From a virus, in UHGV virus genome UHGV-0092790: a DNA stretch of 39,723 nucleotides. One strand, given 5' to 3'. Both the position numbers and the translations under genes were made by a program. Positions 1-39,723 of the stretch are shown here, in pieces; positions within the stretch are counted from its first letter, which is position 1, and every line of letters begins with the position of its first letter. The notes under the pieces were generated by a model. The model worked only from the letters and a program-made list of their open reading frames with translations. It had not been told where the DNA came from and searched no databases.

Positions 1-6
1 GATTGC

Positions 7-78
7 TCTTTCATTGGTTCTTTCTTTTGCTCTTTCATTGGTTCTTTCTTTTGCTCTTTCATTGGTTCTTTCTTTTGC
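7..78. repeat. 3 perfect tandem copies of a 24-bp unit (tctttcattggttctttcttttgc) at the window edge
   Basis: Read directly from the sequence: 7-30, 31-54 and 55-78 are identical. On the minus strand the unit translates in one frame as AKERTNER and in another as QKKEPMKE, which contains an ATG. The array may extend beyond position 1. Confidence 0.9.
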
Positions 79-166
79 TTTTCAAAATCCTAATGCGAAC
101 ATCAGGCTAAAGTAGATCAGTAGTCCAAAAATAATTATAATCGCATCGATAATTATTTTTTGAATT

Positions 167-1423
167 TTATTTTTTATATTCTTCATATTTCTTTATGAGT
201 TTTTTTAGATGTTCGGTTCTAGCGTTCTTTATTAGATAGTTCTGCAAAAACAATCTAATATTTATTAAATCGGCTTTATATAGATTTTGTTCTTCAACTG
301 AATATTTATAAATATGATAACAAAAATCTAAAATGGATTTTATAGCAACAGAATCAACAGTACCTTTTCCGCGCCTAAATTCTACCGTTTTATTGTTTGT
401 GAAATTTAGTTCAAGGTATCTTGAGTCGCAATAAGGTTGAAATATTTTTTCCAACCCTAATTCTGATGCCGCACTTGGATGGACGCCATACTCCATTAGT
501 CTTCGTATTTGCGGATCTGCTATGCAGTACCCTCCATTTTCCCTTCCAAAAAGTTCAGTAATAAAATCATACGGAAAACAGTAAAATGCCTTTTTTAGCA
601 AAATACAAACTTTTTTATTAAAATTAATTTTAGACAAATGTATGTGAAATCCTGTTTCTGTAGCCTTTTGCGAATAACAAGAAAAGCGAGGCATGAAATC
701 TTTTGTTAATATGTCAATTCCTCCTCCTTCTTTAATGAGTTCGTCGAAAGTCATTGGAATTGTCGTTATTTCTGCACCGCCTTTCTCATCAGAAAGGCTT
801 CCGTCATGCTGAATGTAAAAGAAATTTGATGTATTATTAAAAATGTATTTATTTCGTGCATATATTTCTAGCTCCAATCCAACAAGCGGTTCTTTTAGAA
901 CATCATTGTTAGGCTTGGACCATTCACTAGGAAAATAGTGATAATTTCTCATCTGCGTCGATATAAAAACATTTGGAATGTCTGGATGTTCAAAAACATC
1001 TTTGTCAAAATTCAAGGTAGGGATGACATATTCTGTGAGATATTCGATGTTGTGCTCATTTAGTCTTTCCCATAAAATATTTTCTACGAAAAAACTTAGG
1101 ACTTTCACATATTCCTTGGAATATGTTTTATATAAAAATAAATCAGGCGTTAGATTTATTTTATTTTTCAACAGTTTATTTAGTTTAATCATATCAGAAT
1201 TTTTGATTAGTCTAATGTTTTTTTTCCCGTAAACACACCCTCTAAAATTTCTCTCTCCGATATATTTCAAGAAAGCTGTTGTTTTTCTTCTAGCCTTTGC
1301 CAAGAATGCCGCATCGATATTTTTGTACGATGCGTTAGAATATTCTTTATTGAGAATTTCTTTGTAATTTTTTCTAACAAAAGCGAATAATAGTTCCAAA
1401 GATTTTTTTTCTTTTGCGTTCAT
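167..1423 (-). CDS. carboxylate-amine ligase (glutamine-synthetase-like amidoligase; GCS2/YbdK-like or Amidoligase_2-like)
   Basis: A 418-aa ORF carries an E-x-E beta-strand motif (PLVGLELEIYA) followed by a G-x-H-x-H motif (TGFHIHLS). These have the order and style of the two signature motifs of E. coli YbdK (FTLGIELEMQVV ... GQHVHVG). Called from motifs only, with no search. Confidence 0.5.
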   Translation of the reverse strand: MNAKEKKSLELLFAFVRKNYKEILNKEYSNASYKNIDAAFLAKARRKTTAFLKYIGERNFRGCVYGKKNIRLIKNSDMIKLNKLLKNKINLTPDLFLYKTYSKEYVKVLSFFVENILWERLNEHNIEYLTEYVIPTLNFDKDVFEHPDIPNVFISTQMRNYHYFPSEWSKPNNDVLKEPLVGLELEIYARNKYIFNNTSNFFYIQHDGSLSDEKGGAEITTIPMTFDELIKEGGGIDILTKDFMPRFSCYSQKATETGFHIHLSKINFNKKVCILLKKAFYCFPYDFITELFGRENGGYCIADPQIRRLMEYGVHPSAASELGLEKIFQPYCDSRYLELNFTNNKTVEFRRGKGTVDSVAIKSILDFCYHIYKYSVEEQNLYKADLINIRLFLQNYLIKNARTEHLKKLIKKYEEYKK

Positions 1424-1427
1424 TGTT

Positions 1428-2003
1428 TTAAAAAATAATACGGTTGTTGTTGTTTTTGTTGTTTATTCTAGAATAAACTTCCCACAATTCTTCCACATGT
1501 TGTCGTGAATCGTGAAGTTTTAGGAAAAGTTCTTGTGACAAATTTATGAGTATTCCTTGTTTATTAAGATTTGTTGCACAATGTCGATAATATTTTAGCG
1601 CTAACTCCTTGTTAGAGGTGAAGCAACGTGTGTGTGGATAGCAAGATTTTAAACTAGTTCTTCCGTATTCTGGAAAATGTCCTAGAACTTGCTTTGTTTT
1701 GTATTCATACCAGTTGACAGGCTTAACTCCGACAAATAGGAAGCCTACATTGGGTCCGCCTCCAGTTTTACGCATTACAGGGATATATCCCAGCGTGTTA
1801 TCTTTTATTGTGTTAGGTGTTATATATTTTTCTATAATTTCGCCTGTTCTAGTATTTTCTAGTTCTAGAAAATATTTAATACTGATTGATTTTTTTAAAA
1901 ATTCAATCATCTTTTCGTTGTTTTCACTTTCTAACATAGTAGATACTAAAGGTGTTTTATTTCTACAAGTTAGATACATTTTAATTATATACATTGTATT
2001 CAT
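1428..2003 (-). CDS. hypothetical protein (191 aa), co-oriented with and 4 bp upstream of the amidoligase gene
   Basis: An uninterrupted ORF tightly packed against its neighbours in a minus-strand operon. It has a Gly-rich segment (RKTGGGPNVGFLFVG) and no recognisable family. Confidence 0.45.
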   Translation of the reverse strand: MNTMYIIKMYLTCRNKTPLVSTMLESENNEKMIEFLKKSISIKYFLELENTRTGEIIEKYITPNTIKDNTLGYIPVMRKTGGGPNVGFLFVGVKPVNWYEYKTKQVLGHFPEYGRTSLKSCYPHTRCFTSNKELALKYYRHCATNLNKQGILINLSQELFLKLHDSRQHVEELWEVYSRINNKNNNNRIIF

Positions 2004-2038
2004 TTTTTTTGTTTTTCTTATCCATTAAATAAAAAGTT

Positions 2039-2503
2039 TTATAGTTCTTTAAAAAGTAGTTGCGTATGTAGAATGTCCATTTTTTGTTTTTCTTCTCCTG
2101 TTTCGAGAAAAATCTTTAAATCAAGTTCAATGTTGTTTTTTAATAAACTAATATTTAGTTTATTGTCAACAGAATCAAGACCTAATGCAAAAGCGTCATG
2201 TTTATTATAAATTTCTTTTTTAAGTTCTGGGTAGGTGTAAATTACGAGTTCTTTTTTTATTAGTTTTGATAATGATCCGTAAATTAGCAATCCTTTAAAA
2301 TTCAATCCTTCAAACTCATCACGGAAAGTAAATCGATTCCCATGTCTTACAAAAATCAACGAATCTGGTTTTTGTAATTGTAGCCTCATTGCGGCTTTAA
2401 TAAATCCGAAAGAATAACCCTTTTTACAAACGCAGTATAAAAAGTTTTCCCCTTTTATTATTTTTGATACTTTGCCAAGAAAAAAGTCAATATCTCTTTT
2501 CAT
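2039..2503 (-). CDS. hypothetical protein (154 aa). It carries an internal LIYGSLSK segment with a weak resemblance to the YGSL/YGTL motif of gamma-glutamyl cyclotransferase (AIG2-like) proteins
   Basis: The ORF sits in the operon. The motif resemblance is weak and the motif is not N-terminal as it is in canonical GGCT proteins. Confidence 0.4.
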   Translation of the reverse strand: MKRDIDFFLGKVSKIIKGENFLYCVCKKGYSFGFIKAAMRLQLQKPDSLIFVRHGNRFTFRDEFEGLNFKGLLIYGSLSKLIKKELVIYTYPELKKEIYNKHDAFALGLDSVDNKLNISLLKNNIELDLKIFLETGEEKQKMDILHTQLLFKEL

Positions 2504-2786
2504 TTAGTTCTAATGTTTTAAAATTAAACCTATATTCTTTATTTTCCATTAGCGGGCATTTCCGAAAATCGCTAATCAAATCGCCTTCCGGACGGCTTTC
2601 TATCCTGAAAATCAATCTCCTAGGGTGCTTGTTTGCGATAAAAACTTCGACGATTGAACCTATCCTCCAATCACTCTTTATTGCGGAAAAAAAGCACCTT
2701 AACCCATGATTGAAATTTAGATACAATACAGGAAAGATCCGCCTTTCTTCATGCGGGTTTTCGAACTCAAATTGATAAACTTTCAT
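2487..2786 (-). CDS. hypothetical protein (99 aa)
   Basis: An ORF in the same-strand operon that overlaps the downstream gene by 17 bp. Confidence 0.4.
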   Translation of the reverse strand: MKVYQFEFENPHEERRIFPVLYLNFNHGLRCFFSAIKSDWRIGSIVEVFIANKHPRRLIFRIESRPEGDLISDFRKCPLMENKEYRFNFKTLELNEKRY

Positions 2787-2789
2787 TTC

Positions 2790-3119
2790 TTAAAAAGAAG
2801 AATAATTGATAAGTACTTCTTGCGGTAAAATGACTTTAGATTGGAATGATATTCCAATAATCGGCAATATTGTTTTTACCTCTTTATCAACTCTAAAAGC
2901 TTTTTTCTTCATGAGGCAAATATAGGAAAACTCTTCAAATCCAGCATCAATTAGCATGCATTTAAGCATTTCTCTTTCAAAAAAACCACACATTGGCTTT
3001 TTAAGCTCATAAATAATTTCATCTTCCTTTGTTTCTCCTAGTTTTCTTTTTATATTTATTTTTGTTTTTTGGCGCAAAAAACAACTTAAACAACCGTATG
3101 TATCAATTATTTTTTTCAT
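2790..3119 (-). CDS. hypothetical protein (109 aa)
   Basis: An ORF whose end overlaps the upstream gene by 4 bp (ATGA-type coupling). Confidence 0.45.
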   Translation of the reverse strand: MKKIIDTYGCLSCFLRQKTKINIKRKLGETKEDEIIYELKKPMCGFFEREMLKCMLIDAGFEEFSYICLMKKKAFRVDKEVKTILPIIGISFQSKVILPQEVLINYSSF

Positions 3120-3415
3120 TTTGAGAAAATATAAGTTTCGGATTTGTGGTAAGTGTGTGAATATCGTACCGTTTCCGCATATCTATTTCTATACGTAAAA
3201 ATATCACTCACTGGTTTTTTTTTTCTTTTTAAGTCTTCAATATGTTTAAATTCAGGCAAAGTGAATATATTAAAAATTCCTTTCAAAATATCTTTTTTTT
3301 CACGTTTTTTGAAAATTCCTATAAAAAATGTTTGTTTGTTTTTCAGTGTGGCAATGAGGCAAAACTCATCATTTTTGATGTGGTTCCAAATCTCGACTGT
3401 ATATTCCGTTTTCAT
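3116..3415 (-). CDS. hypothetical protein (99 aa), Lys-rich
   Basis: An ORF in the minus-strand operon. Confidence 0.45.
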   Translation of the reverse strand: MKTEYTVEIWNHIKNDEFCLIATLKNKQTFFIGIFKKREKKDILKGIFNIFTLPEFKHIEDLKRKKKPVSDIFTYRNRYAETVRYSHTYHKSETYIFSK

Positions 3416-3455
3416 TGCATGTTATAATTGATATAATAAAAAAGTTCACTAGGAG

Positions 3456-3692
3456 TTAATCGATCAAGGAGAAGACGAGTTGAGCACGCTCTCCCTTTTT
3501 GAAAAAAACACGTCCGGGAATATGTAAAAATACTCCGAATCTGTATTCATAAAAATAACAAGTTGCCTTTTCTAGCATTTTTGCCATTTCTTCACTGCAT
3601 CCTGTTTGTGCGTAATCGCTCAAACCCCCTAGCATGCGTTTCCGCACGTTTTTCAGTGTGGGATTCCTTGTTTCCTCTTTGTTGTATCTCAT
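3456..3692 (-). CDS. hypothetical protein (78 aa), first gene of the minus-strand block
   Basis: An ORF adjacent to the divergent intergenic region. Confidence 0.35.
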   Translation of the reverse strand: MRYNKEETRNPTLKNVRKRMLGGLSDYAQTGCSEEMAKMLEKATCYFYEYRFGVFLHIPGRVFFKKGERAQLVFSLID

Positions 3693-3739
3693 TGTTTTTT
3701 TGTTTTGTTAAATAATAAGTTTTCCTTTAATGCTAAAAG

Positions 3740-4065
3740 CCGTTGTATAGTTCCCTCTTTCGTTTATCTCTCTTATTGCCTTTCGCTTCAACGGCAATAC
3801 CTCGAAAAACGGATATCTTTCTTTCTCTTTTCCTTGTGTTCCTTTCATGCCTTTATAATATCTTTTTTCTCTCATTTGTCAATAGCTTTTTATTATTTTT
3901 TTCTCTCATGAACGTCTTTTTTTTCTCTCCCTCCCTCTCTCTTCCTCTCTTCCCTTTTGTCTTCCTTTTTCCTTCGGGGGGGGCCTTTGGGGGGGGGTTA
4001 CGCTCCCTCTTCCTCCCTGTTTCTTCTCCCTCTTTCTCGCGGCGGGGGTTTTGTTGGGTGTAATG
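3740..4065. repeat. polypyrimidine (CT-rich) low-complexity tract on the plus strand, ending in poly-G runs (G8 at 3976-3983 and G9 at 3989-3997)
   Basis: Read directly: ctctccctccctctctcttcctctcttccc ... ttcggggggggcctttgggggggggtta. The ORFs called here (3743-4063 on plus, 3853-4137 and 3998-4324 on minus) translate to low-complexity polypeptides. Confidence 0.85.
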
Positions 4066-4849
4066 GATAATCACGTCGAACGGGACTAACCAGCTTGCCC
4101 TCCCTCCTCCTAAATCCTCCTCCCTCCTGGCGATCAAATGAGTTCATCATTGGATTTTTCGAAAAAAAGGCCATTTCCTGGCATTTTGGCGTAAGTCGTT
4201 GATAAAGTGTGCGCTTAGCTAGGACGGGAAAACCCCTAATGCTTGTTGACAGATTTTCAATTTTGTGCATTCCCGGTTGCCGCATTGTCAAGCTTGCCTC
4301 TAAAAAAGCGGGCAAGGGCGGCAACCCTCAAGTACCAAGTTGCGGTTACTATTCCGCTTGACGAGGGCGATTTTTGCACCGTTATCGGTAAAACGCAACA
4401 GTTTTTTTTAGTGGAGCGTGCGCTTCCTGCGTGTAATCTTCATAACTCATTGATACTCTATCATACTTCGCATAACACACATAATGCCAAATCGAGGGCC
4501 ATAGAGGTCGACCTTGAATAACGCACTGCAAGCCACCTAGCACGCGCCGCATTTCCCGGACGATATGTGTATCGGCTCACCTCTCAAAAGGCCCGTACAA
4601 GCCAACCTCGCAAGCCGTTTTTCGGGCAAATCGTAGTAATTAGAATAATTATTGAGGTTTTGCCCACTTTAGGCCATGTTGCGGCGTTGCTTCGGAGCCA
4701 CCTAGCCATGAGGGACTGCAAGCCCGTCAGCACCGCACCACCCCTAGGTGCTTGGTGTGCTGCCATGCCATACAGGGGGCGCCGGGGAAAAGTCGCGGGT
4801 GTTTTGCGCTGGACAAAGAAGGTATCACGCAGTGTAATAGGAAAAAAAG
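4066..4849. other. about 0.8 kb ORF-free core of the divergent intergenic region, roughly 50% GC. It is a candidate replication origin, packaging site or promoter region
   Basis: No ORF of 110 aa or longer lies here. The region sits between a minus-strand block on the left and a plus-strand block on the right, immediately upstream of the lysis and terminase genes. Confidence 0.4.
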
Positions 4850-5003
4850 AAAAAGAGAAAGGAGAAAACGTAGTTTGTTAGAGAAAAAGGAAAAAATAGT
4901 ATGTATAAAGAGAAAAGGAAGTTGATATGAGAGAAGAAGAGGGAAGAGGAAGAAAGAAAGAATAAAAAAGAAAGAAAGAAGGAGAAAGGAGAAGAAGAGA
5001 GAG
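4850..5003. repeat. polypurine (GA-rich) low-complexity tract on the plus strand, mirroring the CT tract at 3740-4065
   Basis: Read directly: ggaaaaaaagaaaaagagaaaggagaaaacg ... aagaaagaaagaaggagaaaggagaagaagagagag. Confidence 0.85.
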
Positions 5004-5438
5004 ATGACGGGAAAAGAGCAGATGGAAGAGTTGTGTAAGGAGTTGAGAGAAGAGCTTAGGAGTGGAGTGATAAGGGGATTGGGAGAGGGATTAGCGAGGC
5101 GAGGGATGAGTCAGGCGATATTCAAGCGGATGGGAGGGCCGGAGGTATGGGCGAGGGTGAGCAAAGGAAGAGAGAGAAGAGAAGGAGGAGAGGGGAAAAA
5201 GGAGGAAGAGGGAGAGTTGAAGAAGGGAGAGCTGTGTGAGTTTTTAAGCAGGGTGATAAGAGGTGGGGAGCTAGGGATGAGTGGGAAGGAGAAGATGAGT
5301 GCTGTGGGGTTGTACATGAGGTTGAAGGGGTGGGACAAGGTGAAGGAGAAGGAGGAAGAGATGGTAGGGGAAGAGTTGGTAGAGCTGTTAGGAGGGAGAA
5401 AGGGAGTCGGAGAGAAGAATGATACGGAGGAAGGTTGA
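5004..5438 (+). CDS. hypothetical E/K/G/R-rich low-complexity protein (144 aa). It may be an artefact of the T-depleted strand
   Basis: The ORF lies on a purine-rich strand where stop codons are depleted. Some segments are not low-complexity (AIFKRMGGPEVWARV, LYMRLKGWDKV). Confidence 0.25.
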   Translation: MTGKEQMEELCKELREELRSGVIRGLGEGLARRGMSQAIFKRMGGPEVWARVSKGRERREGGEGKKEEEGELKKGELCEFLSRVIRGGELGMSGKEKMSAVGLYMRLKGWDKVKEKEEEMVGEELVELLGGRKGVGEKNDTEEG

Positions 5439-5473
5439 CAGAGGGAATAAGGATGAAATAAAGTAAAGACGGA

Positions 5474-6181
5474 ATGAGAAAGAACAGCGAAGGCGAGCTA
5501 AGAGTGAGGAGAGCGGAGGCGGAGCGAGGATTTCTGGCAGGGGTGAAGGAGATGGTGAAGATGAGAGCAGAGATGGGAGTGATGCCGTGGGGGAAGCATG
5601 TATTTTATCCAAGGATGTTGCACAAGGCGAGGCCGCAGAAGGTGAGTGATTTTTTAGTAGATGATGAGAGGTGGTATTTGAGTGTGAGGGAGGAGGATAT
5701 GGAGAAATGGTGTAGTAAGCATCATTTGAACCGGAGTGCTAGTGGGAAGTATTATTTGGGTTTATTGTTTAAGAGTACAAAATCGAGGAGTGTGAGGAGG
5801 AAGATAAGCCTTGGGACGAAAGACGAGGAGGTAGCGAAAGAGCGGAGGGAGTTGTTTTATGAGGAGTGGGAAGGGAAGCATCTGACATGGGCGCAATGTG
5901 AGGGAGCGAAGTGGAACATGAAGGTGTCTGGGTGTGCGGCGATAGGGAGCAAGAGTGCGTTGGAGAGGAAGGCGAGGGAGAAGCAGGAGAAGGCGAACCG
6001 GGAACAGGCTAAGGCAATATGCAAGGAGTTGGCATTAAAGCGAAAGGCGCAGGTAAAACTGGAAGGATTTAAAAAGAAGACGGAAGAGTTAAAGAGGAGG
6101 AGGGTGTTGATGGTAGGAGGTGTAGAGAAAATAGGAGACGCCGTAGTAAGGAGGACGAAGAGAAAAGGAGTGGAAAGGTAA
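5474..6181 (+). CDS. hypothetical basic protein (235 aa) with a K/R/E-rich C-terminus
   Basis: The ORF's N-terminal half is not low-complexity (HVFYPRMLHKARPQKVSDFLVDDERWYLSV ... SGKYYLGLLFKSTKSRSVRRKISLGTKDEEVAKERRELF). It uses the same purine-rich codons as the confident amidase and terminase genes downstream. Confidence 0.35.
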   Translation: MRKNSEGELRVRRAEAERGFLAGVKEMVKMRAEMGVMPWGKHVFYPRMLHKARPQKVSDFLVDDERWYLSVREEDMEKWCSKHHLNRSASGKYYLGLLFKSTKSRSVRRKISLGTKDEEVAKERRELFYEEWEGKHLTWAQCEGAKWNMKVSGCAAIGSKSALERKAREKQEKANREQAKAICKELALKRKAQVKLEGFKKKTEELKRRRVLMVGGVEKIGDAVVRRTKRKGVER

Positions 6182-6186
6182 AAGCT

Positions 6187-6387
6187 ATGAAAGAAAAAGA
6201 AGTAGGAATAATGGTAAAAGAGAAGAAGGAAGGAGGGTTGGAACTGCATTTGTTTCCGAGCAAGGAGGCAATGGCAAGGTGGCGAGGGGAGGACAGCGAG
6301 CATGACGTAGAGGGGCGGTATCAGGAGTGGGTATTGCCAGTAGAGGTATTGGAAGACCTTTGGGCGGCGGCGCAAGGGGAAGAGTAA
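6187..6387 (+). CDS. hypothetical small protein (66 aa)
   Basis: An ORF on the purine-rich strand. Support is weak. Confidence 0.2.
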   Translation: MKEKEVGIMVKEKKEGGLELHLFPSKEAMARWRGEDSEHDVEGRYQEWVLPVEVLEDLWAAAQGEE

Positions 6388-6519
6388 AGTTTTTTTAAAA
6401 CGTCCGGTGCAAGTGGCATCCTCAAATAACAAACAAACAATAGAAGTTGGGTGGAGGCGAGGAGGCGTGGTGCGCGAACCGCTACGTCCCGGACGGCCTA
6501 TGCCCAGCAAAGGGAAAGT

Positions 6520-7080
6520 ATGAAAATAATCGTAGATATAGGGCATGCCCGGAAGACGGGAGCGGAAGGGAATGGATTGGAAGAGCATGAGGTATCATGC
6601 GTAGTAGCGGGCTATCTGGTGGAAGAGTTGGGAAAACTTGGCCATGAGGTATTGGAGTTGGACTTTCCGAGGATGAGCAATGCGGCAGACTTGAACGAAA
6701 CGATAAAGGCGGCGAATGCGTCTGGGTACGAGGCAGGAGTATCGTTGCATTGCGACAGCGCCAGTAAAATTGTAGGAGGCAAGGAGGTATTGAATCCGGA
6801 GCCTCATGGGGCGCATGTATGCTTTTATCCGAGTAGCGTAAAAGGGGCACGGCTGGCGAGTGCGATAGCAGGAGAGCTGTGTGTATTGTTGCCGGGGAGG
6901 GCAAACAAAGTGCAGGGGCGAGCGAACCTTGCGATATTGAGGAAAACGAAGATGCCGTTTGTATTGTGTGAGTGTGGATTTATAAGCAACCCGGAGGACG
7001 CAGAGGTGATGAGGAGGCGGCCAAAGGAAATAGCGGAAGCAATAGCGAAAGGAGTGGACGCCTATGCGAGAGGAAAGTGA
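6520..7080 (+). CDS. N-acetylmuramoyl-L-alanine amidase (Amidase_3 family), the probable endolysin
   Basis: From the internal Met, the protein reads MKIIVDIGHA...GAEGNGLEEHE...VSLHCDS...LCECGFISNPEDAE. These match the Zn-binding His/Glu/His and the C-terminal E-x-GF-ISN signature of Amidase_3 cell-wall amidases. I moved the start from the track's 6451 to the ATG at 6520. Confidence 0.8.
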   Translation: MKIIVDIGHARKTGAEGNGLEEHEVSCVVAGYLVEELGKLGHEVLELDFPRMSNAADLNETIKAANASGYEAGVSLHCDSASKIVGGKEVLNPEPHGAHVCFYPSSVKGARLASAIAGELCVLLPGRANKVQGRANLAILRKTKMPFVLCECGFISNPEDAEVMRRRPKEIAEAIAKGVDAYARGK

Positions 7081-7474
7081 GGAGGCAATGGACAAAGAGG
7101 CAGTAGGAGAGTTTGTTGACAGCATCGTAATGGCCCCCGAAAGGGGAGGTGTTGACGAGAAGGCAGAGGGATTTGTGTGGGTATTGAGGAGCAAGAACAA
7201 GTTTTTGGTAAGGGAGGGGAAGAAGGACAGGAGTGGGCAAAGGTGGAAGCGGAAGCCTGAATACGCTTACATGTACTACCGAGGGATGATGGCAGGAGGG
7301 GTGCAGAAGGAAGCATCGTGCCTGTTATCGGAGGCGAAGGTGTTTGACCTGCCGTTGCCTAGGAGGAAGTATAACACGGAGGTTTGGGATGTTGTGAGGT
7401 GCAGGCTTATTGAGGAGGCAGTAGAGGAACCGATATATAGCGAAGCGGAAGCGTTGATAAAGTTTAACCGTTAG
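7064..7474 (+). CDS. putative terminase small subunit (136 aa), called from position only
   Basis: A small acidic and basic protein immediately upstream of the large terminase, ending 3 bp before it. It has no diagnostic motif. Confidence 0.3.
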   Translation: MREESEEAMDKEAVGEFVDSIVMAPERGGVDEKAEGFVWVLRSKNKFLVREGKKDRSGQRWKRKPEYAYMYYRGMMAGGVQKEASCLLSEAKVFDLPLPRRKYNTEVWDVVRCRLIEEAVEEPIYSEAEALIKFNR

Positions 7475-7476
7475 TT

Positions 7477-9057
7477 ATGGAAGTAAGCGAGATAGCCAAG
7501 TTGTTGAAAGACCCGATGTGGAGGATATCGCATTTGTATGAGATAAAACTCACGGACGGGAACATCATACCATACAAGCCGAGGAAGTTTCAGGAGGAGT
7601 TGCATCGTGCGTGTTACTGTGAGGGGAAGCGTCGTTTTTTGATACCAAAGAGTAGGCGTCAGGGGTGTTCTACGGCGATAGGGGTGATGATGGCAGACAT
7701 GGCGGCTTTTGAGGAGGGGTGGAAACTGGCGTTGGTGGACAGGACGCTGGGAGACGCAAAGGAAAAGCTGACGGACATTGTGAAGGTAGCCTTGGACAGT
7801 TTGAAGCGGAAATTACCGGGGTTGTTTGAGATAAGCTATTTCCAGTCCCGCATCATAGTGAAGATGACAGGGAGGAGGGCCAGCGAGATAGTTGGCGGTA
7901 AATATTTCCGAGGTAGTGGACTTGGTTTTGCCCACATATCAGAGCTTGGTACCATAGCGACGAGCGAACCGAAGCGAGCGGCAGAAATAGTAAACGGCAC
8001 ATTCCCTGCGGCCAAGGACGGCTTTATATTCGTAGAGACGACGGTACGAGGGGGGAAGCGAGGGGTATTCTACGAAAACGTAATGAATGCGTTGAGCGTG
8101 CCGGAGGAGGAGCGTGGGGATAAAGATTTCCATGTGGTATTTTTGCCGTGGTGGAGTGACGAGAATAATATATCGGAGGGGGTGGAGGAGATAACGCCAG
8201 CTACGGAGAGCTACTTTGAGACGCTTAGGAGCAAGAGCGGGATTGTCGTGACGGAGGCGCAAAAGCGTTGGTGGCAACAGGCCAAGAGGCAACACGGGGT
8301 GTCAATGAATGAGGAATACCCTTCGACCTTGGAAGAGGCTTTTGAGGTTCCGATGGAGGGGGCCATATTGGAGGCGGTGTTGGACAAGGCAGTACAGGAG
8401 GGTGCTTTTCGGAAGTTGGCCTATGACGCAACAAAGCCATGCTATTGCACATGGGACTTGGGAGCGCCGCTGAACACGATTAACCTTGTATTCCAGCTGG
8501 ACGGCCCCTTTATTAACGTCCTTGAGCTGGACAGTGGTTTGCATGCGAGCGAGCGCGTAGCAGAGCGTGTAACGAGGCTTAAAAGCAAATATCCGACCTT
8601 ACAGGCGAACTTCCTTCCGCATGACGGCGGGTATATGACGGACACAGGGATGACACAGGCGCAAATGTGGCAGGAGGCAGGGTTGCCGGGCATCCAGTTG
8701 TTGCCCAAATCGAAAGACAAATGGATTGGCATCAATTACCTTTTAGGGATGTTCAACATGTTTCGGTTTGACACCAACGGTACGAGCAAAGCGTACAGTT
8801 ACTGGTTGTCCTACAGGTGCAAGCCGGAGGTGGGAGAGGGAGGCGTGTTTAAGAATGAGATTGTACATGACAACGCATCCCATTGGGCAGACCCGTTGAG
8901 GTATGTAGCGGAGGCGAAAATGAACAATTTGCTTGTGCAAGGTCCAACAACCCAAGACTATAAGGCAGGAATAACATGTACATTTGGGAAATATCATCGT
9001 GAGCGAAACATTGGACATAACTGGCGAGGACGGTTTGAGCGTACTTTCCGAATCTGA
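7477..9057 (+). CDS. terL: terminase large subunit
   Basis: A 526-aa protein with a Walker A box (PKSRRQGCST) of the terminase type [KR]-x-RQ-x-G-x-S/T. Its C-terminal RNase-H-like nuclease segment carries acidic motifs (CTWDLG ... LPHDGG ... WADPLRY). Its size and its position upstream of a portal-sized gene fit. Confidence 0.85.
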   Translation: MEVSEIAKLLKDPMWRISHLYEIKLTDGNIIPYKPRKFQEELHRACYCEGKRRFLIPKSRRQGCSTAIGVMMADMAAFEEGWKLALVDRTLGDAKEKLTDIVKVALDSLKRKLPGLFEISYFQSRIIVKMTGRRASEIVGGKYFRGSGLGFAHISELGTIATSEPKRAAEIVNGTFPAAKDGFIFVETTVRGGKRGVFYENVMNALSVPEEERGDKDFHVVFLPWWSDENNISEGVEEITPATESYFETLRSKSGIVVTEAQKRWWQQAKRQHGVSMNEEYPSTLEEAFEVPMEGAILEAVLDKAVQEGAFRKLAYDATKPCYCTWDLGAPLNTINLVFQLDGPFINVLELDSGLHASERVAERVTRLKSKYPTLQANFLPHDGGYMTDTGMTQAQMWQEAGLPGIQLLPKSKDKWIGINYLLGMFNMFRFDTNGTSKAYSYWLSYRCKPEVGEGGVFKNEIVHDNASHWADPLRYVAEAKMNNLLVQGPTTQDYKAGITCTFGKYHRERNIGHNWRGRFERTFRI

Positions 9058-9082
9058 CAGGGTGTTAAGGAGGGACGCAGGT

Positions 9083-9454
9083 ATGGGATTGAGTGAGGCA
9101 TGGAAGCTTCACGAGGGAGGCGTGCGCCTCTATACCGGAAACGGTCTTGTGCTGGGCCACTATTATCGCATCGAACCGGACAATGTACGGGTATGGGGCG
9201 AGGCGTCGGAGTTCTTGAGGACAAGGCATATAGAGGAGGCGTCGGTGAGCTATGAGGAGGCCAATGGCTTCTTTTTCTTTTTAGGGGTTGGAGACTATGT
9301 TGGTTTTTTAAGGCACTTGCAATTAAGCCCGTACATGCAATTTGGTAGTGGACATAGGAGAGGAAAGTTGTATGTTTACTCACGTAAGGAGTTAGACTTA
9401 TATATTAAACTTAAATTAAGGAGGAGTAAATGTCAGGCGTTGGACAGGCAGTAG
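9083..9454 (+). CDS. hypothetical protein (about 124 aa)
   Basis: The internal ATG at 9083 is preceded by a good Shine-Dalgarno sequence (taaggaggg at 9066-9074). The track's longer ORF from 8984 would overlap terL by 74 bp. Confidence 0.4.
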   Translation: MGLSEAWKLHEGGVRLYTGNGLVLGHYYRIEPDNVRVWGEASEFLRTRHIEEASVSYEEANGFFFFLGVGDYVGFLRHLQLSPYMQFGSGHRRGKLYVYSRKELDLYIKLKLRRSKCQALDRQ

Positions 9455-9726
9455 GAGCAGTTGTCGGGACGGTAATCGCCCCCGGTGTAGGAACAATTAT
9501 CGGCTCATCTATTGGTGGGCTGGCAGACGGAGCAATCAACAAGAATAAAGACAAGGGGTCATCCGCCCCGGAAGCTCCAAAGCCCGTAGAGCAATACGAA
9601 ACTCAACAGGAAGCAGTTCGTAGCAAAAATGAGGCGAACAGGCGTCGGAGTTCTTTTTCAAATACCTTTGTTGCCTCTAGAGGGATGGGAACAGGCGGCA
9701 TTGGTAAAAGCTTTTTAGGCCAGTAA
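9430..9726 (+). CDS. small glycine-zipper membrane protein (98 aa)
   Basis: A strong Shine-Dalgarno sequence (aaggagga) lies 8 nt upstream. The N-terminus reads GVGQAVGAVVGTVIAPGVGTIIGSSIGGLADGAI (GxxxG repeats). Its octapeptide IGSSIGGL is shared with the C-terminus of the 19505-20416 protein. Confidence 0.5.
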   Translation: MSGVGQAVGAVVGTVIAPGVGTIIGSSIGGLADGAINKNKDKGSSAPEAPKPVEQYETQQEAVRSKNEANRRRSSFSNTFVASRGMGTGGIGKSFLGQ

Positions 9727-9727
9727 T

Positions 9728-11353
9728 ATGTTGTACAACAACCAGAGTCCAAAGCAGAAGAGGGAGCAACTCTATTCGTACAGACAGAGATATGTGTCTA
9801 ACTGGCAACGAGTTGCGGAGTTTGTAGAGCCAGACAGGCGGTTTAACCTGAATGGAGCTGTACAGGAATCCACACCTAATAATGAGGGATATATTGACAC
9901 GACTCTTGAGCGTGCGTTGAGGCTGAACGCAACAGGCCAGCATGAGCTTGTGATGCCCAAGGCTAGTGAGTGGTTCACCTTTACGCCCTTGGCGAAAGCG
10001 GCAGACAGGGAGCTGGTGACAAGCACTGTTGACAACGAATATGCCGAGACGGCTAGGGTTGTGTCCATGTTCATGAGGAACAGCAACCTGCACACGGCAA
10101 GCGAGCTTTTCTTCTGGGACAGGGCGGCTTATGGCATTGGCGCTTTTTGGGCAGAGTGGGACACAAGGAAGCGAGGTTTTAGCTTTTATTCAATTCCCGT
10201 TGGGACATTCATGGTGGACAAAGATAAATTTGGCCGGATGAATATGTTCTGTTGGGACGACTGGATGCGAAACCAAGACATTGTGGCTACGTTTCCTGAG
10301 GGCAACTTGCCGCAAACTGTTAAGGATAAGTATATTGCAAACTCCAACAGTCCGGACAACTACCTTGTGTTCCACTTGTTGGAGCGAGTGGAGCGCACAG
10401 GAGATGAAGGACTTGTGAGGCGAGCCAAAGGAAAAGAGTGGGTGCTTCGTTCGGTGTATGACGCTACAGGAGACGTATTGCTTGAGCAATTCTTTGAGCA
10501 ATGCCCCGTTATCTGTTGCAACTGTTTTGATTTGCCTAACTCCCCGTATGGATATGGGTTTGGGAAGGTTTCATTGGCAGACCAGATTGAATTGGTTAAT
10601 TGCCTTAAGGCTTTGGCAGAGGCGGCCCAACAGAAGATTTTCCCGCCGATGCTTGTTCCGGAAGGATTTCAGGGCAATATCGGATATGGAGCGGGCGAGG
10701 TAACGACCTTTAACCCGTTGAACATTCAGGCAAGGCCGTCGCCCCTGTTCCAGCAGTCAGCCCAAACTTCCGATACCCAATGGCAAATTGAGCGTTTTGA
10801 GCGTGTCATCAATGAGGCGTGCGACGTTAATTTGTTCATGCCGCTGTTGCAGGTGAAGGACCCGCAATACATGAAGGCCACAGTAGCGCAGATGATTGAG
10901 TCTTATTCGGCACGCATCAGCTCTACGGCTTATACGAGGTTGATTGAGCAATTCCTGCAACCCTTGGTGGACTTTTGCTACAACACGCTGGTGCAACATG
11001 GTTATGTCCGTCCTTTGAGGGATTACCATATCCAGTTCTGCACGCCGTTCCAGATTCTTTTGGACAGGCATCAGCCGACGTTGTTCACAGAGTTCCTACA
11101 AACGGTAGTCATTCCTCTTTCACAAATCGACCCGACCGTTCTGGACTCTGTGGATGCTGACTATATTTTCCGAAGGAGCATGCTTGATATTGGCCTGTCG
11201 CCCAAGTATTCTAGGCCGGAGGCGAAGGTGCAACAGATGAGGAGAGAACGCCAAGCGGCTCAAGACGAGGCAAACCAGATGGCTAATGCCAAGACATTCT
11301 CGGAAGTGCAGAAGAATCTTGGAGCGGCCAGTAAAGACATGAATCTGATTTAA
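9728..11353 (+). CDS. putative portal protein (541 aa)
   Basis: Size and position, directly downstream of terL and upstream of the scaffold-like and coat-like genes. No motif check was possible. Confidence 0.45.
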   Translation: MLYNNQSPKQKREQLYSYRQRYVSNWQRVAEFVEPDRRFNLNGAVQESTPNNEGYIDTTLERALRLNATGQHELVMPKASEWFTFTPLAKAADRELVTSTVDNEYAETARVVSMFMRNSNLHTASELFFWDRAAYGIGAFWAEWDTRKRGFSFYSIPVGTFMVDKDKFGRMNMFCWDDWMRNQDIVATFPEGNLPQTVKDKYIANSNSPDNYLVFHLLERVERTGDEGLVRRAKGKEWVLRSVYDATGDVLLEQFFEQCPVICCNCFDLPNSPYGYGFGKVSLADQIELVNCLKALAEAAQQKIFPPMLVPEGFQGNIGYGAGEVTTFNPLNIQARPSPLFQQSAQTSDTQWQIERFERVINEACDVNLFMPLLQVKDPQYMKATVAQMIESYSARISSTAYTRLIEQFLQPLVDFCYNTLVQHGYVRPLRDYHIQFCTPFQILLDRHQPTLFTEFLQTVVIPLSQIDPTVLDSVDADYIFRRSMLDIGLSPKYSRPEAKVQQMRRERQAAQDEANQMANAKTFSEVQKNLGAASKDMNLI

Positions 11354-11355
11354 TC

Positions 11356-11631
11356 ATGGAAGCAGACAAAAACACGGACGCAGTAGAAATCACCAGCCTT
11401 CTTGGGGACACGGTAAGGATTCCCAAGGAGGTGTATGACAAAGCCAAGGAAGTATTGGATTCCGACCCGGACAAATACATCCTGTTCGTCCTCAAGGCGA
11501 TTGCCAGCGGGAGCAGATATAAGCTTCCAGCCGCATTGAAATCCCACTTCGATGGAAACAAACTCTTCTACATTGAAGGCATTAACGCACTAATTGAAGT
11601 AATAGAAGCATTGTATGAGCGAAAACAATAA
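11356..11631 (+). CDS. hypothetical protein (91 aa)
   Basis: An ORF tightly packed between the portal and scaffold candidates. Confidence 0.45.
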   Translation: MEADKNTDAVEITSLLGDTVRIPKEVYDKAKEVLDSDPDKYILFVLKAIASGSRYKLPAALKSHFDGNKLFYIEGINALIEVIEALYERKQ

Positions 11632-12505
11632 CCCCTCTACGGGAGACACTACGCAGACACAGCAACCTCCGGCCCAAGAGCAGACGAAGATGCCGGGAAC
11701 CATGTCATTGAGCGACCCTGCCTTAACTCAAAAACCGCAGGAACAGTTCACTATTGACAAGATTGTTAATAATGACGGGACGTTTAAGGAGGGCTGGAAT
11801 TCCTCTGTCGAAGGCGGCGAGAGCTTGTCTAAGTACAACAATATCAATGACTTAATCAAAGGCTTCGTTAATGCAAACAAGCTTATTGGAAAGAAGCAGG
11901 AACAGATTTCCCGCCCCGGAGCAGACGCTACGGACGAGCAAAGGAAAGCATGGCGTGAACACTTGGGCGTTCCGGAGAAAGCCGACGACTACCAAGTCCC
12001 TGACGAATACAAAGAGACGGTGGACGCAGAGTCGTTTAAAGAGTTTGCCCATTTTGCCCATGAGCATAACATCCCTGCCGACACGATGCAGGAGTTGCTT
12101 CGTTTTCAGGAACGGTATGCGGCCAAGCTGAATGAGGCTAATACCAAGCGAATCGAAGAACAGGCAAAAGAGGCTAAGAAATACTTCCAAGCGGAGTGGG
12201 GAGGCTTGTATGAGCGCAACTTCAACTTGCTCAAGGACGGGCTTGTGAGGGCAGGGATTGACATTGAGTCCCCTGACATGGCGGGCGCTCTGAACAATCC
12301 CTTCATCCTTTCTGCGTTGTTTGACAAGGTTTCCAGTATGCAGGACGGAACGATGCCCGTCCCCGGCTTCATGAAGGCTTCTGCGGCTGACGCTAAGGAG
12401 CAAATTATGGGGTTGATTAACAAGTATGGCTCGGTAAACCAAATGCCTCATGACGCACGAGATTTGTACCACAGGCTCCTTGCGAACAAAAATATCAAAT
12501 GGTGA
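11615..12505 (+). CDS. putative scaffolding protein (296 aa)
   Basis: A Q/E/K-rich protein that looks helical, sitting between the portal and coat candidates. It is followed by strong terminators. Confidence 0.35.
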   Translation: MSENNNPSTGDTTQTQQPPAQEQTKMPGTMSLSDPALTQKPQEQFTIDKIVNNDGTFKEGWNSSVEGGESLSKYNNINDLIKGFVNANKLIGKKQEQISRPGADATDEQRKAWREHLGVPEKADDYQVPDEYKETVDAESFKEFAHFAHEHNIPADTMQELLRFQERYAAKLNEANTKRIEEQAKEAKKYFQAEWGGLYERNFNLLKDGLVRAGIDIESPDMAGALNNPFILSALFDKVSSMQDGTMPVPGFMKASAADAKEQIMGLINKYGSVNQMPHDARDLYHRLLANKNIKW

Positions 12506-12612
12506 AGCAAGTTATGCTTGCATGCGCCATGCCGTAAGGGTTTAATAGTCCCTGTGATGGTGTGAGTTTTTTTTCTCCGTATTTTGTCTCACACCAAAAA
12601 CAAAATGCTAAT

Positions 12613-12668
12613 GCCCGTTGGAGGTTTCTTATGTTGTGTTCTTTCCTCCAACGGGCATTTTTTTATTG
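12613..12668 (+). terminator. rho-independent terminator
   Basis: A perfect 12-bp stem (gcccgttggagg / cctccaacgggc) followed by atttttttatt. Confidence 0.75.
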
Positions 12669-12773
12669 CAATCTCTCGTCGTGTGTTGCATACTGCGCTT
12701 GCTGTTGTGAAACAGCAGTGTGATTGCATGATTCAATAAGAGCGAAAAGGCGATAACATAGGGATAAATGAGG

Positions 12774-12824
12774 AGGGGGTACGTTTGTGCATAGCGTACC
12801 CCCTCTGTTTTTGTTTGCTTTTTC
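12774..12824 (+). terminator. second rho-independent terminator
   Basis: A stem (gagggggtacg / cgtaccccctc) followed by tgtttttgtttgcttttt. Confidence 0.65.
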
Positions 12825-12984
12825 ATAAAGTTTGTGCATTTGTTTTCTTAAAGGCAACCCGTTTGGACACTTGCTTTAACACTCATAGTATAAGAGGACA
12901 GCCGTCTTCCTCATCAAACAGCCCTACTTTAAGGACACCTGTCGAACCCATTTTGACGGTAAGAATTAAAAGTATAATTAAATT

Positions 12985-13977
12985 ATGGCAAATTACGGAA
13001 ACTTCCAGACGCTTGCTGTAAACGAGTACACGCCCATGATTTATGCGGCTGTTCAGCAGATGCGTTCCCGCACGGAGCGTTTCATGAGGGTTTACGGCAT
13101 GAATTCCAGACAGCGCAGGTTCCAAATCATTGACCCTGTGAACTCCACTCAAATCACCGACCTGTATGGCGCGACTAACCCGCAACAGGCCGAGTTCAGA
13201 CAGCGGTGGCTCAAGACCAAAATCTTCAAGTCCACTCATGAGATTTCCCGCACGGAAATGCAACAGGCAGGGACTATTGACTCTCCGCTTCCCCGCATTG
13301 TGGACGCAGAGCGCATGGAAATGCAGCGTCGCCGTGACTTGGTGGCGGTTGAGGGCCTTATTGGTACTGCGTGGACTGGCGAGAACGGCGACATCCCCGT
13401 TGCCTTCAACGAAAAGGCCAACACGATTCCTGTTGGCTACGTGCAGAGCGGAACCTATGTGGCATCCGGTCTGACCTTTGACAAGATTGTGCGGGCCAAG
13501 ACTATCTTCGGCATGCGCAACGTGCTTGGTCAGGACGTGGAACGTCAGGATTTGGGTGGCCCTGAAATGGTAATCCTTTGTACCCATGAAGAGCTTGCGG
13601 CTCTCTACGGCATCAAGGAATTCACGAACATCCTTTACTCCGACCAGCGTCCGATTGCCAGCGGCTACATTGACAACGTGCTTGGCGTGCGTTTCATTGC
13701 GCTGACTGCGGACATGCTTCCGTTCGGTTCCCGTCCGCTTGGCTCTGCGACCGACCCGACCGGTGGTTCATCCACGGCGAATGTGCGAACCCTCATTGCC
13801 TTCACGATGAACTCCGTTGCGTTTGGCGTGCTGGAAGAGCTGTTCGTTCGGATTGAAGAACTTCCGACCAACCAGTATGTATGGCAGACGTACTCTGAAA
13901 TCGCAATGGGTGCGACCCGAATCGAAGACAAGGGCGTGCTCAAGATTGACGTGGCGGGTTCTTCCGGCAACTTCTAA
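12985..13977 (+). CDS. putative major capsid protein (330 aa)
   Basis: Position after the scaffold candidate. The upstream region is flanked by tandem terminators and probably carries a strong late promoter. The size is typical of an HK97-fold coat protein. Confidence 0.45.
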   Translation: MANYGNFQTLAVNEYTPMIYAAVQQMRSRTERFMRVYGMNSRQRRFQIIDPVNSTQITDLYGATNPQQAEFRQRWLKTKIFKSTHEISRTEMQQAGTIDSPLPRIVDAERMEMQRRRDLVAVEGLIGTAWTGENGDIPVAFNEKANTIPVGYVQSGTYVASGLTFDKIVRAKTIFGMRNVLGQDVERQDLGGPEMVILCTHEELAALYGIKEFTNILYSDQRPIASGYIDNVLGVRFIALTADMLPFGSRPLGSATDPTGGSSTANVRTLIAFTMNSVAFGVLEELFVRIEELPTNQYVWQTYSEIAMGATRIEDKGVLKIDVAGSSGNF

Positions 13978-14002
13978 TCCAACATAGAAAGGCAAAAAAG
14001 TT

Positions 14003-14545
14003 ATGGCAGAATATCCTTCTGTAGCAAAAGCGCAGGTTGAAGCCGGGATGCCTCCGTATTTGAGTGCACAGCTTCAACGAGGACAGGTCTTGAAAAAGAC
14101 GATTGTGTACAAGGCAGGGGCTACTGCAACCCCTGCGTCTTCGACGATTGTTGACCTTCCCCTTCCTCCGGGAGTGGTGATTGACGTTTCCTCAATCGCT
14201 CTGACGCATGACGGGGTGGGTGCGGGTACTTACTCGCTCAACATCCAAGTTCTAGACAAGGCGGGTAATGCCAAATATTCCGGAACCGGAATATTGTCTT
14301 TGACGGCAACTGCAACCGCAGGAGAAATTGTGAGAGTTCCCTCTACTTCCAATCTATCCCCCGCCGGTGCAATGATTTTTGACCCAGCGCAATATCTTGT
14401 CGATAATGGTATCATGATTGACGGGGAAGGCATTACCTACGAACGCCTGAAAGAGAAGTACAATATTGCTTGTATCGTCTCTAATACTGCGGCGATCGCG
14501 GCCAATAAATCTCTCACCATTGTCATGGACTTAGTTATCCCCTAA
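14003..14545 (+). CDS. hypothetical virion protein (180 aa), possibly a head-tail adaptor, tubular or decoration protein
   Basis: Synteny only, by comparison with T7 gp11 and P22 gp4. Confidence 0.4.
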   Translation: MAEYPSVAKAQVEAGMPPYLSAQLQRGQVLKKTIVYKAGATATPASSTIVDLPLPPGVVIDVSSIALTHDGVGAGTYSLNIQVLDKAGNAKYSGTGILSLTATATAGEIVRVPSTSNLSPAGAMIFDPAQYLVDNGIMIDGEGITYERLKEKYNIACIVSNTAAIAANKSLTIVMDLVIP

Positions 14546-14557
14546 TCTGAAAAAACA

Positions 14558-15214
14558 ATGACTGACCTAGATATTGCTAATTATGCCTTGGGGTTGTTAG
14601 GCCAATACAAAATCCAAAGCTACCCGGAAACGGGGAAAAAGTCAGTAGAAGGTCAGGCATTAGAGGCATATCTTCCATTCGCTATTCAAGATGTCATGAT
14701 TGATGGCGAATGGAACTTCGCCCGGAAAAGGGTAATCATTGAGCCGTCACCCACAGAGGTGGCGGCCTTTGGTTATCACAATGCTTTCCCGAAGCCTGAC
14801 GACTTGGTGACAATCATATCCGTGAATGGAGAGCCTTGGAACATTCAGGCGCAGTTTGTGCAGATAGAGGGAGAGTTTATCTTGGCAAACGTTGACCAGT
14901 TGAGGCTGGTTTACATTGCCGCCCCCACAGACGGGACAACGCTTCAAGGCATACCTGACCAGCTAAAACCGCTCATAGGAATCAGGTGGGCCTATCTTAC
15001 GTGTGTACGCATCACGAACAACATTGAACTCTATAACATGATAGCGGACATGTACCAGAGGGAGTTGCACAGGATGCGGGACAACGACTTCATCAACAAC
15101 ACGGGAGGCAGGTTCAACTACCGCAACAAGCTTATGAGCCAGTCCACGTGGGGCCGCTATCCGTTTGGGACGACAGCACCCTACCAAGGCTCTTATACCT
15201 ACATTCCCGATTAA
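14558..15214 (+). CDS. hypothetical virion protein (218 aa)
   Basis: An ORF in the structural operon. Confidence 0.4.
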   Translation: MTDLDIANYALGLLGQYKIQSYPETGKKSVEGQALEAYLPFAIQDVMIDGEWNFARKRVIIEPSPTEVAAFGYHNAFPKPDDLVTIISVNGEPWNIQAQFVQIEGEFILANVDQLRLVYIAAPTDGTTLQGIPDQLKPLIGIRWAYLTCVRITNNIELYNMIADMYQRELHRMRDNDFINNTGGRFNYRNKLMSQSTWGRYPFGTTAPYQGSYTYIPD

Positions 15215-15234
15215 ACTAAAAACCTTCCAGACAT

Positions 15235-18200
15235 ATGGCCTCAAATACCCGGCAATTTCAAATGCAACTCAACTTCAACGGGGGGCAGGTTTCCGAGAAC
15301 TTCACCCCACGAGTTGACATGCAGAAATACCAGACAAGTTGCTCTGTGATAAGAAACTTCATTCCCAGACAGTTCGGCATGTTAAAGAGGCGTCCGGGAT
15401 TTGGTTTTGTTGACAGCTTTAAAAATCCTTTTCGGATATTAAAATTCCCTTGTACCAACAACGAGGAATATATTGTCTGCGTACACTCTGACAACAAATA
15501 TGAGAGCGGAGGATGCAAGCCATTTGCGACCATTTATCAATGCGGATATTTTGGAGACCAGACTAGAAGGTGGGAAGTAAATCTTGATATAGACCCCGTA
15601 TTCATGCCGGGGGTTAATGGCTGGACTGCGGACAGTTCTTCTGAAAGGCATGGTAGGTTTTGGGATACGGACTTAGCTAAAATCAAATATGTATCTCAAA
15701 ACGACAAGATGTGGATAGTGCATCCTGATTTCTTCCCTCTGGAATTAACAAGGACGGCGAAGCCAGTACAACTTCAGCAGACGTCGATGGCAGAGGACAA
15801 GTATGTTGTTGAGTTCGACACCTCCTCAAACACGAATCTTTCCACAAAAAACTCTTTGTGTTTTGGTTTGTATGGCGTTAATAGGCTAAATGCAAAAACA
15901 CAACCTTTCTTTACCTTAAACTTTAAGGACAACAAATCTATTGCTTTTGGTTTTAGCGGTAGTGGCGCCGATACGAAGTGGGCTATAACTACTTCGGATG
16001 GAGTTGTACATCAACTGGAAAACATTGGCGTTAGCTCTGACCAGACTGTAGATTTTAGCGATTTTAATAAAAACACACCTATCAACATTTATTGCTTCCT
16101 GACGTGGCGAGGAAACAAGCTTTACGCAAGCATAGGGTGTAATAACAGTTATGGAACGTTAGGCCTCTATAAGTATTCCTCCTCCGAAGTCGAGGTTGAT
16201 TCTTCTTTGGGCAACTTGTTAAGTTTTGTTATTGGGGGAACTCCGGGGAGTTCGACCGATGCTCAATCTTATGTTTCTTTCAAAGAAACCTTTAGTGCTG
16301 GTTCAGATTTTAGCGGCATTGGGATTAAAGTGAATTTTGGACAAGGAGATGTGCCTGATAAAAGCTTTAATAACAACGACCACAGGACGTCGCTAATAAT
16401 GGCTCAAATGTTTGGAGACACTTCGAGTGTGTTCAAGCTTAATGATTATCAAATCCAGCAATACAATAATTCCGTTTTCCCCATTAAGCGGATATACGAG
16501 AGCGGCACAAATATTTACACGGAAGAAACTGTCATTGAGTTCAAGTTGACGACGATGGACTTTCTGAATTATCCGAAGAGCGACGACTACTATATAAGGG
16601 ATAAAAGCCAAGGAACTAATCCTGATAGTCCCATGTTTTGTAGGAACCATGAGACATGCCCGGATATTCCCTATTACGTTTATGAGGACACCAGCTTCCC
16701 CTTAAACACTATCAACGCTGTTTTTGGGGACAGGTATTTCCTTTCTGATGGTTCCGTCCCGCAATTAACAGGCAACGATGGGACTCAAATTGCCGAGTGG
16801 TTAAAAGAATATACTCCGGGGGATATTGTTATCGGCTCCTGCCTGATGAACAAAACGGACGGCGTATTGAATGGGAACATATACAATTTCTCCACTGGCT
16901 CCAACGTCGGCATTCCCATTAACTTCTTTAGGATGGCAAACATCGTATGCCGCTACGTTCGAGGCGACTGGACTCTTAGAACAGACGCAGAAGTGGCGAC
17001 AAACAAAGGGGTTCTTGTAAGTTATTTGGAGAATAGCAAGGTCTTTTCAGGCTATCCTTCTGGCGGCGGCTACACAGTCTTCCGAATCAACAATAACTGG
17101 TTCTCACAGCCGAGGAAGCTTAGCATGTCGGGAAGCAACACTCCGGGCGTATTTGTTGGGCTTGTTTATATTGGTGAGAACGGAACTGTATCTACTGATA
17201 CTGGTGATGCTGGCCAGTCCATTGAGGTTGATAATAGTAGCGGAGCTTACCATACAGACATCCCCTTTTCTGTGTGGCCTAATCAGAAAAGGCTCACATC
17301 CACCACTACTGATGCGACGGTATTCCAGAACCTGACCATTATGCCGTTGATGTATGCTCCTGTGCTGGATGTTATATTTGAAAATTTTTCATCTAATTTC
17401 GGCAGAGGGAACTACCAGATAACCCAAACCAACATTAGTGCCACAAATTACTATTCGGCTAAATTCAATGACTTGGTGAAGTGCGCCTTTTCTGTAGAGA
17501 AAGGCTATCCTTCCTGCATATCGTTGCGCAACGGACGTTTGATTTTAGCCTCTACGAAGTCCCAGCCGCAGACAATATGGGCATCCCGTGTTGACAGGTA
17601 TAATGAGTTCTCTGTGGACGATATGGCAGATTCCGGCTGGGATTTGACGATAGGTGCGAACCAGAGCCAAAAGATTCAATGGTTGTCTTCCTCTAAGGAT
17701 TTGATAGTAGGAACAGACATTGGCGAATGGGTGCTGAACGACAGCGACTCAAGCAATCCTGTACCCATTATTAAAGAGCAATCCAGATGGGGTTCTTCTG
17801 TGGCGCAAGGGGAACTGATGACGGAGAGCCTGTTTTTCATCCCTAGAGACAAAAAGGGTGTTATCCAGACAATCTACTCTTTCCAGATTGATGGCTACAC
17901 AGCGGAAGATGTGACGATTATGGCATCCGATTTGTTTGATTATGGGATTACTTCTCATTCGATTCAGAAAGACCCTGACCCAATCTGGTGGGGTACTACT
18001 GGCGACGGAAGGCTTTTAGGGTTGCTGTATAACCGGGTGCAGGACATCAATGGCTGGTTCCAATGCGACATTCAAGGGTGCGACATAAATCAGGTTTGCT
18101 GTTACAATAACACGGTAAAGGGAGAGGAAGGTTTGGCTGTCTCTATTCAAGGAGAGGGCGGTAGCAACTTGGTAAACGCTAATCAATATTTTCTCGCCTT

Positions 18201-19527
18201 CATGGAGGATAGTAATCCCTGTGTAGATTTATTCTCCACGGGGAGTACGACCGATTCAGACGCGCTTAATACAGGGGGATTTGACCCGATGAGATGGGAT
18301 TTATTCTCCACGGGGAGTACGACCGATTCAGACGCGCTTAATACAATTCTAGTCAATGGGTACTTCAAAGAAACGACTAGTAGTGAACAAGTTACGATTC
18401 AGACAAAACCAGCTGACACTCAATCCTGGGCATCAAAATTTTATTTTACCTTCGATGACGCTTCTGTTTTCAATAATCCGGCGGCTAATGGTAGCTCTGT
18501 TGAGATAACAGCATTCCTTTTTGAGAATCAATATGACCCTTCTCTAAGCCAATTACCCAAGGGGCCGTTTTATTTGTTTGTGTACGATTCAGAGACACAA
18601 GCATTATTAGCTCGCTCAAACAACTCGGTAGAGCTTCCTGACGATAAGAACCAGCTTCCTATTCTTGAGTTCCTGTTTAGCGGATTAACTGTAAACGCTA
18701 ACCAGAAAATAAAGGTTTTCTTCTCAAGCAATGAATCAGCCTCCTTTGAAGGGAATGAAGAAATATTACAGGTTTCCTGTTTTAGTGATTCTACCCATGA
18801 GACGGAATACGGATATTTCCCGTATATGGATGTCCGCACAACTGTATTGAATTCCAAGATTGAATATGACGAAACCAAGCCTGTTTATCTGGATGTCATA
18901 TCGGCAGTTGGTGAAACGACAACAGGTTATTGCTTTGGCGGGAATGATATAAATAATAATTATTCTTATTATCGTCCATCACCAGAAGGGGAAGGCTTTT
19001 TTTCCCAAAGCAAAATTGTGTTCAATGTTACAGGAGAAATTGAATCGCAAAAAGGGGAAGTCCCAAACGCTGGATTTGTTGGTAGCCCAACTTCGTTGAC
19101 CAGTGTTTTCCCTAACTTCGTTTTCGGGCTTCACATCTTTTCAGAGTTTGTGTCGATGCCGATGGGGAATGCTAACAATTACGTCATCCCGGCAACCACC
19201 ACCAAGATTAGCCAACTGCGCTATCAAGTATCACGGGATGAGGGCAACGACGTAACTCCTTCATCTTCATTTCTTAGTGATGACGGTCTGGCTTATGGTG
19301 CGCCAAGGATTCAGGCCACAGTTCAGGCATTGGACTATGATGCCCCGATAGCTATGGAAAAGAGCACTTCCATGTCGGTATCAACAAACTTGTCTAACGG
19401 GAGAGACCATATTGTATTGAGTGGACAAAGCTCTACAGATACAAGACTGTACTTTTCCTTAGATGATGCTAAAAAGGTGAACGTATTAGCGGCGTATATT
19501 CTGTATGATTCCACTATCATTAGCTGA
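15235..19527 (+). CDS. large tail protein (1430 aa), a candidate nozzle, tailspike or receptor-binding protein
   Basis: A very long ORF in the structural module. It is rich in Gly, Ser, Thr and Asn and contains a perfect internal tandem duplication (see the repeat at 18226-18345). Confidence 0.5.
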   Translation: MASNTRQFQMQLNFNGGQVSENFTPRVDMQKYQTSCSVIRNFIPRQFGMLKRRPGFGFVDSFKNPFRILKFPCTNNEEYIVCVHSDNKYESGGCKPFATIYQCGYFGDQTRRWEVNLDIDPVFMPGVNGWTADSSSERHGRFWDTDLAKIKYVSQNDKMWIVHPDFFPLELTRTAKPVQLQQTSMAEDKYVVEFDTSSNTNLSTKNSLCFGLYGVNRLNAKTQPFFTLNFKDNKSIAFGFSGSGADTKWAITTSDGVVHQLENIGVSSDQTVDFSDFNKNTPINIYCFLTWRGNKLYASIGCNNSYGTLGLYKYSSSEVEVDSSLGNLLSFVIGGTPGSSTDAQSYVSFKETFSAGSDFSGIGIKVNFGQGDVPDKSFNNNDHRTSLIMAQMFGDTSSVFKLNDYQIQQYNNSVFPIKRIYESGTNIYTEETVIEFKLTTMDFLNYPKSDDYYIRDKSQGTNPDSPMFCRNHETCPDIPYYVYEDTSFPLNTINAVFGDRYFLSDGSVPQLTGNDGTQIAEWLKEYTPGDIVIGSCLMNKTDGVLNGNIYNFSTGSNVGIPINFFRMANIVCRYVRGDWTLRTDAEVATNKGVLVSYLENSKVFSGYPSGGGYTVFRINNNWFSQPRKLSMSGSNTPGVFVGLVYIGENGTVSTDTGDAGQSIEVDNSSGAYHTDIPFSVWPNQKRLTSTTTDATVFQNLTIMPLMYAPVLDVIFENFSSNFGRGNYQITQTNISATNYYSAKFNDLVKCAFSVEKGYPSCISLRNGRLILASTKSQPQTIWASRVDRYNEFSVDDMADSGWDLTIGANQSQKIQWLSSSKDLIVGTDIGEWVLNDSDSSNPVPIIKEQSRWGSSVAQGELMTESLFFIPRDKKGVIQTIYSFQIDGYTAEDVTIMASDLFDYGITSHSIQKDPDPIWWGTTGDGRLLGLLYNRVQDINGWFQCDIQGCDINQVCCYNNTVKGEEGLAVSIQGEGGSNLVNANQYFLAFMEDSNPCVDLFSTGSTTDSDALNTGGFDPMRWDLFSTGSTTDSDALNTILVNGYFKETTSSEQVTIQTKPADTQSWASKFYFTFDDASVFNNPAANGSSVEITAFLFENQYDPSLSQLPKGPFYLFVYDSETQALLARSNNSVELPDDKNQLPILEFLFSGLTVNANQKIKVFFSSNESASFEGNEEILQVSCFSDSTHETEYGYFPYMDVRTTVLNSKIEYDETKPVYLDVISAVGETTTGYCFGGNDINNNYSYYRPSPEGEGFFSQSKIVFNVTGEIESQKGEVPNAGFVGSPTSLTSVFPNFVFGLHIFSEFVSMPMGNANNYVIPATTTKISQLRYQVSRDEGNDVTPSSSFLSDDGLAYGAPRIQATVQALDYDAPIAMEKSTSMSVSTNLSNGRDHIVLSGQSSTDTRLYFSLDDAKKVNVLAAYILYDSTIIS
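18226..18345 (+). repeat. perfect 48-bp direct repeat (18226-18273 and 18298-18345) with a 72-bp period, inside the 1430-aa gene
   Basis: Read directly: gatttattctccacggggagtacgaccgattcagacgcgcttaataca occurs twice. It encodes DLFSTGSTTDSDALNT twice, 24 aa apart. Confidence 0.9.
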
Positions 19528-20416
19528 CACAGGCGGCCTAACCGCAGATGGTTTGTTGCCATTGACAGGCTTCCCCTCATGGATGTGGGGAAGCGACATT
19601 CTTAATGGTCAACTCTGGGGTGGAACAGAAATAGCAGAGCCAGCTTACAACGAAATTTGGACAGACCCTACGACTGGTGTTACGAATGCGCTCCTACCTT
19701 CGTTGACTGGATTGGAGCCAATGAACGGCCTGTATGATATTGATTATCAGATAGGTTATCCTGAAATGCCCCAGCCGCCGACATATAACCCTAACACAAG
19801 TTATTTATCATCAACGGCTTCAATAGATACGTCAGCTGGGTTCGAGAAGTCTAGTCCCAACAAAATAGCATGGGATGACACGTTTGACCCGTTCGGCTTC
19901 AACTCTGCAACGCTTAAAGGATTTGGTAGTGTTCTTTCGGATGTATCGTCTTCCTTGAGCAAGAAGAGGACATATGCCAACTATGTCGCCAGTTATGAGA
20001 ATCGGGCACAGGCGTTAAGGAATCAAGCCGAGTCAGCATACAGGATTGCCGGAATAAACATGTCTCGCCTTCGAGGGAATCAGGCGAAATACCTAGCCCA
20101 GCAAAGGGTGTCAGCAGTCAGGACAGGCTTCGCCCCGACTTCCGGTTCCATAGGCGCTGTACAACAGGCGACAATGAGCCAGTTCGAGCAACAAATAGCT
20201 GATGCTTGGGTGGAAGCGGAACAAAAGAGGCAGAACACAATGTATCAAGCAAGCGTTGCTGATTGGCGGGCAAGCGAAGCCCGGAAGGCTAGCAAGCGCT
20301 CATCCGGTGGATTCCTTGGCTCGCTACTTGGCTCTGGTGTGGGAGCTTATTTTGGAGGCCCCACCGGAATGGCGATAGGTTCTAAGATAGGTTCATCCAT
20401 AGGAGGGTTATTTTAA
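19505..20416 (+). CDS. putative internal virion or ejection protein (303 aa) with a C-terminal glycine zipper
   Basis: The C-terminus reads SSGGFLGSLLGSGVGAYFGGPTGMAIGSKIGSSIGGLF. Its position between the large tail protein and two further large proteins parallels T7 gp14 and P22 gp7. The true start may lie downstream of 19505, which overlaps the preceding gene. Confidence 0.4.
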   Translation: MIPLSLADTGGLTADGLLPLTGFPSWMWGSDILNGQLWGGTEIAEPAYNEIWTDPTTGVTNALLPSLTGLEPMNGLYDIDYQIGYPEMPQPPTYNPNTSYLSSTASIDTSAGFEKSSPNKIAWDDTFDPFGFNSATLKGFGSVLSDVSSSLSKKRTYANYVASYENRAQALRNQAESAYRIAGINMSRLRGNQAKYLAQQRVSAVRTGFAPTSGSIGAVQQATMSQFEQQIADAWVEAEQKRQNTMYQASVADWRASEARKASKRSSGGFLGSLLGSGVGAYFGGPTGMAIGSKIGSSIGGLF

Positions 20417-20418
20417 TC

Positions 20419-22371
20419 ATGGCGATCATCGATACTAGAGACATAAGACTGGGTGTCAGTAGTGCGAACAAGGAGGGGTTGTTGCCTTCTCCTTCAAGCC
20501 GTTATTTGCGCTCCACTTATGATGCGGCCAGATATGTTCCTATTGGAAATGAGTTCGACAAAGAGAGCCGAGTAAAGGAGCTTGGAGACCTTGGAGAAGG
20601 ACTCACAATGTGGTCGAAGGCGCAAGCGGAAGTCGAGACAACGAACGACAGTATTCAGTCACGGCGCATGCAGGCAGAGTACATGGAAGCTTCCACACAG
20701 GTTTTCAATCAGCTTCAAAAAGACCCCAGCACGATGAACAATCCTGCGGTTTGGCTGGACGCCTATACGGAGGAGATGACATCAAGGGCGGCAGAGATTA
20801 ACAACAAGTATGCCAAATCGTTTTATGTTGGGCGCAATCAGATGTTGTCCAATGAAAGGCTCAACCTGTTGCTGAAAGAGGAGAAGAACAAGGTGGGCCT
20901 GATGGCGGCAGACAGAATATCAAAGATGGCCGCAGACGAAACTAATGCGGCGTTCAAGATTGCTGTGGCCAACAGGGATTTCGGGTTGGCTAGGGAGATA
21001 AATAAAAGCCCCTACCTAACACCTGCGGAAAAGATGTTGAATGAGAATGGAATTGTTCAAGCCCAGACACAAGACATCATCCAGCAGGAAACATTGAGGA
21101 ATCCTTGGGGTGTGCTGGAAGAGGTGAACAGGGATGGCGCTGTACAGCGTCGTGAATTGACCTACGAGCAACAGCAGTACGCATTGAACCAAGCGCAGGG
21201 CCGGATAAGCATGATTCAAAAGCAATCGTATGACTCTCTCGTACAGAAGTTTTTGTTCAACCCGGAAGAGTTTGAGATGGATGTCGCCAAAAAGCTATTG
21301 GACACCAACCAGCTGACGACCCAGCAATATGTCAACCTCCTCAACATGAAGAAGACCATGAGCGCCAAGATTGAGCCGACTCCAATGCAGTTTGCGGCCA
21401 TGTCTAATTGGGCGGTCAAGCTTTCAGAGGATTATCACAAAGAGTCGCCAGAGGGACAGGCCAATATCCTCTCCCAAGCTGAACGGCTTCTTGAGCGGAT
21501 GAATTTCAGCACCAGCGACAAGAACTCATTGCTCAAGCTTGTAACACAAAAGATTTCCCCGGAAACGTTCAATCAGGCTGACAAGTTGGTAGAGAAATTT
21601 TGGGATAACGGCCAACTACCTCTGACCAAGACAGCGGATTACACCGGGACCCAAGGAGGAACTACTCCGATTTATTTGACGGAGGGAGAGTTTAATACCC
21701 AGTTCAAAGAGAGGAAGAACCAGTTTTTCTTAGACAAAAGCAGGACATACCTAGACCCGAAAACGGCAAAAGACAGGTATGCGGTAATGGAGTATGTGCC
21801 GGACTCGAACAATCTGTTCCTGCAAGAAAAGATAAAAAGCGAAGTTCGTTCCGTCCTTTCTGATAAGATTGCTGAATATAGGGCAGAACACAATGGGAAA
21901 TCTCCTACCGGACAAGAGCTTTATGAGCTTGTTTTTTTCGCACAAGAAGAGGCGTTCTCCCGGAATAATATCAGCAGTATTGACCCATTATCTTCTGCCT
22001 CTGTTTATCCTTCTGGACAGCAAGACAGAGACGAAAGAAAGGCGACATTTATTCCGAACAACGTTAGAGTGTCGGCTATATCGAATAAAGCTTCTATAGA
22101 TATTCCGACTAATGGTGCTTTTATTGTTTGGGCCGGAAGTAACTCTTTCATTACAAACGAGAAAGACTACTTGAGCATATATAAACGGGCCGGGGCGCCC
22201 CCTCAAGGATTTATCGTAGCAGATGAATCTTTCCTCCAAGCTCCACACAAAGATTTAATGGATGTGCAAGCTATGATTTCGGCCAAAGCGATAGCGGCGA
22301 AAGCTGGATTAGATGCACAAGGAGAGCAGGGAATTTATTGTGCATTGCTTTCCTATTGGAATAATTTATAA
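20419..22371 (+). CDS. putative internal virion or ejection protein (650 aa)
   Basis: A helical, Q/E/K-rich protein. By synteny it corresponds to T7 gp15 and P22 gp20. Confidence 0.4.
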   Translation: MAIIDTRDIRLGVSSANKEGLLPSPSSRYLRSTYDAARYVPIGNEFDKESRVKELGDLGEGLTMWSKAQAEVETTNDSIQSRRMQAEYMEASTQVFNQLQKDPSTMNNPAVWLDAYTEEMTSRAAEINNKYAKSFYVGRNQMLSNERLNLLLKEEKNKVGLMAADRISKMAADETNAAFKIAVANRDFGLAREINKSPYLTPAEKMLNENGIVQAQTQDIIQQETLRNPWGVLEEVNRDGAVQRRELTYEQQQYALNQAQGRISMIQKQSYDSLVQKFLFNPEEFEMDVAKKLLDTNQLTTQQYVNLLNMKKTMSAKIEPTPMQFAAMSNWAVKLSEDYHKESPEGQANILSQAERLLERMNFSTSDKNSLLKLVTQKISPETFNQADKLVEKFWDNGQLPLTKTADYTGTQGGTTPIYLTEGEFNTQFKERKNQFFLDKSRTYLDPKTAKDRYAVMEYVPDSNNLFLQEKIKSEVRSVLSDKIAEYRAEHNGKSPTGQELYELVFFAQEEAFSRNNISSIDPLSSASVYPSGQQDRDERKATFIPNNVRVSAISNKASIDIPTNGAFIVWAGSNSFITNEKDYLSIYKRAGAPPQGFIVADESFLQAPHKDLMDVQAMISAKAIAAKAGLDAQGEQGIYCALLSYWNNL

Positions 22372-22378
22372 ACAAATC

Positions 22379-25300
22379 ATGGAAGAGCTTTCAGAACAAC
22401 CCGAAGATTCTATCCTGTTGGATGAAATAAAGAAAATGAATTCGGGCCTCGCTTCTAATAAGGAGCAACCTGAAATAACAGAAGAGGATTTAGAAGCAAA
22501 TCCTCAAGCTTACTCTTCTGAACAAATTGAAGGGGTTTTAAGAAACAAGAGAAGTATTCGCACAAAGCTTGACGATTATTTAAGGATGTCGTCTAGCTTG
22601 CTTCCTACTACTCCACGAGAAGCCTTAGATGCCGTAGGGACATTGCGTGAGGAACTGCAAGCAAATGGTATAGACCCGGAGTATGAGAGGTATCGTGAGA
22701 AGATAAAAAGAAACGAAGATATAGTTTATTCGGTTACTAGGTATATCAATCCAACAACAGGCTTGTTTGGGGATGTTCCTGCACAAGATGTAACAAACAA
22801 TAAGCTGGAAAAAATACTTAGTGCTGAGCAAATTAGGGATTTCAATAATGCCCCGCAGTTTATGCGAGACAAATATGTTTTCAATCGCATTGTTGAAAAC
22901 TTTTTCCCGGAAGGGGAGATGGATAAAGGGTATGCACTAGAACTCCTGAAAAAGCATTATCAAACCGACTCCATGCACGGAGTTGTCAGCAAATACGCTC
23001 AAGAGCTTCAAAGGAACAAGGATGAGGAGGCAGCATACAATGAAGCCTCTACCAGATTTTTCGATTCCTTTATAGAAACAGGAGGCGATTACCAGAAAGC
23101 AATCGACAGCTTGGAAGGCAATCTAAACCTGTATGCGGAAAACATTTTCAACCAAGAACCTGCGCTTAAATACATTTACCAGCGTGCGTATAACTCCGTC
23201 TCATGGATTAAAGATGAATACATAGAGAGCGGAGAGCTGGATTGGGACAAGATGGCAGACAGGTTGTTGAAGCTTGGGGAAGGAGAGACGTTCTCTCTAG
23301 CCATTCAGATGCTTCCCTACATGTTGCCCAAAGACAACCGGACATGGCTTGTACAGGCGATTGACGATACAGCTTCTGATATTAGCGGATTTACGAGGCT
23401 GATGCTTTCCGGTGGAGGAGATAATGCCAAAGCCGAGCGTCTTGCTTTGGCTATCCAGCAGGAGTATAGGATGGGACGCGACTATCCTACTTCATGGGTC
23501 GGAATGTTCTTTAAGGGTGCTGTTGAACAAGTACCCAAAATCACAGCAGTAACTGCCAGCACTATTGGGGCAACGGCGGCGTCAGGAGGCAATCCGGCCG
23601 TTGGGTATGCAACAGCTACAGCAGTAGGTTCTATGGTTTATGGTTCAACTGTAGCATTGGAGGCATATAGAACAAACTCATCTAAAGCTGGTTCTGTAGC
23701 GTATGGTTTATCGGTTGGAGCCTTAGAAGGTTTATTGGAAAACGCAGTAATAAAGATGGGCGCGTTAGCGGCCAAGGGAGCCAAATCTGTTGAAGTGGGA
23801 AGCAAGTTAGCAACCACATACAACAAATTACCCGGAACCGTAAGAGCCGCCGGGGCGGGCGCACTTTCTGAATATGTACAGGAAGTTTCCGCAGACCCTA
23901 TTTATATAGGCTTGGAAAATTTGATGCGCTCCGCAGGTTTTGACCTTACACAACAAAACACCTTGAGCAACTGGTGGGAGACTTTGGATTTAACACAACC
24001 AGAGCTTTTAGGGGCCACAGTGTTGCTTGGCGGTTCATTAGGAGCCGTAGGCGGTTATCAGGCAAACCACCTTATCAATAGAGTAGGAAGAAGCGCAGAA
24101 GCTCTTACAGCCTTAGGAATCCCCCAGACGGAAGCAACAGCTATTGCTAACATGCCAGATGGGAAAGAGCGCACCAATCGTCTGACAGCGGCTCTTCGAG
24201 ACAACAAGGTGAGTTCTGATGTCCAGATAACACATCAACAGGCAGGAGTGTTCCTGAACTTTTTAGCGAAGAATGCAGAAAGATTTAAGGATGTGGAGCT
24301 TATGCCTAACATCACTGATAATGGTGATGGAACCTTTAATGTTATCGAGAAAGACCCGGTAAGCGGTGCAGAAAAGACAACGACTGTTACAGATGAAATT
24401 GCTGGCACATTCATGTCTCAAGCGTTGCAGTCAAATCCGGGATTTATCAGGGCATTAAATATTTTCGCCCAAGAAGAGATAGAGTCAGGGGTGGGCAAGG
24501 AGACGAAGATAAAGAGCTATACTCCTGACGAACTCCGAGCAAAAATCCAATCCACAGAAGACAACAATGCAACTATAGCACGACTTAGGGCTTTGGCTGT
24601 AATTAACCAAGACCCAGAATTGTTGCAGAGTTTTCGTGATGGGAAAGTAAGTATTGAAGATGTAGCAAATGAGCTGGAAATTGTATCTGCATATAGAGAT
24701 GGCACGATTGCTGTTGCGAGGGGTGAAGCGAATCCTCTCAATATTCTGGAAGAAATAATTCACGCCCGTGCAATATCCGATTTGGAGAGCGGCGTTATTT
24801 CTCGAAGCGTCATTGAAACACAGGTAAGGAATTACTTGGAGTTCTTGGGACGTAGTGCGGAAGAGATAGGGGATTTGAGCAATGACGTTGTGTTGCAGGA
24901 ACATTTGGCGAATATGGGGAAGGCTTTGGCAACAACGCCGGAACTGTTTTCCGCAATGCCCGGCAATGTTCAAACAATCCTTGAGTGGCAGAAGGACGCT
25001 ATAGCGGAAGTTGGGAATGTCTTTGCGGAAGGCGCTCTGATAAAAGAGGCCATTGAGCAGGGCATTGTCTCTCCCGATTTTGTCAAGTGGTCTAAATCTT
25101 TGGCGACTATGGCCGAACGTCGTGACGGTCAGGATATGGCAGAGCTTGTCAATGGTGCGACCGGAGAAAGCATTTTGCCAATGGGCCAGAGCCTTCCTTC
25201 CGTGAGGAGGCGTGGAACCATTGATGTAACTCCTTCTGTAAGAACCATTAATGAAGCCATATCAAACATAGTCAATGGCGCATCGGAAAGGTCTATAGGC

Positions 25301-28300
25301 CAGCTCCACAAATTGCAGAGGAGCATGATAAAGCTTTCGGAAAGGTTTTCTCAAGGGAAGCTGACCGAACGAGGACAACAGAAAGCGTTACTGAATTCTG
25401 TTCTCTCTATCGCTAATGCAATGGCTTCCGGTAGCCGGAAGTTTATCTCCAACCAGCTTGCCGAAAGGCTTGCGAATCCCAAGAGCAACGAAGCGTTTAA
25501 TGCGGACATGAAGACTGCATTGGATGCCACAGTAGCGGCCTTGAACGAAAGAGCGGAGGCGGCGAGCCGGAAGCAGTTGGAGCGCATTATTCAGGACGAG
25601 ATAAACAGGAGGGTTGAGCAAGCGGACGCTAAAGCCAAGAAGGATTTCAACAGGGAAATGAAATTCCTCCGGGGTTTAATCTCCAAGGAAATAAGGAAAG
25701 ACATCAAGGAGGAAAGAGCGGAGGCGGCGGCAGAGAAGAAGCTTGCCAGTAAAAGCATACAGAGCTTGCGAAGGCTTGCCGAGAATGCTTTTAAGGACAC
25801 CAAGGGGCGCTCCCGTTCTTTGGATGCACAAGCCAGAGAGGAGACTATGGATGCCCTTGAGGTTATGGCTATGTCTCCTTCCGAAGTTGCAACCCAGCTT
25901 GAAGTCTTGGATAGCACCATAGACGAGCTTCAAAACCAGCCTGCCACAGAAGAACTTACTCTGGAACTGGAAAATCTGGAAAACCAAAAGAATCTCCTTG
26001 AGGTGTTTGGTAGTGCGTTGTATCGGGAGAAGATGCCTAACGGAAGGTATAAGTATGCTCTCAATGCACAGCAACTTGCGGAAGCAGTTAAGACATTGAA
26101 GGAGCTACAGCGTGAAGGGCGACTCCGCAGGAAAAAGGTTAATGAACGTATTGAGCGCTTCTATAATGACTTTAACGCTAAAATCAATGAGCGAGTAGGA
26201 GGAGAGAAGAATCGTGATGCCCTTAGAAAAGCCGTAACGGAAAGGGACCAACGGGGGACGGGCTTTTTGGATAGAATCTTCACGCAATTCATGAGCCTTC
26301 AACAACTCCTCGAAGTGATGTCTTCCATGAAATCCTTTAAGGACATAGGGACATTCTTGCAGAACAACGTCCAATTCGCAGAGCAACAGCGAGGGGTAGA
26401 AAAAGAAAAGGCTACGTCCAATGCGATTCGCATCATGCGTGGAATGATGGAGATTGCAGGGCAGAACTCTCCAAGGTATTTTGATGAGCTTTCTACAAAA
26501 ACTATTCCCTTTATGGGGCATGAGCTAACCAAGTATGGCCTTGTCAAAGTCTATCAGACATTGAGAGAGAAGGATGGATTGGATGTATTGAGAGAAAACC
26601 TTGGAGACAAGGGGATGGATTTCGGCAACTATCGTAAGTACCAACAGGAGTTGGAGGGCTTAAACAAGAGCCTTGATGATGGCGCCATTACTTCCGAAGA
26701 GTTTGAGTCCAAGTTGGAAGCCGTTGAAGAAGAATACCTTGCGAGGAAGGAAAAAGATATTGCCAAGCTATTGGAACTGCTTGGGCCGGATGGGCTTTAC
26801 CTTGCTGACGAATTACAGAACCTGTATCGGGAAAAAGGCGAGAAGCTACGGGCGTTCATGGCAGAGAACTATGGCCAGACGGTTATCCTTGATGACTACT
26901 ATACGCCCCGCAATATTGCCGCCTATAATACAATGCAAGAAGGGGATATGGATGCTTACAGTAAGGGACACGTCACAAGGACGGGCTTGCCCTCTTACGC
27001 AAAGCACCGGAACACTCCCTCTTCGGCGGCGCTCTCTCTGGAAATAAACCCTCTTGGGGAATATCTTCGTTATAGCTCTATCATGGAGGGGTGGATGACA
27101 GCTTCGGAACTGGTCAACTTCAACAACCGGGTATGGGCTAATCCCACAACGAATGCACAGTTGCAGAAATTATTAGGCCCAGCCAATTTCGAGGCGGCAA
27201 ACAAAGCCCTGTATTACTTCATCAACGAGGGGCGTGTGTATGCCCAAAAGAGCGTGTTGGCAGAGGTAATGGGGAAAGTGTTCCAAGTATTGGCTAAGAC
27301 AAGGATTGCTTTCTCCTTGGCTTCTCTGGTGCGCTCTGGGGCGGCTTTGTTCAACCCTATCGTTGGTAGCAACTTCTCCATGATGGAAATTATCAAAGGC
27401 GTGGCAGAGGTGACAAGCGGGAACTATAAAGGTTTTACCCTTGAAGAGCTTCGTGACTTGGAGGCAATGAAGGAACGTAAGTACCGTGGATGGGAAGACC
27501 GTGTGCTTGCCGATAAGGCATTAAGCATTCCCCTAAAAAAACAAGCGCAATGGGGATATTGGCAGGAAGCGGGCATGAGCGGCCTTATGGCTTTTGACTG
27601 GTGGAGCATATCTTTTGTGAATCAGCTGACCTCCCACATGCTTGCTAATCGCGGTTTGTCGCATGAACAGATAAGATGGGAGCTTAACAAAAACATCTAC
27701 CAGACGGCACAGCCTTTATCTACCTCCGCTAAGGCTATCCACTTGATAGGTGGAAGCTCATTTGAGCAAGCCCAGTTCCTTTTCTTGTCTGACGTGATGA
27801 ACAAGTTCGGCCTAGTGATGATGCAAGGCAAAAAGGATGTTCCTTTCTGGGAGGCTTTTCAGGGAGCCTTTCGTGTTTATACTATTGCCGCTCTTGCTAA
27901 TGGTCTCTTCAACGGCTTGGCTACAGGTTTGTTTGGCGATAAAGACAAAGAGGACGACTTCATGAGCAACTTCTTATTGACTTCGGTATTGAGTCCGATT
28001 GTTTCTGTCCCTATGTTCGGCGGGTTTGCAGAGTGGTGCGCTTCCCTTATTAGCGGTGGTAAGCAATTCAGTCTGGGACGAGCCGATATGGCTGATTTGT
28101 CCAAATCAATTCAAGGCTTAGTCAGAAGTATTGTGAAGACGTATGAGACTGTATCGGAAAAATGGGACAAGGAAGGTGCTTTGACTACCAATGATTACAT
28201 TGATATGGTTTCCTATGTAGGCAAAAATATTGGGAGTGTCGCATCGGCTACCACAATATTTGGTACTTCTGGGCAGAGTATGACCAAAGCTCTAGAGATG

Positions 28301-28540
28301 GTAGGTGCATTATCAAATGCCCTTTCACAAGCTAAGACGACCACACAGAAATTCCTTCCAGAGTCAGTAAATCCCCTCTATACCGAAAAAGAAGCTATGA
28401 AGGAGAGGGCTAGGCAGATAAGAAGGGAGAAGAAGAAGGCCAAGCAGGAAAACGGCGAAAGGTCAGCAACCTACAGAAAACTTTCACGGGAATTAAGGCA
28501 AATAAACAAACAGTTGAAGATAAGGGGCTGGGAAGACTAG
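22379..28540 (+). CDS. giant virion protein (about 2053 aa), a candidate internal core or ejection protein, or a tape-measure-like protein
   Basis: I placed the start at ATG 22379, 8 bp after the upstream stop; the track's 22313 overlaps the previous gene by 59 bp. It has N-proximal Gly/Ala-rich hydrophobic segments (GATAASGGNPAVGYATATAVGSMVYGSTVALEAY and LLGATVLLGGSLGAVGGY), long predicted coiled coils and a basic C-terminus. By synteny it corresponds to T7 gp16 and P22 gp16. Confidence 0.45.
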   Translation: MEELSEQPEDSILLDEIKKMNSGLASNKEQPEITEEDLEANPQAYSSEQIEGVLRNKRSIRTKLDDYLRMSSSLLPTTPREALDAVGTLREELQANGIDPEYERYREKIKRNEDIVYSVTRYINPTTGLFGDVPAQDVTNNKLEKILSAEQIRDFNNAPQFMRDKYVFNRIVENFFPEGEMDKGYALELLKKHYQTDSMHGVVSKYAQELQRNKDEEAAYNEASTRFFDSFIETGGDYQKAIDSLEGNLNLYAENIFNQEPALKYIYQRAYNSVSWIKDEYIESGELDWDKMADRLLKLGEGETFSLAIQMLPYMLPKDNRTWLVQAIDDTASDISGFTRLMLSGGGDNAKAERLALAIQQEYRMGRDYPTSWVGMFFKGAVEQVPKITAVTASTIGATAASGGNPAVGYATATAVGSMVYGSTVALEAYRTNSSKAGSVAYGLSVGALEGLLENAVIKMGALAAKGAKSVEVGSKLATTYNKLPGTVRAAGAGALSEYVQEVSADPIYIGLENLMRSAGFDLTQQNTLSNWWETLDLTQPELLGATVLLGGSLGAVGGYQANHLINRVGRSAEALTALGIPQTEATAIANMPDGKERTNRLTAALRDNKVSSDVQITHQQAGVFLNFLAKNAERFKDVELMPNITDNGDGTFNVIEKDPVSGAEKTTTVTDEIAGTFMSQALQSNPGFIRALNIFAQEEIESGVGKETKIKSYTPDELRAKIQSTEDNNATIARLRALAVINQDPELLQSFRDGKVSIEDVANELEIVSAYRDGTIAVARGEANPLNILEEIIHARAISDLESGVISRSVIETQVRNYLEFLGRSAEEIGDLSNDVVLQEHLANMGKALATTPELFSAMPGNVQTILEWQKDAIAEVGNVFAEGALIKEAIEQGIVSPDFVKWSKSLATMAERRDGQDMAELVNGATGESILPMGQSLPSVRRRGTIDVTPSVRTINEAISNIVNGASERSIGQLHKLQRSMIKLSERFSQGKLTERGQQKALLNSVLSIANAMASGSRKFISNQLAERLANPKSNEAFNADMKTALDATVAALNERAEAASRKQLERIIQDEINRRVEQADAKAKKDFNREMKFLRGLISKEIRKDIKEERAEAAAEKKLASKSIQSLRRLAENAFKDTKGRSRSLDAQAREETMDALEVMAMSPSEVATQLEVLDSTIDELQNQPATEELTLELENLENQKNLLEVFGSALYREKMPNGRYKYALNAQQLAEAVKTLKELQREGRLRRKKVNERIERFYNDFNAKINERVGGEKNRDALRKAVTERDQRGTGFLDRIFTQFMSLQQLLEVMSSMKSFKDIGTFLQNNVQFAEQQRGVEKEKATSNAIRIMRGMMEIAGQNSPRYFDELSTKTIPFMGHELTKYGLVKVYQTLREKDGLDVLRENLGDKGMDFGNYRKYQQELEGLNKSLDDGAITSEEFESKLEAVEEEYLARKEKDIAKLLELLGPDGLYLADELQNLYREKGEKLRAFMAENYGQTVILDDYYTPRNIAAYNTMQEGDMDAYSKGHVTRTGLPSYAKHRNTPSSAALSLEINPLGEYLRYSSIMEGWMTASELVNFNNRVWANPTTNAQLQKLLGPANFEAANKALYYFINEGRVYAQKSVLAEVMGKVFQVLAKTRIAFSLASLVRSGAALFNPIVGSNFSMMEIIKGVAEVTSGNYKGFTLEELRDLEAMKERKYRGWEDRVLADKALSIPLKKQAQWGYWQEAGMSGLMAFDWWSISFVNQLTSHMLANRGLSHEQIRWELNKNIYQTAQPLSTSAKAIHLIGGSSFEQAQFLFLSDVMNKFGLVMMQGKKDVPFWEAFQGAFRVYTIAALANGLFNGLATGLFGDKDKEDDFMSNFLLTSVLSPIVSVPMFGGFAEWCASLISGGKQFSLGRADMADLSKSIQGLVRSIVKTYETVSEKWDKEGALTTNDYIDMVSYVGKNIGSVASATTIFGTSGQSMTKALEMVGALSNALSQAKTTTQKFLPESVNPLYTEKEAMKERARQIRREKKKAKQENGERSATYRKLSRELRQINKQLKIRGWED

Positions 28541-28570
28541 CCCACACCCTCAACCTAACCAATACTAACA

Positions 28571-29359
28571 ATGGCAACAAAAAAAAAGGTAAAAGCAGTA
28601 GAGCCGGAAGTGGTTTCCTCTGTTGAGCCAGAGGTGGCGGTCACCCCTCGCTCCAACGGACAATCGACCAACGGCTTTGCTAAGGTAGAACAGGGGAAAT
28701 CCTATGTTCTATCCGTCAATGCCCCTTCTGGTTCGGGAGATGTCGAACTATTGGCGGCAGATAGTGATACACAAAACGGGCCTGACATGTTTCCTCTTCT
28801 TTACACAAAAGTGGAGAACTCTATGCAGATTCCCTTTGTGGCTGTTTCTTCTTGGGTATATGTGCAAGCGGGAAATAGTAGCATTAACTGGCTTGTAACA
28901 CCGGCAAATTTTAGTCTCGCCGTTTCCGGTGTGTCGTCCGGTGGCGGCGAAAGCTTTGACCCTACAGCTGACCAGAGCATCACAGGAGCTTGGACTTTCT
29001 CCAATATCTCCGTTCCTACCCCAACAGGAAATGGGAATGCTGTCAACAAAGGTTATGTAGATTCCAATTTTGTAACAACTTCTACCTCTCAAACAATTAC
29101 AGGCGGCAAGACTTTTGCTGATGGGGGGACGCTTGAAGTTCCTATTCCGACCTCACAAGGAATGGCCGCAAATAAACAATATGTTGATACGAGCGTTGTT
29201 GCTGGAATAGGCCAACTAGCTATCCGTTTTAGCTCTCTAACCAAGGCAGAATATGACGCTTTGGAAACGAAGAGCAATTCAACCATTTACTTTTTAACCG
29301 ACCAGAATGTGTGGGCTATCGGTGACAAGGAGATTGTCACGTCTGATATGCCTGCGTGA
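28571..29359 (+). CDS. putative tail fibre protein (262 aa)
   Basis: It contains two copies of the short tail-fibre repeat signature x-N-K-x-Y-V-D (AVNKGYVDSNF and AANKQYVDTSV). It is the last gene of the structural operon and is followed by a terminator. Confidence 0.5.
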   Translation: MATKKKVKAVEPEVVSSVEPEVAVTPRSNGQSTNGFAKVEQGKSYVLSVNAPSGSGDVELLAADSDTQNGPDMFPLLYTKVENSMQIPFVAVSSWVYVQAGNSSINWLVTPANFSLAVSGVSSGGGESFDPTADQSITGAWTFSNISVPTPTGNGNAVNKGYVDSNFVTTSTSQTITGGKTFADGGTLEVPIPTSQGMAANKQYVDTSVVAGIGQLAIRFSSLTKAEYDALETKSNSTIYFLTDQNVWAIGDKEIVTSDMPA

Positions 29360-29363
29360 TAGT

Positions 29364-29400
29364 CCCCTCCCCCGATTTCGGGGGGGGGCATAACTTTTTT
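29364..29400 (+). terminator. rho-independent terminator
   Basis: cccctcccccgatttcggggggggg is followed by cataactttttt. Confidence 0.7.
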
Positions 29401-29472
29401 ATAATCATAGCAATGTACTTATATAATACAACAATCTAATCAGCTGAATTAGCCACAGGCAGTGCTGTTACT

Positions 29473-29862
29473 GTGACACTCCCAGAAGATGCTCCAGAGG
29501 GCATGTATGAAATACGCTTCATTAGTGCAACACCAACAGGAACTGGTCTATCTGTGCAGCCGTCCGAGTTTCGTGTGAAAGTAACTTCCTCTAATCCTCC
29601 AGGAACGGGGCTTGCAAATACTGCGACGGCCCTCGGAAAAAGCAATCTCATTATTTATGAGGACGAAAACGGAAGTCTAAAGAAAGTTGTTCCCTCCATG
29701 GGAATGCTATATAAAATCCCTGCAAATTGTACTGTTGTGTCTGCTCAACAGTACATGTATCACGTTCAAGGAGGCTCTGATAAAGTTTCTTTTTCAATGC
29801 CTTCAATCGCAGAAGGGGTAACTCCCAATTCTGTGAATATTACATTTATTCAAATAGCCTAA
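29473..29862 (+). CDS. hypothetical protein (129 aa)
   Basis: An ORF. The start is uncertain. Confidence 0.4.
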   Translation: MTLPEDAPEGMYEIRFISATPTGTGLSVQPSEFRVKVTSSNPPGTGLANTATALGKSNLIIYEDENGSLKKVVPSMGMLYKIPANCTVVSAQQYMYHVQGGSDKVSFSMPSIAEGVTPNSVNITFIQIA

Positions 29863-29875
29863 TATAATTTTCGTT

Positions 29876-30253
29876 ATGATGGTGAAAATAGGTTTTGAAG
29901 ATGTTGGTAAATATGATAAAGCCACCTTTGTTTGTCTTCAACACAGCGATTGTCGAGACAAGACCCCAGAAGATTTGCCGGAGGATAAGCAAGAAGTATG
30001 GGAAAAATTCAAACAGGAACTTGCCTCATTAAAAGAGGATTGGATTGTCACAGAAGCTGTGCTTTTCCCGAGCGTTGATGACCCGACAGAAACGGTAGAA
30101 ATAAAAGTTTCTGCTAGACACGTCTCAATAGAACTTCCTGCGCCTCGCGTAGCTGTAAAAATTTTCACGTCACGCGAGATTCCTGCTCTAAAAAAGAAAG
30201 ACAAGGATTTGATGGAGTTCTTAAAATGGATAGCAGGAACAAAGTCAGAATAA
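29876..30253 (+). CDS. hypothetical protein (125 aa)
   Basis: An ORF followed by a terminator. Confidence 0.45.
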   Translation: MMVKIGFEDVGKYDKATFVCLQHSDCRDKTPEDLPEDKQEVWEKFKQELASLKEDWIVTEAVLFPSVDDPTETVEIKVSARHVSIELPAPRVAVKIFTSREIPALKKKDKDLMEFLKWIAGTKSE

Positions 30254-30279
30254 ATACTCGACATGAACAACACTTCATC

Positions 30280-30299
30280 GTTTTGCCTTGAATCCAAAA
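30280..30299. repeat. copy 1 of a perfect 20-bp direct repeat (gttttgccttgaatccaaaa). Copy 2 is at 31332-31351
   Basis: Read directly. The two copies are about 1052 bp apart and bracket the large non-coding island. Confidence 0.9.
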
Positions 30300-30336
30300 T
30301 AAGCCACTGTATATAGGTGTTTCAATGTCATAAAGA

Positions 30337-30371
30337 CAGGGCCTCCGTTAAAAGCGGGGGTCCTGTTTTTT
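30337..30371 (+). terminator. rho-independent terminator
   Basis: The stem cagggcctcc / gggggtcctg (two G-U pairs) is followed by tttttt. Confidence 0.65.
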
Positions 30372-30372
30372 A

Positions 30373-30566
30373 TGCGTGTTCGAGCAACTTGTAAGCTTTC
30401 CTTACAAGTTCGATGAACTGTAAAGAAAAACTTTACAGTTGACCAAGGGAACAGGATTTGGTCTAATGCTCTTGGAAGAATTCATTTCTTCTTTCGTTGT
30501 GCATATTCGAGCGGAGCAGCTTCGGGGTTTTTTCTCATGTTTTACCCGAAGCTGCTCTTCTTTTTT
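30373..30566 (+). ncRNA. candidate structured small RNA, about 190 nt, bounded by two intrinsic terminators
   Basis: It contains two perfect 8-bp hairpins (cttgtaag...cttacaag and ctgtaaag...ctttacag). It ends in a perfect 13-bp stem (gagcagcttcggg / cccgaagctgctc at 30513-30556) followed by ttcttttttg. No plus-strand ORF is present. Confidence 0.35.
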
Positions 30567-31331
30567 GTCTTGAAACAGGCCTGATGTAAAAAATATGTGT
30601 TGTATGACACAACTATAATTAACTAATAACCATATACTTATGTCACACAATGTTCCGTTTCGAGCGTTTTCGATGTCAAACTTTAGGCTTGATTTTTTGA
30701 GGGGTGTTTCGTTAAAATCTTGTTCAAGGAACAGGGCGGTTAAGTTGATTGTCTTCCTTTGGCCGCTCCAAGGCTCAATCTCCCTCGTGGTTAGCAACAA
30801 CCAAGTGTTTAGCAAATAACTTGGTTCTCTACAAGAAAAGAGTTCGGATATGGCAAGCATATCCTTCATGATTTTTCAAAAGTTTTGATTTACGCCTATC
30901 GGCTATGGAGCCAAACAAAGTTGTGGGCTTGGTTAGAGAAACAAAGGGATTAGAAAATAAATGGTTTTAAAACAGTTCTAATTTGGAACACGTTGGTTAG
31001 ATAAAGTATGTAAGAATAAACCATTTAATATTTAATTATCAGTTTTATTCCTTCGTTCGACTAACAGGTTGCATAGAGCGGCTAACAAGAGAGCCAAGTT
31101 CGAAGGTGTTAGCGAAACGATAACATAGACCACTTCGAAGTTATTAACTACCGTCTCCAACCACAAAGGACGTTACACCGTATATACGCGCGCGCGAATT
31201 TATAAGAGAGGAAAACAAAAACTTTTCTCTCTTCTGTATGACATTTTCAAAAAAAAAAAACATTGATTACTCTCTCGTTGCTTATTAGTATTGCTACATC
31301 GTTAGGAGCTACATGGTGTATTTCCTTCGAT

Positions 31332-31351
31332 GTTTTGCCTTGAATCCAAAA
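31332..31351. repeat. copy 2 of the perfect 20-bp direct repeat, 22 bp upstream of the ATG at 31374
   Basis: Read directly. Confidence 0.9.
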
Positions 31352-31373
31352 CAACCAATAACCAATAAATAGT

Positions 31374-31907
31374 ATGGAACGAAAAAAAATAAACGGAGAG
31401 GAATTTCCGAAAAGCCTGTTGAGAGGACTTATTGCCATGTTTGACGATAATCCTGTTAGGAGCGCCATGTTTATGGCTGATTTTGAAGAATTGTGTAAGG
31501 AAGGTATTGATTTAAATCCTGATTGCAACGTCTGGTATAGAGTCAGTCCTGACGTTATCGACTTAGTTGACGAATTGGATATTTCCGAAGAGGATAAAAC
31601 AACCATTAAGAAGAAAATCTCCAATCTTATCGGAGCGCCTGTTTTCCATGTTGGTGAAAACGCTAAGACTGATTCGCTTGTTGTGGCTGGTCTAGTCGAA
31701 GGCAAAATGATTGGCTTTGATAAAAAGTATTTCTATAAGATTAAATCCAAGCCTTACATGAAGAAGCTGAAAAAGGCGCTCTTCGTTTCCGCTTCTTGGG
31801 AAGAATTTATCAAACCTCTTATTTATACCATCAGAGGATTTGGGCTTGATAAGTGCGCTAGCTTCCCTAGTATTGAGGCGAAGCGTTCCGATGAAGAAGA
31901 AGATTAA
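31374..31907 (+). CDS. hypothetical protein (177 aa)
   Basis: The first ORF after the non-coding island. Confidence 0.45.
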   Translation: MERKKINGEEFPKSLLRGLIAMFDDNPVRSAMFMADFEELCKEGIDLNPDCNVWYRVSPDVIDLVDELDISEEDKTTIKKKISNLIGAPVFHVGENAKTDSLVVAGLVEGKMIGFDKKYFYKIKSKPYMKKLKKALFVSASWEEFIKPLIYTIRGFGLDKCASFPSIEAKRSDEEED

Positions 31908-32265
31908 CCTTGCAGTCTTGAATAACTTTTTAACGTTCCTGAACAATGTTCATGAGCTAACCGAGCGAGGTTGGGTTCATGAGGCAACAGGGACAATGTA
32001 TAAAAAGTGTTCAAAGCTTTTCGACACATTCAAAGAGTCCTATTCAGGCAATTCCCTAAGCCCAGATAAAGACATCGTTATGGAGGAGGTTTCCTTAACA
32101 GAGACGCCTAGTGATGACGAAGTTCTTGAGGTGCTTAGGGAAGAATGTGACGAGATTTGCGAATATCTTTACGAGGTAGCCGGACAAGAATCATTTTTAG
32201 TTTCACAAGTAGATGAAATTAAAACTGTTTTGAGTCAGCAACTATTTGTTGCTAGGAAGGTGTAG
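31891..32265 (+). CDS. hypothetical acidic protein (about 124 aa)
   Basis: I moved the start to the internal ATG at 31891 (the track's start is 31840), which leaves a 17-bp overlap with the upstream gene. Confidence 0.4.
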   Translation: MKKKINLAVLNNFLTFLNNVHELTERGWVHEATGTMYKKCSKLFDTFKESYSGNSLSPDKDIVMEEVSLTETPSDDEVLEVLREECDEICEYLYEVAGQESFLVSQVDEIKTVLSQQLFVARKV

Positions 32266-32388
32266 CAAAACCCTGCCATATGAGTTTATGAGCTAGGGTA
32301 AAAATCAATCCAAATCAAACAACTAATCATATAAAAGTAGGAAGTGTGGTATATACCGTAGGTCAACCTTCCCGGCCACCTCGTAAGA

Positions 32389-32436
32389 CCTCCGCACTAC
32401 GGGCGTAAAATGCGTTAGTAGTGCGGGGTTTTTGTT
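32389..32436 (+). terminator. rho-independent terminator
   Basis: A perfect 9-bp stem (ccgcactac / gtagtgcgg) followed by ggtttttgtttg. Confidence 0.6.
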
Positions 32437-32450
32437 TGTATAGGAAAACA

Positions 32451-32843
32451 ATGAATGTTATTTGTCCATGTATGAAGACAACTTACACGTTCGAAGCGCT
32501 AGTAGAGGCTGTTGCTGTTCAGGCTGGGTTAGATACTAGTGTTCCCGAAGCTCACACTAAGGCGTGTGAGCTTGCCACATGGATGCTTGACGAAGGATAT
32601 CCTTCTATCGTCCTGACTCATGCGGCAGAGTTTGCAGAGGAAAAGGGTGTTCCTGCCAAATGGATTGCCCTTGTCAGTGCCATCATTGGTGCTGTTATTG
32701 CCTTTTTCTGCACTACTGGTTGTGCCAACACATCGTTTACTTTGTCTGGTGAACAGGGCGGGCAGATTAGCTATAGCGTTGACGAAAACGGGAACCTCAT
32801 TATCTCCGGCAAGCCTCCTGTCGTCCAAAAACTCAAGAAGTGA
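32451..32843 (+). CDS. membrane protein (about 130 aa) with one hydrophobic helix (WIALVSAIIGAVIAFFCTTGCA). It may be lysis-associated
   Basis: I moved the start to the ATG at 32451, downstream of the terminator stem. A hydrophobic segment is followed by ...TTGC.... Confidence 0.4.
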   Translation: MNVICPCMKTTYTFEALVEAVAVQAGLDTSVPEAHTKACELATWMLDEGYPSIVLTHAAEFAEEKGVPAKWIALVSAIIGAVIAFFCTTGCANTSFTLSGEQGGQISYSVDENGNLIISGKPPVVQKLKK

Positions 32844-32848
32844 CGTTA

Positions 32849-33094
32849 ATGCCGACAACAAAAATTGCTTCTCTTCTTCAAGTTGTTAAGGATTATAAGG
32901 AGATTGTAATCCTGTTCGCTCCTTTGGTATGTTGCTTCTTTCTGTATCAGGACAACGTAAAAATGCGGCAGGACATGCTAAAGTTGCAACAAGACCAAGC
33001 TCATGCGACATTGAAGATTTCAGAAGCAATGGCTCAACAGGTAGAGCTTATTCGGCGCATTGATTATACTGTTACCTCTCTTCAAAACAAATGA
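32849..33094 (+). CDS. type-II membrane protein with a coiled-coil tail (about 81 aa), i-spanin-like
   Basis: An N-terminal transmembrane segment (IVILFAPLVCCFFLY) is followed by a Q/L-rich helix. Its start overlaps the stop of the upstream gene. Confidence 0.35.
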   Translation: MPTTKIASLLQVVKDYKEIVILFAPLVCCFFLYQDNVKMRQDMLKLQQDQAHATLKISEAMAQQVELIRRIDYTVTSLQNK

Positions 33095-33597
33095 ATGTCA
33101 TTATCGCTATCGACAAGCAAGATAAAGTTCTAACTAATATCGCATCAAACCTAGTAGAACTTCTGGATAAAGAGCTTCTAAATCCGTCTCTGGACATAGT
33201 TCCTCTCACAAGGGATGTGAACCTGTTTATGTCTAACAGGTGGGACAATATGAAGGTTGATTTTATCTTGCGGTTGCGGACATCATACGTCACTTCTAAT
33301 CGCAGTACCTATCAGAAAATCGTCTCTTCAAATACTCAAGGGCCTTTTGGTTTCAGGCTTCTTCATACGTCGCATTCGTTGTTGGAAAAAGAGGGGTGGG
33401 GACAATACGGATTCAACCCCTGCACAGAGTTTAAGGGCCTCCCCGGCTGGATTGATTTCATGGATATTGAGCTTGCCAATATGGGCGACCCCAAAGATAT
33501 TGCCGCTATCGGCGACGGAAAGGTTTTTGCTCAAAGCGCCGCTCAATGGATGAACAAGGCCGCAAACTGGTTACGGATTGGCAGGAAGAAAAAATAA
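33091..33597 (+). CDS. hypothetical protein (168 aa)
   Basis: An ORF that overlaps the upstream stop by 4 bp. Confidence 0.45.
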   Translation: MNVIIAIDKQDKVLTNIASNLVELLDKELLNPSLDIVPLTRDVNLFMSNRWDNMKVDFILRLRTSYVTSNRSTYQKIVSSNTQGPFGFRLLHTSHSLLEKEGWGQYGFNPCTEFKGLPGWIDFMDIELANMGDPKDIAAIGDGKVFAQSAAQWMNKAANWLRIGRKKK

Positions 33598-33600
33598 CTG

Positions 33601-33954
33601 TCAGCCAAAAAAGAAATCATCTATTTTCTCCAACTCCATTTTAGACAAGGGAGCCTGTTTGTGGTAAGCGGAAATCCCCGCCCGTCTTGTCCTTCGGGGG
33701 TTTATCAGGTTAAGAGGAATACATCTCTTGGTTTTAAAGTCTTTTCTGTATAGCTCTGCCCGGCGTTGAAAGTGTTTGCTGGCCGCTAAACAAAAGTCCA
33801 TAGCCTTGATTTTATTCCCCCTCAAAGTGTCCTTGATGAACATGTTAGGCGTATAATGGTATCTCTTGAGGAGCTTCCTTAGTCTCACTCCTTTAGCGTA
33901 ACCTCCGAGAACGTTATAAAACTGTTTATCGGTAAGCTTGTTTATGTATAGCAT
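33601..33954 (-). CDS. hypothetical basic protein (117 aa)
   Basis: The last gene of the minus-strand module. It converges on the preceding plus-strand gene. Confidence 0.4.
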   Translation of the reverse strand: MLYINKLTDKQFYNVLGGYAKGVRLRKLLKRYHYTPNMFIKDTLRGNKIKAMDFCLAASKHFQRRAELYRKDFKTKRCIPLNLINPRRTRRAGISAYHKQAPLSKMELEKIDDFFFG

Positions 33955-33959
33955 GCCTA

Positions 33960-34526
33960 TTATGCCAGCTGGAATTTTTTAGACGCCTCACGCTGGAACT
34001 CTGTGTAAGTTTCAGGATAGCATAAACAATGGCCTAAACGAGAGAGGACGTATGCATCCGCTTCGTTGTTGTTGGATGTATCTACATCCCAGCGTTTGTA
34101 AACATTGGTCATCACCAGCCCTTTCTCTGCAACACCTTTCCCTGTTGCGAATTTTTTCAGGGTAGTCGGAGGGTAAACCAGAATATTGGACAATCCTGCA
34201 TCAAACAGGTTTTGTTTCACAACGCCGCCAAGTTCTCCTAGGTGGACGATTTTCCCAAACTGCGAGAAGGCATAATTCTCTATACACACCAGAACTTCGC
34301 TAGCGGGCCTGTAGGCCAATATTTGTTCTGCTGCGAGCTTTATATGGTTAGCGAACTCGGAGAGCCGCCTAGGCCCCTTGTGGGGGCTTGTGAGGGTATA
34401 TCTGTAGCCGTCCAGCTTGATGTCTTGGTAAAGGACGGAAAGCCCTGTTGCTGTCAGGGATAAATCCAGCCCAACCCAACAACTGAAATCTCTAAAAACG
34501 TTGGCGATTACTTTGTCTTTTTCCAT
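33960..34526 (-). CDS. RuvC-like Holliday junction resolvase
   Basis: The protein reads WVGLDLSLTATGLSVL (first catalytic Asp), LVCIENYAF (catalytic Glu) and NNNEADAYVLSRLG (the C-terminal Asp/Asp-Ala motif). This is the RuvC-fold signature order. Confidence 0.7.
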   Translation of the reverse strand: MEKDKVIANVFRDFSCWVGLDLSLTATGLSVLYQDIKLDGYRYTLTSPHKGPRRLSEFANHIKLAAEQILAYRPASEVLVCIENYAFSQFGKIVHLGELGGVVKQNLFDAGLSNILVYPPTTLKKFATGKGVAEKGLVMTNVYKRWDVDTSNNNEADAYVLSRLGHCLCYPETYTEFQREASKKFQLA

Positions 34527-34768
34527 GATTTTTTCTCTGATAATGGGAATCTGAAATCGACAAGCTCAAATCGGGAGTCCTTTTGAGTCATCACTATCCC
34601 TCCATTGCGGCTTCTTTTCAGCACCACAACACCGAACACAGAGTTTTGTTCAAATTCTGTATCTGGATTTTTCTGAATTTCGCAAATTGCTTCCGCAGTT
34701 GTATGCAAAACCTCTGCTTCTGGCTCTTTTTTTCTAGGAGGTCGCCCCCTTTTAGTTGTCTTTTCCAT
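34508..34768 (-). CDS. small DNA-binding protein with an AT-hook (KRGRPPRKK)
   Basis: It carries a GRP AT-hook core motif. The ORF overlaps its neighbours by 17-19 bp. Confidence 0.4.
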   Translation of the reverse strand: MEKTTKRGRPPRKKEPEAEVLHTTAEAICEIQKNPDTEFEQNSVFGVVVLKRSRNGGIVMTQKDSRFELVDFRFPLSEKKSWKKTK

Positions 34769-35162
34769 ATTCTAGTTCTTGTTTTGCCAACCTATACGCC
34801 TCACGCCCGTCTAGTCCGGGTGTTCTCATTTGGATTCCTACTGCTTTTTCAAGGCGGTTGAGGACAATCTTACCTTTTTTGTCTATGATAGCAAGAGGGT
34901 CTTTGTAGCCGCTAACGATAAGTATTCTCATGCAAAGGATGATAACGTCTGCACATTCAAACGCCATTTCCTTCTTGTTTTTGGCCGAAAGAAGTTCTTC
35001 TACCTCTTCCTTGAGATGTTTTTTGAGCTGTGGGACAGTCTCTTTAACCCCTAAAAATTTACTGAAAACATTACATATTTGTTTGGCGATATTGTACACT
35101 CTAACCTTCCTTTCATATTGAAACAAATCCATGCTACGCATTATCTCCTTTCGTATTGCCAA
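34752..35162 (-). CDS. MazG-like nucleoside triphosphate pyrophosphohydrolase
   Basis: It has the EExxE ... ExxD signature (LKEEVEELLSAKNKKEMAFECADVIILCM) of all-alpha MazG/HisE-type NTP pyrophosphatases. Confidence 0.5.
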   Translation of the reverse strand: MAIRKEIMRSMDLFQYERKVRVYNIAKQICNVFSKFLGVKETVPQLKKHLKEEVEELLSAKNKKEMAFECADVIILCMRILIVSGYKDPLAIIDKKGKIVLNRLEKAVGIQMRTPGLDGREAYRLAKQELEYGKDN

Positions 35163-35452
35163 CTGGAAAGCTCTTCTTGGGTGATTGTTTTCGGATGATG
35201 TGTAACCTTGTTTAAGTTTTTATGCATAACTAAGGAAGAGACAAGAATATCGGTTGCGAATCTCCTGATTCTTAAAAGAGTTTCTTCCTCCGAGAAACAC
35301 GGGTCGAGTTGATAACCACACTTAGAACATTTAGAGATATATGCCTTCTTTCCAAAAGGATAGCCTTGTTTACCAAGGCCAGTAAACACGATATCCTTAA
35401 CAATGAAATACTCGTTATGACATATTGGACATTTTGGATTTTTTGCGCTCAT
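35141..35452 (-). CDS. zinc-ribbon protein (CPICH ... CSKCG)
   Basis: Two CxxC pairs are present. Confidence 0.4.
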   Translation of the reverse strand: MSAKNPKCPICHNEYFIVKDIVFTGLGKQGYPFGKKAYISKCSKCGYQLDPCFSEEETLLRIRRFATDILVSSLVMHKNLNKVTHHPKTITQEELSSWQYERR

Positions 35453-36594
35453 TTTTTAACTATCCTTTCTTTCTGTTTTTTTTCGACGATATAGCTTCCA
35501 AAGATTTTATTGAATTGTTCGTTCGATGCTTTTCTAGACTGCTTCCCGTTCACAATGTTTTGGTGTTTGTGAAAAGCCTCTTCCAGATTAGAGACTGAAA
35601 CACTAACGGCTTCCATCATGTCCCCTAGAGGAATGACTTGCTGAACCCTAGATAACCCTTCGTTTTTAAAGCTACGAACCGTATTTCCTTCTTTTAAACC
35701 AAGGCCGTCAATCTCTTCGCCATTTTTCAGCAACTCATAACATGATTCTTCTATCTCTTTGGCCACCTTCGAGGCCAATTTAGCTGTAAAATATAGCTTA
35801 GAGCGTTCTTCTGGATTCATTTGTTTCAGCTTAGAAGAAAAAGCTGTAGCGGGGGTAGTGATTGTTTGCACCACCTCTAACGGCTTTTTGCATTCAGCAA
35901 AACCCTTGCAGTACCTGCAATAGCTGTTAGCTTGAGGTGGAAGGTCCTTTTTGGTGCGTTCGCATATCTCAATGACTTCTTTTTCTGCCTCTTTGATGTC
36001 CTCTTCGCTGTACCTCACAATAACAGGATAAGAAGTCACCAGAGGTTGAACAATGGCACAAGAGACTGATTTTATTTTGCAGTCCTGATAATTCCTTTCG
36101 ATGTGTTGCTTGCAACATAGGGCCAACCCTCTAAGCTGGTGGTTTATTTGTGTTGACTCTGGCTCTAAAGGCCCTGTCTTGTAGTCGATAATCAATAAAT
36201 GAAATCCCTCTTCGTCAGACTTACCTAAAACCACGTCGGGTTTCCCAGAAAAGAGTGCATTGTCCCCATCGAAAAAGAAACACCTTTCCTCCTTCATCAA
36301 TTCCTCGAACTTGTCTTCTCCCGCCCAAATCGACGCAACTTCGGTCACAATTCTTTTGCATGCAAGCATGAGTTTCGTCTCTTCTTCGGTGAGTAGTATG
36401 TTTTGGTATGCAAGGTATTGATGAATCCTGTTGCCTCTTTCAGCCATTTCAGAGGTTGTCTCTACTCCTTCAACGTCATATCTCAATGAGTGCGGACATA
36501 ACGCAAGACGTGCTAGGCTGGAACATGAAGGCAATCCTTGTCTTTCCGTATCTTTTGTTTTCATTATTTCTCGTGTATTTTTTTTGTTATTCAT
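35449..36594 (-). CDS. Cas4/RecB-like PD-(D/E)xK exonuclease with an Fe-S cysteine cluster
   Basis: It has an N-terminal Cys (LALCPHSL), the core motifs GKPDVV and LLIIDYKTG (D ... D/E-x-K), and C-terminal CRYCKGFAEC. This is the 1+3 Cys arrangement of Cas4/AddB-type nucleases. Confidence 0.6.
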   Translation of the reverse strand: MNNKKNTREIMKTKDTERQGLPSCSSLARLALCPHSLRYDVEGVETTSEMAERGNRIHQYLAYQNILLTEEETKLMLACKRIVTEVASIWAGEDKFEELMKEERCFFFDGDNALFSGKPDVVLGKSDEEGFHLLIIDYKTGPLEPESTQINHQLRGLALCCKQHIERNYQDCKIKSVSCAIVQPLVTSYPVIVRYSEEDIKEAEKEVIEICERTKKDLPPQANSYCRYCKGFAECKKPLEVVQTITTPATAFSSKLKQMNPEERSKLYFTAKLASKVAKEIEESCYELLKNGEEIDGLGLKEGNTVRSFKNEGLSRVQQVIPLGDMMEAVSVSVSNLEEAFHKHQNIVNGKQSRKASNEQFNKIFGSYIVEKKQKERIVKK

Positions 36595-36658
36595 CTTCTG
36601 GCTCCCAATCTACATACGCCTCAAACTCATAATCCATACAATGTTAGACAGTAGATGT

Positions 36659-37579
36659 TTAAGCGTTTTCATTGTTTTCTTTCTTTTTGAATATTGGCGA
36701 TTCTGGCGACTTGTCTTCTTCATTGGAGAAAGCTTCGTCTTTACTTATGGCCCCGGTTTTAATGGCGTTGAAGAGACCAATAAGCATTACGATTTCAGAT
36801 TCCTTACTAGTCTCAATTTTGTGTTTAAGGTAAGCCTCAAGCATTTCTTTGGAGACTCCGATTTTGGAAAAGGCTATTACACATCCATTTATTCTTTCCG
36901 CAATGGGTGTATCTGTGGCTCTTAGCGTGTTTTGGCAAGCCTCTGCCGCCTCTTGCCTAATGAAGTCCGGCAATACCGCCCAAATGCACGCTCTGATGCG
37001 CCTAGAGGCCATATTAGCACAAAGTTCATAAATATCTCTATCGGATGTAAGAGGATATCCACCGTCTTTTGTGTCCCTGTAGTGCGGAACAGAAAAGGCT
37101 ATCTCCCTTCTTATGTTGTTTTCTTTATCCCAACAGAAAGCTATACAGTCGGAGCAAACCCTTCCTTTTTCATCTACATGTTCCCCTATCTTTCTCCACC
37201 CAGCTTCTGCGTTCCCATAAGCGGTAAGGCACGCATTTGCTAAATGGATTGTCTCTCCTGAAATACTAGAGCCTCCCCTTTTGTATTCGAAGAATGCGGT
37301 GTTAGCTAAATGACGGAACGAGCAAAGCTGTCTAATTTTGGAGGAAACCTCCATCATGTTTCTCGGCATTTGCTTTGCTATATATATAGAGGCAAGCGCC
37401 TCTAGCGATTCTTTGTTGGAAAGCACGTTAGCAAGCGGATTTCCAGCAAGAGGTGCTATCATGGACAAGCCTTCTGCCGGGACTGTGGTCAATTGTTCTG
37501 GGTTGTCTGACATGCCCTCATTGTATCTTTTCTCCCACACATGGCAATCTTTTTTTATTTTTTTTCTTGTGCATGTCAA
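36659..37579 (-). CDS. hypothetical protein (306 aa), possibly the single-strand annealing protein that partners the exonuclease
   Basis: The call rests on position only, immediately upstream of the exonuclease. I recognised no motif. Confidence 0.3.
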   Translation of the reverse strand: MTCTRKKIKKDCHVWEKRYNEGMSDNPEQLTTVPAEGLSMIAPLAGNPLANVLSNKESLEALASIYIAKQMPRNMMEVSSKIRQLCSFRHLANTAFFEYKRGGSSISGETIHLANACLTAYGNAEAGWRKIGEHVDEKGRVCSDCIAFCWDKENNIRREIAFSVPHYRDTKDGGYPLTSDRDIYELCANMASRRIRACIWAVLPDFIRQEAAEACQNTLRATDTPIAERINGCVIAFSKIGVSKEMLEAYLKHKIETSKESEIVMLIGLFNAIKTGAISKDEAFSNEEDKSPESPIFKKKENNENA

Positions 37580-37600
37580 AACATGTGGTACAAAAACGAC

Positions 37601-37987
37601 ATGACGAAAGCACTACCAACAGAACAATTAGAAGCATTCTCCAAGTTCGCCAATACTAACGAAGCCCTTTGCAAGCTCATGATGCAACGTGTGGGTTTCA
37701 ACATCACGCCAATGGTGTGGAATAAGGCCAAATGGATGCCTACACAACTTTCCGTAAAGAAGCTCACTAACCTTCGAGCTTTTTACCCAGAAGCATTTGG
37801 TTTAGAGGATGAACCTAATAAAGATTTTTTGAAATCTCTTTATTACCTCCACATTTCAAATAGAACCTTCTCTGGGGAAATTACGCCACTAATTGAGGAC
37901 AAGGATTTTATTACCCATATGCCCTATGCTAACTTTGTTTTGCCCATTGACGATTTCACAAAAAACGCCCTTTCCAAATTCATGTAA
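37601..37987 (+). CDS. hypothetical protein (about 128 aa)
   Basis: I placed the start at ATG 37601 to avoid overlap with the divergent minus-strand gene. Confidence 0.4.
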   Translation: MTKALPTEQLEAFSKFANTNEALCKLMMQRVGFNITPMVWNKAKWMPTQLSVKKLTNLRAFYPEAFGLEDEPNKDFLKSLYYLHISNRTFSGEITPLIEDKDFITHMPYANFVLPIDDFTKNALSKFM

Positions 37988-37996
37988 AATAAGGAT

Positions 37997-38629
37997 ATGA
38001 ATCACCATTCCCATGACTATCCTTTAGAAGAAATGGAACGTATTTCTGAGCCGAAACTGGCAAAAGACATACTGAATTTAGAAGAACTATTGAAGAGATT
38101 AGATGAAATACCGCTAACAACAGAACAGGAAACGAAAGAATGGCGGCGAAAAGAAAAAGAAAAAGAACGCATAGCATCATGGAAAAAACGGTTGAGGCAA
38201 TCCGGCGTGCCTCAAGGGTTTTATGATGCTTGCGTGAATGGAAAGATCGACAAGAGCCGGATATTTCCATTCCTGAAAAACTTAAGTAGCGGGTGTTTAT
38301 TTGTCTGCACGCCGGAAAAAGGTAAAACCTTTTCCGCATGCGCTTTGATATCGCAGGAATTATGGAATGGCAGGTTAGCTTTTTACATGAAAGCTCCTGA
38401 ACTGGAAAGAGAAATGGCCAGTTATAAAAAGGATGCGCGCCTGATAAATAGAGCGCAATCAATCCCGCTCTTAGTGCTGGACGATTTTGAGGGAGTGCGG
38501 ATGAGTGCGAATTCATCCTCCGATTTTATCGCCTTGCTAAAAAAAAGAAATGATTTTAATTTTTTAACAATTTTGAATTCAAAAAAACGAACCTTTTTCC
38601 TCGAACAGATCGAAGAGGCGGTAAGTTAG
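37997..38629 (+). CDS. DnaC/IstB-like AAA+ ATPase, a putative helicase loader
   Basis: It has a Walker A-like motif (CTPEKGKTFSACALI) and a Walker B-like motif (PLLVLDDFEG) in the arrangement typical of DnaC/IstB. Confidence 0.5.
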   Translation: MNHHSHDYPLEEMERISEPKLAKDILNLEELLKRLDEIPLTTEQETKEWRRKEKEKERIASWKKRLRQSGVPQGFYDACVNGKIDKSRIFPFLKNLSSGCLFVCTPEKGKTFSACALISQELWNGRLAFYMKAPELEREMASYKKDARLINRAQSIPLLVLDDFEGVRMSANSSSDFIALLKKRNDFNFLTILNSKKRTFFLEQIEEAVS

Positions 38630-38656
38630 TGTTCCCTTAACCACCAGAAAATAAAA

Positions 38657-38701
38657 GTGTAATAAAAAACCACTGTAGCCTAAATAAAGGCTACAGTGGT
38701 T
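38657..38701. terminator. bidirectional intrinsic terminator between convergent genes
   Basis: A perfect 13-bp inverted repeat (aaccactgtagcc / ggctacagtggtt) is flanked by an A-run on the plus side, which gives a T-run for the minus-strand transcript, and by T-rich sequence after it. Confidence 0.65.
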
Positions 38702-38725
38702 GAATTTGTGTAGTTTTATGACAAA

Positions 38726-39412
38726 CTATTGAACTCTTTTTTCAGGTATTAGTTTGCTATTAAATGAGTAGTATTTTTTTGAGTAATTGTAGGTCTTGGA
38801 ATATTTAGAATATCCGGTTTTGTTGCTCCAATAAACCTCATCACCATAAAAAGAGCAGTAACTATATTCTTTTTTTTGATAAGAGTCGTTCGAAAAATAA
38901 GCAAATTTGTTTTTATCCGGTCTTTCGAAATTGCCATAAAACAATATCTTTCCTTTTTTCCAAAAAACAAATTTGCTTTGGCCAATGATAGAGTTAACCA
39001 TATCATCAATGCCCTCATTTGTTTCCTTGATACCTGTTTCGCCAAAGGCTGGCAAAAACAGGTATCGGAAGAAGGTTTCACTATCGGTTAAATCTCCTTT
39101 ATTTTTTATGGAAAGAACGCCGTTGTGGCAAAAATACCAGCCGCTACCGTTCCAACCGTGAACGTTTTTTTCAGAAATAGAGCCATGAGTTTTGATTCTA
39201 GCGTGAAGAAGGACTACGTAATCATTAGGAATTTTTTCCCATGTGGCCACAACTTCCTTTTTTAGAAGAGTTCTAATTAGAAATTCCGGGTTATCGTCTT
39301 TGTGTCCTCTCTTAAAACCTAGCAGGAAAAATCCGTCTGGATTATTTGTTAGGCAATTTTGAAAACGTTGAGTGCCGATATCTTTCTTGAATCCGTAAGC
39401 AATGATACACAT
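38726..39412 (-). CDS. class-II (Ntn-hydrolase) glutamine amidotransferase-like protein, YafJ-like
   Basis: Cys2 sits directly after the initiator Met (MCIIAYG), as the N-terminal nucleophile. Downstream it reads LLHARIKTHGSISEKNVHGW ... YFCHNGVL, matching the R-x-AT-x-G ... N-x-HP ... HNG pattern of class-II amidotransferase domains. Confidence 0.6.
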   Translation of the reverse strand: MCIIAYGFKKDIGTQRFQNCLTNNPDGFFLLGFKRGHKDDNPEFLIRTLLKKEVVATWEKIPNDYVVLLHARIKTHGSISEKNVHGWNGSGWYFCHNGVLSIKNKGDLTDSETFFRYLFLPAFGETGIKETNEGIDDMVNSIIGQSKFVFWKKGKILFYGNFERPDKNKFAYFSNDSYQKKEYSYCSFYGDEVYWSNKTGYSKYSKTYNYSKKYYSFNSKLIPEKRVQ

Positions 39413-39425
39413 GTTTTTTGTTTTG

Positions 39426-39716
39426 TTATTGTTTTTTTTCTGCGTTTTTTGTGATGATATTTTTGATACCTTCCATTAGGGAAAAAGCTTTATTTTCTTC
39501 TTCCGGCGTCTCGTAAAAGATTTTTACGAAAGTATATTGCTGATATGGAGTGTATTTCATTTTAACTCCGTTTCTAAGCAAATAATTGATAGTTTCCAGC
39601 CTTATTTTTTGAAATAGATCTTGAGATAAAGGCCTATGGAAAACATTTGAGAATTCTAAGTTAAGGCTACCTATCAAGCTCGAAATATAGCATTCTAGGT
39701 GTGTTTGTCGTCGCAA
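39426..39716 (-). CDS. hypothetical protein (96 aa)
   Basis: An ORF upstream of the amidotransferase-like gene, on the same strand. Confidence 0.35.
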   Translation of the reverse strand: MRRQTHLECYISSLIGSLNLEFSNVFHRPLSQDLFQKIRLETINYLLRNGVKMKYTPYQQYTFVKIFYETPEEENKAFSLMEGIKNIITKNAEKKQ

Positions 39717-39723
39717 AAAAGAG

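Follow-up and report, generated by a model that had tools for sequence, protein, structure and literature searches.

Iyer et al. are said to have predicted, in 2009, a phage system made up of a ligase, a GAT-II protein and a GGCT protein, and the idea of a peptide tag is reportedly theirs as well. Annotations of LUZ24-like phages, of tf and MEP401/402, and of crAss-like and many further phages routinely include a cassette of an amidoligase gene and a glutaminase-type gene. No experimental characterisation of this pair was found in the searchable literature, where papers call it uncharacterised, as the initial annotation of the locus described here had said of such phage systems. Elsewhere, EgtA/EgtC of mycobacterial ergothioneine synthesis are a GS/GCL-fold ligase and a stand-alone class-II Ntn amidohydrolase with a gamma-glutamyl intermediate, and in MurT/GatD, MurT has a Mur-ligase fold and GatD is a class-I (triad) glutaminase. 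The window, i.e. the whole stretch of 39,723 bp that was analysed, carries a very divergent member of the already known phage cassette and not a new kind of system.

The window is the circularly assembled genome of an uncultured, podovirus-like phage from human-gut metagenomes. The assembly is complete and circular, and its two ends meet inside the p119 gene: on permuted contigs the same ligase is succeeded by a 119-aa ORF and next by the 228-aa gene, the junction is read through without a break in the L001 sequence, and the relation 39,850 = 39,723 + 127, as for a k127 assembly, is further evidence of circularity. The ends are thus adjacent, and ligase and glutaminase share a strand and a predicted transcription unit, which had been proposed on condition that the genome be circular. 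The sole host hint is the label Veillonella sp. on one NCBI protein, from a binned MAG. Neither an integrase nor a repressor was detected in the genome scans made, and PADLOC, which bears on the possible host-takeover or anti-defence role suggested in the initial annotation, detected nothing.

All seven minus-strand reading frames listed between 167 and 3,692 in the initial annotation were recovered (Table 1), with gaps or overlaps of -17 to +40 nt between neighbours. They are tightly packed on one strand, but the operon holds nine genes rather than seven, since p119 and p228 are included; the predicted unit is leftward, low in GC and ~4.9 kb long, and 167-3692 makes up most of it. It is as AT-rich as had been claimed, with a GC of 0.30-0.33 over positions 1-4000 versus 0.37-0.55 elsewhere in the window, and of 0.316 for the whole predicted unit versus 0.460 for the remaining 34.8 kb. 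The limits set by a promoter-like site and a terminator hairpin coincide with the low-GC block, the former being a consensus match only, in a region that has no more such matches than expected after shuffling. The hairpin lies between converging stops, those of p228 (minus strand) and of a DnaC-like gene (plus strand, ending at 38629). The unit heads the replication and recombination arm, in keeping with the early-gene position suggested for it, and the cassette has the same placement in cultured phages. The genes of the unit are real, as judged by dN/dS against orthologues.

Table 1. Features of the predicted nine-gene unit, in the direction of transcription (aa, amino acids).
Feature	Position	Strand	Remarks
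Promoter-like site, TTGACA-16 nt-TATTAT	3855..3882	-	11/12 consensus matches; ~160 nt upstream of the unit's first gene
p78, 78 aa	3456..3692	-	No family match; clade-only; length variable (34-aa insert in relatives)
p99a, 99 aa	3116..3415	-	No family match; clade-specific, evolves fast
p109, 109 aa	2790..3119	-	No family match; clade-specific
p99b, 99 aa	2487..2786	-	No family match; strong conservation inside the clade
p154, 154 aa	2039..2503	-	YGSL tetrapeptide at residues 75-78
p191, 191 aa	1428..2003	-	Stops 4 nt before the ligase gene begins
Ligase gene in full (p418), 418 aa	167..1423	-	
Ligase N-terminal region, residues 1-149	977..1423	-	Predicted helical, Lys/Arg-rich
Ligase catalytic domain, residues ~150-418 + stop codon	167..976	-	GS/GCS2-fold, Amidoligase_2 family
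p119 gene, 5' part	1..62	-	Cut by the window ends; encodes MKEQKKEP tandem repeat
p119 gene, 3' part	39426..39723	-	119 aa in all; clade-specific, between ligase and glutaminase
p228, stand-alone class-II (Ntn) glutamine amidotransferase-type amidohydrolase, 228 aa	38726..39412	-	Starts Met-Cys
Hairpin, 14-bp stem + 6-nt loop, then minus-strand T-run	38668..38701		Predicted unit end, consensus match only

The 418-aa protein has the GS/GCS2 fold and is a predicted ATP-dependent carboxylate-amine ligase, as first proposed, an assignment supported by profiles and structure. It matches PHROG 2443 'amidoligase' (E = 3e-6), and 83 of 100 tested homologues, out of 485 representatives, match Pfam Amidoligase_2, although the window protein alone scores below the gathering threshold (17.6 vs 22 bits). 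Its AF2 model (pLDDT 91.7, pTM 0.92) has YbdK/GCS2, GS, GmaS, PafA and Dop as best Foldseek matches, and among 56 viral structure matches most of those bearing a name, tf included, are called 'amidoligase'. The signature motifs E184-L-E186 and H260-I-H262, whose conservation had been put forward as a check, are invariant in an alignment of 100 homologues with 17-50% identity to the window protein. Twelve residues are invariant in all (E184, E186, D207, S209, E218, G258, H260, H262, R294, T346, E348 and R350), comprising ExE, HxH and TxExR, and all are present in the window protein. No PDB chain was matched at the sequence level, even with the 100-sequence profile, and tblastn with the window ligase, too divergent for such a search, found no GenBank phage. 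The gene is under constraint (dN/dS about 0.2). The N-terminal region is common to only three representative clusters, at 40-50% identity; in its place the rest of the family has arrays of zinc ribbons or unrelated sequence. Such a combination of a constant catalytic core with varying N-terminal modules hints at a target that is a macromolecule or is specific to the lineage.

The Ntn-amidotransferase-like nature ascribed to the gene at the other edge of the window is likewise supported, by profiles and structure, and p228 is predicted to be a class-II Ntn amidotransferase-type domain. Nearly all its homologues start Met-Cys; C2, H70, R72, G98 and D110 are invariant among them, and N97 of the Asn97-Gly98 pair nearly so. 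The protein thereby retains its N-terminal Cys as nucleophile, Asn-Gly for the oxyanion, and the Arg and Asp with which GlmS and PurF recognise the alpha-carboxylate and the alpha-amino group of glutamine. A search with the family profile matched 1XFF, the glutaminase domain of GlmS, at E = 3e-10 in an alignment that pairs HxRxATHG and HNG; PurF and two stand-alone domains, 1TE5 and 3MDN, were matched too, and p228 is 30% identical to MEP402 gp07. Pfam GATase_4 is matched by 20 of 36 homologues, most of those that Pfam detects (p228 alone remains below threshold, 17.1 vs 23 bits). We take GATase_4 to be the family that holds YafJ/EgtC-type stand-alone hydrolases, so that a hydrolase role would fit these matches at least as well as that of an ammonia donor.

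In about 160 phage or prophage loci, 149 adjacent ligase-glutaminase pairs were found, and the two genes are neighbours or overlap in about 90% of those loci that have room for both. The glutaminase lies directly 3' of the ligase on the same strand in 75 of 82 viral loci and in about 70 of 80 loci from bacterial genomes, with a median gap of 20 nt in viral and 1 nt in bacterial contigs and a stop/start overlap in many loci. Outside the clade of the window conservation is limited to this pair, and no third constant partner was detected across the loci. The functional core of the unit is predicted to be its last three genes, ligase, p119 insert and p228, and the best explanation, which we consider probable, is a nine-gene phage unit around this Amidoligase_2, p119 and Ntn glutaminase core, in which ATP-driven amide formation would be coupled to amide hydrolysis. 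The ligase would use ATP to convert a carboxylate into an acyl-phosphate, which would then be joined to an amine nitrogen, and the Ntn partner would hydrolyse a gamma-amide, either that of free glutamine or that of some gamma-glutamyl compound. As for every other member of the phage cassette, we infer the substrate, the product and the direction in which the Ntn enzyme acts. We tentatively prefer a glutamine-dependent amidoligase split into two proteins, where the acyl-phosphate would receive NH3 from the glutaminase. Since a class-II glutaminase requires a free N-terminal Cys, fusion to the C-terminal end of a ligase is not open to it, and a gene of its own, coupled to that of the ligase in translation, fits this constraint; in the clade of the window this coupling is lost, because an insert of 414-551 nt parts the two genes.

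It is possible, if somewhat doubtful, that the pair performs gamma-glutamyl tagging and trimming instead, the ligase adding glutamate or a gamma-glutamyl peptide to the amine of a metabolite or protein and the Ntn enzyme removing or processing the tag. By analogy with EgtA/EgtC or PuuA/PuuD, the ligase would produce an (iso)peptide bond of the gamma-glutamyl type. Its structural neighbours, which are enzymes that form gamma-glutamyl bonds (YbdK/GCS2, GCL, GS, GmaS, PafA), are consistent with this, as are the GATase_4 matches of the partner, whose Arg and Asp recognise a free alpha-carboxylate and alpha-amino group that a gamma-linked glutamyl also offers, and the two extra peptide-type ligases (COOH-NH2_lig and ATP-grasp) around the pair in LUZ24-like phages. 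On the other hand, a bare ligase with a hydrolase of the same bond would make a futile cycle unless there were other steps, for which no third conserved gene is at hand, and the tight adjacency with stop/start overlaps is more typical of the subunits of one enzyme.

Two further targets are improbable. Amidoligase and glutamine-amidotransferase genes are co-associated with thymidine-hypermodification clusters in viral metagenomes (Lee et al. 2021, PMC8989533), and the pair might amidate or aminoacylate a modified DNA base after replication, evading restriction. Both in the window and in MEP402 the cassette adjoins genes for replication and recombination, and a third of the ligase homologues have zinc ribbons at the N-terminus. 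Against this, no gene for a dUMP hydroxymethylase, 5-HMU DNA kinase, aGPT-pyrophosphorylase, DpdA or QueC-type protein was found among the ~45 window ORFs scanned, a scan that was not exhaustive since many of these are orphans, and such neighbours are absent from most loci with the pair.

The other target, at similarly low probability, is the cell envelope: the pair would amidate or aminoacylate peptidoglycan or another surface polymer, for example against superinfecting phages. Veillonella, the only host hint, has diamines amide-linked to D-Glu in its peptidoglycan, but that assignment depends on a single binned MAG protein. Two later papers (PMC10580990, PMC11318856) credit Iyer et al. 2009 with the idea, put forward for phage phiEco32, and MurT/GatD is a precedent for the two-subunit, glutamine-dependent amidation of a peptidoglycan carboxylate (PMC3267633). 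None of the operon proteins matched a family with an envelope-related function, however, and as the scans made showed no integrase or repressor a role in lysogenic conversion is not obvious.

The small genes upstream bear on the fuller version in the initial annotation, in which all seven to nine genes, including a GGCT-like cyclotransferase, form one multi-component ligation system; this we regard as very unlikely. The genes are tightly packed on the same strand, have their low GC in common and are served by one predicted promoter and one predicted terminator, and relatives with a ligase of only 40-46% identity retain the whole set; p99b matches with E = 3e-46 in L011, where the ligase is just 40% identical. 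Pairwise dN/dS between orthologues in related contigs is 0.04-0.13 for p191, the best conserved protein of the unit, about 0.09 for p99b, 0.16-0.32 for p109 and 0.4 for p78; p154 (0.3-0.56) and p99a (0.4-0.7) reach 0.8-1.0 in the two closest pairs and 1.3 in the closest pair, respectively, high values in the p154/p99a/p78 group (0.8-1.3) that come from closest pairs with few substitutions. The six proteins and the 119-aa insert were, however, seen in this clade only, no homologue of the small proteins was found beside any other Amidoligase_2 gene and none of p191 outside the clade, and phages as a rule transcribe unrelated early genes together. The YGSL tetrapeptide of p154 is there, but its GGCT/AIG2 reading was not supported: p154 had no Pfam hit at E <= 1, its family profile found no GGCT in the PDB, and L005 has YGGI instead. 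The six upstream proteins are best described as clade-specific early proteins, and their functional tie to the enzymes is not supported.

The 119-aa insert contains a repeat of a 24-nt unit, in an array spanning 3-84, and is under purifying selection (dN/dS about 0.15). A pupylation-like tag, in which the Ntn amidohydrolase would deamidate the C-terminal Gln of p119 and the ligase would join the resulting Glu to target lysines, is the least likely reading: that Gln is kept in 19 of 19 copies, with variation in the three residues that precede it (EKKQ, TKNQ, TNKQ), but one invariant residue weighs little among orthologues that share 80% identity or more, and p119 has no Gly-Gly ahead of the Gln and is limited to this clade, unlike the universal enzyme pair. 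The conserved Asp110, moreover, implies that the substrate has its alpha-amino group free, as a C-terminal residue has not, and in UFV-P2 an HNH endonuclease occupies this position, so that insertions there can be incidental.

Compared with known systems, the locus resembles the Pup/Dop/PafA system in that a small Gln-ending protein is encoded exactly between a PafA/Dop-related GS-fold ligase and an amidohydrolase, but here the deamidase would be an Ntn glutaminase and not a second GS-fold protein, p119 lacks the GGQ motif, and the phage has no proteasome genes. EgtA/EgtC, likened by description, have three more enzymes between their steps, whereas the phage pair has no other conserved gene. 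We know of no YbdK paired with an Ntn glutaminase; YbdK/GCS2 (PDB 1R8G, 1TT4) shares with the window ligase a minimal GS fold that lacks the N-terminal beta-grasp domain of GS, at an identity of 13-15% only and with a different N-terminal region. In MurT/GatD-type split amidotransferases a ligase-type subunit activates a carboxylate by ATP and a separate glutaminase supplies ammonia, the same logic as proposed here, although the window pair combines a GS-type fold with a class-II glutaminase. The closest likeness is to the pairs of UFV-P2 and tf (LUZ24-like) and of MEP401/402 (Methylophilales phages), which share the two protein families, their order and strand, and a place in the early/replication region. 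In comparison with these cultured-phage pairs, the window ligase falls below the Pfam threshold and beyond the reach of tblastn in GenBank phages, the 150 aa at its N-terminus occur in the clade alone, a conserved 119-aa gene parts the two enzymes, and the glutaminase is minimal, with 228 aa versus 486 aa in UFV-P2; unlike the predicted or annotated phage pairs, that of the window stands without a COOH-NH2_lig, ATP-grasp or GGCT partner.

The 418-residue protein p418 (hereafter the ligase) can be assigned to Amidoligase_2, in the GS-fold carboxylate-amine ligase superfamily, by homology, predicted fold and motifs. Taken alone, it matched Pfam Amidoligase_2 (PF12224) at E = 0.0036 with 17.6 bits, under the gathering score of 22, and PHROG 2443 'amidoligase' at E = 3e-6. 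A search of 1.84 billion representatives with a profile of the window's close phage relatives (its clade) rendered 485 proteins at E <= 1e-3, including 38 at E <= 1e-10; similarity was full-length in three only (40-50% identity), the others covering residues ~155-378. PF12224 was matched at E <= 1e-3 by 83 of the 100 homologues tested. The two signature motifs that the initial annotation had recognised, ExE and HxH, are invariant across 100 homologues, as are all of E184, E186, D207, S209, E218, G258, H260, H262, R294, T346, E348 and R350; the same 12 residues are invariant in 68 sequences from which the window clade was removed. By analogy with GS, metal- and ATP-binding roles may be assigned to these positions. 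No match to the ligase was found among PDB sequences, with either the clade or the 100-sequence profile, nor by tblastn among 50,697 GenBank phage records, and no relatives of its first 150 residues were detected outside the clade. In the region equivalent to this N-terminus, 45 of 136 representative homologues have at least two CxxC motifs, which Pfam identifies as zinc ribbons.

Structural modelling covered residues 140-418, leaving out the N-terminal 139. With 12 distant homologues added, the AF2 model of this region reached a pLDDT of 91.7 and a pTM of 0.92; the full 418 residues with a clade-only alignment gave a pLDDT of 34. Further homologue searches returned almost exclusively the same clade, or 7 proteins, so that the deep alignment is small. 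In Foldseek comparisons the model ranked YbdK/GCS2 (1TT4, 1R8G) best, with probability 1.00, followed by glutamine synthetases, GmaS, PafA, Dop and plant GCL, which places the ligase within the GS/GCS2 fold, as had been proposed. Against viral models there were 56 matches at E <= 1e-3, the named ones mostly 'amidoligase', including proteins of Pseudomonas phage tf, Salinivibrio CW02, Cellulophaga phi14:2, crAss-like phages, Cronobacter, Arthrobacter and Mycobacterium phages, Atu_ph07 and one giant virus.

The gene at the other edge of the window had been described as Ntn-amidotransferase-like, a description that agrees with the Cys nucleophile, the glutamine-binding and oxyanion residues, and the PDB and Pfam homology of its 228-residue product p228 (hereafter the glutaminase). 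The protein begins with MCIIA, the Cys directly following the initiator Met, and in nearly all of the 81 ligase-adjacent homologues Met-Cys stands at the ORF start or slightly within it. A 36-sequence alignment of such homologues shows no variation at C2, H70, R72, G98 and D110 and at least 90% conservation at N97. The HMMER alignment to GlmS 1XFF pairs the family motif H-f-R-i-A-T-H-G with HTRWATHG, and HNG with HNG. We take the p228 residues to be the equivalents of GlmS Arg73, Asn98-Gly99 and Asp123; D110 would correspond to Asp123 by motif position (SDT/SDS), just outside the printed alignment. Searched against the PDB, the family profile found GlmS 1XFF (E = 3.4e-10), PurF (5e-9) and the stand-alone proteins 1TE5 (4e-7) and 3MDN. 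Pfam assigned 20 of the 36 homologues to GATase_4, 3 to GATase_6 and 1 to GATase_7, while p228 alone scored 17.1 bits against GATase_4 (E = 0.0028), under the threshold of 23. Judged from its sequence, p228 is a predicted class-II Ntn amidohydrolase with its catalytic residues intact. The mechanism of GlmS and PurF is established, and on this basis the conserved Arg and Asp point to a substrate whose alpha-carboxylate and alpha-amino group are both free, so that p228 would act on glutamine or on a gamma-linked glutamyl compound. That glutaminase genes of this family adjoin ligase genes is compatible with the role of either a true amidotransferase or a stand-alone hydrolase.

That these two genes belong to one transcription unit had been proposed on condition of a circular genome. 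Two other assemblies of ~39.8 kb, one from a human-gut metagenome, encode the identical 418-aa protein and are circular permutations of the window. Moreover, the junction between base 39723 and base 1 is crossed without interruption in the related contig L001 (...GAGCAATC followed directly by CTCTTTTTTGCG...), whose 39,850 nt equal 39,723 plus a 127-nt k-mer overlap. This makes the window a complete circular assembly whose ends adjoin each other, against the alternative that they are non-adjacent chromosomal flanks. Given this circularity, the minus strand continues from the ligase through the split p119 gene (119 aa) to the glutaminase, all on one strand and within the predicted boundaries of a single putative unit (Table). 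The seven minus-strand ORFs of the initial annotation were recovered with exact coordinates and a spacing of -17 to +40 nt (gaps or overlaps). The 4,938 nt from the promoter-like site to the hairpin have 31.6% GC, versus 46.0% in the other 34.8 kb, where the lowest 1-kb window has 36.9%; across positions 1-4000 GC is 0.30-0.33, versus 0.37-0.55 in the remainder of the window. The predicted unit would thus comprise nine genes coincident with a low-GC compositional island.

Features of the window and of its predicted minus-strand unit
Feature	Coordinates	Strand	Remarks
p78 gene	from 3692	-	first gene of the unit
p99b gene	2487-2786	-	99 aa
p191 gene	1428-2003	-	191 aa
Ligase gene (p418)	167-1423	-	stop at 167
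p119 gene	62-1 + 39723-39426	-	split by window cut
24-nt tandem repeat	3-84		3.5 copies; encodes MKEQKKEP at the p119 N-terminus
Glutaminase gene (p228)	39412-38726	-	last gene of the unit
Sigma-70-type promoter-like site	3882-3855	-	TTGACA-16-TATTAT; near-consensus match only
Predicted terminator hairpin	38701-38668		14-bp stem then T-run, between p228 stop and converging DnaC-like gene; consensus match only
Divergent ORF-poor intergenic stretch	3693-4566		~875 nt, between leftward unit and rightward genes
CT-rich tract	3816-4040		two G8-9 runs
GA-rich tract	4830-5000		mirrors the CT-rich tract
Two ORFs rich in Glu/Lys/Gly/Arg	5004-5438, 5474-6181		no family match
1430-aa ORF	15235-19527		no family match
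35-nt tandem repeat	18226-18336		3 copies, 62% match, within the 1430-aa ORF
Two-gene island	37541-38629	+	148-aa ORF and DnaC/IstB-like loader
DnaC-like loader (of the two-gene island)		+	
PD-(D/E)XK/DUF2800 exonuclease and RuvC-like resolvase		-	
T7-type portal			PF12236, E = 1e-49
Major capsid protein			Phage_capsid_2
Amidase_3 lysin and tail-tip protein			

Orthologues of the genes of the unit are carried by at least 11 related viral contigs. Pairwise dN/dS is ~0.2 for the ligase, 0.11-0.17 for p228, ~0.15 for p119, 0.16-0.32 for p109, ~0.09 for p99b and 0.04-0.13 for p191; for p154, p99a and p78 it is mostly 0.3-0.7, reaching 0.8-1.3 in the closest pairs, which have few substitutions. These values indicate that all ORFs of the unit are genes, p154, p99a and p78 being fast-evolving. 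Purifying selection on p191 and p99b is stronger than on the ligase, and despite this no homologue, fold or family was detected for either of them outside the clade.

A glutaminase homologue lies directly downstream of the ligase homologue, on the same strand, in 75 of 82 viral loci; four of the others end before there is room for it and three have none. Bacterial genomes, chiefly MAGs of gut Clostridia, contributed 80 loci, presumably prophages, and the same order was found in ~70 of these. In the 149 pairs the two genes are separated by a median of 20 nt (viral contigs) or 1 nt (genome contigs); in the window clade order and strand are kept, with the 119-aa gene inserted and a gap of 414-551 nt. 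The pair is widespread in tailed phages, its carriers including marine, soil, gut and jumbo phages as well as many Clostridia prophages. No third gene family travelling with the pair was found, the other large neighbour clusters being antisense shadow ORFs or terminase subunits, and nothing recurrent like p119 was found in other wide-gap loci. Multiple copies were observed in two cases: a 48-kb viral contig (L013) carries two tandem pairs at 5614-9467, and a 440-kb contig (L037) has three ligases and five glutaminase-like genes within 10 kb (901-10784), two of them without the N-terminal Cys.

In contrast to the pair, the small genes p78, p99a, p109, p99b, p154, p191 and p119 were seen only in the window's own clade, and the gene set is retained in relatives with a ligase identity of just 40-46%. 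Since the pair is conserved widely and the other genes are confined to the clade, the arguable functional module consists of the two enzymes, the remaining operon genes being lineage-specific. Of the seven-gene system initially envisaged, the ligase stands, as a conserved pair with the edge glutaminase, while no functional link to the small genes was seen. Neither NCBIfam nor PADLOC rendered a meaningful match for any operon protein, and blastn of window positions 1-4500 found none in the 50,697 GenBank phage records. For p191 there was no match in PDB or Pfam, in profile-profile comparisons with the ligase and glutaminase families or by tblastn against the same records, and no relatives were found outside the clade. 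A GGCT/AIG2 relationship had been suggested for p154 from a YGSL motif, and this was rejected: no Pfam family was matched at E <= 1, a profile of 8 orthologues found no GGCT in the PDB, and the motif is placed mid-protein (residues 75-78) rather than near the N-terminus and is not conserved, reading YGGI in the relative L005. The single PHROG match of p154 (E = 0.019) is an unrelated family without known function. Upstream of the unit, the intergenic stretch could be the location of an origin or a regulatory site; it had no Rfam match, and RNA folding of 4040-4830 was no better than that of shuffled sequence.

For the pair itself, two apparently intact active sites of known chemistry are combined with a very tight genetic linkage. 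The ligase would activate a carboxylate with ATP to an acyl-phosphate and couple it to a nitrogen nucleophile, and the Ntn enzyme would cleave a glutamine-type gamma-amide. The reading we tentatively favour is that both constitute a split glutamine-dependent amidoligase. A class-II glutaminase needs a free N-terminal Cys, and its fusion behind a partner is impossible, which would explain why its gene is always separate and yet abuts that of the ligase; a two-gene cassette without any other constant partner resembles a single heteromeric enzyme. A somewhat less likely alternative is that the ligase makes a gamma-glutamyl bond which the Ntn enzyme then processes, as in EgtA/EgtC; in its favour are the affinity of the partner for GATase_4 and the additional peptide ligases that flank the pair in LUZ24-like phages. 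As for the target, a constant core combined with N-terminal modules that vary suggests a macromolecule. Modification of the cell wall, an idea that recurs in the literature, may, at low probability, be the role of the pair; for DNA hypermodification, support in the literature comes from association, but a scan of ~45 ORFs of the window found none of its companion genes.

In the insert p119 an MKEQKKEP-type repeat occurs 0-7 times depending on the relative, and the array, equivalents of which lie in L003-L012, always differs by multiples of 12 or 24 nt. Four related contigs (L005, L008, L011 and L173) stop just past the ligase; the array probably breaks many assemblies at this point. A Pup-like role, in which p119 would be deamidated by the Ntn amidohydrolase and then joined by the GS-fold ligase to host or phage lysines early in infection, appears highly improbable. 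The gene does lie between both enzymes, its product has a variable Lys/Glu-rich repeat tail, and the C-terminal residue is Gln in every orthologue, the three residues before it being variable; but these orthologues are close relatives, the Asp110 of p228 points to a substrate whose alpha-amino group is free, and in UFV-P2 the place of p119 is taken by an HNH endonuclease. With Pup/Dop/PafA the system has in common the ligase fold and the C-terminal Gln alone, and differs from it in that p119 has no GG motif and the amidohydrolase is of the Ntn type, not GS-fold; no proteasome genes were found in the window. Somewhat more likely than this is the broader proposal that the pair may be a glutamine-dependent enzyme amidating a macromolecule in the infected cell, in takeover or counter-defence.

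Regarding the rest of the genome, the portal has an identity of at most 24% to that of any GenBank (cultured) phage, and no tRNA or Rfam families were found in the window. The plus-strand two-gene island is inserted in an otherwise minus-strand early/replication arm; it runs towards the glutaminase gene, and the two share the predicted terminator hairpin between them. Positions 5000-8000 show an extreme plus-strand purine skew (GC skew 0.4-0.7, AT skew 0.17-0.29). A protein with 80% identity to the window ligase (P0282; MBS6486253.1, WP_287508525.1) is labelled 'hypothetical protein [Veillonella sp.]' by NCBI/RefSeq; this MAG protein carries the only host label obtained, and since its contig of 40,682 bp is phage-sized, the label is a binning-based host hint only.

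The cassette formed by the pair was reportedly predicted by Iyer et al. 2009. Annotations of LUZ24-like phages, tf and MEP401/402 already list it, and according to a 2023 paper on an OM43 phage its function 'remains to be explored'; the searchable literature rendered no experiment on the cassette and no study of any phage Amidoligase_2 member. Knowledge of its product would close a gap that recurs in maps of phage genomes, and a new nucleic-acid, protein or cell-wall modification could come to light. Because the window phage is uncultured and its host uncertain, it makes this question no easier to test, and the question is better approached through cultured carriers such as LUZ24, tf and MEP402. 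What the window adds is a human-gut lineage of the cassette that is both abundant and very divergent, a high-confidence structural model for the predicted catalytic core, and quantified evidence that the conserved unit consists of the two enzymes only, their neighbours being excluded. The locus is a new, highly divergent copy of a known cassette and not a new type of system, and it differs from the known cassettes in its unique ligase N-terminus, its minimal glutaminase and the gene inserted between both.

Follow-up and report, generated by a model that had tools for sequence, protein, structure and literature searches.

A predicted divergent promoter hub with purine/pyrimidine mirror repeats and a cytosine-depleted operon head in an uncultured gut phage

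The window analysed here, virus genome UHGV-0092790 (39,723 nucleotides, one strand, position 1 being its first letter), is an uncultured, podovirus-like phage of ~40 kb from the gut. Its DNA gave no match by blastn against INPHARED, the closest cultured portal proteins were only 21-24% identical to its portal, and it has no cultured close relative. The host appears to be Akkermansia, judged from an Akkermansia CRISPR spacer that matches one relative (L011) at 100% and from the CRISPR repeat, which matches only Akkermansia genomes. Akkermansia is a host of medical interest with no related phage in culture. The phage family is frequent in human gut metagenomes, where single protein clusters hold hundreds of member sequences. 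Relatives (L numbers) were compared as clades at 93-97%, 65% and 67% TerL identity, together with more distant relatives at 25-30%.

Two operons diverge near the left end of the window. The leftward one carries accessory or early genes; the rightward one is 29 kb long and carries, in order, a first gene, lysis, terminase and structural genes. Positions 3740-5003 lie between them, and the best reading of the sequence is a non-coding control hub between the divergent early (leftward) and late (rightward) operons. An earlier note on this DNA had placed the region at the divergence point of two gene blocks and had described a purine-rich transcribed (sense) strand on both sides; operon layout agreed with the former and base composition with the latter. 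The mirrored pyrimidine and purine tracts of that description were confirmed by composition and by block shuffles, although they had been under-described: 276 windows of 50 nt were at least 86% purine or pyrimidine, whereas block shuffles that preserve composition gave 3.5 on average and 30 at most.

The plus strand had been called CT-rich over 3740-4065. The CT part proper begins only at ~3886, and 3740-3885 holds the start of the transcribed leftward operon together with the leftward promoter. This predicted early promoter is of the sigma-70 type (minus strand, 3855-3882, TTGACA-16-TATTAT), matched 11 of 12 consensus positions in a promoter scan and was without variation in alignment A1. Immediately upstream, 3886-3910 on the plus strand is A/T-rich and resembles an UP element. 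Equivalents were TTGACA-16-TAGAAT in L047 and L048 and TTGACG-17-TAAATT in L032, and the promoter was conserved across all clades seen. The polypyrimidine tract at 3886-3975 (plus strand, 91% pyrimidine, G 3%) is upstream of the leftward promoter and is therefore not transcribed from it. Relatives keep its composition while sequence and length vary freely, the equivalent in L032 being 320 nt long. No convincing leftward promoter was identified to the right of the CT tract.

Next to this tract stands a pair of G runs on the plus strand (3976-3997), G8 (3976-3983) and G9 (3989-3997) separated by CCTTT. It is the sole canonical G-quadruplex motif (four G3+ runs, loops of 1-7 nt) in the whole window and has i-motif potential on the opposite strand. 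The pair, with runs of 7-10, was found in L001, L002, L004, L005, L008, L010, L011 and L047, that is, in every relative of the phage's own lineage that covers the position (close group, L008-L010 subclade and L047); it was absent from L048 and from both clades at 65-67% TerL identity. Several contigs break immediately to its right, and assemblies here break at poly-G runs. A second CT-rich segment follows (3998-4065, 72% pyrimidine), with the protospacer of an Akkermansia CRISPR spacer inside it at 4027-4047.

Beyond the second segment composition is balanced (4066-4838; 52% pyrimidine, ~50% GC), and 4066-4809 forms an ORF-free, conserved core of ~50% GC. The earlier note had suspected that the low-complexity ORFs of the region are artefacts, and for those inside the tracts and the core this was borne out: they are interrupted in relatives by single-base and other short indels, and not one position varies in the best-conserved core blocks, unlike a codon pattern. 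These ORFs look like artefacts. Ultra-conserved block A (4435-4492) contains five (C/G)ATA(A)(C/T) repeats that start at 4441, 4452, 4462, 4471 and 4480, with a spacing of 9-11 nt. Four subclades share it almost without change, in contrast to its diverging flanks, and it is a candidate protein-binding array. Block B (4624-4665) holds an invariant AT-rich 16-mer, AATTAGAATAATTATT, at 4638-4653, flanked by the inverted repeat GGGCAAA/TTTGCCC. In L047 this repeat is altered on both sides (GCTCAA/TTGAGC), the sole clear compensatory example. A structured non-coding RNA in the core was considered and rejected, with neither an Rfam family nor a stable or covarying fold found there. Rfam searches gave no family at the gathering score and, when relaxed, only three weak matches far under threshold (E 2.9-4.5). 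A tRNA scan gave nothing meaningful, the whole core folded on either strand had no excess over shuffles (z-scores -0.06 and +1.16), and the consensus fold of the promoter-proximal block was weak (-2.75 kcal/mol).

The core is followed on the plus strand by a candidate rightward (late-operon) promoter, TGGACA (4810-4815), N17, TGTAAT (4833-4838), with a predicted transcription start at ~4845. It was read from the sequence, and its conservation was then seen in the alignments. Each hexamer matches 5 of 6 consensus positions; TGTAAT has no A at its second position, where a canonical -10 has one, and so fails the scanner rule that requires that A. The conserved pattern, T(G/A)GACA-N17-(TGTAAT/CATAAT/TATAAA) ahead of the purine tract, includes CATAAT in L008/L010 and TAGACA-17-TATAAA in L048, and the -10 variants of L008 and L048 are better than that of this phage. 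The upstream (-35) hexamer was not conserved in the 65-67% TerL clades. The earlier note had offered a promoter hub among its functional suggestions, and this one held, with a leftward promoter that is near-consensus and conserved and a rightward candidate that is conserved; the transcription starts on both sides are predictions.

The GA tract at 4839-5003 (plus strand, 90% purine; A 59, G 31, T 10, C 1%) is best read as the rightward operon's 5' untranslated leader. Between 4831 and 5007 the only C is at 4869. Strains differ in how far the ATG lies from the -35 hexamer, from 32 to 243 nt. The leader is purine-rich in W-type strains and in L032; it varies widely together with the mirror repeat that it contains, and both are nearly absent in L048.

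The mirror noted earlier was one of composition only; true mirror repeats at sequence level exist as well, at 4099-4127 and ~4927-5001. The one at 4099-4127 is a perfect 29-nt homopyrimidine mirror (CCTCCCTCCTCCTA-A-ATCCTCCTCCCTCC; arms 14, spacer 1), all pyrimidine except for the central TAAAT, and its purine strand is the minus strand, facing outward to the left. Shuffles gave 0.1 such repeats per window. Of 12 close relatives, 10 carry it unchanged and an eleventh differs from it in the centre base only; L047 carries a C4x4 i-motif/G4 motif at this place. The homopurine mirror in the leader (plus strand, 4927-5001) is ~95% purine, has its end within the first gene's Shine-Dalgarno region and is imperfect in this phage, with 34 of 38 mirrored positions matching. 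Its perfect core at 4944-4986 (arms 19, spacer 5) is all purine except for one T. In relatives the leader mirror is perfect over 71 nt (L002, L004, L005 and L017) or 77 nt (L001), with arms of 35-38 in these five, and a form derived from it by symmetric deletion, in L051, remains a perfect mirror of 32 nt. The longest mirror arm in shuffles was 12, and the leader repeat is not a clean tandem repeat (69-79% matches).

The repeats thus have the properties of H-DNA motifs, namely homopurine and homopyrimidine strands, arms of at least ~10 nt and a short spacer, and at motif level the H-DNA idea of the earlier note was borne out by them. Triplex formation by the mirror repeats is predicted on these grounds, and mirror symmetry appears to be maintained in the leader and hub repeats. 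The CT tract with its G runs and both mirrors are clade-specific additions that can adopt non-B DNA, located in or next to a stretch where divergent transcription should maintain negative supercoiling. The mirror repeats could be a protein site or a recombination hotspot, or act as a modulator that depends on supercoiling. Like the H-DNA motifs described elsewhere (PMC11667243, PMC12214015), they combine homopurine/homopyrimidine strands with mirror symmetry, and their length is typical or greater; unlike those, the leader mirror is non-tandem, belongs to the 5' leader of a phage operon and exists also in a symmetrically deleted form. Perfect non-tandem mirrors of 71-77 nt offer a natural bacterial-virus system in which to ask about H-DNA function.

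The GA-rich sequence reported from 4850 onwards was real, but it does not stop at 5003: a C-depleted zone runs on through real genes to ~8-10 kb. On the plus strand C falls from ~30% (32% at 4701-4800) to 0-8% at 4831, stays at or below ~10% until ~6400 and recovers gradually to 13-18% and then to ~22% by 10.5 kb. Depletion is strongest in the initial 1.5 kb and weakens across 4-5 kb, with G at ~40-50% and a GC skew of 0.71 at 5-6 kb. The core zone of depletion (plus strand, 4831-7927, 3.1 kb) contains zero 78-nt windows with C>G. Along the operon C at third codon positions goes through 4, 6, 7, 13, 15 and 18% to 34-37% by the capsid gene, and residues that need C (P, T, A, H and Q) rise from 6% to 25-30%. 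The head is G+A-rich in this phage (A36 C7 G41 T16) and G+T-rich in L016 (A29 C5 G40 T27), so what is conserved is the combination of low C and high G.

The step and the gradient were common to the clades at 93-97%, 65% and 67% TerL identity, despite differing gene content ahead of TerL, and were absent in relatives at 25-30% identity. A second, leftward C-depleted unit was found in L016 and L018, which belong to one clade. In L016 its onset is abrupt, behind a terminator and a TTGACA; C is 2-11% at first and then follows a gradient, and this unit had no homology to the early genes of the present phage. C depletion is tied to the 5' ends of transcription units. A host-wide trait was rejected: six other viral contigs matched by Akkermansia spacers had no extreme C depletion (stretches of 1-12 kb), so the depletion is not a general answer to the host. 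Avoidance of restriction sites or palindromes in the DNA that enters the cell first was rejected too. Palindromes are scarce in the head of this phage, at 26 versus 45 per kb, but at 40-44 per kb in L016 and L032; they are not scarce in those relatives, and their avoidance is therefore not the conserved property. Avoidance of a CRISPR PAM was dropped by argument, since the type I-C PAM, TTC, has the complement GAA, which is abundant.

Among its own refutations the earlier note had named a tract that proves to be a translated gene region, and this is half the case, in that the purine-rich sequence continues into conserved genes (5004-5438 and its neighbours). The first gene of the rightward operon (plus strand, 5004-5438, 144 aa) was intact and first in its operon in all clades, and on that pattern it is a real gene. 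Its N-terminal domain is helix-turn-helix-like, and a GKEKMSAVGLYMRLKGW motif is conserved (alignment A4). The database held 122 homologues, none functionally annotated; Pfam, PHROG and PDB fold searches gave no match, and the AlphaFold model was mediocre (pLDDT 68), with no PDB match in Foldseek. By position only, the gene may encode the small terminase subunit. That identity was set aside on the Pfam, PHROG and Foldseek results, and typing of the terminase against solved structures gave no sequence match. pN/pS was 0.27-0.49 in the ORFs of unknown function in the depleted zone, against 0.41 for the amidase, which indicates that the genes of this zone are real and under purifying selection.

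The explanation favoured here, a tentative one that we put at a little under an even chance, is a divergent promoter hub with Rho-proof sense transcripts; the involvement of Rho is deduced from composition. C>G skew and YC dimers are experimentally validated Rho predictors, and C>G-free DNA is without Rho signals (PMC6144790). A rho gene is drawn in synteny maps of Akkermansiaceae (PMC13174399). For loading, Rho would need ~60-80 nt of C-rich, G-poor RNA. The first 78-nt window with C>G after 4847 was at 7928, the C>G-free stretch in relatives measured 1.9-3.7 kb, and no run of four YC dimers at 9-13 nt spacing occurred within 5-7 kb. By these E. coli and Salmonella rules, which may not be those of Akkermansia Rho, the transcript of the operon head is free of Rut sites, with neither a C>G bubble nor a spaced YC array. 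In 3 of 4 heads the remaining C follows a pyrimidine less frequently than expected. At 6.4-9 kb RNA structure is normal and C is still below G, so C<G outlasts low structure. Leader and promoter-proximal genes are presumably poorly translated; a message with no Rho-loading stretch would not be terminated there, and the 29-kb operon would be spared polarity. The antisense RNA, C-rich and pyrimidine-rich, would be an ideal Rho substrate, and the hub would thereby be directionally insulated.

Some observations sit less easily with Rho-proof transcripts. Protection of only the first 3-5 kb of a 29-kb operon needs an extra assumption, either low promoter-proximal translation or internal promoters further on. 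The phage's own early leftward operon is unprotected: the first C>G window comes 93 nt after its predicted start. The composition of the operon head also leaves RNA weakly structured and favours R-loops, so that other benefits at RNA or DNA level fit the same data. No antiterminator was identified, the only trace being a weak PHROG match to 'anti-termination protein Q-like' (E 0.005).

One such benefit would be the weak structure itself. A C-poor message forms no stable hairpins or RNA pairing; leader and first genes would lie open to ribosomes, the head would be free of pause and terminator hairpins, and the composition would be an extreme case of Szybalski's rule, with no part for Rho. In three clades the folding energy of head RNA was indeed -0.08 to -0.13 kcal/mol per nt, compared with -0.23 to -0.27 for RNA from downstream, and the sense strand is 65-92% purine. 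However, the stretch at 6.4-9 kb folds normally (-0.25) and is yet strongly C<G, L016 replaces C largely with T, which can pair with G as U, rather than with purine, and effects of structure on translation starts normally extend over tens of nucleotides, not kilobases. Szybalski's rule describes pyrimidine clusters on the template strand of phage DNA, or purine loading. The phage shares with it a purine-rich sense strand on both sides and an asymmetry that flips with transcription direction, but is far more extreme (GC skew 0.7; stretches of >150 nt at 0-1% C), has a sharp onset at the operon start with kilobase-scale decay, and conserves low C and high G, not purines as such, as the G+T-rich L016 demonstrates. 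Weak structure as the cause is considered unlikely. The composition might otherwise be a neutral by-product of transcription-associated deamination of the displaced non-template strand near a strong promoter, as an asymmetry that follows transcription and decays with distance from the start would suggest. Deamination should enrich T, but in the head T is scarce (16%) and A abundant; depletion sets in abruptly at the predicted start, and the amino-acid composition of conserved proteins is shifted as well. In polarised substitutions, of which the head contributed a small count (61 events), C>T per C was not raised in the head (0.071 versus 0.079-0.084 elsewhere); instead the gain of C per non-C site was lower, at 0.009 versus 0.035 elsewhere, or roughly four-fold. 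Equilibrium C predicted from the substitution rates agreed with observed C. These figures point to selection against new C, not deamination, as what holds the composition, and mutation bias was rejected on the substitution spectrum and the poverty in T; of the readings weighed here it is the most improbable.

The two remaining readings place a DNA-level function at the hub. In a transcription-primed origin, for which the R-loop origins of ColE1 and phage T4 are models, G/A-rich RNA would stay on the C/T-rich template with the help of H-DNA, or a triplex would serve, and the displaced strand would load the host primosome. By nearest-neighbour parameters, an RNA:DNA hybrid is favoured over the duplex by 0.17-0.24 kcal/mol per step across 5.0-7.5 kb, compared with 0.03 when the whole window is taken; G makes up at least 40% of a 1.5-kb stretch (41% over 4847-6400), and mirror repeats are present. 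The G-rich elongation zone and hybrid energy of an R-loop are thus in place, but the enrichment of G3+ and G4+ runs near the start is not: G3+ runs numbered 47 against 62.4 +/- 5.0 expected and G4+ runs 11 against 25.4 +/- 3.8, with GG odds of 0.83, the opposite of what R-loop initiation zones show. G runs were scarce in L032 also, and L016 was neutral; a G-quadruplex-rich operon head was rejected, the G8/G9 pair supplying the only canonical motifs. CpG-island promoters, immunoglobulin switch regions and ColE1 RNA II are GC-skewed, R-loop-prone promoter-proximal regions. Their positive GC skew from the start, its downstream decay and the favourable hybrid energy are found here too, but here G clusters are scarce and the region is translated phage coding sequence. 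Translation disfavours R-loops, and the depleted zone is full of translated genes. Leader and leader mirror are too variable to fit an origin readily, and L016 has two C-depleted units. Cumulative GC skew, a check proposed with the earlier note, has its minimum at the hub (~4.0-4.5 kb), as an origin would; that minimum and the maximum (~33.5-34 kb) coincide exactly with transcription divergence and convergence, however, and the switch in transcription direction accounts for the former, which makes the check uninformative. The core does offer an ultra-conserved phased repeat array and an AT-rich 16-mer, but these are not diagnostic of an origin and do not amount to one of the initiator-box or iteron type. 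No recognisable initiator, helicase, primase or polymerase gene was found in the phage, and the lack of an initiator would suit an origin primed by transcription. DnaA boxes were zero in the hub and 8 in the window, against 9.2 expected. With no DnaA-box cluster and no initiator gene, nothing specific spoke for the origin that the earlier note had suggested, and we regard an R-loop or triplex origin as quite unlikely. A packaging region (pac, cos or genome end), at which terminase would recognise structured or bent hub DNA, is slightly less probable again. It would suit the position of ORF 5004-5438, first in the operon, 2 kb before TerL and with an HTH-like N-terminal domain, as well as the phased array at 4441-4485 and the several contigs that end near the hub. 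No profile or fold search confirms a small terminase, however, and the contig ends are scattered over hundreds of bases at poly-G, at homopolymers or in strain-variable DNA; one of them is a CRISPR chimera. Full-length contigs span the hub and break at a 12-nt tandem repeat instead, and the window has no terminal overlap. A pac site would also leave the kilobase-scale gradient and the second unit of L016 unexplained. The cos/pac suggestion of the earlier note thus found nothing specific in its favour.

Phage answers to Rho-dependent polarity include antitermination by lambda N and Q, the put RNA of HK022 and Psu of P4. The problem, premature termination of a long phage operon, would be the same for Rho-proof transcripts, but those systems use a protein or a structured RNA that acts on RNA polymerase or Rho, and the device proposed here is cis-acting base composition carried through coding sequence. 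The composition of the operon head is the exact opposite of a Rut site. A fuller version, in which a compositional anti-Rho head works without an antiterminator and the symmetry-maintained mirrors act as supercoil-sensitive triplex elements in the leader, is offered as possible but doubtful. If true, it would define a new, purely compositional class of anti-termination and a rare functional H-DNA motif in a bacterial virus. As an anti-Rho device, the head would imply that base composition alone could replace antitermination factors, reshaping protein sequences as it does so. The design could easily be tested by synonymous recoding, found elsewhere by a scan for C>G bubbles and reused in synthetic operons. 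On the practical side, gene callers often read through the purine leader because it has no stop codons, and such stop-free purine tracts lead them to overextend the first gene by 26-60 codons.

Base composition was recomputed segment by segment, and the tract composition reported in the earlier note was accurate. On the plus strand, a CT tract (3886-3975, 91% pyrimidine) is followed by a pair of G runs (G8-CCTTT-G9, 3976-3997), a second CT segment (3998-4065, 72% pyrimidine), a core of balanced composition (4066-4838) and a purine leader (4839-5003, 90% purine, 1% C). Extreme 50-nt windows numbered 276, against 3.5 in block shuffles. The G-run pair, with runs of 7-10, was retained in every own-lineage relative covering the position. 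The GA tract is real but does not end at 5003 as proposed: purine-rich, C-poor sequence continues past this point. Plus-strand C falls suddenly from 32% at 4701-4800 to 0-8%, stays at or below ~10% until ~6400 and at 13-18% until ~8400, and is ~22% around 10.5 kb. GC skew reaches a maximum of 0.71 in the head (the C-depleted start of the rightward operon, 4831 onward). C at third codon positions in consecutive operon genes is 4, 6, 7, 13, 15 and 18%, with 34-37% at the capsid gene; third-position G declines from 58% to ~30% along the same genes, and the share of residues with C-requiring codons climbs from 6% to 25-30%. This conserved, selection-maintained, graded cytosine-free operon head, together with long non-tandem mirror repeats, was considered the most interesting item and lies partly beyond the region first noted. 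It is a variant of kinds already known, namely Szybalski-type strand asymmetry, anti-polarity strategies and H-DNA motifs.

Related viral contigs were grouped by large terminase (TerL) identity to the window into clades at 93-97% (with subclades), 65% (L013-L016, L018) and 67% (L032). The abrupt C drop and subsequent gradient were present in all three, starting only ~1.0-1.3 kb before TerL in the 65% and 67% clades, and were absent from relatives at 25-30% identity. Contigs L016 and L018 contain a second, leftward C-depleted unit (L016:4680-5700, minus strand; L018:5560-6500). In L016 this unit starts right after a terminator hairpin and TTGACA, with 2-11% C for ~1 kb, rising afterwards; its genes are unrelated to the early genes of the window. 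The depletion is thus a property of transcription-unit 5' ends and not of a single unique site. The base replacing C depends on the clade (G+A-rich head in the window, G+T-rich heads in L016), and the conserved property is a sense strand poor in C and rich in G. The second unit of L016 has a ~550-nt leader without a long ORF. In L032, a full unit of pyrimidine tract, short core and purine tract (4537-5290) lies upstream of the leftward promoter, with a leftward gene cassette (5294-6726) between it and the late promoter; no rightward genes follow this purine tract, whose end is marked by a hairpin expected to stop leftward transcription. Palindromes are avoided genome-wide in the window (e.g. 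20000-28000), with 49 six-base palindromes observed vs 120 expected and 361 four-base palindromes vs 485; palindrome avoidance as the conserved variable of the head was ruled out on comparison.

The 93-94% subclade served as outgroup for polarising substitutions inside the 97% group. C>T per C was 0.071 in the head and 0.079-0.084 downstream, and gain of C per non-C site was 0.009 in the head and 0.019 and 0.035 downstream. The equilibrium C predicted by these rates (8%, 12%, 20%) agrees with observed C. Head counts are small (61 events), yet the pattern indicates rejection of new C in the head and not a faster loss of C. Deamination was rejected as the cause of depletion, since it would raise T, yet the head is T-poor and its C>T rate is not raised.

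The tracts had been described as mirrors, which holds for composition; mirror repeats at the sequence level are also present. A perfect 29-nt homopyrimidine mirror (4099-4127) is shared without change by 10 of 12 close relatives and is replaced in L047 by a C4x4 i-motif/G4 motif. A homopurine mirror sits immediately upstream of the ATG of ORF 5004-5438; in the window, 34/38 of its mirrored positions match, with perfect arms of 19 nt (4944-4986). It is perfect over 71 nt in L002, L004, L005 and L017 and over 77 nt in L001, where changes on both flanks lengthen the symmetry; the L051 version, shortened by deletion, is once more a perfect mirror (32 nt). Arms never exceeded 12 in shuffles of equal purine-rich sequence, and the purine mirror is not a clean tandem repeat. 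In both mirrors the purine strand points outward and is the sense strand of the divergent unit on its side. Intramolecular triplex formation requires mirror symmetry of a homopurine tract, and apart from triplex we know of no constraint that would maintain such symmetry. The predicted H-DNA potential is thereby borne out more literally than proposed, as judged from sequence. The leader is hypervariable (distance between -35 hexamer and ATG, 32-243 nt) and the purine mirror is missing in several strains; its role is therefore dispensable at family level.

Windows of 78 nt with C>G are absent from 4847 to 7928 (matching stretch in relatives, 1.9-3.7 kb), and no arrays of suitably spaced YC (pyrimidine-C) dimers were found at 5-7 kb. 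C>G skew and YC dimers have been validated as indicators of Rho-dependent termination, with Rho signals absent from C>G-free templates (PMC6144790), and rho is present in Akkermansiaceae (PMC13174399). The head would yield no RNA competent as a Rho loading site (Rut), which would make the presumably poorly translated promoter-proximal message Rho-proof; as the mirror consequence, antisense RNA of the head would be an ideal Rho substrate. The same composition could instead serve to weaken RNA structure, and folding of head RNA is indeed weak in three clades (-0.08 to -0.13 kcal/mol per nt vs ~-0.25 downstream), yet the gradient at 6.4-9 kb is normally structured and has C<G nonetheless. Formation of R-loops is favoured by the RNA:DNA hybrid energy of the head, but an R-loop or G4 design would enrich G clusters, the opposite of what was observed: G clusters and GG are rarer in the head than composition predicts. 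Rho-proofing of poorly translated promoter-proximal RNA is tentatively preferred, at slightly less than an even chance, because C<G outlasts low structure, G clusters are rare, L016 has its second unit and the leader is dispensable.

An origin of replication at the divergence point, which the earlier note had raised together with a packaging site, ranks lower than Rho-proofing. DnaA boxes were not found within the hub (the control region, ~3740-5003), and the skew, DnaA-box and contig-end checks gave nothing specific to either function. Skew extremes sit exactly at the divergence and convergence points of transcription and are so uninformative on replication. Contigs ending near the hub show scattered stops at poly-G or strain-variable DNA; full-length contigs break not at the hub but where the window begins, at a 12-nt tandem repeat. 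This 12/24-nt repeat occupies 3-82, and independent assemblies L001 and L004 break there too, L010 at a different repeat. No terminal overlap of the window was found.

The suggestion of a promoter hub fared better, being supported by a conserved leftward promoter and a candidate rightward one, both predicted. The leftward promoter (TTGACA-16-TATTAT, 3882-3855) matches consensus at 11/12 positions, and every clade examined retains it with small variations. The candidate rightward promoter (plus strand; TGGACA 4810-4815, N17, TGTAAT 4833-4838) lies directly ahead of the C-free tract, with the final C before that tract at 4830; variants are CATAAT (L008/L010) and TAGACA-17-TATAAA (L048). It remains a candidate because it falls short of consensus and the 65-67% clades have not conserved its upstream hexamer. 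The ~750-nt core has no conserved ORF, Rfam match or significant fold. It contains an ultra-conserved block with five short repeats in helical phase (4435-4492) and an invariant AT-rich 16-mer (4638-4653), whose flanking inverted repeat is altered on both sides in L047. Two unrelated alleles of a ~110-nt core segment (4640-4740; columns 1560-1690 of alignment A1) are mixed among genomes that are otherwise close; the window groups with L008/L010, and L052 is recombinant, a pattern indicating frequent recombination within the hub. Many leaders carry (C)CTATAG(G/A/T)GAGA (L001:5415-5435; equivalents in L002, L004, L005, L011, L017, L050), resembling the start region of a T7-type promoter (TATAGGGAGA); this motif is absent from the window, and a phage RNA polymerase gene was not found. 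A 103-aa zinc-ribbon-like protein (35141-35452, minus strand) weakly matches the PHROG 'anti-termination protein Q-like' (E 0.005); if the match is real, the protein could load at the conserved block that precedes the purine leader.

Low-complexity ORFs had been suspected as artefacts. This applies to those inside the tracts and core, because relatives have indels through them and no position of the core blocks varies. From 5004 onward the ORFs are real, because the endolysin and terminase genes fall within the C-depleted zone, pN/pS is purifying (0.27-0.49 in uncharacterised ORFs, 0.41 in the endolysin) and ORF 5004-5438 is intact in all clades, always first in the operon, with 34-42% identity to the most distant clades. 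None of its 122 database homologues has a functional annotation; position and an HTH-like N-terminal domain make a small terminase subunit possible. The purine leader has no stop codons, and gene callers place the start of this first gene 26-60 codons too early, in some calls as far back as the core (MLPCHTGGAGEK...; proteins P0001-P0044); database entries of the protein are therefore often N-terminally overlong.

At 39.7 kb, the window appears to be the nearly complete genome of a podovirus-like phage, encoding an Amidase_3 endolysin (6451-7080), large terminase (7477-9057, PHROG match only), T7-type portal (9728-11353, PF12236), capsid protein (12985-13977, PF19821) and virion proteins of very large size. 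A PD-(D/E)XK nuclease and a RuvC-like protein are encoded on the minus strand; no RNA polymerase, DNA polymerase, helicase, primase or initiator was recognisable among its genes. An INPHARED search gave zero phage matches at the DNA level, and the closest portals from cultured phages have 21-24% identity. Leftward genes occupy 167-3692 and 33601-39412 and rightward genes 5004-33597, so the hub is the divergence point of both blocks. The host is probably Akkermansia, as suggested by L006 (IMG/VR contig 3300008523_000162), an assembly chimera in which a type I-C-like CRISPR array (1-240, repeat GTCGCACTCCGCAAGGAGTGCGTGGATTGAAAC) is joined to phage DNA at a spacer. Exact matches of the repeat were in Akkermansia genomes only; one spacer is identical to relative L011 at 33/33 positions (100%), and the next extends into window 4027-4047.

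The leftward accessory/early region (1-3700 and 38000-39723) has ~30% GC vs ~50% in the remainder. Relatives carry unrelated sequence in its place up to the promoter itself, so this is a mosaic boundary. Weak matches there are an amidoligase-like protein (167-1423) and a class-II glutamine amidotransferase-like protein (38726-39412). The gene of a 1430-aa virion protein contains a perfect 48-nt direct repeat (18226-18345, 72 nt between copies). After gene 28571-29359, CCCCTCCCCC-GATTTC-GGGGGGGGG and a T-run (29355-29400) form a terminator-like hairpin of C and G homopolymers; L016 and L018 have comparable C6/G6 hairpin terminators.

Follow-up and report, generated by a model that had tools for sequence, protein, structure and literature searches.

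The late gene locus

Three consecutive open reading frames lie on the plus strand of the window (the whole stretch of viral DNA that was analysed, 39,723 nt), between a large tail gene and a gene for a tail fibre (Table 1). They encode proteins of 303, 650 and 2053 aa, the last of which is called the giant here. The frames, together with the fibre that follows them, are real and lie as the first-pass annotation had described them, and the "big tail gene" of that description proved to be a homologue of tail tubular protein B, the nozzle. The start that yields 2053 aa lies 8 nt past the stop of the 650-aa gene and is the one chosen by several gene calls (P0001); in relatives the giant gene likewise starts straight after the preceding stop (L037 6185, L059 6746). 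Packing on this one strand is tight, with the 1430-aa tail gene overlapping the 303-aa frame by 23 nt, a gap of 2 nt between the 303-aa and 650-aa frames, and a gap of 7 nt before the giant gene.

Table 1. Coordinates of the trio, of its flanking genes and of the regions of the giant protein.
Feature	Position (nt)	Strand	Basis or remark
Tail tubular A-like gene, upstream context	14558-15214	+	phrog_394, E 4.5e-23
Tail tubular B/nozzle-like gene, 1430 aa, directly upstream of the trio	15235-19527	+	phrog_376, E 3.2e-71
303-aa protein, gp14 position	19505-20416	+	ORF; phrog_418; orthologues in L037, L059
650-aa protein, gp15 position	20419-22371	+	ORF; orthologues in L037, L059
Giant 2053-aa protein, gp16 position	22379-28540	+	ORF; alternative upstream first ATG at 22313 gives 2075 aa
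Giant aa 1-330, N-terminal helical domain	22379-23368	+	AF2; conserved in P0122-P0125
Giant aa 331-640, Gly/Ala-rich, weakly hydrophobic	23369-24298	+	Composition, hydropathy
Giant aa 641-930, small beta-sheet (644-671) and helical domain with EExxHA (791-796)	24299-25168	+	AF2
Giant aa 931-1000, cargo-insertion site of relatives, empty here	25169-25378	+	MAFFT map
Giant aa 1001-1300, charged helical region	25379-26278	+	Composition, heptad analysis
Giant aa 1350-2000, conserved C-terminal module	26426-28378	+	Family conservation, AF2, Foldseek, hhalign, hmmsearch
Giant aa 2001-2053, basic C-terminal tail	28379-28537	+	51% K/R/D/E; heptad signal present
Tail-fibre-like gene, 262 aa, directly downstream of the trio	28571-29359	+	Pfam Phage_tail_C tip domain

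The surrounding structural module is of the T7 type, with a portal (PF12236, E 1e-49), a capsid protein (PF19821) and PHROG matches for tubular A and tubular B; the Phage_tail_C match of the 262-aa frame (E 7.7e-7) lies above the Pfam gathering score. The order of genes (portal, scaffold, capsid, tubular A, tubular B, small, medium and giant proteins, fibre) is that of T7-like podoviruses, and a small-medium-large series of consecutive genes between tail tubular B and fibre is the T7-type position. That layout is kept in L037 and L059, with the order and sizes of the trio recurring in two lineages besides the present one (309/663/2029 aa and 281/670/2032 aa) and identities of 36-50% between the three. 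Because the same order and sizes recur in two other lineages, the trio is not a chance feature. In human-gut metagenomes the phage is common, with single 90%-identity clusters of 2494 and 692 sequences, which should make samples for proteomics accessible. The sole genome match lies on a contig of 3.9 kb that was binned to the Gram-positive genus Collinsella.

Architecture of the three proteins

The 303-aa protein combines a variable N-terminal half with a conserved helical core (aa ~160-260) and a C-terminal glycine zipper (aa 267-303), and Pfam yields weak Gly-zipper matches; its orthologues in L037 and L059 are 48-50% identical. It weakly matches phrog_418, "internal virion protein" (E 4.4e-5), a family that is also matched, again weakly, by the L059 orthologue and that contains none of the tested gp14 proteins (T7, phiKMV, SP6). 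The gp14 family itself, phrog_805, is matched by all three of these controls but not by the 303-aa protein, for which hhalign against T7-type gp14 gives only E 0.7. Further, it has a single weakly hydrophobic Gly-zipper stretch, as against the 4-5 predicted transmembrane helices of the gp14 family.

The 650-aa protein, 38-40% identical to its orthologues in L037 and L059, is charged and has no strongly hydrophobic stretch. No domain is recognisable in it by significant Pfam or PHROG matches (PHROG E<=0.01), and at E<=5 the only PHROG to appear is the unrelated phrog_24626 (E 0.19), not phrog_1339 or phrog_2083. Comparison by hhalign with the gp15-position proteins of T7, phiKMV, SP6 and ZP6 gives no similarity (E 0.34-0.74). 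For this protein and the other two alike, searches of PDB chains and of 50,697 phage genomes gave no match.

The giant has 291 homologues, on contigs of ~38-41 kb, the best 120 of them at 88% identity or more; in a set of 1.84e9 (1.84 billion) representative proteins its family is very small and comprises about 8 clusters at 50% identity. In the N-terminal domain, AF2 models helices at aa ~60-310 (block-mean pLDDT 56-86, mostly 75-86), with no PDB fold match for aa 1-330. The Gly/Ala-rich region that follows (11-15% Gly and 11-20% Ala over aa 400-600) includes the uncharged stretches 385-430, 440-464 and 542-566, which are candidate membrane-inserting segments. Its [GAS]xxx[GAS] density is 0.12 per residue, compared with 0.02-0.06 in other regions, aa 1800-1900 being the exception at 0.09; AF2 pLDDT is below 50 over most of the region, and the Gly positions are kept across the family. 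Composition and hydropathy here bear out the Gly-rich hydrophobic segments noticed at first reading. In the next domain the conserved columns are E791, E792, H795 and D801; a catalytic role for the EExxHA motif is unlikely, since its His is replaced by Arg in P0123 and P0147.

With hardly any Pro or Gly and with 31-39% charged residues, aa ~1000-1300 are expected to form long helices. The first-pass annotation had predicted hundreds of residues of coiled coil; this holds in part, but heptad periodicity is patchy over aa 1000-1300, and aa 1023-1176 look like an E/R/K-rich single helix. At aa 1083 (nt ~25625) lies a strain-variable indel, where close relatives are longer by 53 or 69 aa, all of it E/R/K helix. 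The extra length of the giant is helical scaffold, including this strain-variable helix. The C-terminal module is the best-conserved part of the protein across the family, with pLDDT of 70-93 at aa ~1310-1620 and hydrophobic stretches at 1643-1661, 1833-1851 and 1865-1883. Proteins of the gp16-like type have putative C-terminal transmembrane helices and basic C-termini (PMC8954989), and the giant resembles them in these hydrophobic stretches and in its K/R-rich last 53 aa, 51% of them charged.

The suggestion that the giant might carry extra enzymatic domains found no support. Pfam identifies no domain in it, enzymatic or other; Pfam, PHROG tiles and PDB fold searches reveal no transglycosylase, peptidase, polymerase or nuclease; Foldseek against the PDB finds no match for either half; and the protein, which contains a single Cys and 13 His, lacks an HExxH motif. 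As the AF2 models are of low confidence overall (mean pLDDT 62 and 56, with ~40% of the giant poorly modelled), the absence of enzymatic folds is weak negative evidence. Enzymatic extras sit instead in its relatives.

Affinity to polyvalent proteins and a fixed cargo site

A Foldseek search of the C-terminal module against BFVD returns 19 matches at E<=1e-3 (best E 5.6e-9), most of them the second or third chunk of a giant phage protein; those that are named are polyvalent-type giant phage proteins (ART-PolyVal, LPD, nuclease and the like), and the TM-scores of the matches are low (0.23-0.33). In sequence, the module aligns with residues 3324-3840 of P0147, a 3916-aa protein carrying LPD3, ART-PolyVal and PBECR5, over 455 columns (hhalign probability 98%, E 2.3e-13; hmmsearch 87.8 bits), and the N-terminal scaffold is collinear with P0147 at a level of similarity that is not significant. 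By predicted fold and by sequence alike, the C-terminal module of the giant and the C-terminal regions of phage polyvalent proteins are homologous.

Members of the giant's family are collinear, with cargo placed at one fixed site that the MAFFT map locates at giant aa ~930-1000. At this site P0123 has an insert of ~1000 aa with a HEFTH (HExxH) motif, and P0125 one of ~540 aa with LPD3 and MuF_C, the MuF-C insert being 29% identical (E 1e-10) to residues 1732-1888 of gp47 of the Stx phage phi24B. As relatives carry effectors at one site and the giant carries none, the reading that fits it best is that of a minimal polyvalent scaffold that bears no cargo and occupies the gp16 slot. Packaging and injection have been predicted for polyvalent proteins (Iyer, Burroughs, Anand, de Souza, Aravind 2017, PMC5512222). 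Among their defining features, two or more disparate activities in one polypeptide are found in P0125 and P0147 but not in the giant. Encoding next to late or virion genes is seen in the giant gene, which lies between the nozzle and fibre genes, and homology to regions common to bona fide polyvalent proteins is seen in its C-terminal module.

A proposed ejection role and its relation to known systems

The three proteins probably are the ejection proteins of an uncultured gut podovirus, occupying the slots of gp14, gp15 and gp16 with no detectable homology to them, and the giant probably is an effector-free scaffold of the polyvalent type. Position, co-conservation and one weak match to phrog_418 support an ejection role, rather than homology; from these we infer that the trio is packaged into virions.

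It is unlikely that the giant, once packaged and injected, serves solely in host takeover or anti-defence, leaving the DNA conduit to the 303-aa and 650-aa proteins or to others. Its only detectable homologues beyond its own family are polyvalent proteins, which have been interpreted as conflict effectors (PMC5512222), yet it contains no recognisable effector domain. Moreover, the hydrophobic helical C-module is kept in proteins from 2053 to 3916 aa, which fits a delivery or membrane role, and nothing else in the window presents itself as the large component that T7-type ejectosomes need in the inner membrane.

A reading of the giant as a diverged orthologue of T7 gp16 or P22 gp16, its size explained by gained enzymatic domains (cell-wall hydrolase, nuclease, polymerase), would account for its place in the gp16 slot. 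T7 gp16 and phiKMV gp36 do have lytic domains, and the low AF2 confidence noted above makes a hidden domain possible. Such orthology is nevertheless quite improbable. The gp16 family phrog_342 is not matched by the giant, whole or, even at E<=5, in tiles; the positive controls match it at 9e-92 (ZP6), 5e-247 (phiKMV) and 9e-92 or better (T7). Comparison with gp16 by hhalign gives E>0.3, and profile-profile comparison with a four-member gp16 alignment gives E>0.4 for every region. There is no Pfam enzymatic domain, PDB fold match or HExxH motif to represent the gained functions, the sole conserved acidic/His motif is not retained in P0123 and P0147, and the extra length falls in the helical scaffold and E/R/K helix.

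A long-tailed phage in which the giant serves as the tape measure, or as another protein on the outside of the tail, is highly improbable: its Gly/Ala-rich hydrophobic segments and long helices recall tape-measure proteins, but the portal and both tubular proteins are T7-type, genes for a tail tube, sheath or tape-measure chaperone were not recognised in the genome of ~40 kb, the strong fold matches are all polyvalent-type, and the canonical tape-measure identity that the first-pass annotation had named as counting against its proposal was not found, the few tape measures in the BFVD list standing low in it (E>=0.037, probability <=0.18).

If the trio are ejection proteins, all three would be packaged inside the capsid, close to the portal, and would exit through the nozzle upon phage adsorption. 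The 303-aa protein would insert into the outer membrane via its glycine zipper, the 650-aa protein would line the periplasmic conduit, and the giant would enter the inner membrane via its Gly/Ala-rich and C-terminal hydrophobic helices, with its E/R/K helix as a length-adjustable spacer. In relatives, the shared chassis would bring effectors (RNase, ADP-ribosyltransferase, HExxH region) into the host. The scheme presumes a diderm envelope, assumed from the T7-type nozzle; the binning of the sole genome match to Gram-positive Collinsella speaks against it. More tentatively, the family may represent an unrecognised class of podovirus ejectosome subunit, a modular "delivery chassis" whose C-module would be the packaging or membrane-translocation part common to many phage polyvalent proteins and whose one site would accept arbitrary cargo; the giant would then be the minimal, cargo-free form, having displaced the ancestral T7-type gp16 and bearing an adjustable E/R/K spacer.

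Few parts of short-tailed phages are understood as poorly as their ejection proteins, and accounts of polyvalent proteins have so far centred on effector domains. The locus links the two, as the same conserved, unannotated C-terminal module is present both where a scaffold without cargo fills the gp16 slot and in proteins of 2500-3900 aa that are loaded with effectors. If true, the combination of chassis, one insertion site and spacer would provide a testable model of phage protein-cargo delivery and a natural template for engineering phage-delivered proteins. Labels of "gp16" assigned by synteny can mask non-orthologous replacements.

With the T7 ejectosome of gp14, gp15 and gp16 (PHROGs 805, 1339, 342) the trio shares the slot from tubular B to fibre, the small-medium-large order, a membrane-active motif in the first protein, and C-terminal hydrophobic helices with a basic C-terminus in the third. 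It differs in size, with 303 aa compared with 181-240 aa for gp14-like proteins and, as initially remarked of the third member, 2053 aa compared with 609-1337 aa for gp16-like proteins. Sequence or profile similarity is absent for 3/3 proteins, and the giant lacks a lytic transglycosylase domain. The comparison of profiles covered the ejection proteins of T7, phiKMV, SP6 and ZP6 and detected homology to none of them; the positive controls phiKMV, SP6 and ZP6 strongly match T7-type ejection-protein families. Alteromonas phage ZP6, which by portal sequence is the nearest phage in culture, carries a genuine gp16 homologue at the position of the giant. The T7-like ejection trio first proposed is thus supported by the gene order, the weak phrog_418 match and glycine zipper of the 303-aa protein and the gp16-like C-terminus of the giant, whereas homology to gp14, gp15 and gp16 was not detected.

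In the N4-like phages (Schitoviridae), whose ejection proteins are the gp50 vRNAP (3500 aa), gp51 and gp52, gp50 is an established example of a third ejection protein of giant size with cargo (RNA polymerase, metallopeptidase) that sits between regions needed for injection and encapsidation. The giant shows no similarity to gp50 (hhalign E 0.18) and no RNA polymerase domain by Pfam, PHROG or PDB fold. In phi24B, gp47 is a polyvalent protein of 2811 aa with LPD5, LPD1, LPD38 and MuF-C, which mass spectrometry detected in podovirus virions and for which an ejection role was proposed (bioRxiv 10.64898/2026.04.10.717836). Like the giant, it is a very large podovirus protein with polyvalent-protein affinities; it has no detectable similarity to the C-terminal module or scaffold of the giant's family, and it is encoded at the far end of the late region, whereas the giant gene directly follows the nozzle gene.

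Polyvalent proteins themselves (P0147; BFVD A0A6J5P0I5, A0A8S5V458, A0A8S5TNF1) share with the giant a homologous C-terminal module of ~500-700 aa, and they too are encoded among late or virion genes and are large and mostly helical outside their cargo. They carry effector domains, whereas the giant has no effector or peptidase domain; within its own family, P0125 and P0123 carry inserts of the polyvalent type.

Gene layout and conservation of the trio

Three ORFs encoding proteins of 303, 650, and about 2053 aa had been described in the first-pass annotation as lying between a large tail gene and a tail fiber gene, and this observation is confirmed: the layout is correct, with a nozzle homologue upstream and a Phage_tail_C protein after the third ORF, the giant. 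The upstream genes also include those for a terminase and for a portal of T7 type (PF12236, E 1e-49), and between the portal and the tail genes lie a gene for a probable scaffold, one for the capsid (PF19821), and an ORF of 180 aa. Packing is tight, the tail gene overlapping the 303-aa ORF by 23 nt and the following gaps spanning 2 nt and 7 nt. The giant has 2053 residues if started at the ATG at 22379, 8 nt past the stop of the 650-aa ORF, which is the start chosen in several gene calls; the giant gene of relatives likewise starts directly past the upstream stop. The nozzle homologue is itself long, compared with 794 aa in T7 and ~1000 aa in related lineages, and its gene contains an exact 48-nt direct repeat (18226-18273 and 18298-18345, spaced 72 nt apart) that duplicates the peptide DLFSTGSTTDSDALNT.

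Coordinates of the trio, of its neighboring genes, and of the regions of the giant protein (nucleotide positions in the window unless marked aa)
Feature	Position	Strand	Remarks
Tail-tubular-A homologue	upstream of trio		phrog_394
Tail-tubular-B/nozzle homologue	15235-19527		1430 aa; phrog_376, E 3e-71
303-aa ORF	19505-20416	+	ORF call
650-aa ORF	20419-22371	+	ORF call
Giant ORF	22313-28540	+	2075 aa from first ATG
262-aa protein	downstream of giant		Phage_tail_C tip domain
Giant, N-terminal helical domain	aa ~1-330
Giant, Gly/Ala-rich region	aa ~330-640
Giant, beta-plus-helical domain	aa ~640-930
Giant, variable (cargo) site	aa ~930-1000
Giant, charged helix	aa ~1000-1300
Giant, C-terminal module	aa ~1350-2053		best conserved part

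Two more lineages keep the order of tubular A, tubular B, proteins of ~300, ~660, and ~2030 aa, and a fiber. At the locus of one (L037) the trio measures 309, 663, and 2029 aa, and at that of the other (L059) the proteins from tubular A to the fiber measure 217, 1018, 281, 670, 2032, and 374 aa. Identity to the proteins of the window is 48-50% for the 303-aa protein, 38-40% for the 650-aa protein, and ~36-38% for the giant. For the giant, 291 homologues are detectable. The top 120 are at least 88% identical to it and lie on metagenomic contigs of ~38-41 kb, and individual clusters at 90% identity contain 2494 and 692 sequences. Its IMG/VR loci come nearly all from one dataset, which we take to be a human-gut virus collection.

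Among 50,697 deposited phage genomes, neither the trio region (megablast) nor any of its proteins (tblastn) finds a match, and the best cultured relatives of the portal (Alteromonas phage ZP6, the pelagiphage HTVC010P group, Bordetella BPP-1, and phiV10) are only 21-23% identical. When IMG/VR, JGI metagenomes, and GTDB genomes were scanned for distant relatives or a host, the same gut lineages reappeared and the only addition was one 3.9-kb contig (L041, CALLSU010000153.1) from an uncultured Collinsella MAG. This contig, 45% identical to the giant over aa 83-513, is the sole GTDB match and the sole hint of a host, and its binning is probably an artefact.

Elsewhere the window encodes an Amidase_3 endolysin, along with proteins of recombination or replication: a PD-(D/E)XK/DUF2800 exonuclease, a RuvC-like resolvase, and a DnaC-like loader. 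It contains no recognized polymerase for RNA or DNA and no recognized integrase, and no terminal direct repeat was found. Positions 1-4000 have 30-33% GC, compared with 43-55% elsewhere, and carry minus-strand genes, among them one for an amidoligase-like protein at 167-1423 (weak PF12224, phrog_2443); together with a weakly GATase-like ORF at 38726-39412, this segment is possibly an early or accessory module set apart by its composition. Between 5000 and 8000 the coding strand is purine-rich and GC skew reaches extreme values (+0.4 to +0.7); the products of ORFs 5004-5438 and 5474-6181 are rich in E, K, G, and R and have no family match. The product of ORF 32421-32843, in which a hydrophobic stretch is followed by Cys (…AFFCTTGC…), is a possible lipoprotein or spanin; if true, this would suggest a diderm host.

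Architecture and relatives of the giant protein

An exhaustive HMMER search with giant aa 854-2053 recovered only 26 proteins among 1.84 billion cluster representatives. The family so defined consists of P0122 (2029 aa, 38% identical to the window's protein), P0123 (3151 aa, 38%), P0124 (2120 aa, 28%), P0125 (2498 aa, 29%), P0126 and P0127 (1096 and 1220 aa, 27% and 25%, both without the N-terminal regions), and P0145 (519 aa, the C-terminal part only, 23%), the remaining matches being fragments of the same phage group. Full-length members are collinear across all six regions in a MAFFT alignment. A profile of the distant relatives found only P0124 and P0147, a 3916-aa polyvalent protein, and a search with the C-terminal module of P0147 found three fragments only.

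The Gly-rich hydrophobic segments remarked on earlier are borne out, residues 400-600 being rich in Gly and Ala. Charge is absent from the stretches 385-430, 440-464, and 542-566, and other hydrophobic stretches lie at 1643-1661, 1833-1851, and 1865-1883. The predicted coiled coil of hundreds of residues holds in part: aa ~1000-1300 are nearly devoid of Pro and Gly and 31-39% charged, but heptad periodicity is patchy and residues 1023-1176 resemble an E/R/K-rich single helix, a reading preferred to a canonical coiled coil of that extent. At aa 1083 (window 25625), strain-level length polymorphism takes the form of a pure E/R/K helix, 53 or 69 residues long, inserted in six close relatives (P0062, P0070, P0074, P0087, P0102, and P0093), a variation that would fit a spacer role.

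The giant was modeled with AF2 as two halves (aa 1-1020 and 1290-2053), with the family as alignment. Helices dominate both models, and confidence is modest (mean pLDDT 56 and 62, respectively), that in the C-terminal half being good only at aa ~1310-1620. Against the PDB, Foldseek returned nothing at E<=0.001 for either half. Against BFVD, the C-terminal model has 19 matches at E<=0.001 (best 5.6e-9, probability 1.0), each spanning 700-980 columns; the low TM-scores (0.23-0.33) are what long flexible helical regions would be expected to give. Most of these matches are to the second or third chunk of a giant protein of an uncultured phage. About half are unnamed, and the names of the others include "ART-PolyVal-like domain-containing protein," "PolyVal ADP-ribosyltransferase," [quoted passage not shown] "Nuclease," and "Type I restriction enzyme."

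Sequence comparison leads independently to P0147, which has LPD3, ART-PolyVal, and PBECR5 domains. In hhalign the C-terminal module aligns with it over 455 columns (giant ~1430-1912, P0147 3324-3840; probability 98%, E 2.3e-13), and hmmsearch gives 87.8 bits. N-terminal similarity between the two is collinear and not significant (E 0.024-0.33), with pairings such as MPNITDNGDGTF with LPHVEATGDGKV and ILEEIIHARA with MLDEVVRARA. In L062:4827-18777, a 736-aa gene that overlaps the P0147 gene and smaller genes lie ahead of it, none with a PHROG match or any resemblance to the 303-aa or 650-aa protein of the window. Together, the BFVD fold matches and the independent P0147 match indicate that the C-terminal module is a conserved element of phage polyvalent proteins, annotated by neither Pfam nor PHROGs.

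At the variable (cargo) site, P0125 has ~540 extra residues with Pfam LPD3 and MuF_C domains, the latter a phage BECR-type RNase (PMC5512222), and this MuF-C insert is 29% identical to residues 1732-1888 of phi24B gp47 (E 1e-10). P0123 has ~1000 extra residues at the same site, which include an HEFTH motif and match nothing in Pfam. The window's giant has no insert there, and the extra enzymatic domains suspected at first were not found: the protein has no Pfam match, neither AF2 half matches a PDB fold, and the HExxH motif is absent from a protein with 1 Cys and 13 His in 2053 residues. A catalytic role for the sole conserved acidic/His motif, EExxHA (aa 791-796), was weighed and rejected, since P0123 and P0147 have Arg in place of its His. 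There is a residual chance that a fold may be concealed, AF2 being weak for ~40% of the protein. Proteins resembling T7 gp16 range from 609 to 1337 aa (PMC8954989), and the surplus length of the giant over these is helical scaffold. As judged from fold and sequence, the giant is a member of the polyvalent scaffold without effector domains, a minimal form occupying the gp16 slot. A purely effector role is unlikely, being hard to square with a copy that lacks effector domains yet keeps the hydrophobic scaffold.

Relation to T7-type ejection proteins

The comparison of the trio with the ejection proteins of T7 and P22 stands for position and co-conservation and fails for homology to T7 gp14, gp15, and gp16. 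These three belong to phrog_805, phrog_1339, and phrog_342 in a PHROG scan, and the window's proteins match none of these families, with the giant also scanned as ~500-aa tiles at E<=5. The positive controls behave as they should: gp14 of phiKMV and SP6 matches phrog_805, phiKMV gp37 matches phrog_342, and the 1203-aa protein in the gp16 slot of ZP6, the closest cultured phage, matches phrog_342 at E 9e-92. Pfam and PHROG scans of the trio and of six overlapping giant tiles (~500 aa, E<=5) yield only phrog_418 ("internal virion protein," E 4.4e-5) and a Gly-zipper, both in the 303-aa protein; the glycine zipper forms its C-terminal end, and its L059 orthologue also matches phrog_418 (E 0.006). 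By hhalign, the trio family profiles give E>0.3 throughout against single T7 gp14/15/16 sequences, multi-member gp14/15/16 alignments, and ZP6 gp14 and gp15, and are negative throughout against phi24B gp47, N4 gp50, and the genes upstream of P0147. Neither single sequences nor family profiles found a sequence match in the PDB.

Set beside the matching layout, these negative PHROG, hhalign, and PDB tests mean that the trio fills the ejection-protein slots without detectable orthology to T7-type proteins. In a comparison covering T7, phiKMV, SP6, and ZP6, the genes are probably ejection proteins of a type other than that of T7. That the giant is instead a diverged gp16 with added enzymes is improbable, contradicted as it is by profile tests that stay negative while their controls work, and a tape-measure or long-tail protein is scarcely credible given the podovirus module and the ranking of the fold matches. 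As a separate observation, phiKMV gp37 (L066:7567-11580), of the T7 gp16 family, also matches phrog_2206, "virion RNA polymerase" (residues 415-563, E 2.5e-17), a hint of a segment common to gp16-type proteins and N4-like vRNAPs.

Proposed ejection mechanism and known systems

The position of the trio, its co-conservation, and the homology of the C-terminal module are the established parts of the case for ejection; the rest of the mechanism is our inference, and we regard it as fairly probable. The trio would be packaged in the head and, at infection, expelled via portal and nozzle. The 303-aa protein would enter the outer membrane via its glycine zipper, and the soluble 650-aa protein would form the periplasmic stretch of the conduit. 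The giant would reach the inner membrane and insert via its Gly/Ala-rich and C-terminal hydrophobic helices, with its basic tail directed towards the DNA or cytoplasm. The main value of the locus lies in the tie between polyvalent proteins and the podovirus ejectosome, in an unannotated conserved C-terminal module, and in a single site of cargo insertion, all of them in an abundant gut phage.

Known systems lend the mechanism support of three kinds. Packaging and injection have been predicted for polyvalent proteins (PMC5512222). The 2811-aa polyvalent protein phi24B gp47, the scaffold of which has no similarity to the giant's family, is present in podovirus virions by mass spectrometry and has been proposed as an ejection protein (bioRxiv 10.64898/2026.04.10.717836). 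N4 gp50 provides the precedent for a giant third ejection protein able to carry cargo.

Follow-up and report, generated by a model that had tools for sequence, protein, structure and literature searches.

Does the run of minus-strand genes at the left edge of this phage assembly continue, across the ends of the sequence, into the amidotransferase-like gene at its right edge, and does the resulting unit finish at the hairpin beyond that gene? The first-pass annotation of the window, that is, the whole stretch of 39,723 nucleotides analysed here (virus genome UHGV-0092790), had proposed as much. The reading that emerges below is held with considerable confidence: the genome would be circular and cut open in a repeat, and a single minus-strand block encoding two enzymes would extend from a promoter to a hairpin terminator. 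Several parts of it are established: the hairpin exists, the ends adjoin in relatives, the genes stand in the order given, the small ORFs carry a coding signal, and both enzymes have a family assignment, with a predicted fold in the case of the amidotransferase-like protein. The features found at the two ends are the following.

3–84, no strand: tandem repeat, 24 nt in 3.5 copies, with 12-nt sub-units
1–62, minus strand: 5' part of a junction-spanning ORF of 119 aa, encoding (M/K)KE(Q/P) tetrapeptide repeats
39426–39723, minus strand: 3' part of the same ORF, called as a gene of 107–115 aa in ENA contigs
82–186, minus strand: ORF for a 34-aa single-pass membrane peptide, MKNIKNKIQKIIIDAIIIIFGLLIYFSLMFALGF, with a gene call in ENA contigs

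Adjacency was assessed by joining the end of the window to its start and aligning the product to related phage contigs. The joined sequence is recovered as one HSP of ~5 kb across the join, at 89–95% identity, in eight IMG/VR contigs (L001–L004, L006, L007, L009 and L011), and the join itself, where ...GAAAGAGCAATC runs directly into CTCTTTTTTGCG..., is base-identical to internal sequence of these contigs. The same gene order is found in four further ENA contigs (40.4–40.8 kb and 111.8 kb) that start elsewhere, which brings the number of independent relatives that read through the join unbroken to at least 12. Related contigs of 40.4–41.8 kb begin at different places. On the evidence of these relatives the ends of the window are taken to be contiguous, as the first-pass annotation had assumed for positions 1 and 39723; it had named a fragment of a larger replicon as the case that would overturn this, and the base-exact join in the relatives speaks for adjacency. 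The proposal that the amidoligase block at the left edge is contiguous with the amidotransferase gene likewise agrees with the gene order of the relatives. The window is thus best described as a circular assembly, complete or nearly so, of a tailed-phage genome of ~40 kb, cut open inside the tandem repeat. The copy number of this repeat differs among relatives and may be collapsed at the join. Contigs L005 and L008 also break inside it. Tandem repeats of 80–150 nt are a classic breakpoint of short-read assembly, and the repeat is the probable cause of the break.

That three assemblies, namely the window, L005 and L008, stop inside one and the same repeat could also be expected if the window ends were true physical termini, and the 111.8-kb contig that holds one relative would suit a window that forms part of a larger replicon; in either case the two halves would not be co-transcribed in virion-derived DNA. 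Such an arrangement is very improbable, as the point in question falls within a conserved ORF that is under purifying selection, the region lies internally in the contigs counted above, and the repeat is of the length typical of short-read breaks. Moreover, no prophage copy was detected among 185,579 GTDB species genomes and no integrase in the window.

The ORF that crosses the join reads from 62 to 1 and then from 39723 to 39426, its 5' end being formed by the 12/24-nt repeat. It is open in 11 of 11 IMG/VR relatives, at lengths of 103–143 aa, and in its C-terminal part variable sites fall on the three codon positions in the ratio 13/7/39. It is regarded as coding because the frame is open in all relatives and the codon-position bias holds downstream of the repeat. 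Preservation of the frame by repeat indels was rejected as coding evidence, since a 12-nt unit keeps the frame automatically. The 96-aa ORF with a TTG start in the earlier ORF list is a truncation artefact, namely the 3' part of the 119-aa ORF left on one side of the cut. Two ORFs had been overlooked at that stage, one of them the conserved 34-aa membrane-peptide ORF (186–82), which overlaps the amidoligase stop by 20 nt and has variable sites distributed 3/1/9 over the codon positions.

With the circular assembly as the frame, the rest of the block is laid out as follows, in the order in which it would be transcribed.

3855–3882, minus strand: sigma-70-like promoter, TTGACA–16 nt–TATTAT, 11/12 match, the best on this strand in 1–4600
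3708–3848, minus strand: small ORF of 46 aa, putatively coding, directly downstream of the promoter-like site
3456–3692, minus strand: 78-aa gene, found in some relatives only (mosaic upstream end)
3116–3415, minus strand: 99-aa gene, with an ATGA overlap with the next gene, only 50–80% identical in relatives, no function assigned
2790–3119, minus strand: 109-aa gene, no function assigned
2487–2786, minus strand: 99-aa gene, with a 17-nt overlap with the next gene, no function assigned
2039–2503, minus strand: 154-aa gene, no function assigned
1428–2003, minus strand: 191-aa gene, no function assigned, lineage-restricted, deleted in relative L010
167–1423, minus strand: Amidoligase_2-like gene, 418 aa, of the glutamine-synthetase/gamma-glutamylcysteine-ligase type of carboxylate-amine ligases
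38726–39412, minus strand: class-II (Ntn) glutamine-amidotransferase-like gene, 228 aa, last gene of the block

Rejoined, the block occupies ~4.9 kb of the minus strand and comprises 10–11 tightly packed genes with ~30% G+C, as against ~47% elsewhere; the low-G+C island spans both window ends (25–38% in 38600–39723 and 1–3900, 40–55% elsewhere). Nine or more genes had been suggested earlier; the count of 10–11 takes in the junction ORF, the 34-aa ORF and the promoter upstream. Successive genes are separated by 40, −4, 3, −17, 35, 4, −20, 19 and 13 nt. Wherever relatives have sequence, they keep this order between the 109-aa gene and the amidotransferase gene, and with it a convergent DnaC-like gene beyond the latter. 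Homologues of the 191-aa protein were found in close relatives only, and its AlphaFold model was discarded (pLDDT 42).

The operon had been thought to start at 3692, with the 78-aa gene; the likely promoter lies further upstream, at 3882–3855, and this site is probably the start of the unit. The element is identical or near-identical in six relatives (L007 and L011–L015). At the place equivalent to the 46-aa ORF a 56-aa gene is called in L012–L015, with tblastn matches that are partial only. Most genes lack Shine–Dalgarno sites, and the promoter was scored against the sigma-70 consensus, which may not be the type used by the host. A Bacteroidota-type promoter pattern (TTTG..TAnnTTTG) occurs once against 1.9 expected and is therefore uninformative on the host.

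A single strand, short or overlapping gene junctions, one promoter-like site and one terminator-like site are the layout of an operon, and we infer that the block would be read as a single transcript. Alternatively, the ends may be adjacent and the block divided into several transcription units, the hairpin ending only the last of them (amidoligase to amidotransferase, or the last genes). Room for such divisions would exist at two junctions where the genes do not overlap, with gaps of 40 nt (3416–3455) and 35 nt (2004–2038), and a weak promoter-like match (9/12) is located at 1615–1587. The upstream genes of 46, 78 and 99 aa are mosaic in relatives, as opposed to the constant stretch from the 109-aa gene to the amidotransferase gene, and the host's promoter type may be a different one. 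Against a division stands the fact that the only strong promoter match, a conserved one, precedes the entire block, and that most junctions overlap or measure no more than 19 nt. When the joined minus strand was scanned from 3901 through the cut to 38624, the hairpin was the single terminator-like site; the lack of one inside the block is a weak argument, given that shuffles yield ~1.5 per strand over such a length. Division into several units is on balance unlikely, with a chance that is small but real.

On the single-transcript reading, transcription would start at the sigma-70-like promoter and proceed through the possible 46-aa ORF, the genes of 78, 99, 109, 99, 154 and 191 aa, the 418-aa amidoligase and the 34-aa membrane peptide, and then through the cut-spanning 119-aa repeat protein to the 228-aa amidotransferase-like protein. 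It would end at a strong Rho-independent hairpin and U-run (38701–38658), where an opposing transcript would perhaps end too.

38668–38701, minus strand: intrinsic-terminator hairpin with a 14-bp perfect stem and a 6-nt loop, between convergent genes at the end of the block
38658–38667, minus strand: U-tract 3' of the hairpin, UUUUAUUACA, with six consecutive U if the two A–U closing pairs are counted as tail
37997–38629, plus strand: DnaC/IstB-like helicase-loader gene, its convergent position conserved in relatives, whose transcript would meet the hairpin

The first-pass annotation had described a perfect 13-bp hairpin with a T-run after the amidotransferase-like gene. Hairpin and U-run are real, and the stem measures 14 bp, a closing pair having been left out. 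Seen from the minus strand, the arms AACCACTGTAGCCT and AGGCTACAGTGGTT enclose the loop TTATTT and form 14 perfect pairs, 7 of which are G–C. The tail reads TTTT(TT)ATTACA (in RNA, UUUU(UU)AUUACA) on the minus strand and GAATTTGTGT on the plus strand. The hairpin lies 24 nt past the stop codon of the amidotransferase-like gene and 38 nt past that of the DnaC/IstB-like gene. It is the sole 100%-complementary 14-nt inverted repeat of the whole window, and the longest perfect one there. The minus-strand RNA folds at −24.9 kcal/mol (z −6.92) and the plus-strand RNA at −25.5 kcal/mol (z −6.57), a stability reached by 0 of 200 shuffles. The terminator rule is satisfied on both strands; between 37500 and 39723 it picks out five sites, against 1.5 ± 1.5 in shuffles.

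Comparison of relatives points to maintenance of the pairing. The stem is kept through a double change from A–U to C–G (CG in six and AU in three distinct rows), a second change converts C–G into U·G, and 92.9% of alignment cells are paired, as compared with 23–63% when the partner is slid. This is probably one covariation event, at most two, and gives modest support for maintained pairing. The U-tract does not vary among relatives. At stem pair 12, C is replaced by U in L001, L002, L005, L006, L010 and L011; the variant forms a G·U wobble in the minus-strand RNA only and a C·A mismatch in the plus-strand RNA. Selection on the minus-strand RNA is favoured because the variant pairs only there, and the hairpin appears to be selected as part of that RNA.

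An inverted repeat of this kind might act mainly at the level of DNA, as a palindrome bound by a protein or as a site of recombination or cruciform formation, or it might serve mainly the plus-strand replication genes as a terminator and not the amidotransferase block. A palindromic binding site would keep symmetric changes too; in L007 and L012–L015 the loop is inverted and the arms are retained, which indicates flipping of DNA; and the plus-strand fold is equally stable and passes the rule. These roles are nonetheless quite improbable: the variant at pair 12 would be a mismatch in a DNA palindrome, the T-run is unbroken on the minus-strand side and interrupted in the plus tail, and the element has the canonical position just past the amidotransferase stop codon, followed by an invariant U-tract. 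On the bidirectional action claimed for the terminator of the block, the same data point both ways. The rule is satisfied on each strand and the two folds are of equal stability, so that arrest of the opposing transcript is plausible; the interrupted plus tail and the mismatched variant of the relatives speak against it.

The label given to the last gene has stood up well. The protein begins MCIIAYG, with M1 and C2 invariant in 38 homologues, and consists of a catalytic core (residues 1–183) and a disordered tail rich in Tyr, Ser and Lys (184–228). Variable sites in the gene are distributed 36/20/92 over the codon positions. Pfam GATase_4 matches with an E-value of 0.0028 and 17.1 bits, under the curated cut-off of 23; many homologues at 35–44% identity carry precomputed PF13230 matches, and the family profile matches class-II amidotransferases in the PDB (3mdn, 1e-6; GlmS, 9e-5). 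The AlphaFold model, with a pLDDT of 81 overall and mostly above 90 in the core, adopts the predicted four-layer alpha-beta-beta-alpha Ntn fold. Class-II amidotransferase and EgtC domains (GlmS, EgtC, GFAT, PurF Ntn) account for all 50 of its best PDB matches, and among viral proteins it is closest to members of Gn_AT_II. H70, R72, T75, H76, G77, N83, H85, H96, N97 and G98 are invariant, as are D107, T109, D110, S111, E112 and T113; from what is known of GlmS and PurF, these residues presumably fill oxyanion and substrate-binding roles.

The 418-aa protein is matched by Pfam Amidoligase_2 (PF12224) with an E-value of 0.0036 and 17.6 bits, under the curated cut-off of 22, and by phrog_2443, 'amidoligase enzyme', at 3e-6. 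In an exhaustive search, 34 of 40 distant relatives matched PF12224 (best 3e-13). Ten residues are invariant in 40 sequences (E184, E186, D207, S209, E218, H260, H262, R294, E348 and R350) and would correspond to the acidic/His/Arg set of a glutamine-synthetase-like ligase core. A sequence profile search recovered no PDB relative. Among 50,697 GenBank phage records, blastn with both window ends and tblastn with the amidoligase produced zero matches, and tblastn matches to the amidotransferase were confined to MEP401/402 and a single gut phage without annotation, at ~30% identity. The window holds no tRNAs and nothing at Rfam gathering scores; PADLOC defence models matched no protein of the block, and NCBIfam yielded nothing meaningful for it.

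After the ends are joined, the two enzyme genes lie on the same strand, 374 nt apart (stop codon 167–169, ATG at 39412), and their products are predicted to work together. The amidoligase would spend ATP on activating a carboxylate of some substrate. The Cys2 Ntn enzyme would have one of two tasks, either to provide ammonia taken from glutamine or, in the manner of EgtC, to trim an amide of the gamma-glutamyl type. To our knowledge, amidation or gamma-glutamylation chemistry of this kind has been predicted for phages since 2009 and demonstrated for none. A doubtful, speculative extension would make the low-G+C block of ten genes a self-contained module, used either in taking over the host or for superinfection exclusion; both enzymes, acting with the membrane peptide and the variable-repeat protein, would amidate or gamma-glutamylate some target, be it in the cell envelope, a protein or a nucleic acid. 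A role in DNA modification, suggested by co-occurrence in PMC8989533, is unsupported: elsewhere in the window Pfam matches included no kinase, hydroxymethylase or glycosylase-like domains, and no thymidine-hypermodification context was detected.

For annotation, the genome is to be treated as circular, the 119-aa cut-spanning gene replaces the 96-aa TTG ORF, and the gene for the 34-aa membrane peptide is added. Short-read assemblies of this abundant phage lineage break time and again at one spot, a tandem repeat that is part of a coding sequence. The putative unit from promoter to terminator, compact and conserved, holds an uncharacterised amidoligase–amidotransferase pair and offers a clean cassette for cloning. 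The wrap-around block in itself is correct but ordinary, and will not surprise phage genomicists.

Like circularly closed metagenomic phage assemblies, the window has ends that abut exactly when set against relatives whose contigs start elsewhere; unlike them, it lacks a terminal direct repeat and is cut at a non-arbitrary place, a tandem repeat within a gene. The putative terminator resembles the Rho-independent terminators common to convergent genes in its perfect, G+C-containing stem, its short loop, the U-run 3' of it on one strand and the A-run on its far side, the short convergent intergenic gap and the rule satisfied on both strands. It differs in its interrupted plus-strand U-tract (GAAUUUGUGU) and, as judged from sequence, in a wobble variant tolerated in the minus-strand RNA only. 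The amidotransferase model shares its fold with EgtC (4zfl), YafJ-type GATase_4 proteins (3mdn, 1te5) and the GlmS glutaminase domain (1xff) (Foldseek E 6e-5, probability 1.00), along with the N-terminal Cys nucleophile and the HxRxxTHG ... HNG ... DSE motifs; identity is only 13–16%, and the phage core is shorter (~183 aa) and followed by the disordered tail.

The two enzymes appear to represent a known phage gene pair, the function of which is predicted only. A phage pairing of Amidoligase_2 with a class-II amidotransferase was described by Iyer, Abhiman, Burroughs and Aravind in 2009, as cited in PMC10580990, and the pair is annotated in LUZ24-like phages (PMC3890496) and in the OM43 phages MEP401/402 (PMC10580990). 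In contrast to these, two small ORFs, for the 34-aa membrane peptide and for the 119-aa repeat protein, separate the enzymes here, and both enzymes are divergent, the amidotransferase being ~30% identical to that of MEP402. Unlike LUZ24-like phages, the block is without an ATP-grasp or COOH-NH2 ligase partner (no Pfam, PHROG or NCBIfam match), a partner that is not universal, as the MEP402 pair is also without an annotated one adjoining. In common with the known pairs, the catalytic residues are conserved and the amidoligase lies upstream of the Ntn amidotransferase, on one strand and in a non-structural region of a tailed-phage genome. The amidoligase gene directly precedes the amidotransferase gene in four distant phage contexts, MEP402 (gp06–gp07), L018, L019 and L021.

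In related phages the two ends of the window are contiguous. Eleven related IMG/VR contigs (L001-L011) encode the 228-aa product of the window's Ntn-amidotransferase-like gene at 88-96% identity. The last 3 kb and first 6 kb of the window were joined and the reverse complement was aligned to these relatives: in L001-L004, L006, L007, L009 and L011 one HSP of ~5 kb (86-95% identity) runs unbroken through the join. In a multiple alignment the junction, where GAAAGAGCAATC abuts CTCTTTTTTGCGACG, equals the relatives' internal sequence base for base, with nothing missing or duplicated. The first-pass annotation had proposed a gene unit wrapping around the ends, a reading that depends on positions 1 and 39723 being neighbours, and in these relatives they are. 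Four ENA contigs retrieved via the amidoligase (L012-L015; 40,374-40,796 bp and one of 111,781 bp) have other start points and the same gene order. By tblastn this order is 109, 99, 154 and 191 aa, amidoligase, 34 aa, repeat protein, amidotransferase and convergent DnaC-like gene, and it holds in every relative that contains the sequence. Mosaicism is confined to the upstream end (46-, 78- and 99-aa genes); L010 is without the 191-aa gene. The compositional island that spans both window ends, with a G+C content of 25-38% from ~38600 to the right edge and from 1 to ~3900 against 40-55% elsewhere, agrees with adjacency. The longest ENA contig (L012, ena:ERZ28437000:k119_70692, 111,781 bp) is 2.7x genome length and may represent either an integrated copy or a concatemer, chimeric between strains, of a circular genome; 21 kb of it were examined.

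Features around the joined ends of the window
3-84: tandem repeat, 24 nt x 3.5 with 12-nt sub-units, opening the window
3882-3855, minus strand: promoter-like TTGACA-16-TATTAT, 11/12, the best of the strand in 1-4600; this consensus may not be of the host's type
3848-3708, minus strand: possible 46-aa ORF
3692, 3415, 3119, 2786, 2503, 2003, 1423, 186, 62, 39412, minus strand: gene starts, in order
186-82, minus strand: 34-aa ORF, MKNIKNKIQKIIIDAIIIIFGLLIYFSLMFALGF, missed by the first-pass annotation
38668-38701: perfect inverted repeat AACCACTGTAGCCT-N6-AGGCTACAGTGGTT, terminator-like on both strands in the scan
37997-38629, plus strand: IstB_IS21/DnaC-like helicase-loader gene by family matches, convergent to the minus-strand block

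Once the ends are rejoined, a 119-aa minus-strand frame runs from an ATG at 62 across the join into 39716-39426; the 96-aa TTG ORF formerly assigned there is a truncation artefact, being part of this frame. Through the repeat it reads MKEQKKEP MKEQKKEP MKEQ, each 12/24-nt unit combining a purine-rich stretch with an in-frame ATG. The frame is open in 11/11 IMG/VR relatives (103-143 aa), with (M/K)KE(Q/P) units ranging from one (L010, a lone MKEQ at the start) to 11 (L004), and the gene calls of the ENA contigs give it a length of 107-115 aa. Variable sites in its non-repeat part fall 13/7/39 at codon positions 1/2/3, a distribution like that of the amidotransferase gene (36/20/92). Retention of the frame across repeat indels was dropped as proof of coding: the repeat unit is 12 nt and preserves frame anyway, so that preservation alone proves nothing. 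As L005 and L008 also start inside the repeat, and three independent assemblies thus break there, the simplest reading of the break is that short-read assembly failed at a tandem repeat, of which the window may show fewer copies than the true number. In L010, sequence at 3216-3263 and 4623-4934 records the loss of the 191-aa gene (a 16-aa remnant persists) and of all tetrapeptide units except one.

The block ends at the hairpin, 24 nt past the stop of the minus-strand 228-aa gene (38726-39412) and 38 nt past that of the convergent DnaC-like gene. Among hairpin-type repeats with 100% complementarity it is the longest of the whole window (39,723 bases); its presence at this point is confirmed, while the stem given earlier as 13 bp has 14 counting the closing pair. 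The predicted RNA fold reaches -24.9 kcal/mol on the minus strand (z -6.92) and -25.5 kcal/mol on the plus strand (z -6.57), each equalled by 0/200 shuffles. The minus-strand tail, TTTTATTACA, has six consecutive U if the two terminal A-U pairs do not form; on the plus strand the tail is GAATTTGTGT. Another terminator-like hairpin, of 8 pairs and on both strands, lies within the DnaC-like gene (38192-38215) and is probably a chance match.

Variation among relatives bears on whether the hairpin is under selection, and on which strand. At the fifth stem pair three distinct sequences have A-U and six have C-G, both sides having changed; at the twelfth, five have C-G and four U·G. Paired cells amount to 92.9%, against 23-63% with partners slid. 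Since these changes probably represent only one or two events, they lend modest support to pairing being kept by selection. The U·G pair is a legal wobble in minus-strand RNA only, and a C·A mismatch in plus-strand RNA or a DNA palindrome; this asymmetry and the unbroken minus-side U-run both suggest that selection acts on the minus-strand transcript. The hairpin had been called a bidirectional terminator: as the plus strand also passes the terminator rule, the hairpin may stop the opposing DnaC-like transcript too, but support for this is weaker than for the minus strand. The loop (38682-38687) is inverted in 5/15 relatives (L007, L012-L015) with arms unchanged, reading TAAATAAA or TAAAATAAA rather than TTTATTTA in the minus-strand view; this is a DNA-level flip between inverted arms, typical of palindromes and neutral for the RNA stem. 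The L010 stem carries two mismatches.

Ten to eleven genes are counted on the rejoined minus strand, in keeping with the nine or more predicted, and successive gaps are 40, -4, 3, -17, 35, 4, -20, 19 and 13 nt. The unit probably begins not at 3692, as had been thought, but upstream, with the promoter-like site at 3882-3855, whose sequence L007 and L011-L015 share exactly or almost exactly. From 3901 to 38624 on the joined strand the hairpin at 38701-38668 is the only terminator match; with ~1.5 sites per strand expected by chance, the absence of internal terminators is weak evidence. This gene architecture fits one ~4.9-kb operon. Across the window most genes have an A-rich leader, for example AACAAAACAAAAAAC-ATG, and no Shine-Dalgarno sequence, which resembles Bacteroidota-type translation initiation; the Bacteroidota-type promoter pattern shows no enrichment. 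Apart from the two enzymes, the island's proteins (38600-39723 and 1-3900) have no family match and are lineage-restricted, which together with the low G+C suggests that the ~5-kb island is a horizontally acquired or fast-evolving early/accessory module.

Outside the block the window encodes a terminase, T7-type portal, protease, major head protein, tail proteins, Amidase_3 lysin, exonuclease and RuvC, and on this gene content it is a whole phage genome; no integrase occurs among its encoded proteins. The portal and a 2075-aa ORF at 22313-28540 (no Pfam match) suggest that the virion is podovirus-like and contains a giant protein, either internal or part of the tail. At 3890-4110, a long homopurine/homopyrimidine tract that includes G8-G9 runs (GGGGGGGGCCTTTGGGGGGGGG, plus strand) separates the block from divergent plus-strand genes and could be an origin, packaging site or regulatory region. 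Where the plus-strand run begins, GC skew is extreme (up to +0.8 at 4800-5400) and AAGAAGAAGA-type repeats occur at 4852-4996.

The Ntn-amidotransferase-like label is borne out by several lines of evidence. The 228-aa protein starts Met-Cys and on its own matches Pfam GATase_4 at E 0.0028 (17.1 bits, under the cut-off of 23). A large-database search yields 224 homologues, many with a precomputed PF13230 hit or the name "predicted glutamine amidotransferase"; in the 38 aligned, M1, C2, H70, R72, T75-H76-G77, N83, H85, H96-N97-G98 and D107/T109-D110-S111-E112-T113 are invariant. The family profile matches class-II amidotransferases in the PDB (3mdn, 1e-6; GlmS glutaminase domain, 9e-5). In the AlphaFold model confidence is high for most of residues 1-183, and residues 184-228 are disordered; the model's best 50 PDB matches are all class-II Ntn domains (GlmS, EgtC, GFAT, PurF, 1te5, 3mdn) and its best viral matches "Gn_AT_II domain" proteins. 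Judged from sequence and model, the protein may act in ammonia transfer or as an EgtC-like amidohydrolase.

The 418-aa protein matches Pfam Amidoligase_2 at E 0.0036, under the cut-off, and PHROG 2443 "amidoligase enzyme" at 3e-6; by sequence it has no recognisable relative among solved structures. Searched exhaustively, 1.84 billion representatives yield 350 relatives. PF12224 is matched by 34 of the 40 aligned (best 3e-13), and E184, E186, D207, E218, H260, H262, R294, E348 and R350 are invariant across the 40. Between the two enzyme genes lies the 34-aa ORF, overlapping the amidoligase stop by 20 nt and found in every relative (variable sites 3/1/9 by codon position); its product has a basic N-terminus and a single hydrophobic helix. 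The amidoligase would activate a carboxylate with ATP, and the Cys2 Ntn enzyme would deliver glutamine ammonia to give an amide, or trim a gamma-glutamyl-type adduct. The location of the membrane peptide gene between the two is a hint that the target is associated with the envelope.

The first-pass annotation holds in observation and interpretation alike, with gene content and unit start corrected, and the result is an annotation and topology fix of this phage genome. In some viral contigs, amidoligase and amidotransferase domains are accompanied by thymidine-hypermodification genes (PMC8989533), whereas the window carries the enzyme pair with none of these genes. An Amidoligase_2-like gene immediately upstream of the amidotransferase homologue is found in four distant phage contexts: the OM43 phage MEP402 (gp06-gp07), L018, L019 and L021. 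Annotations of LUZ24-like Pseudomonas phages (PMC3890496) and of OM43 phages include the pair; for the latter phages it is treated as a system of unknown function that might serve to modify the cell wall or to make a secondary metabolite (PMC10580990, where the passage on the pair cites Iyer et al. 2009). The window offers a cleanly delimited copy of this known, so far uncharacterised, phage gene pair.
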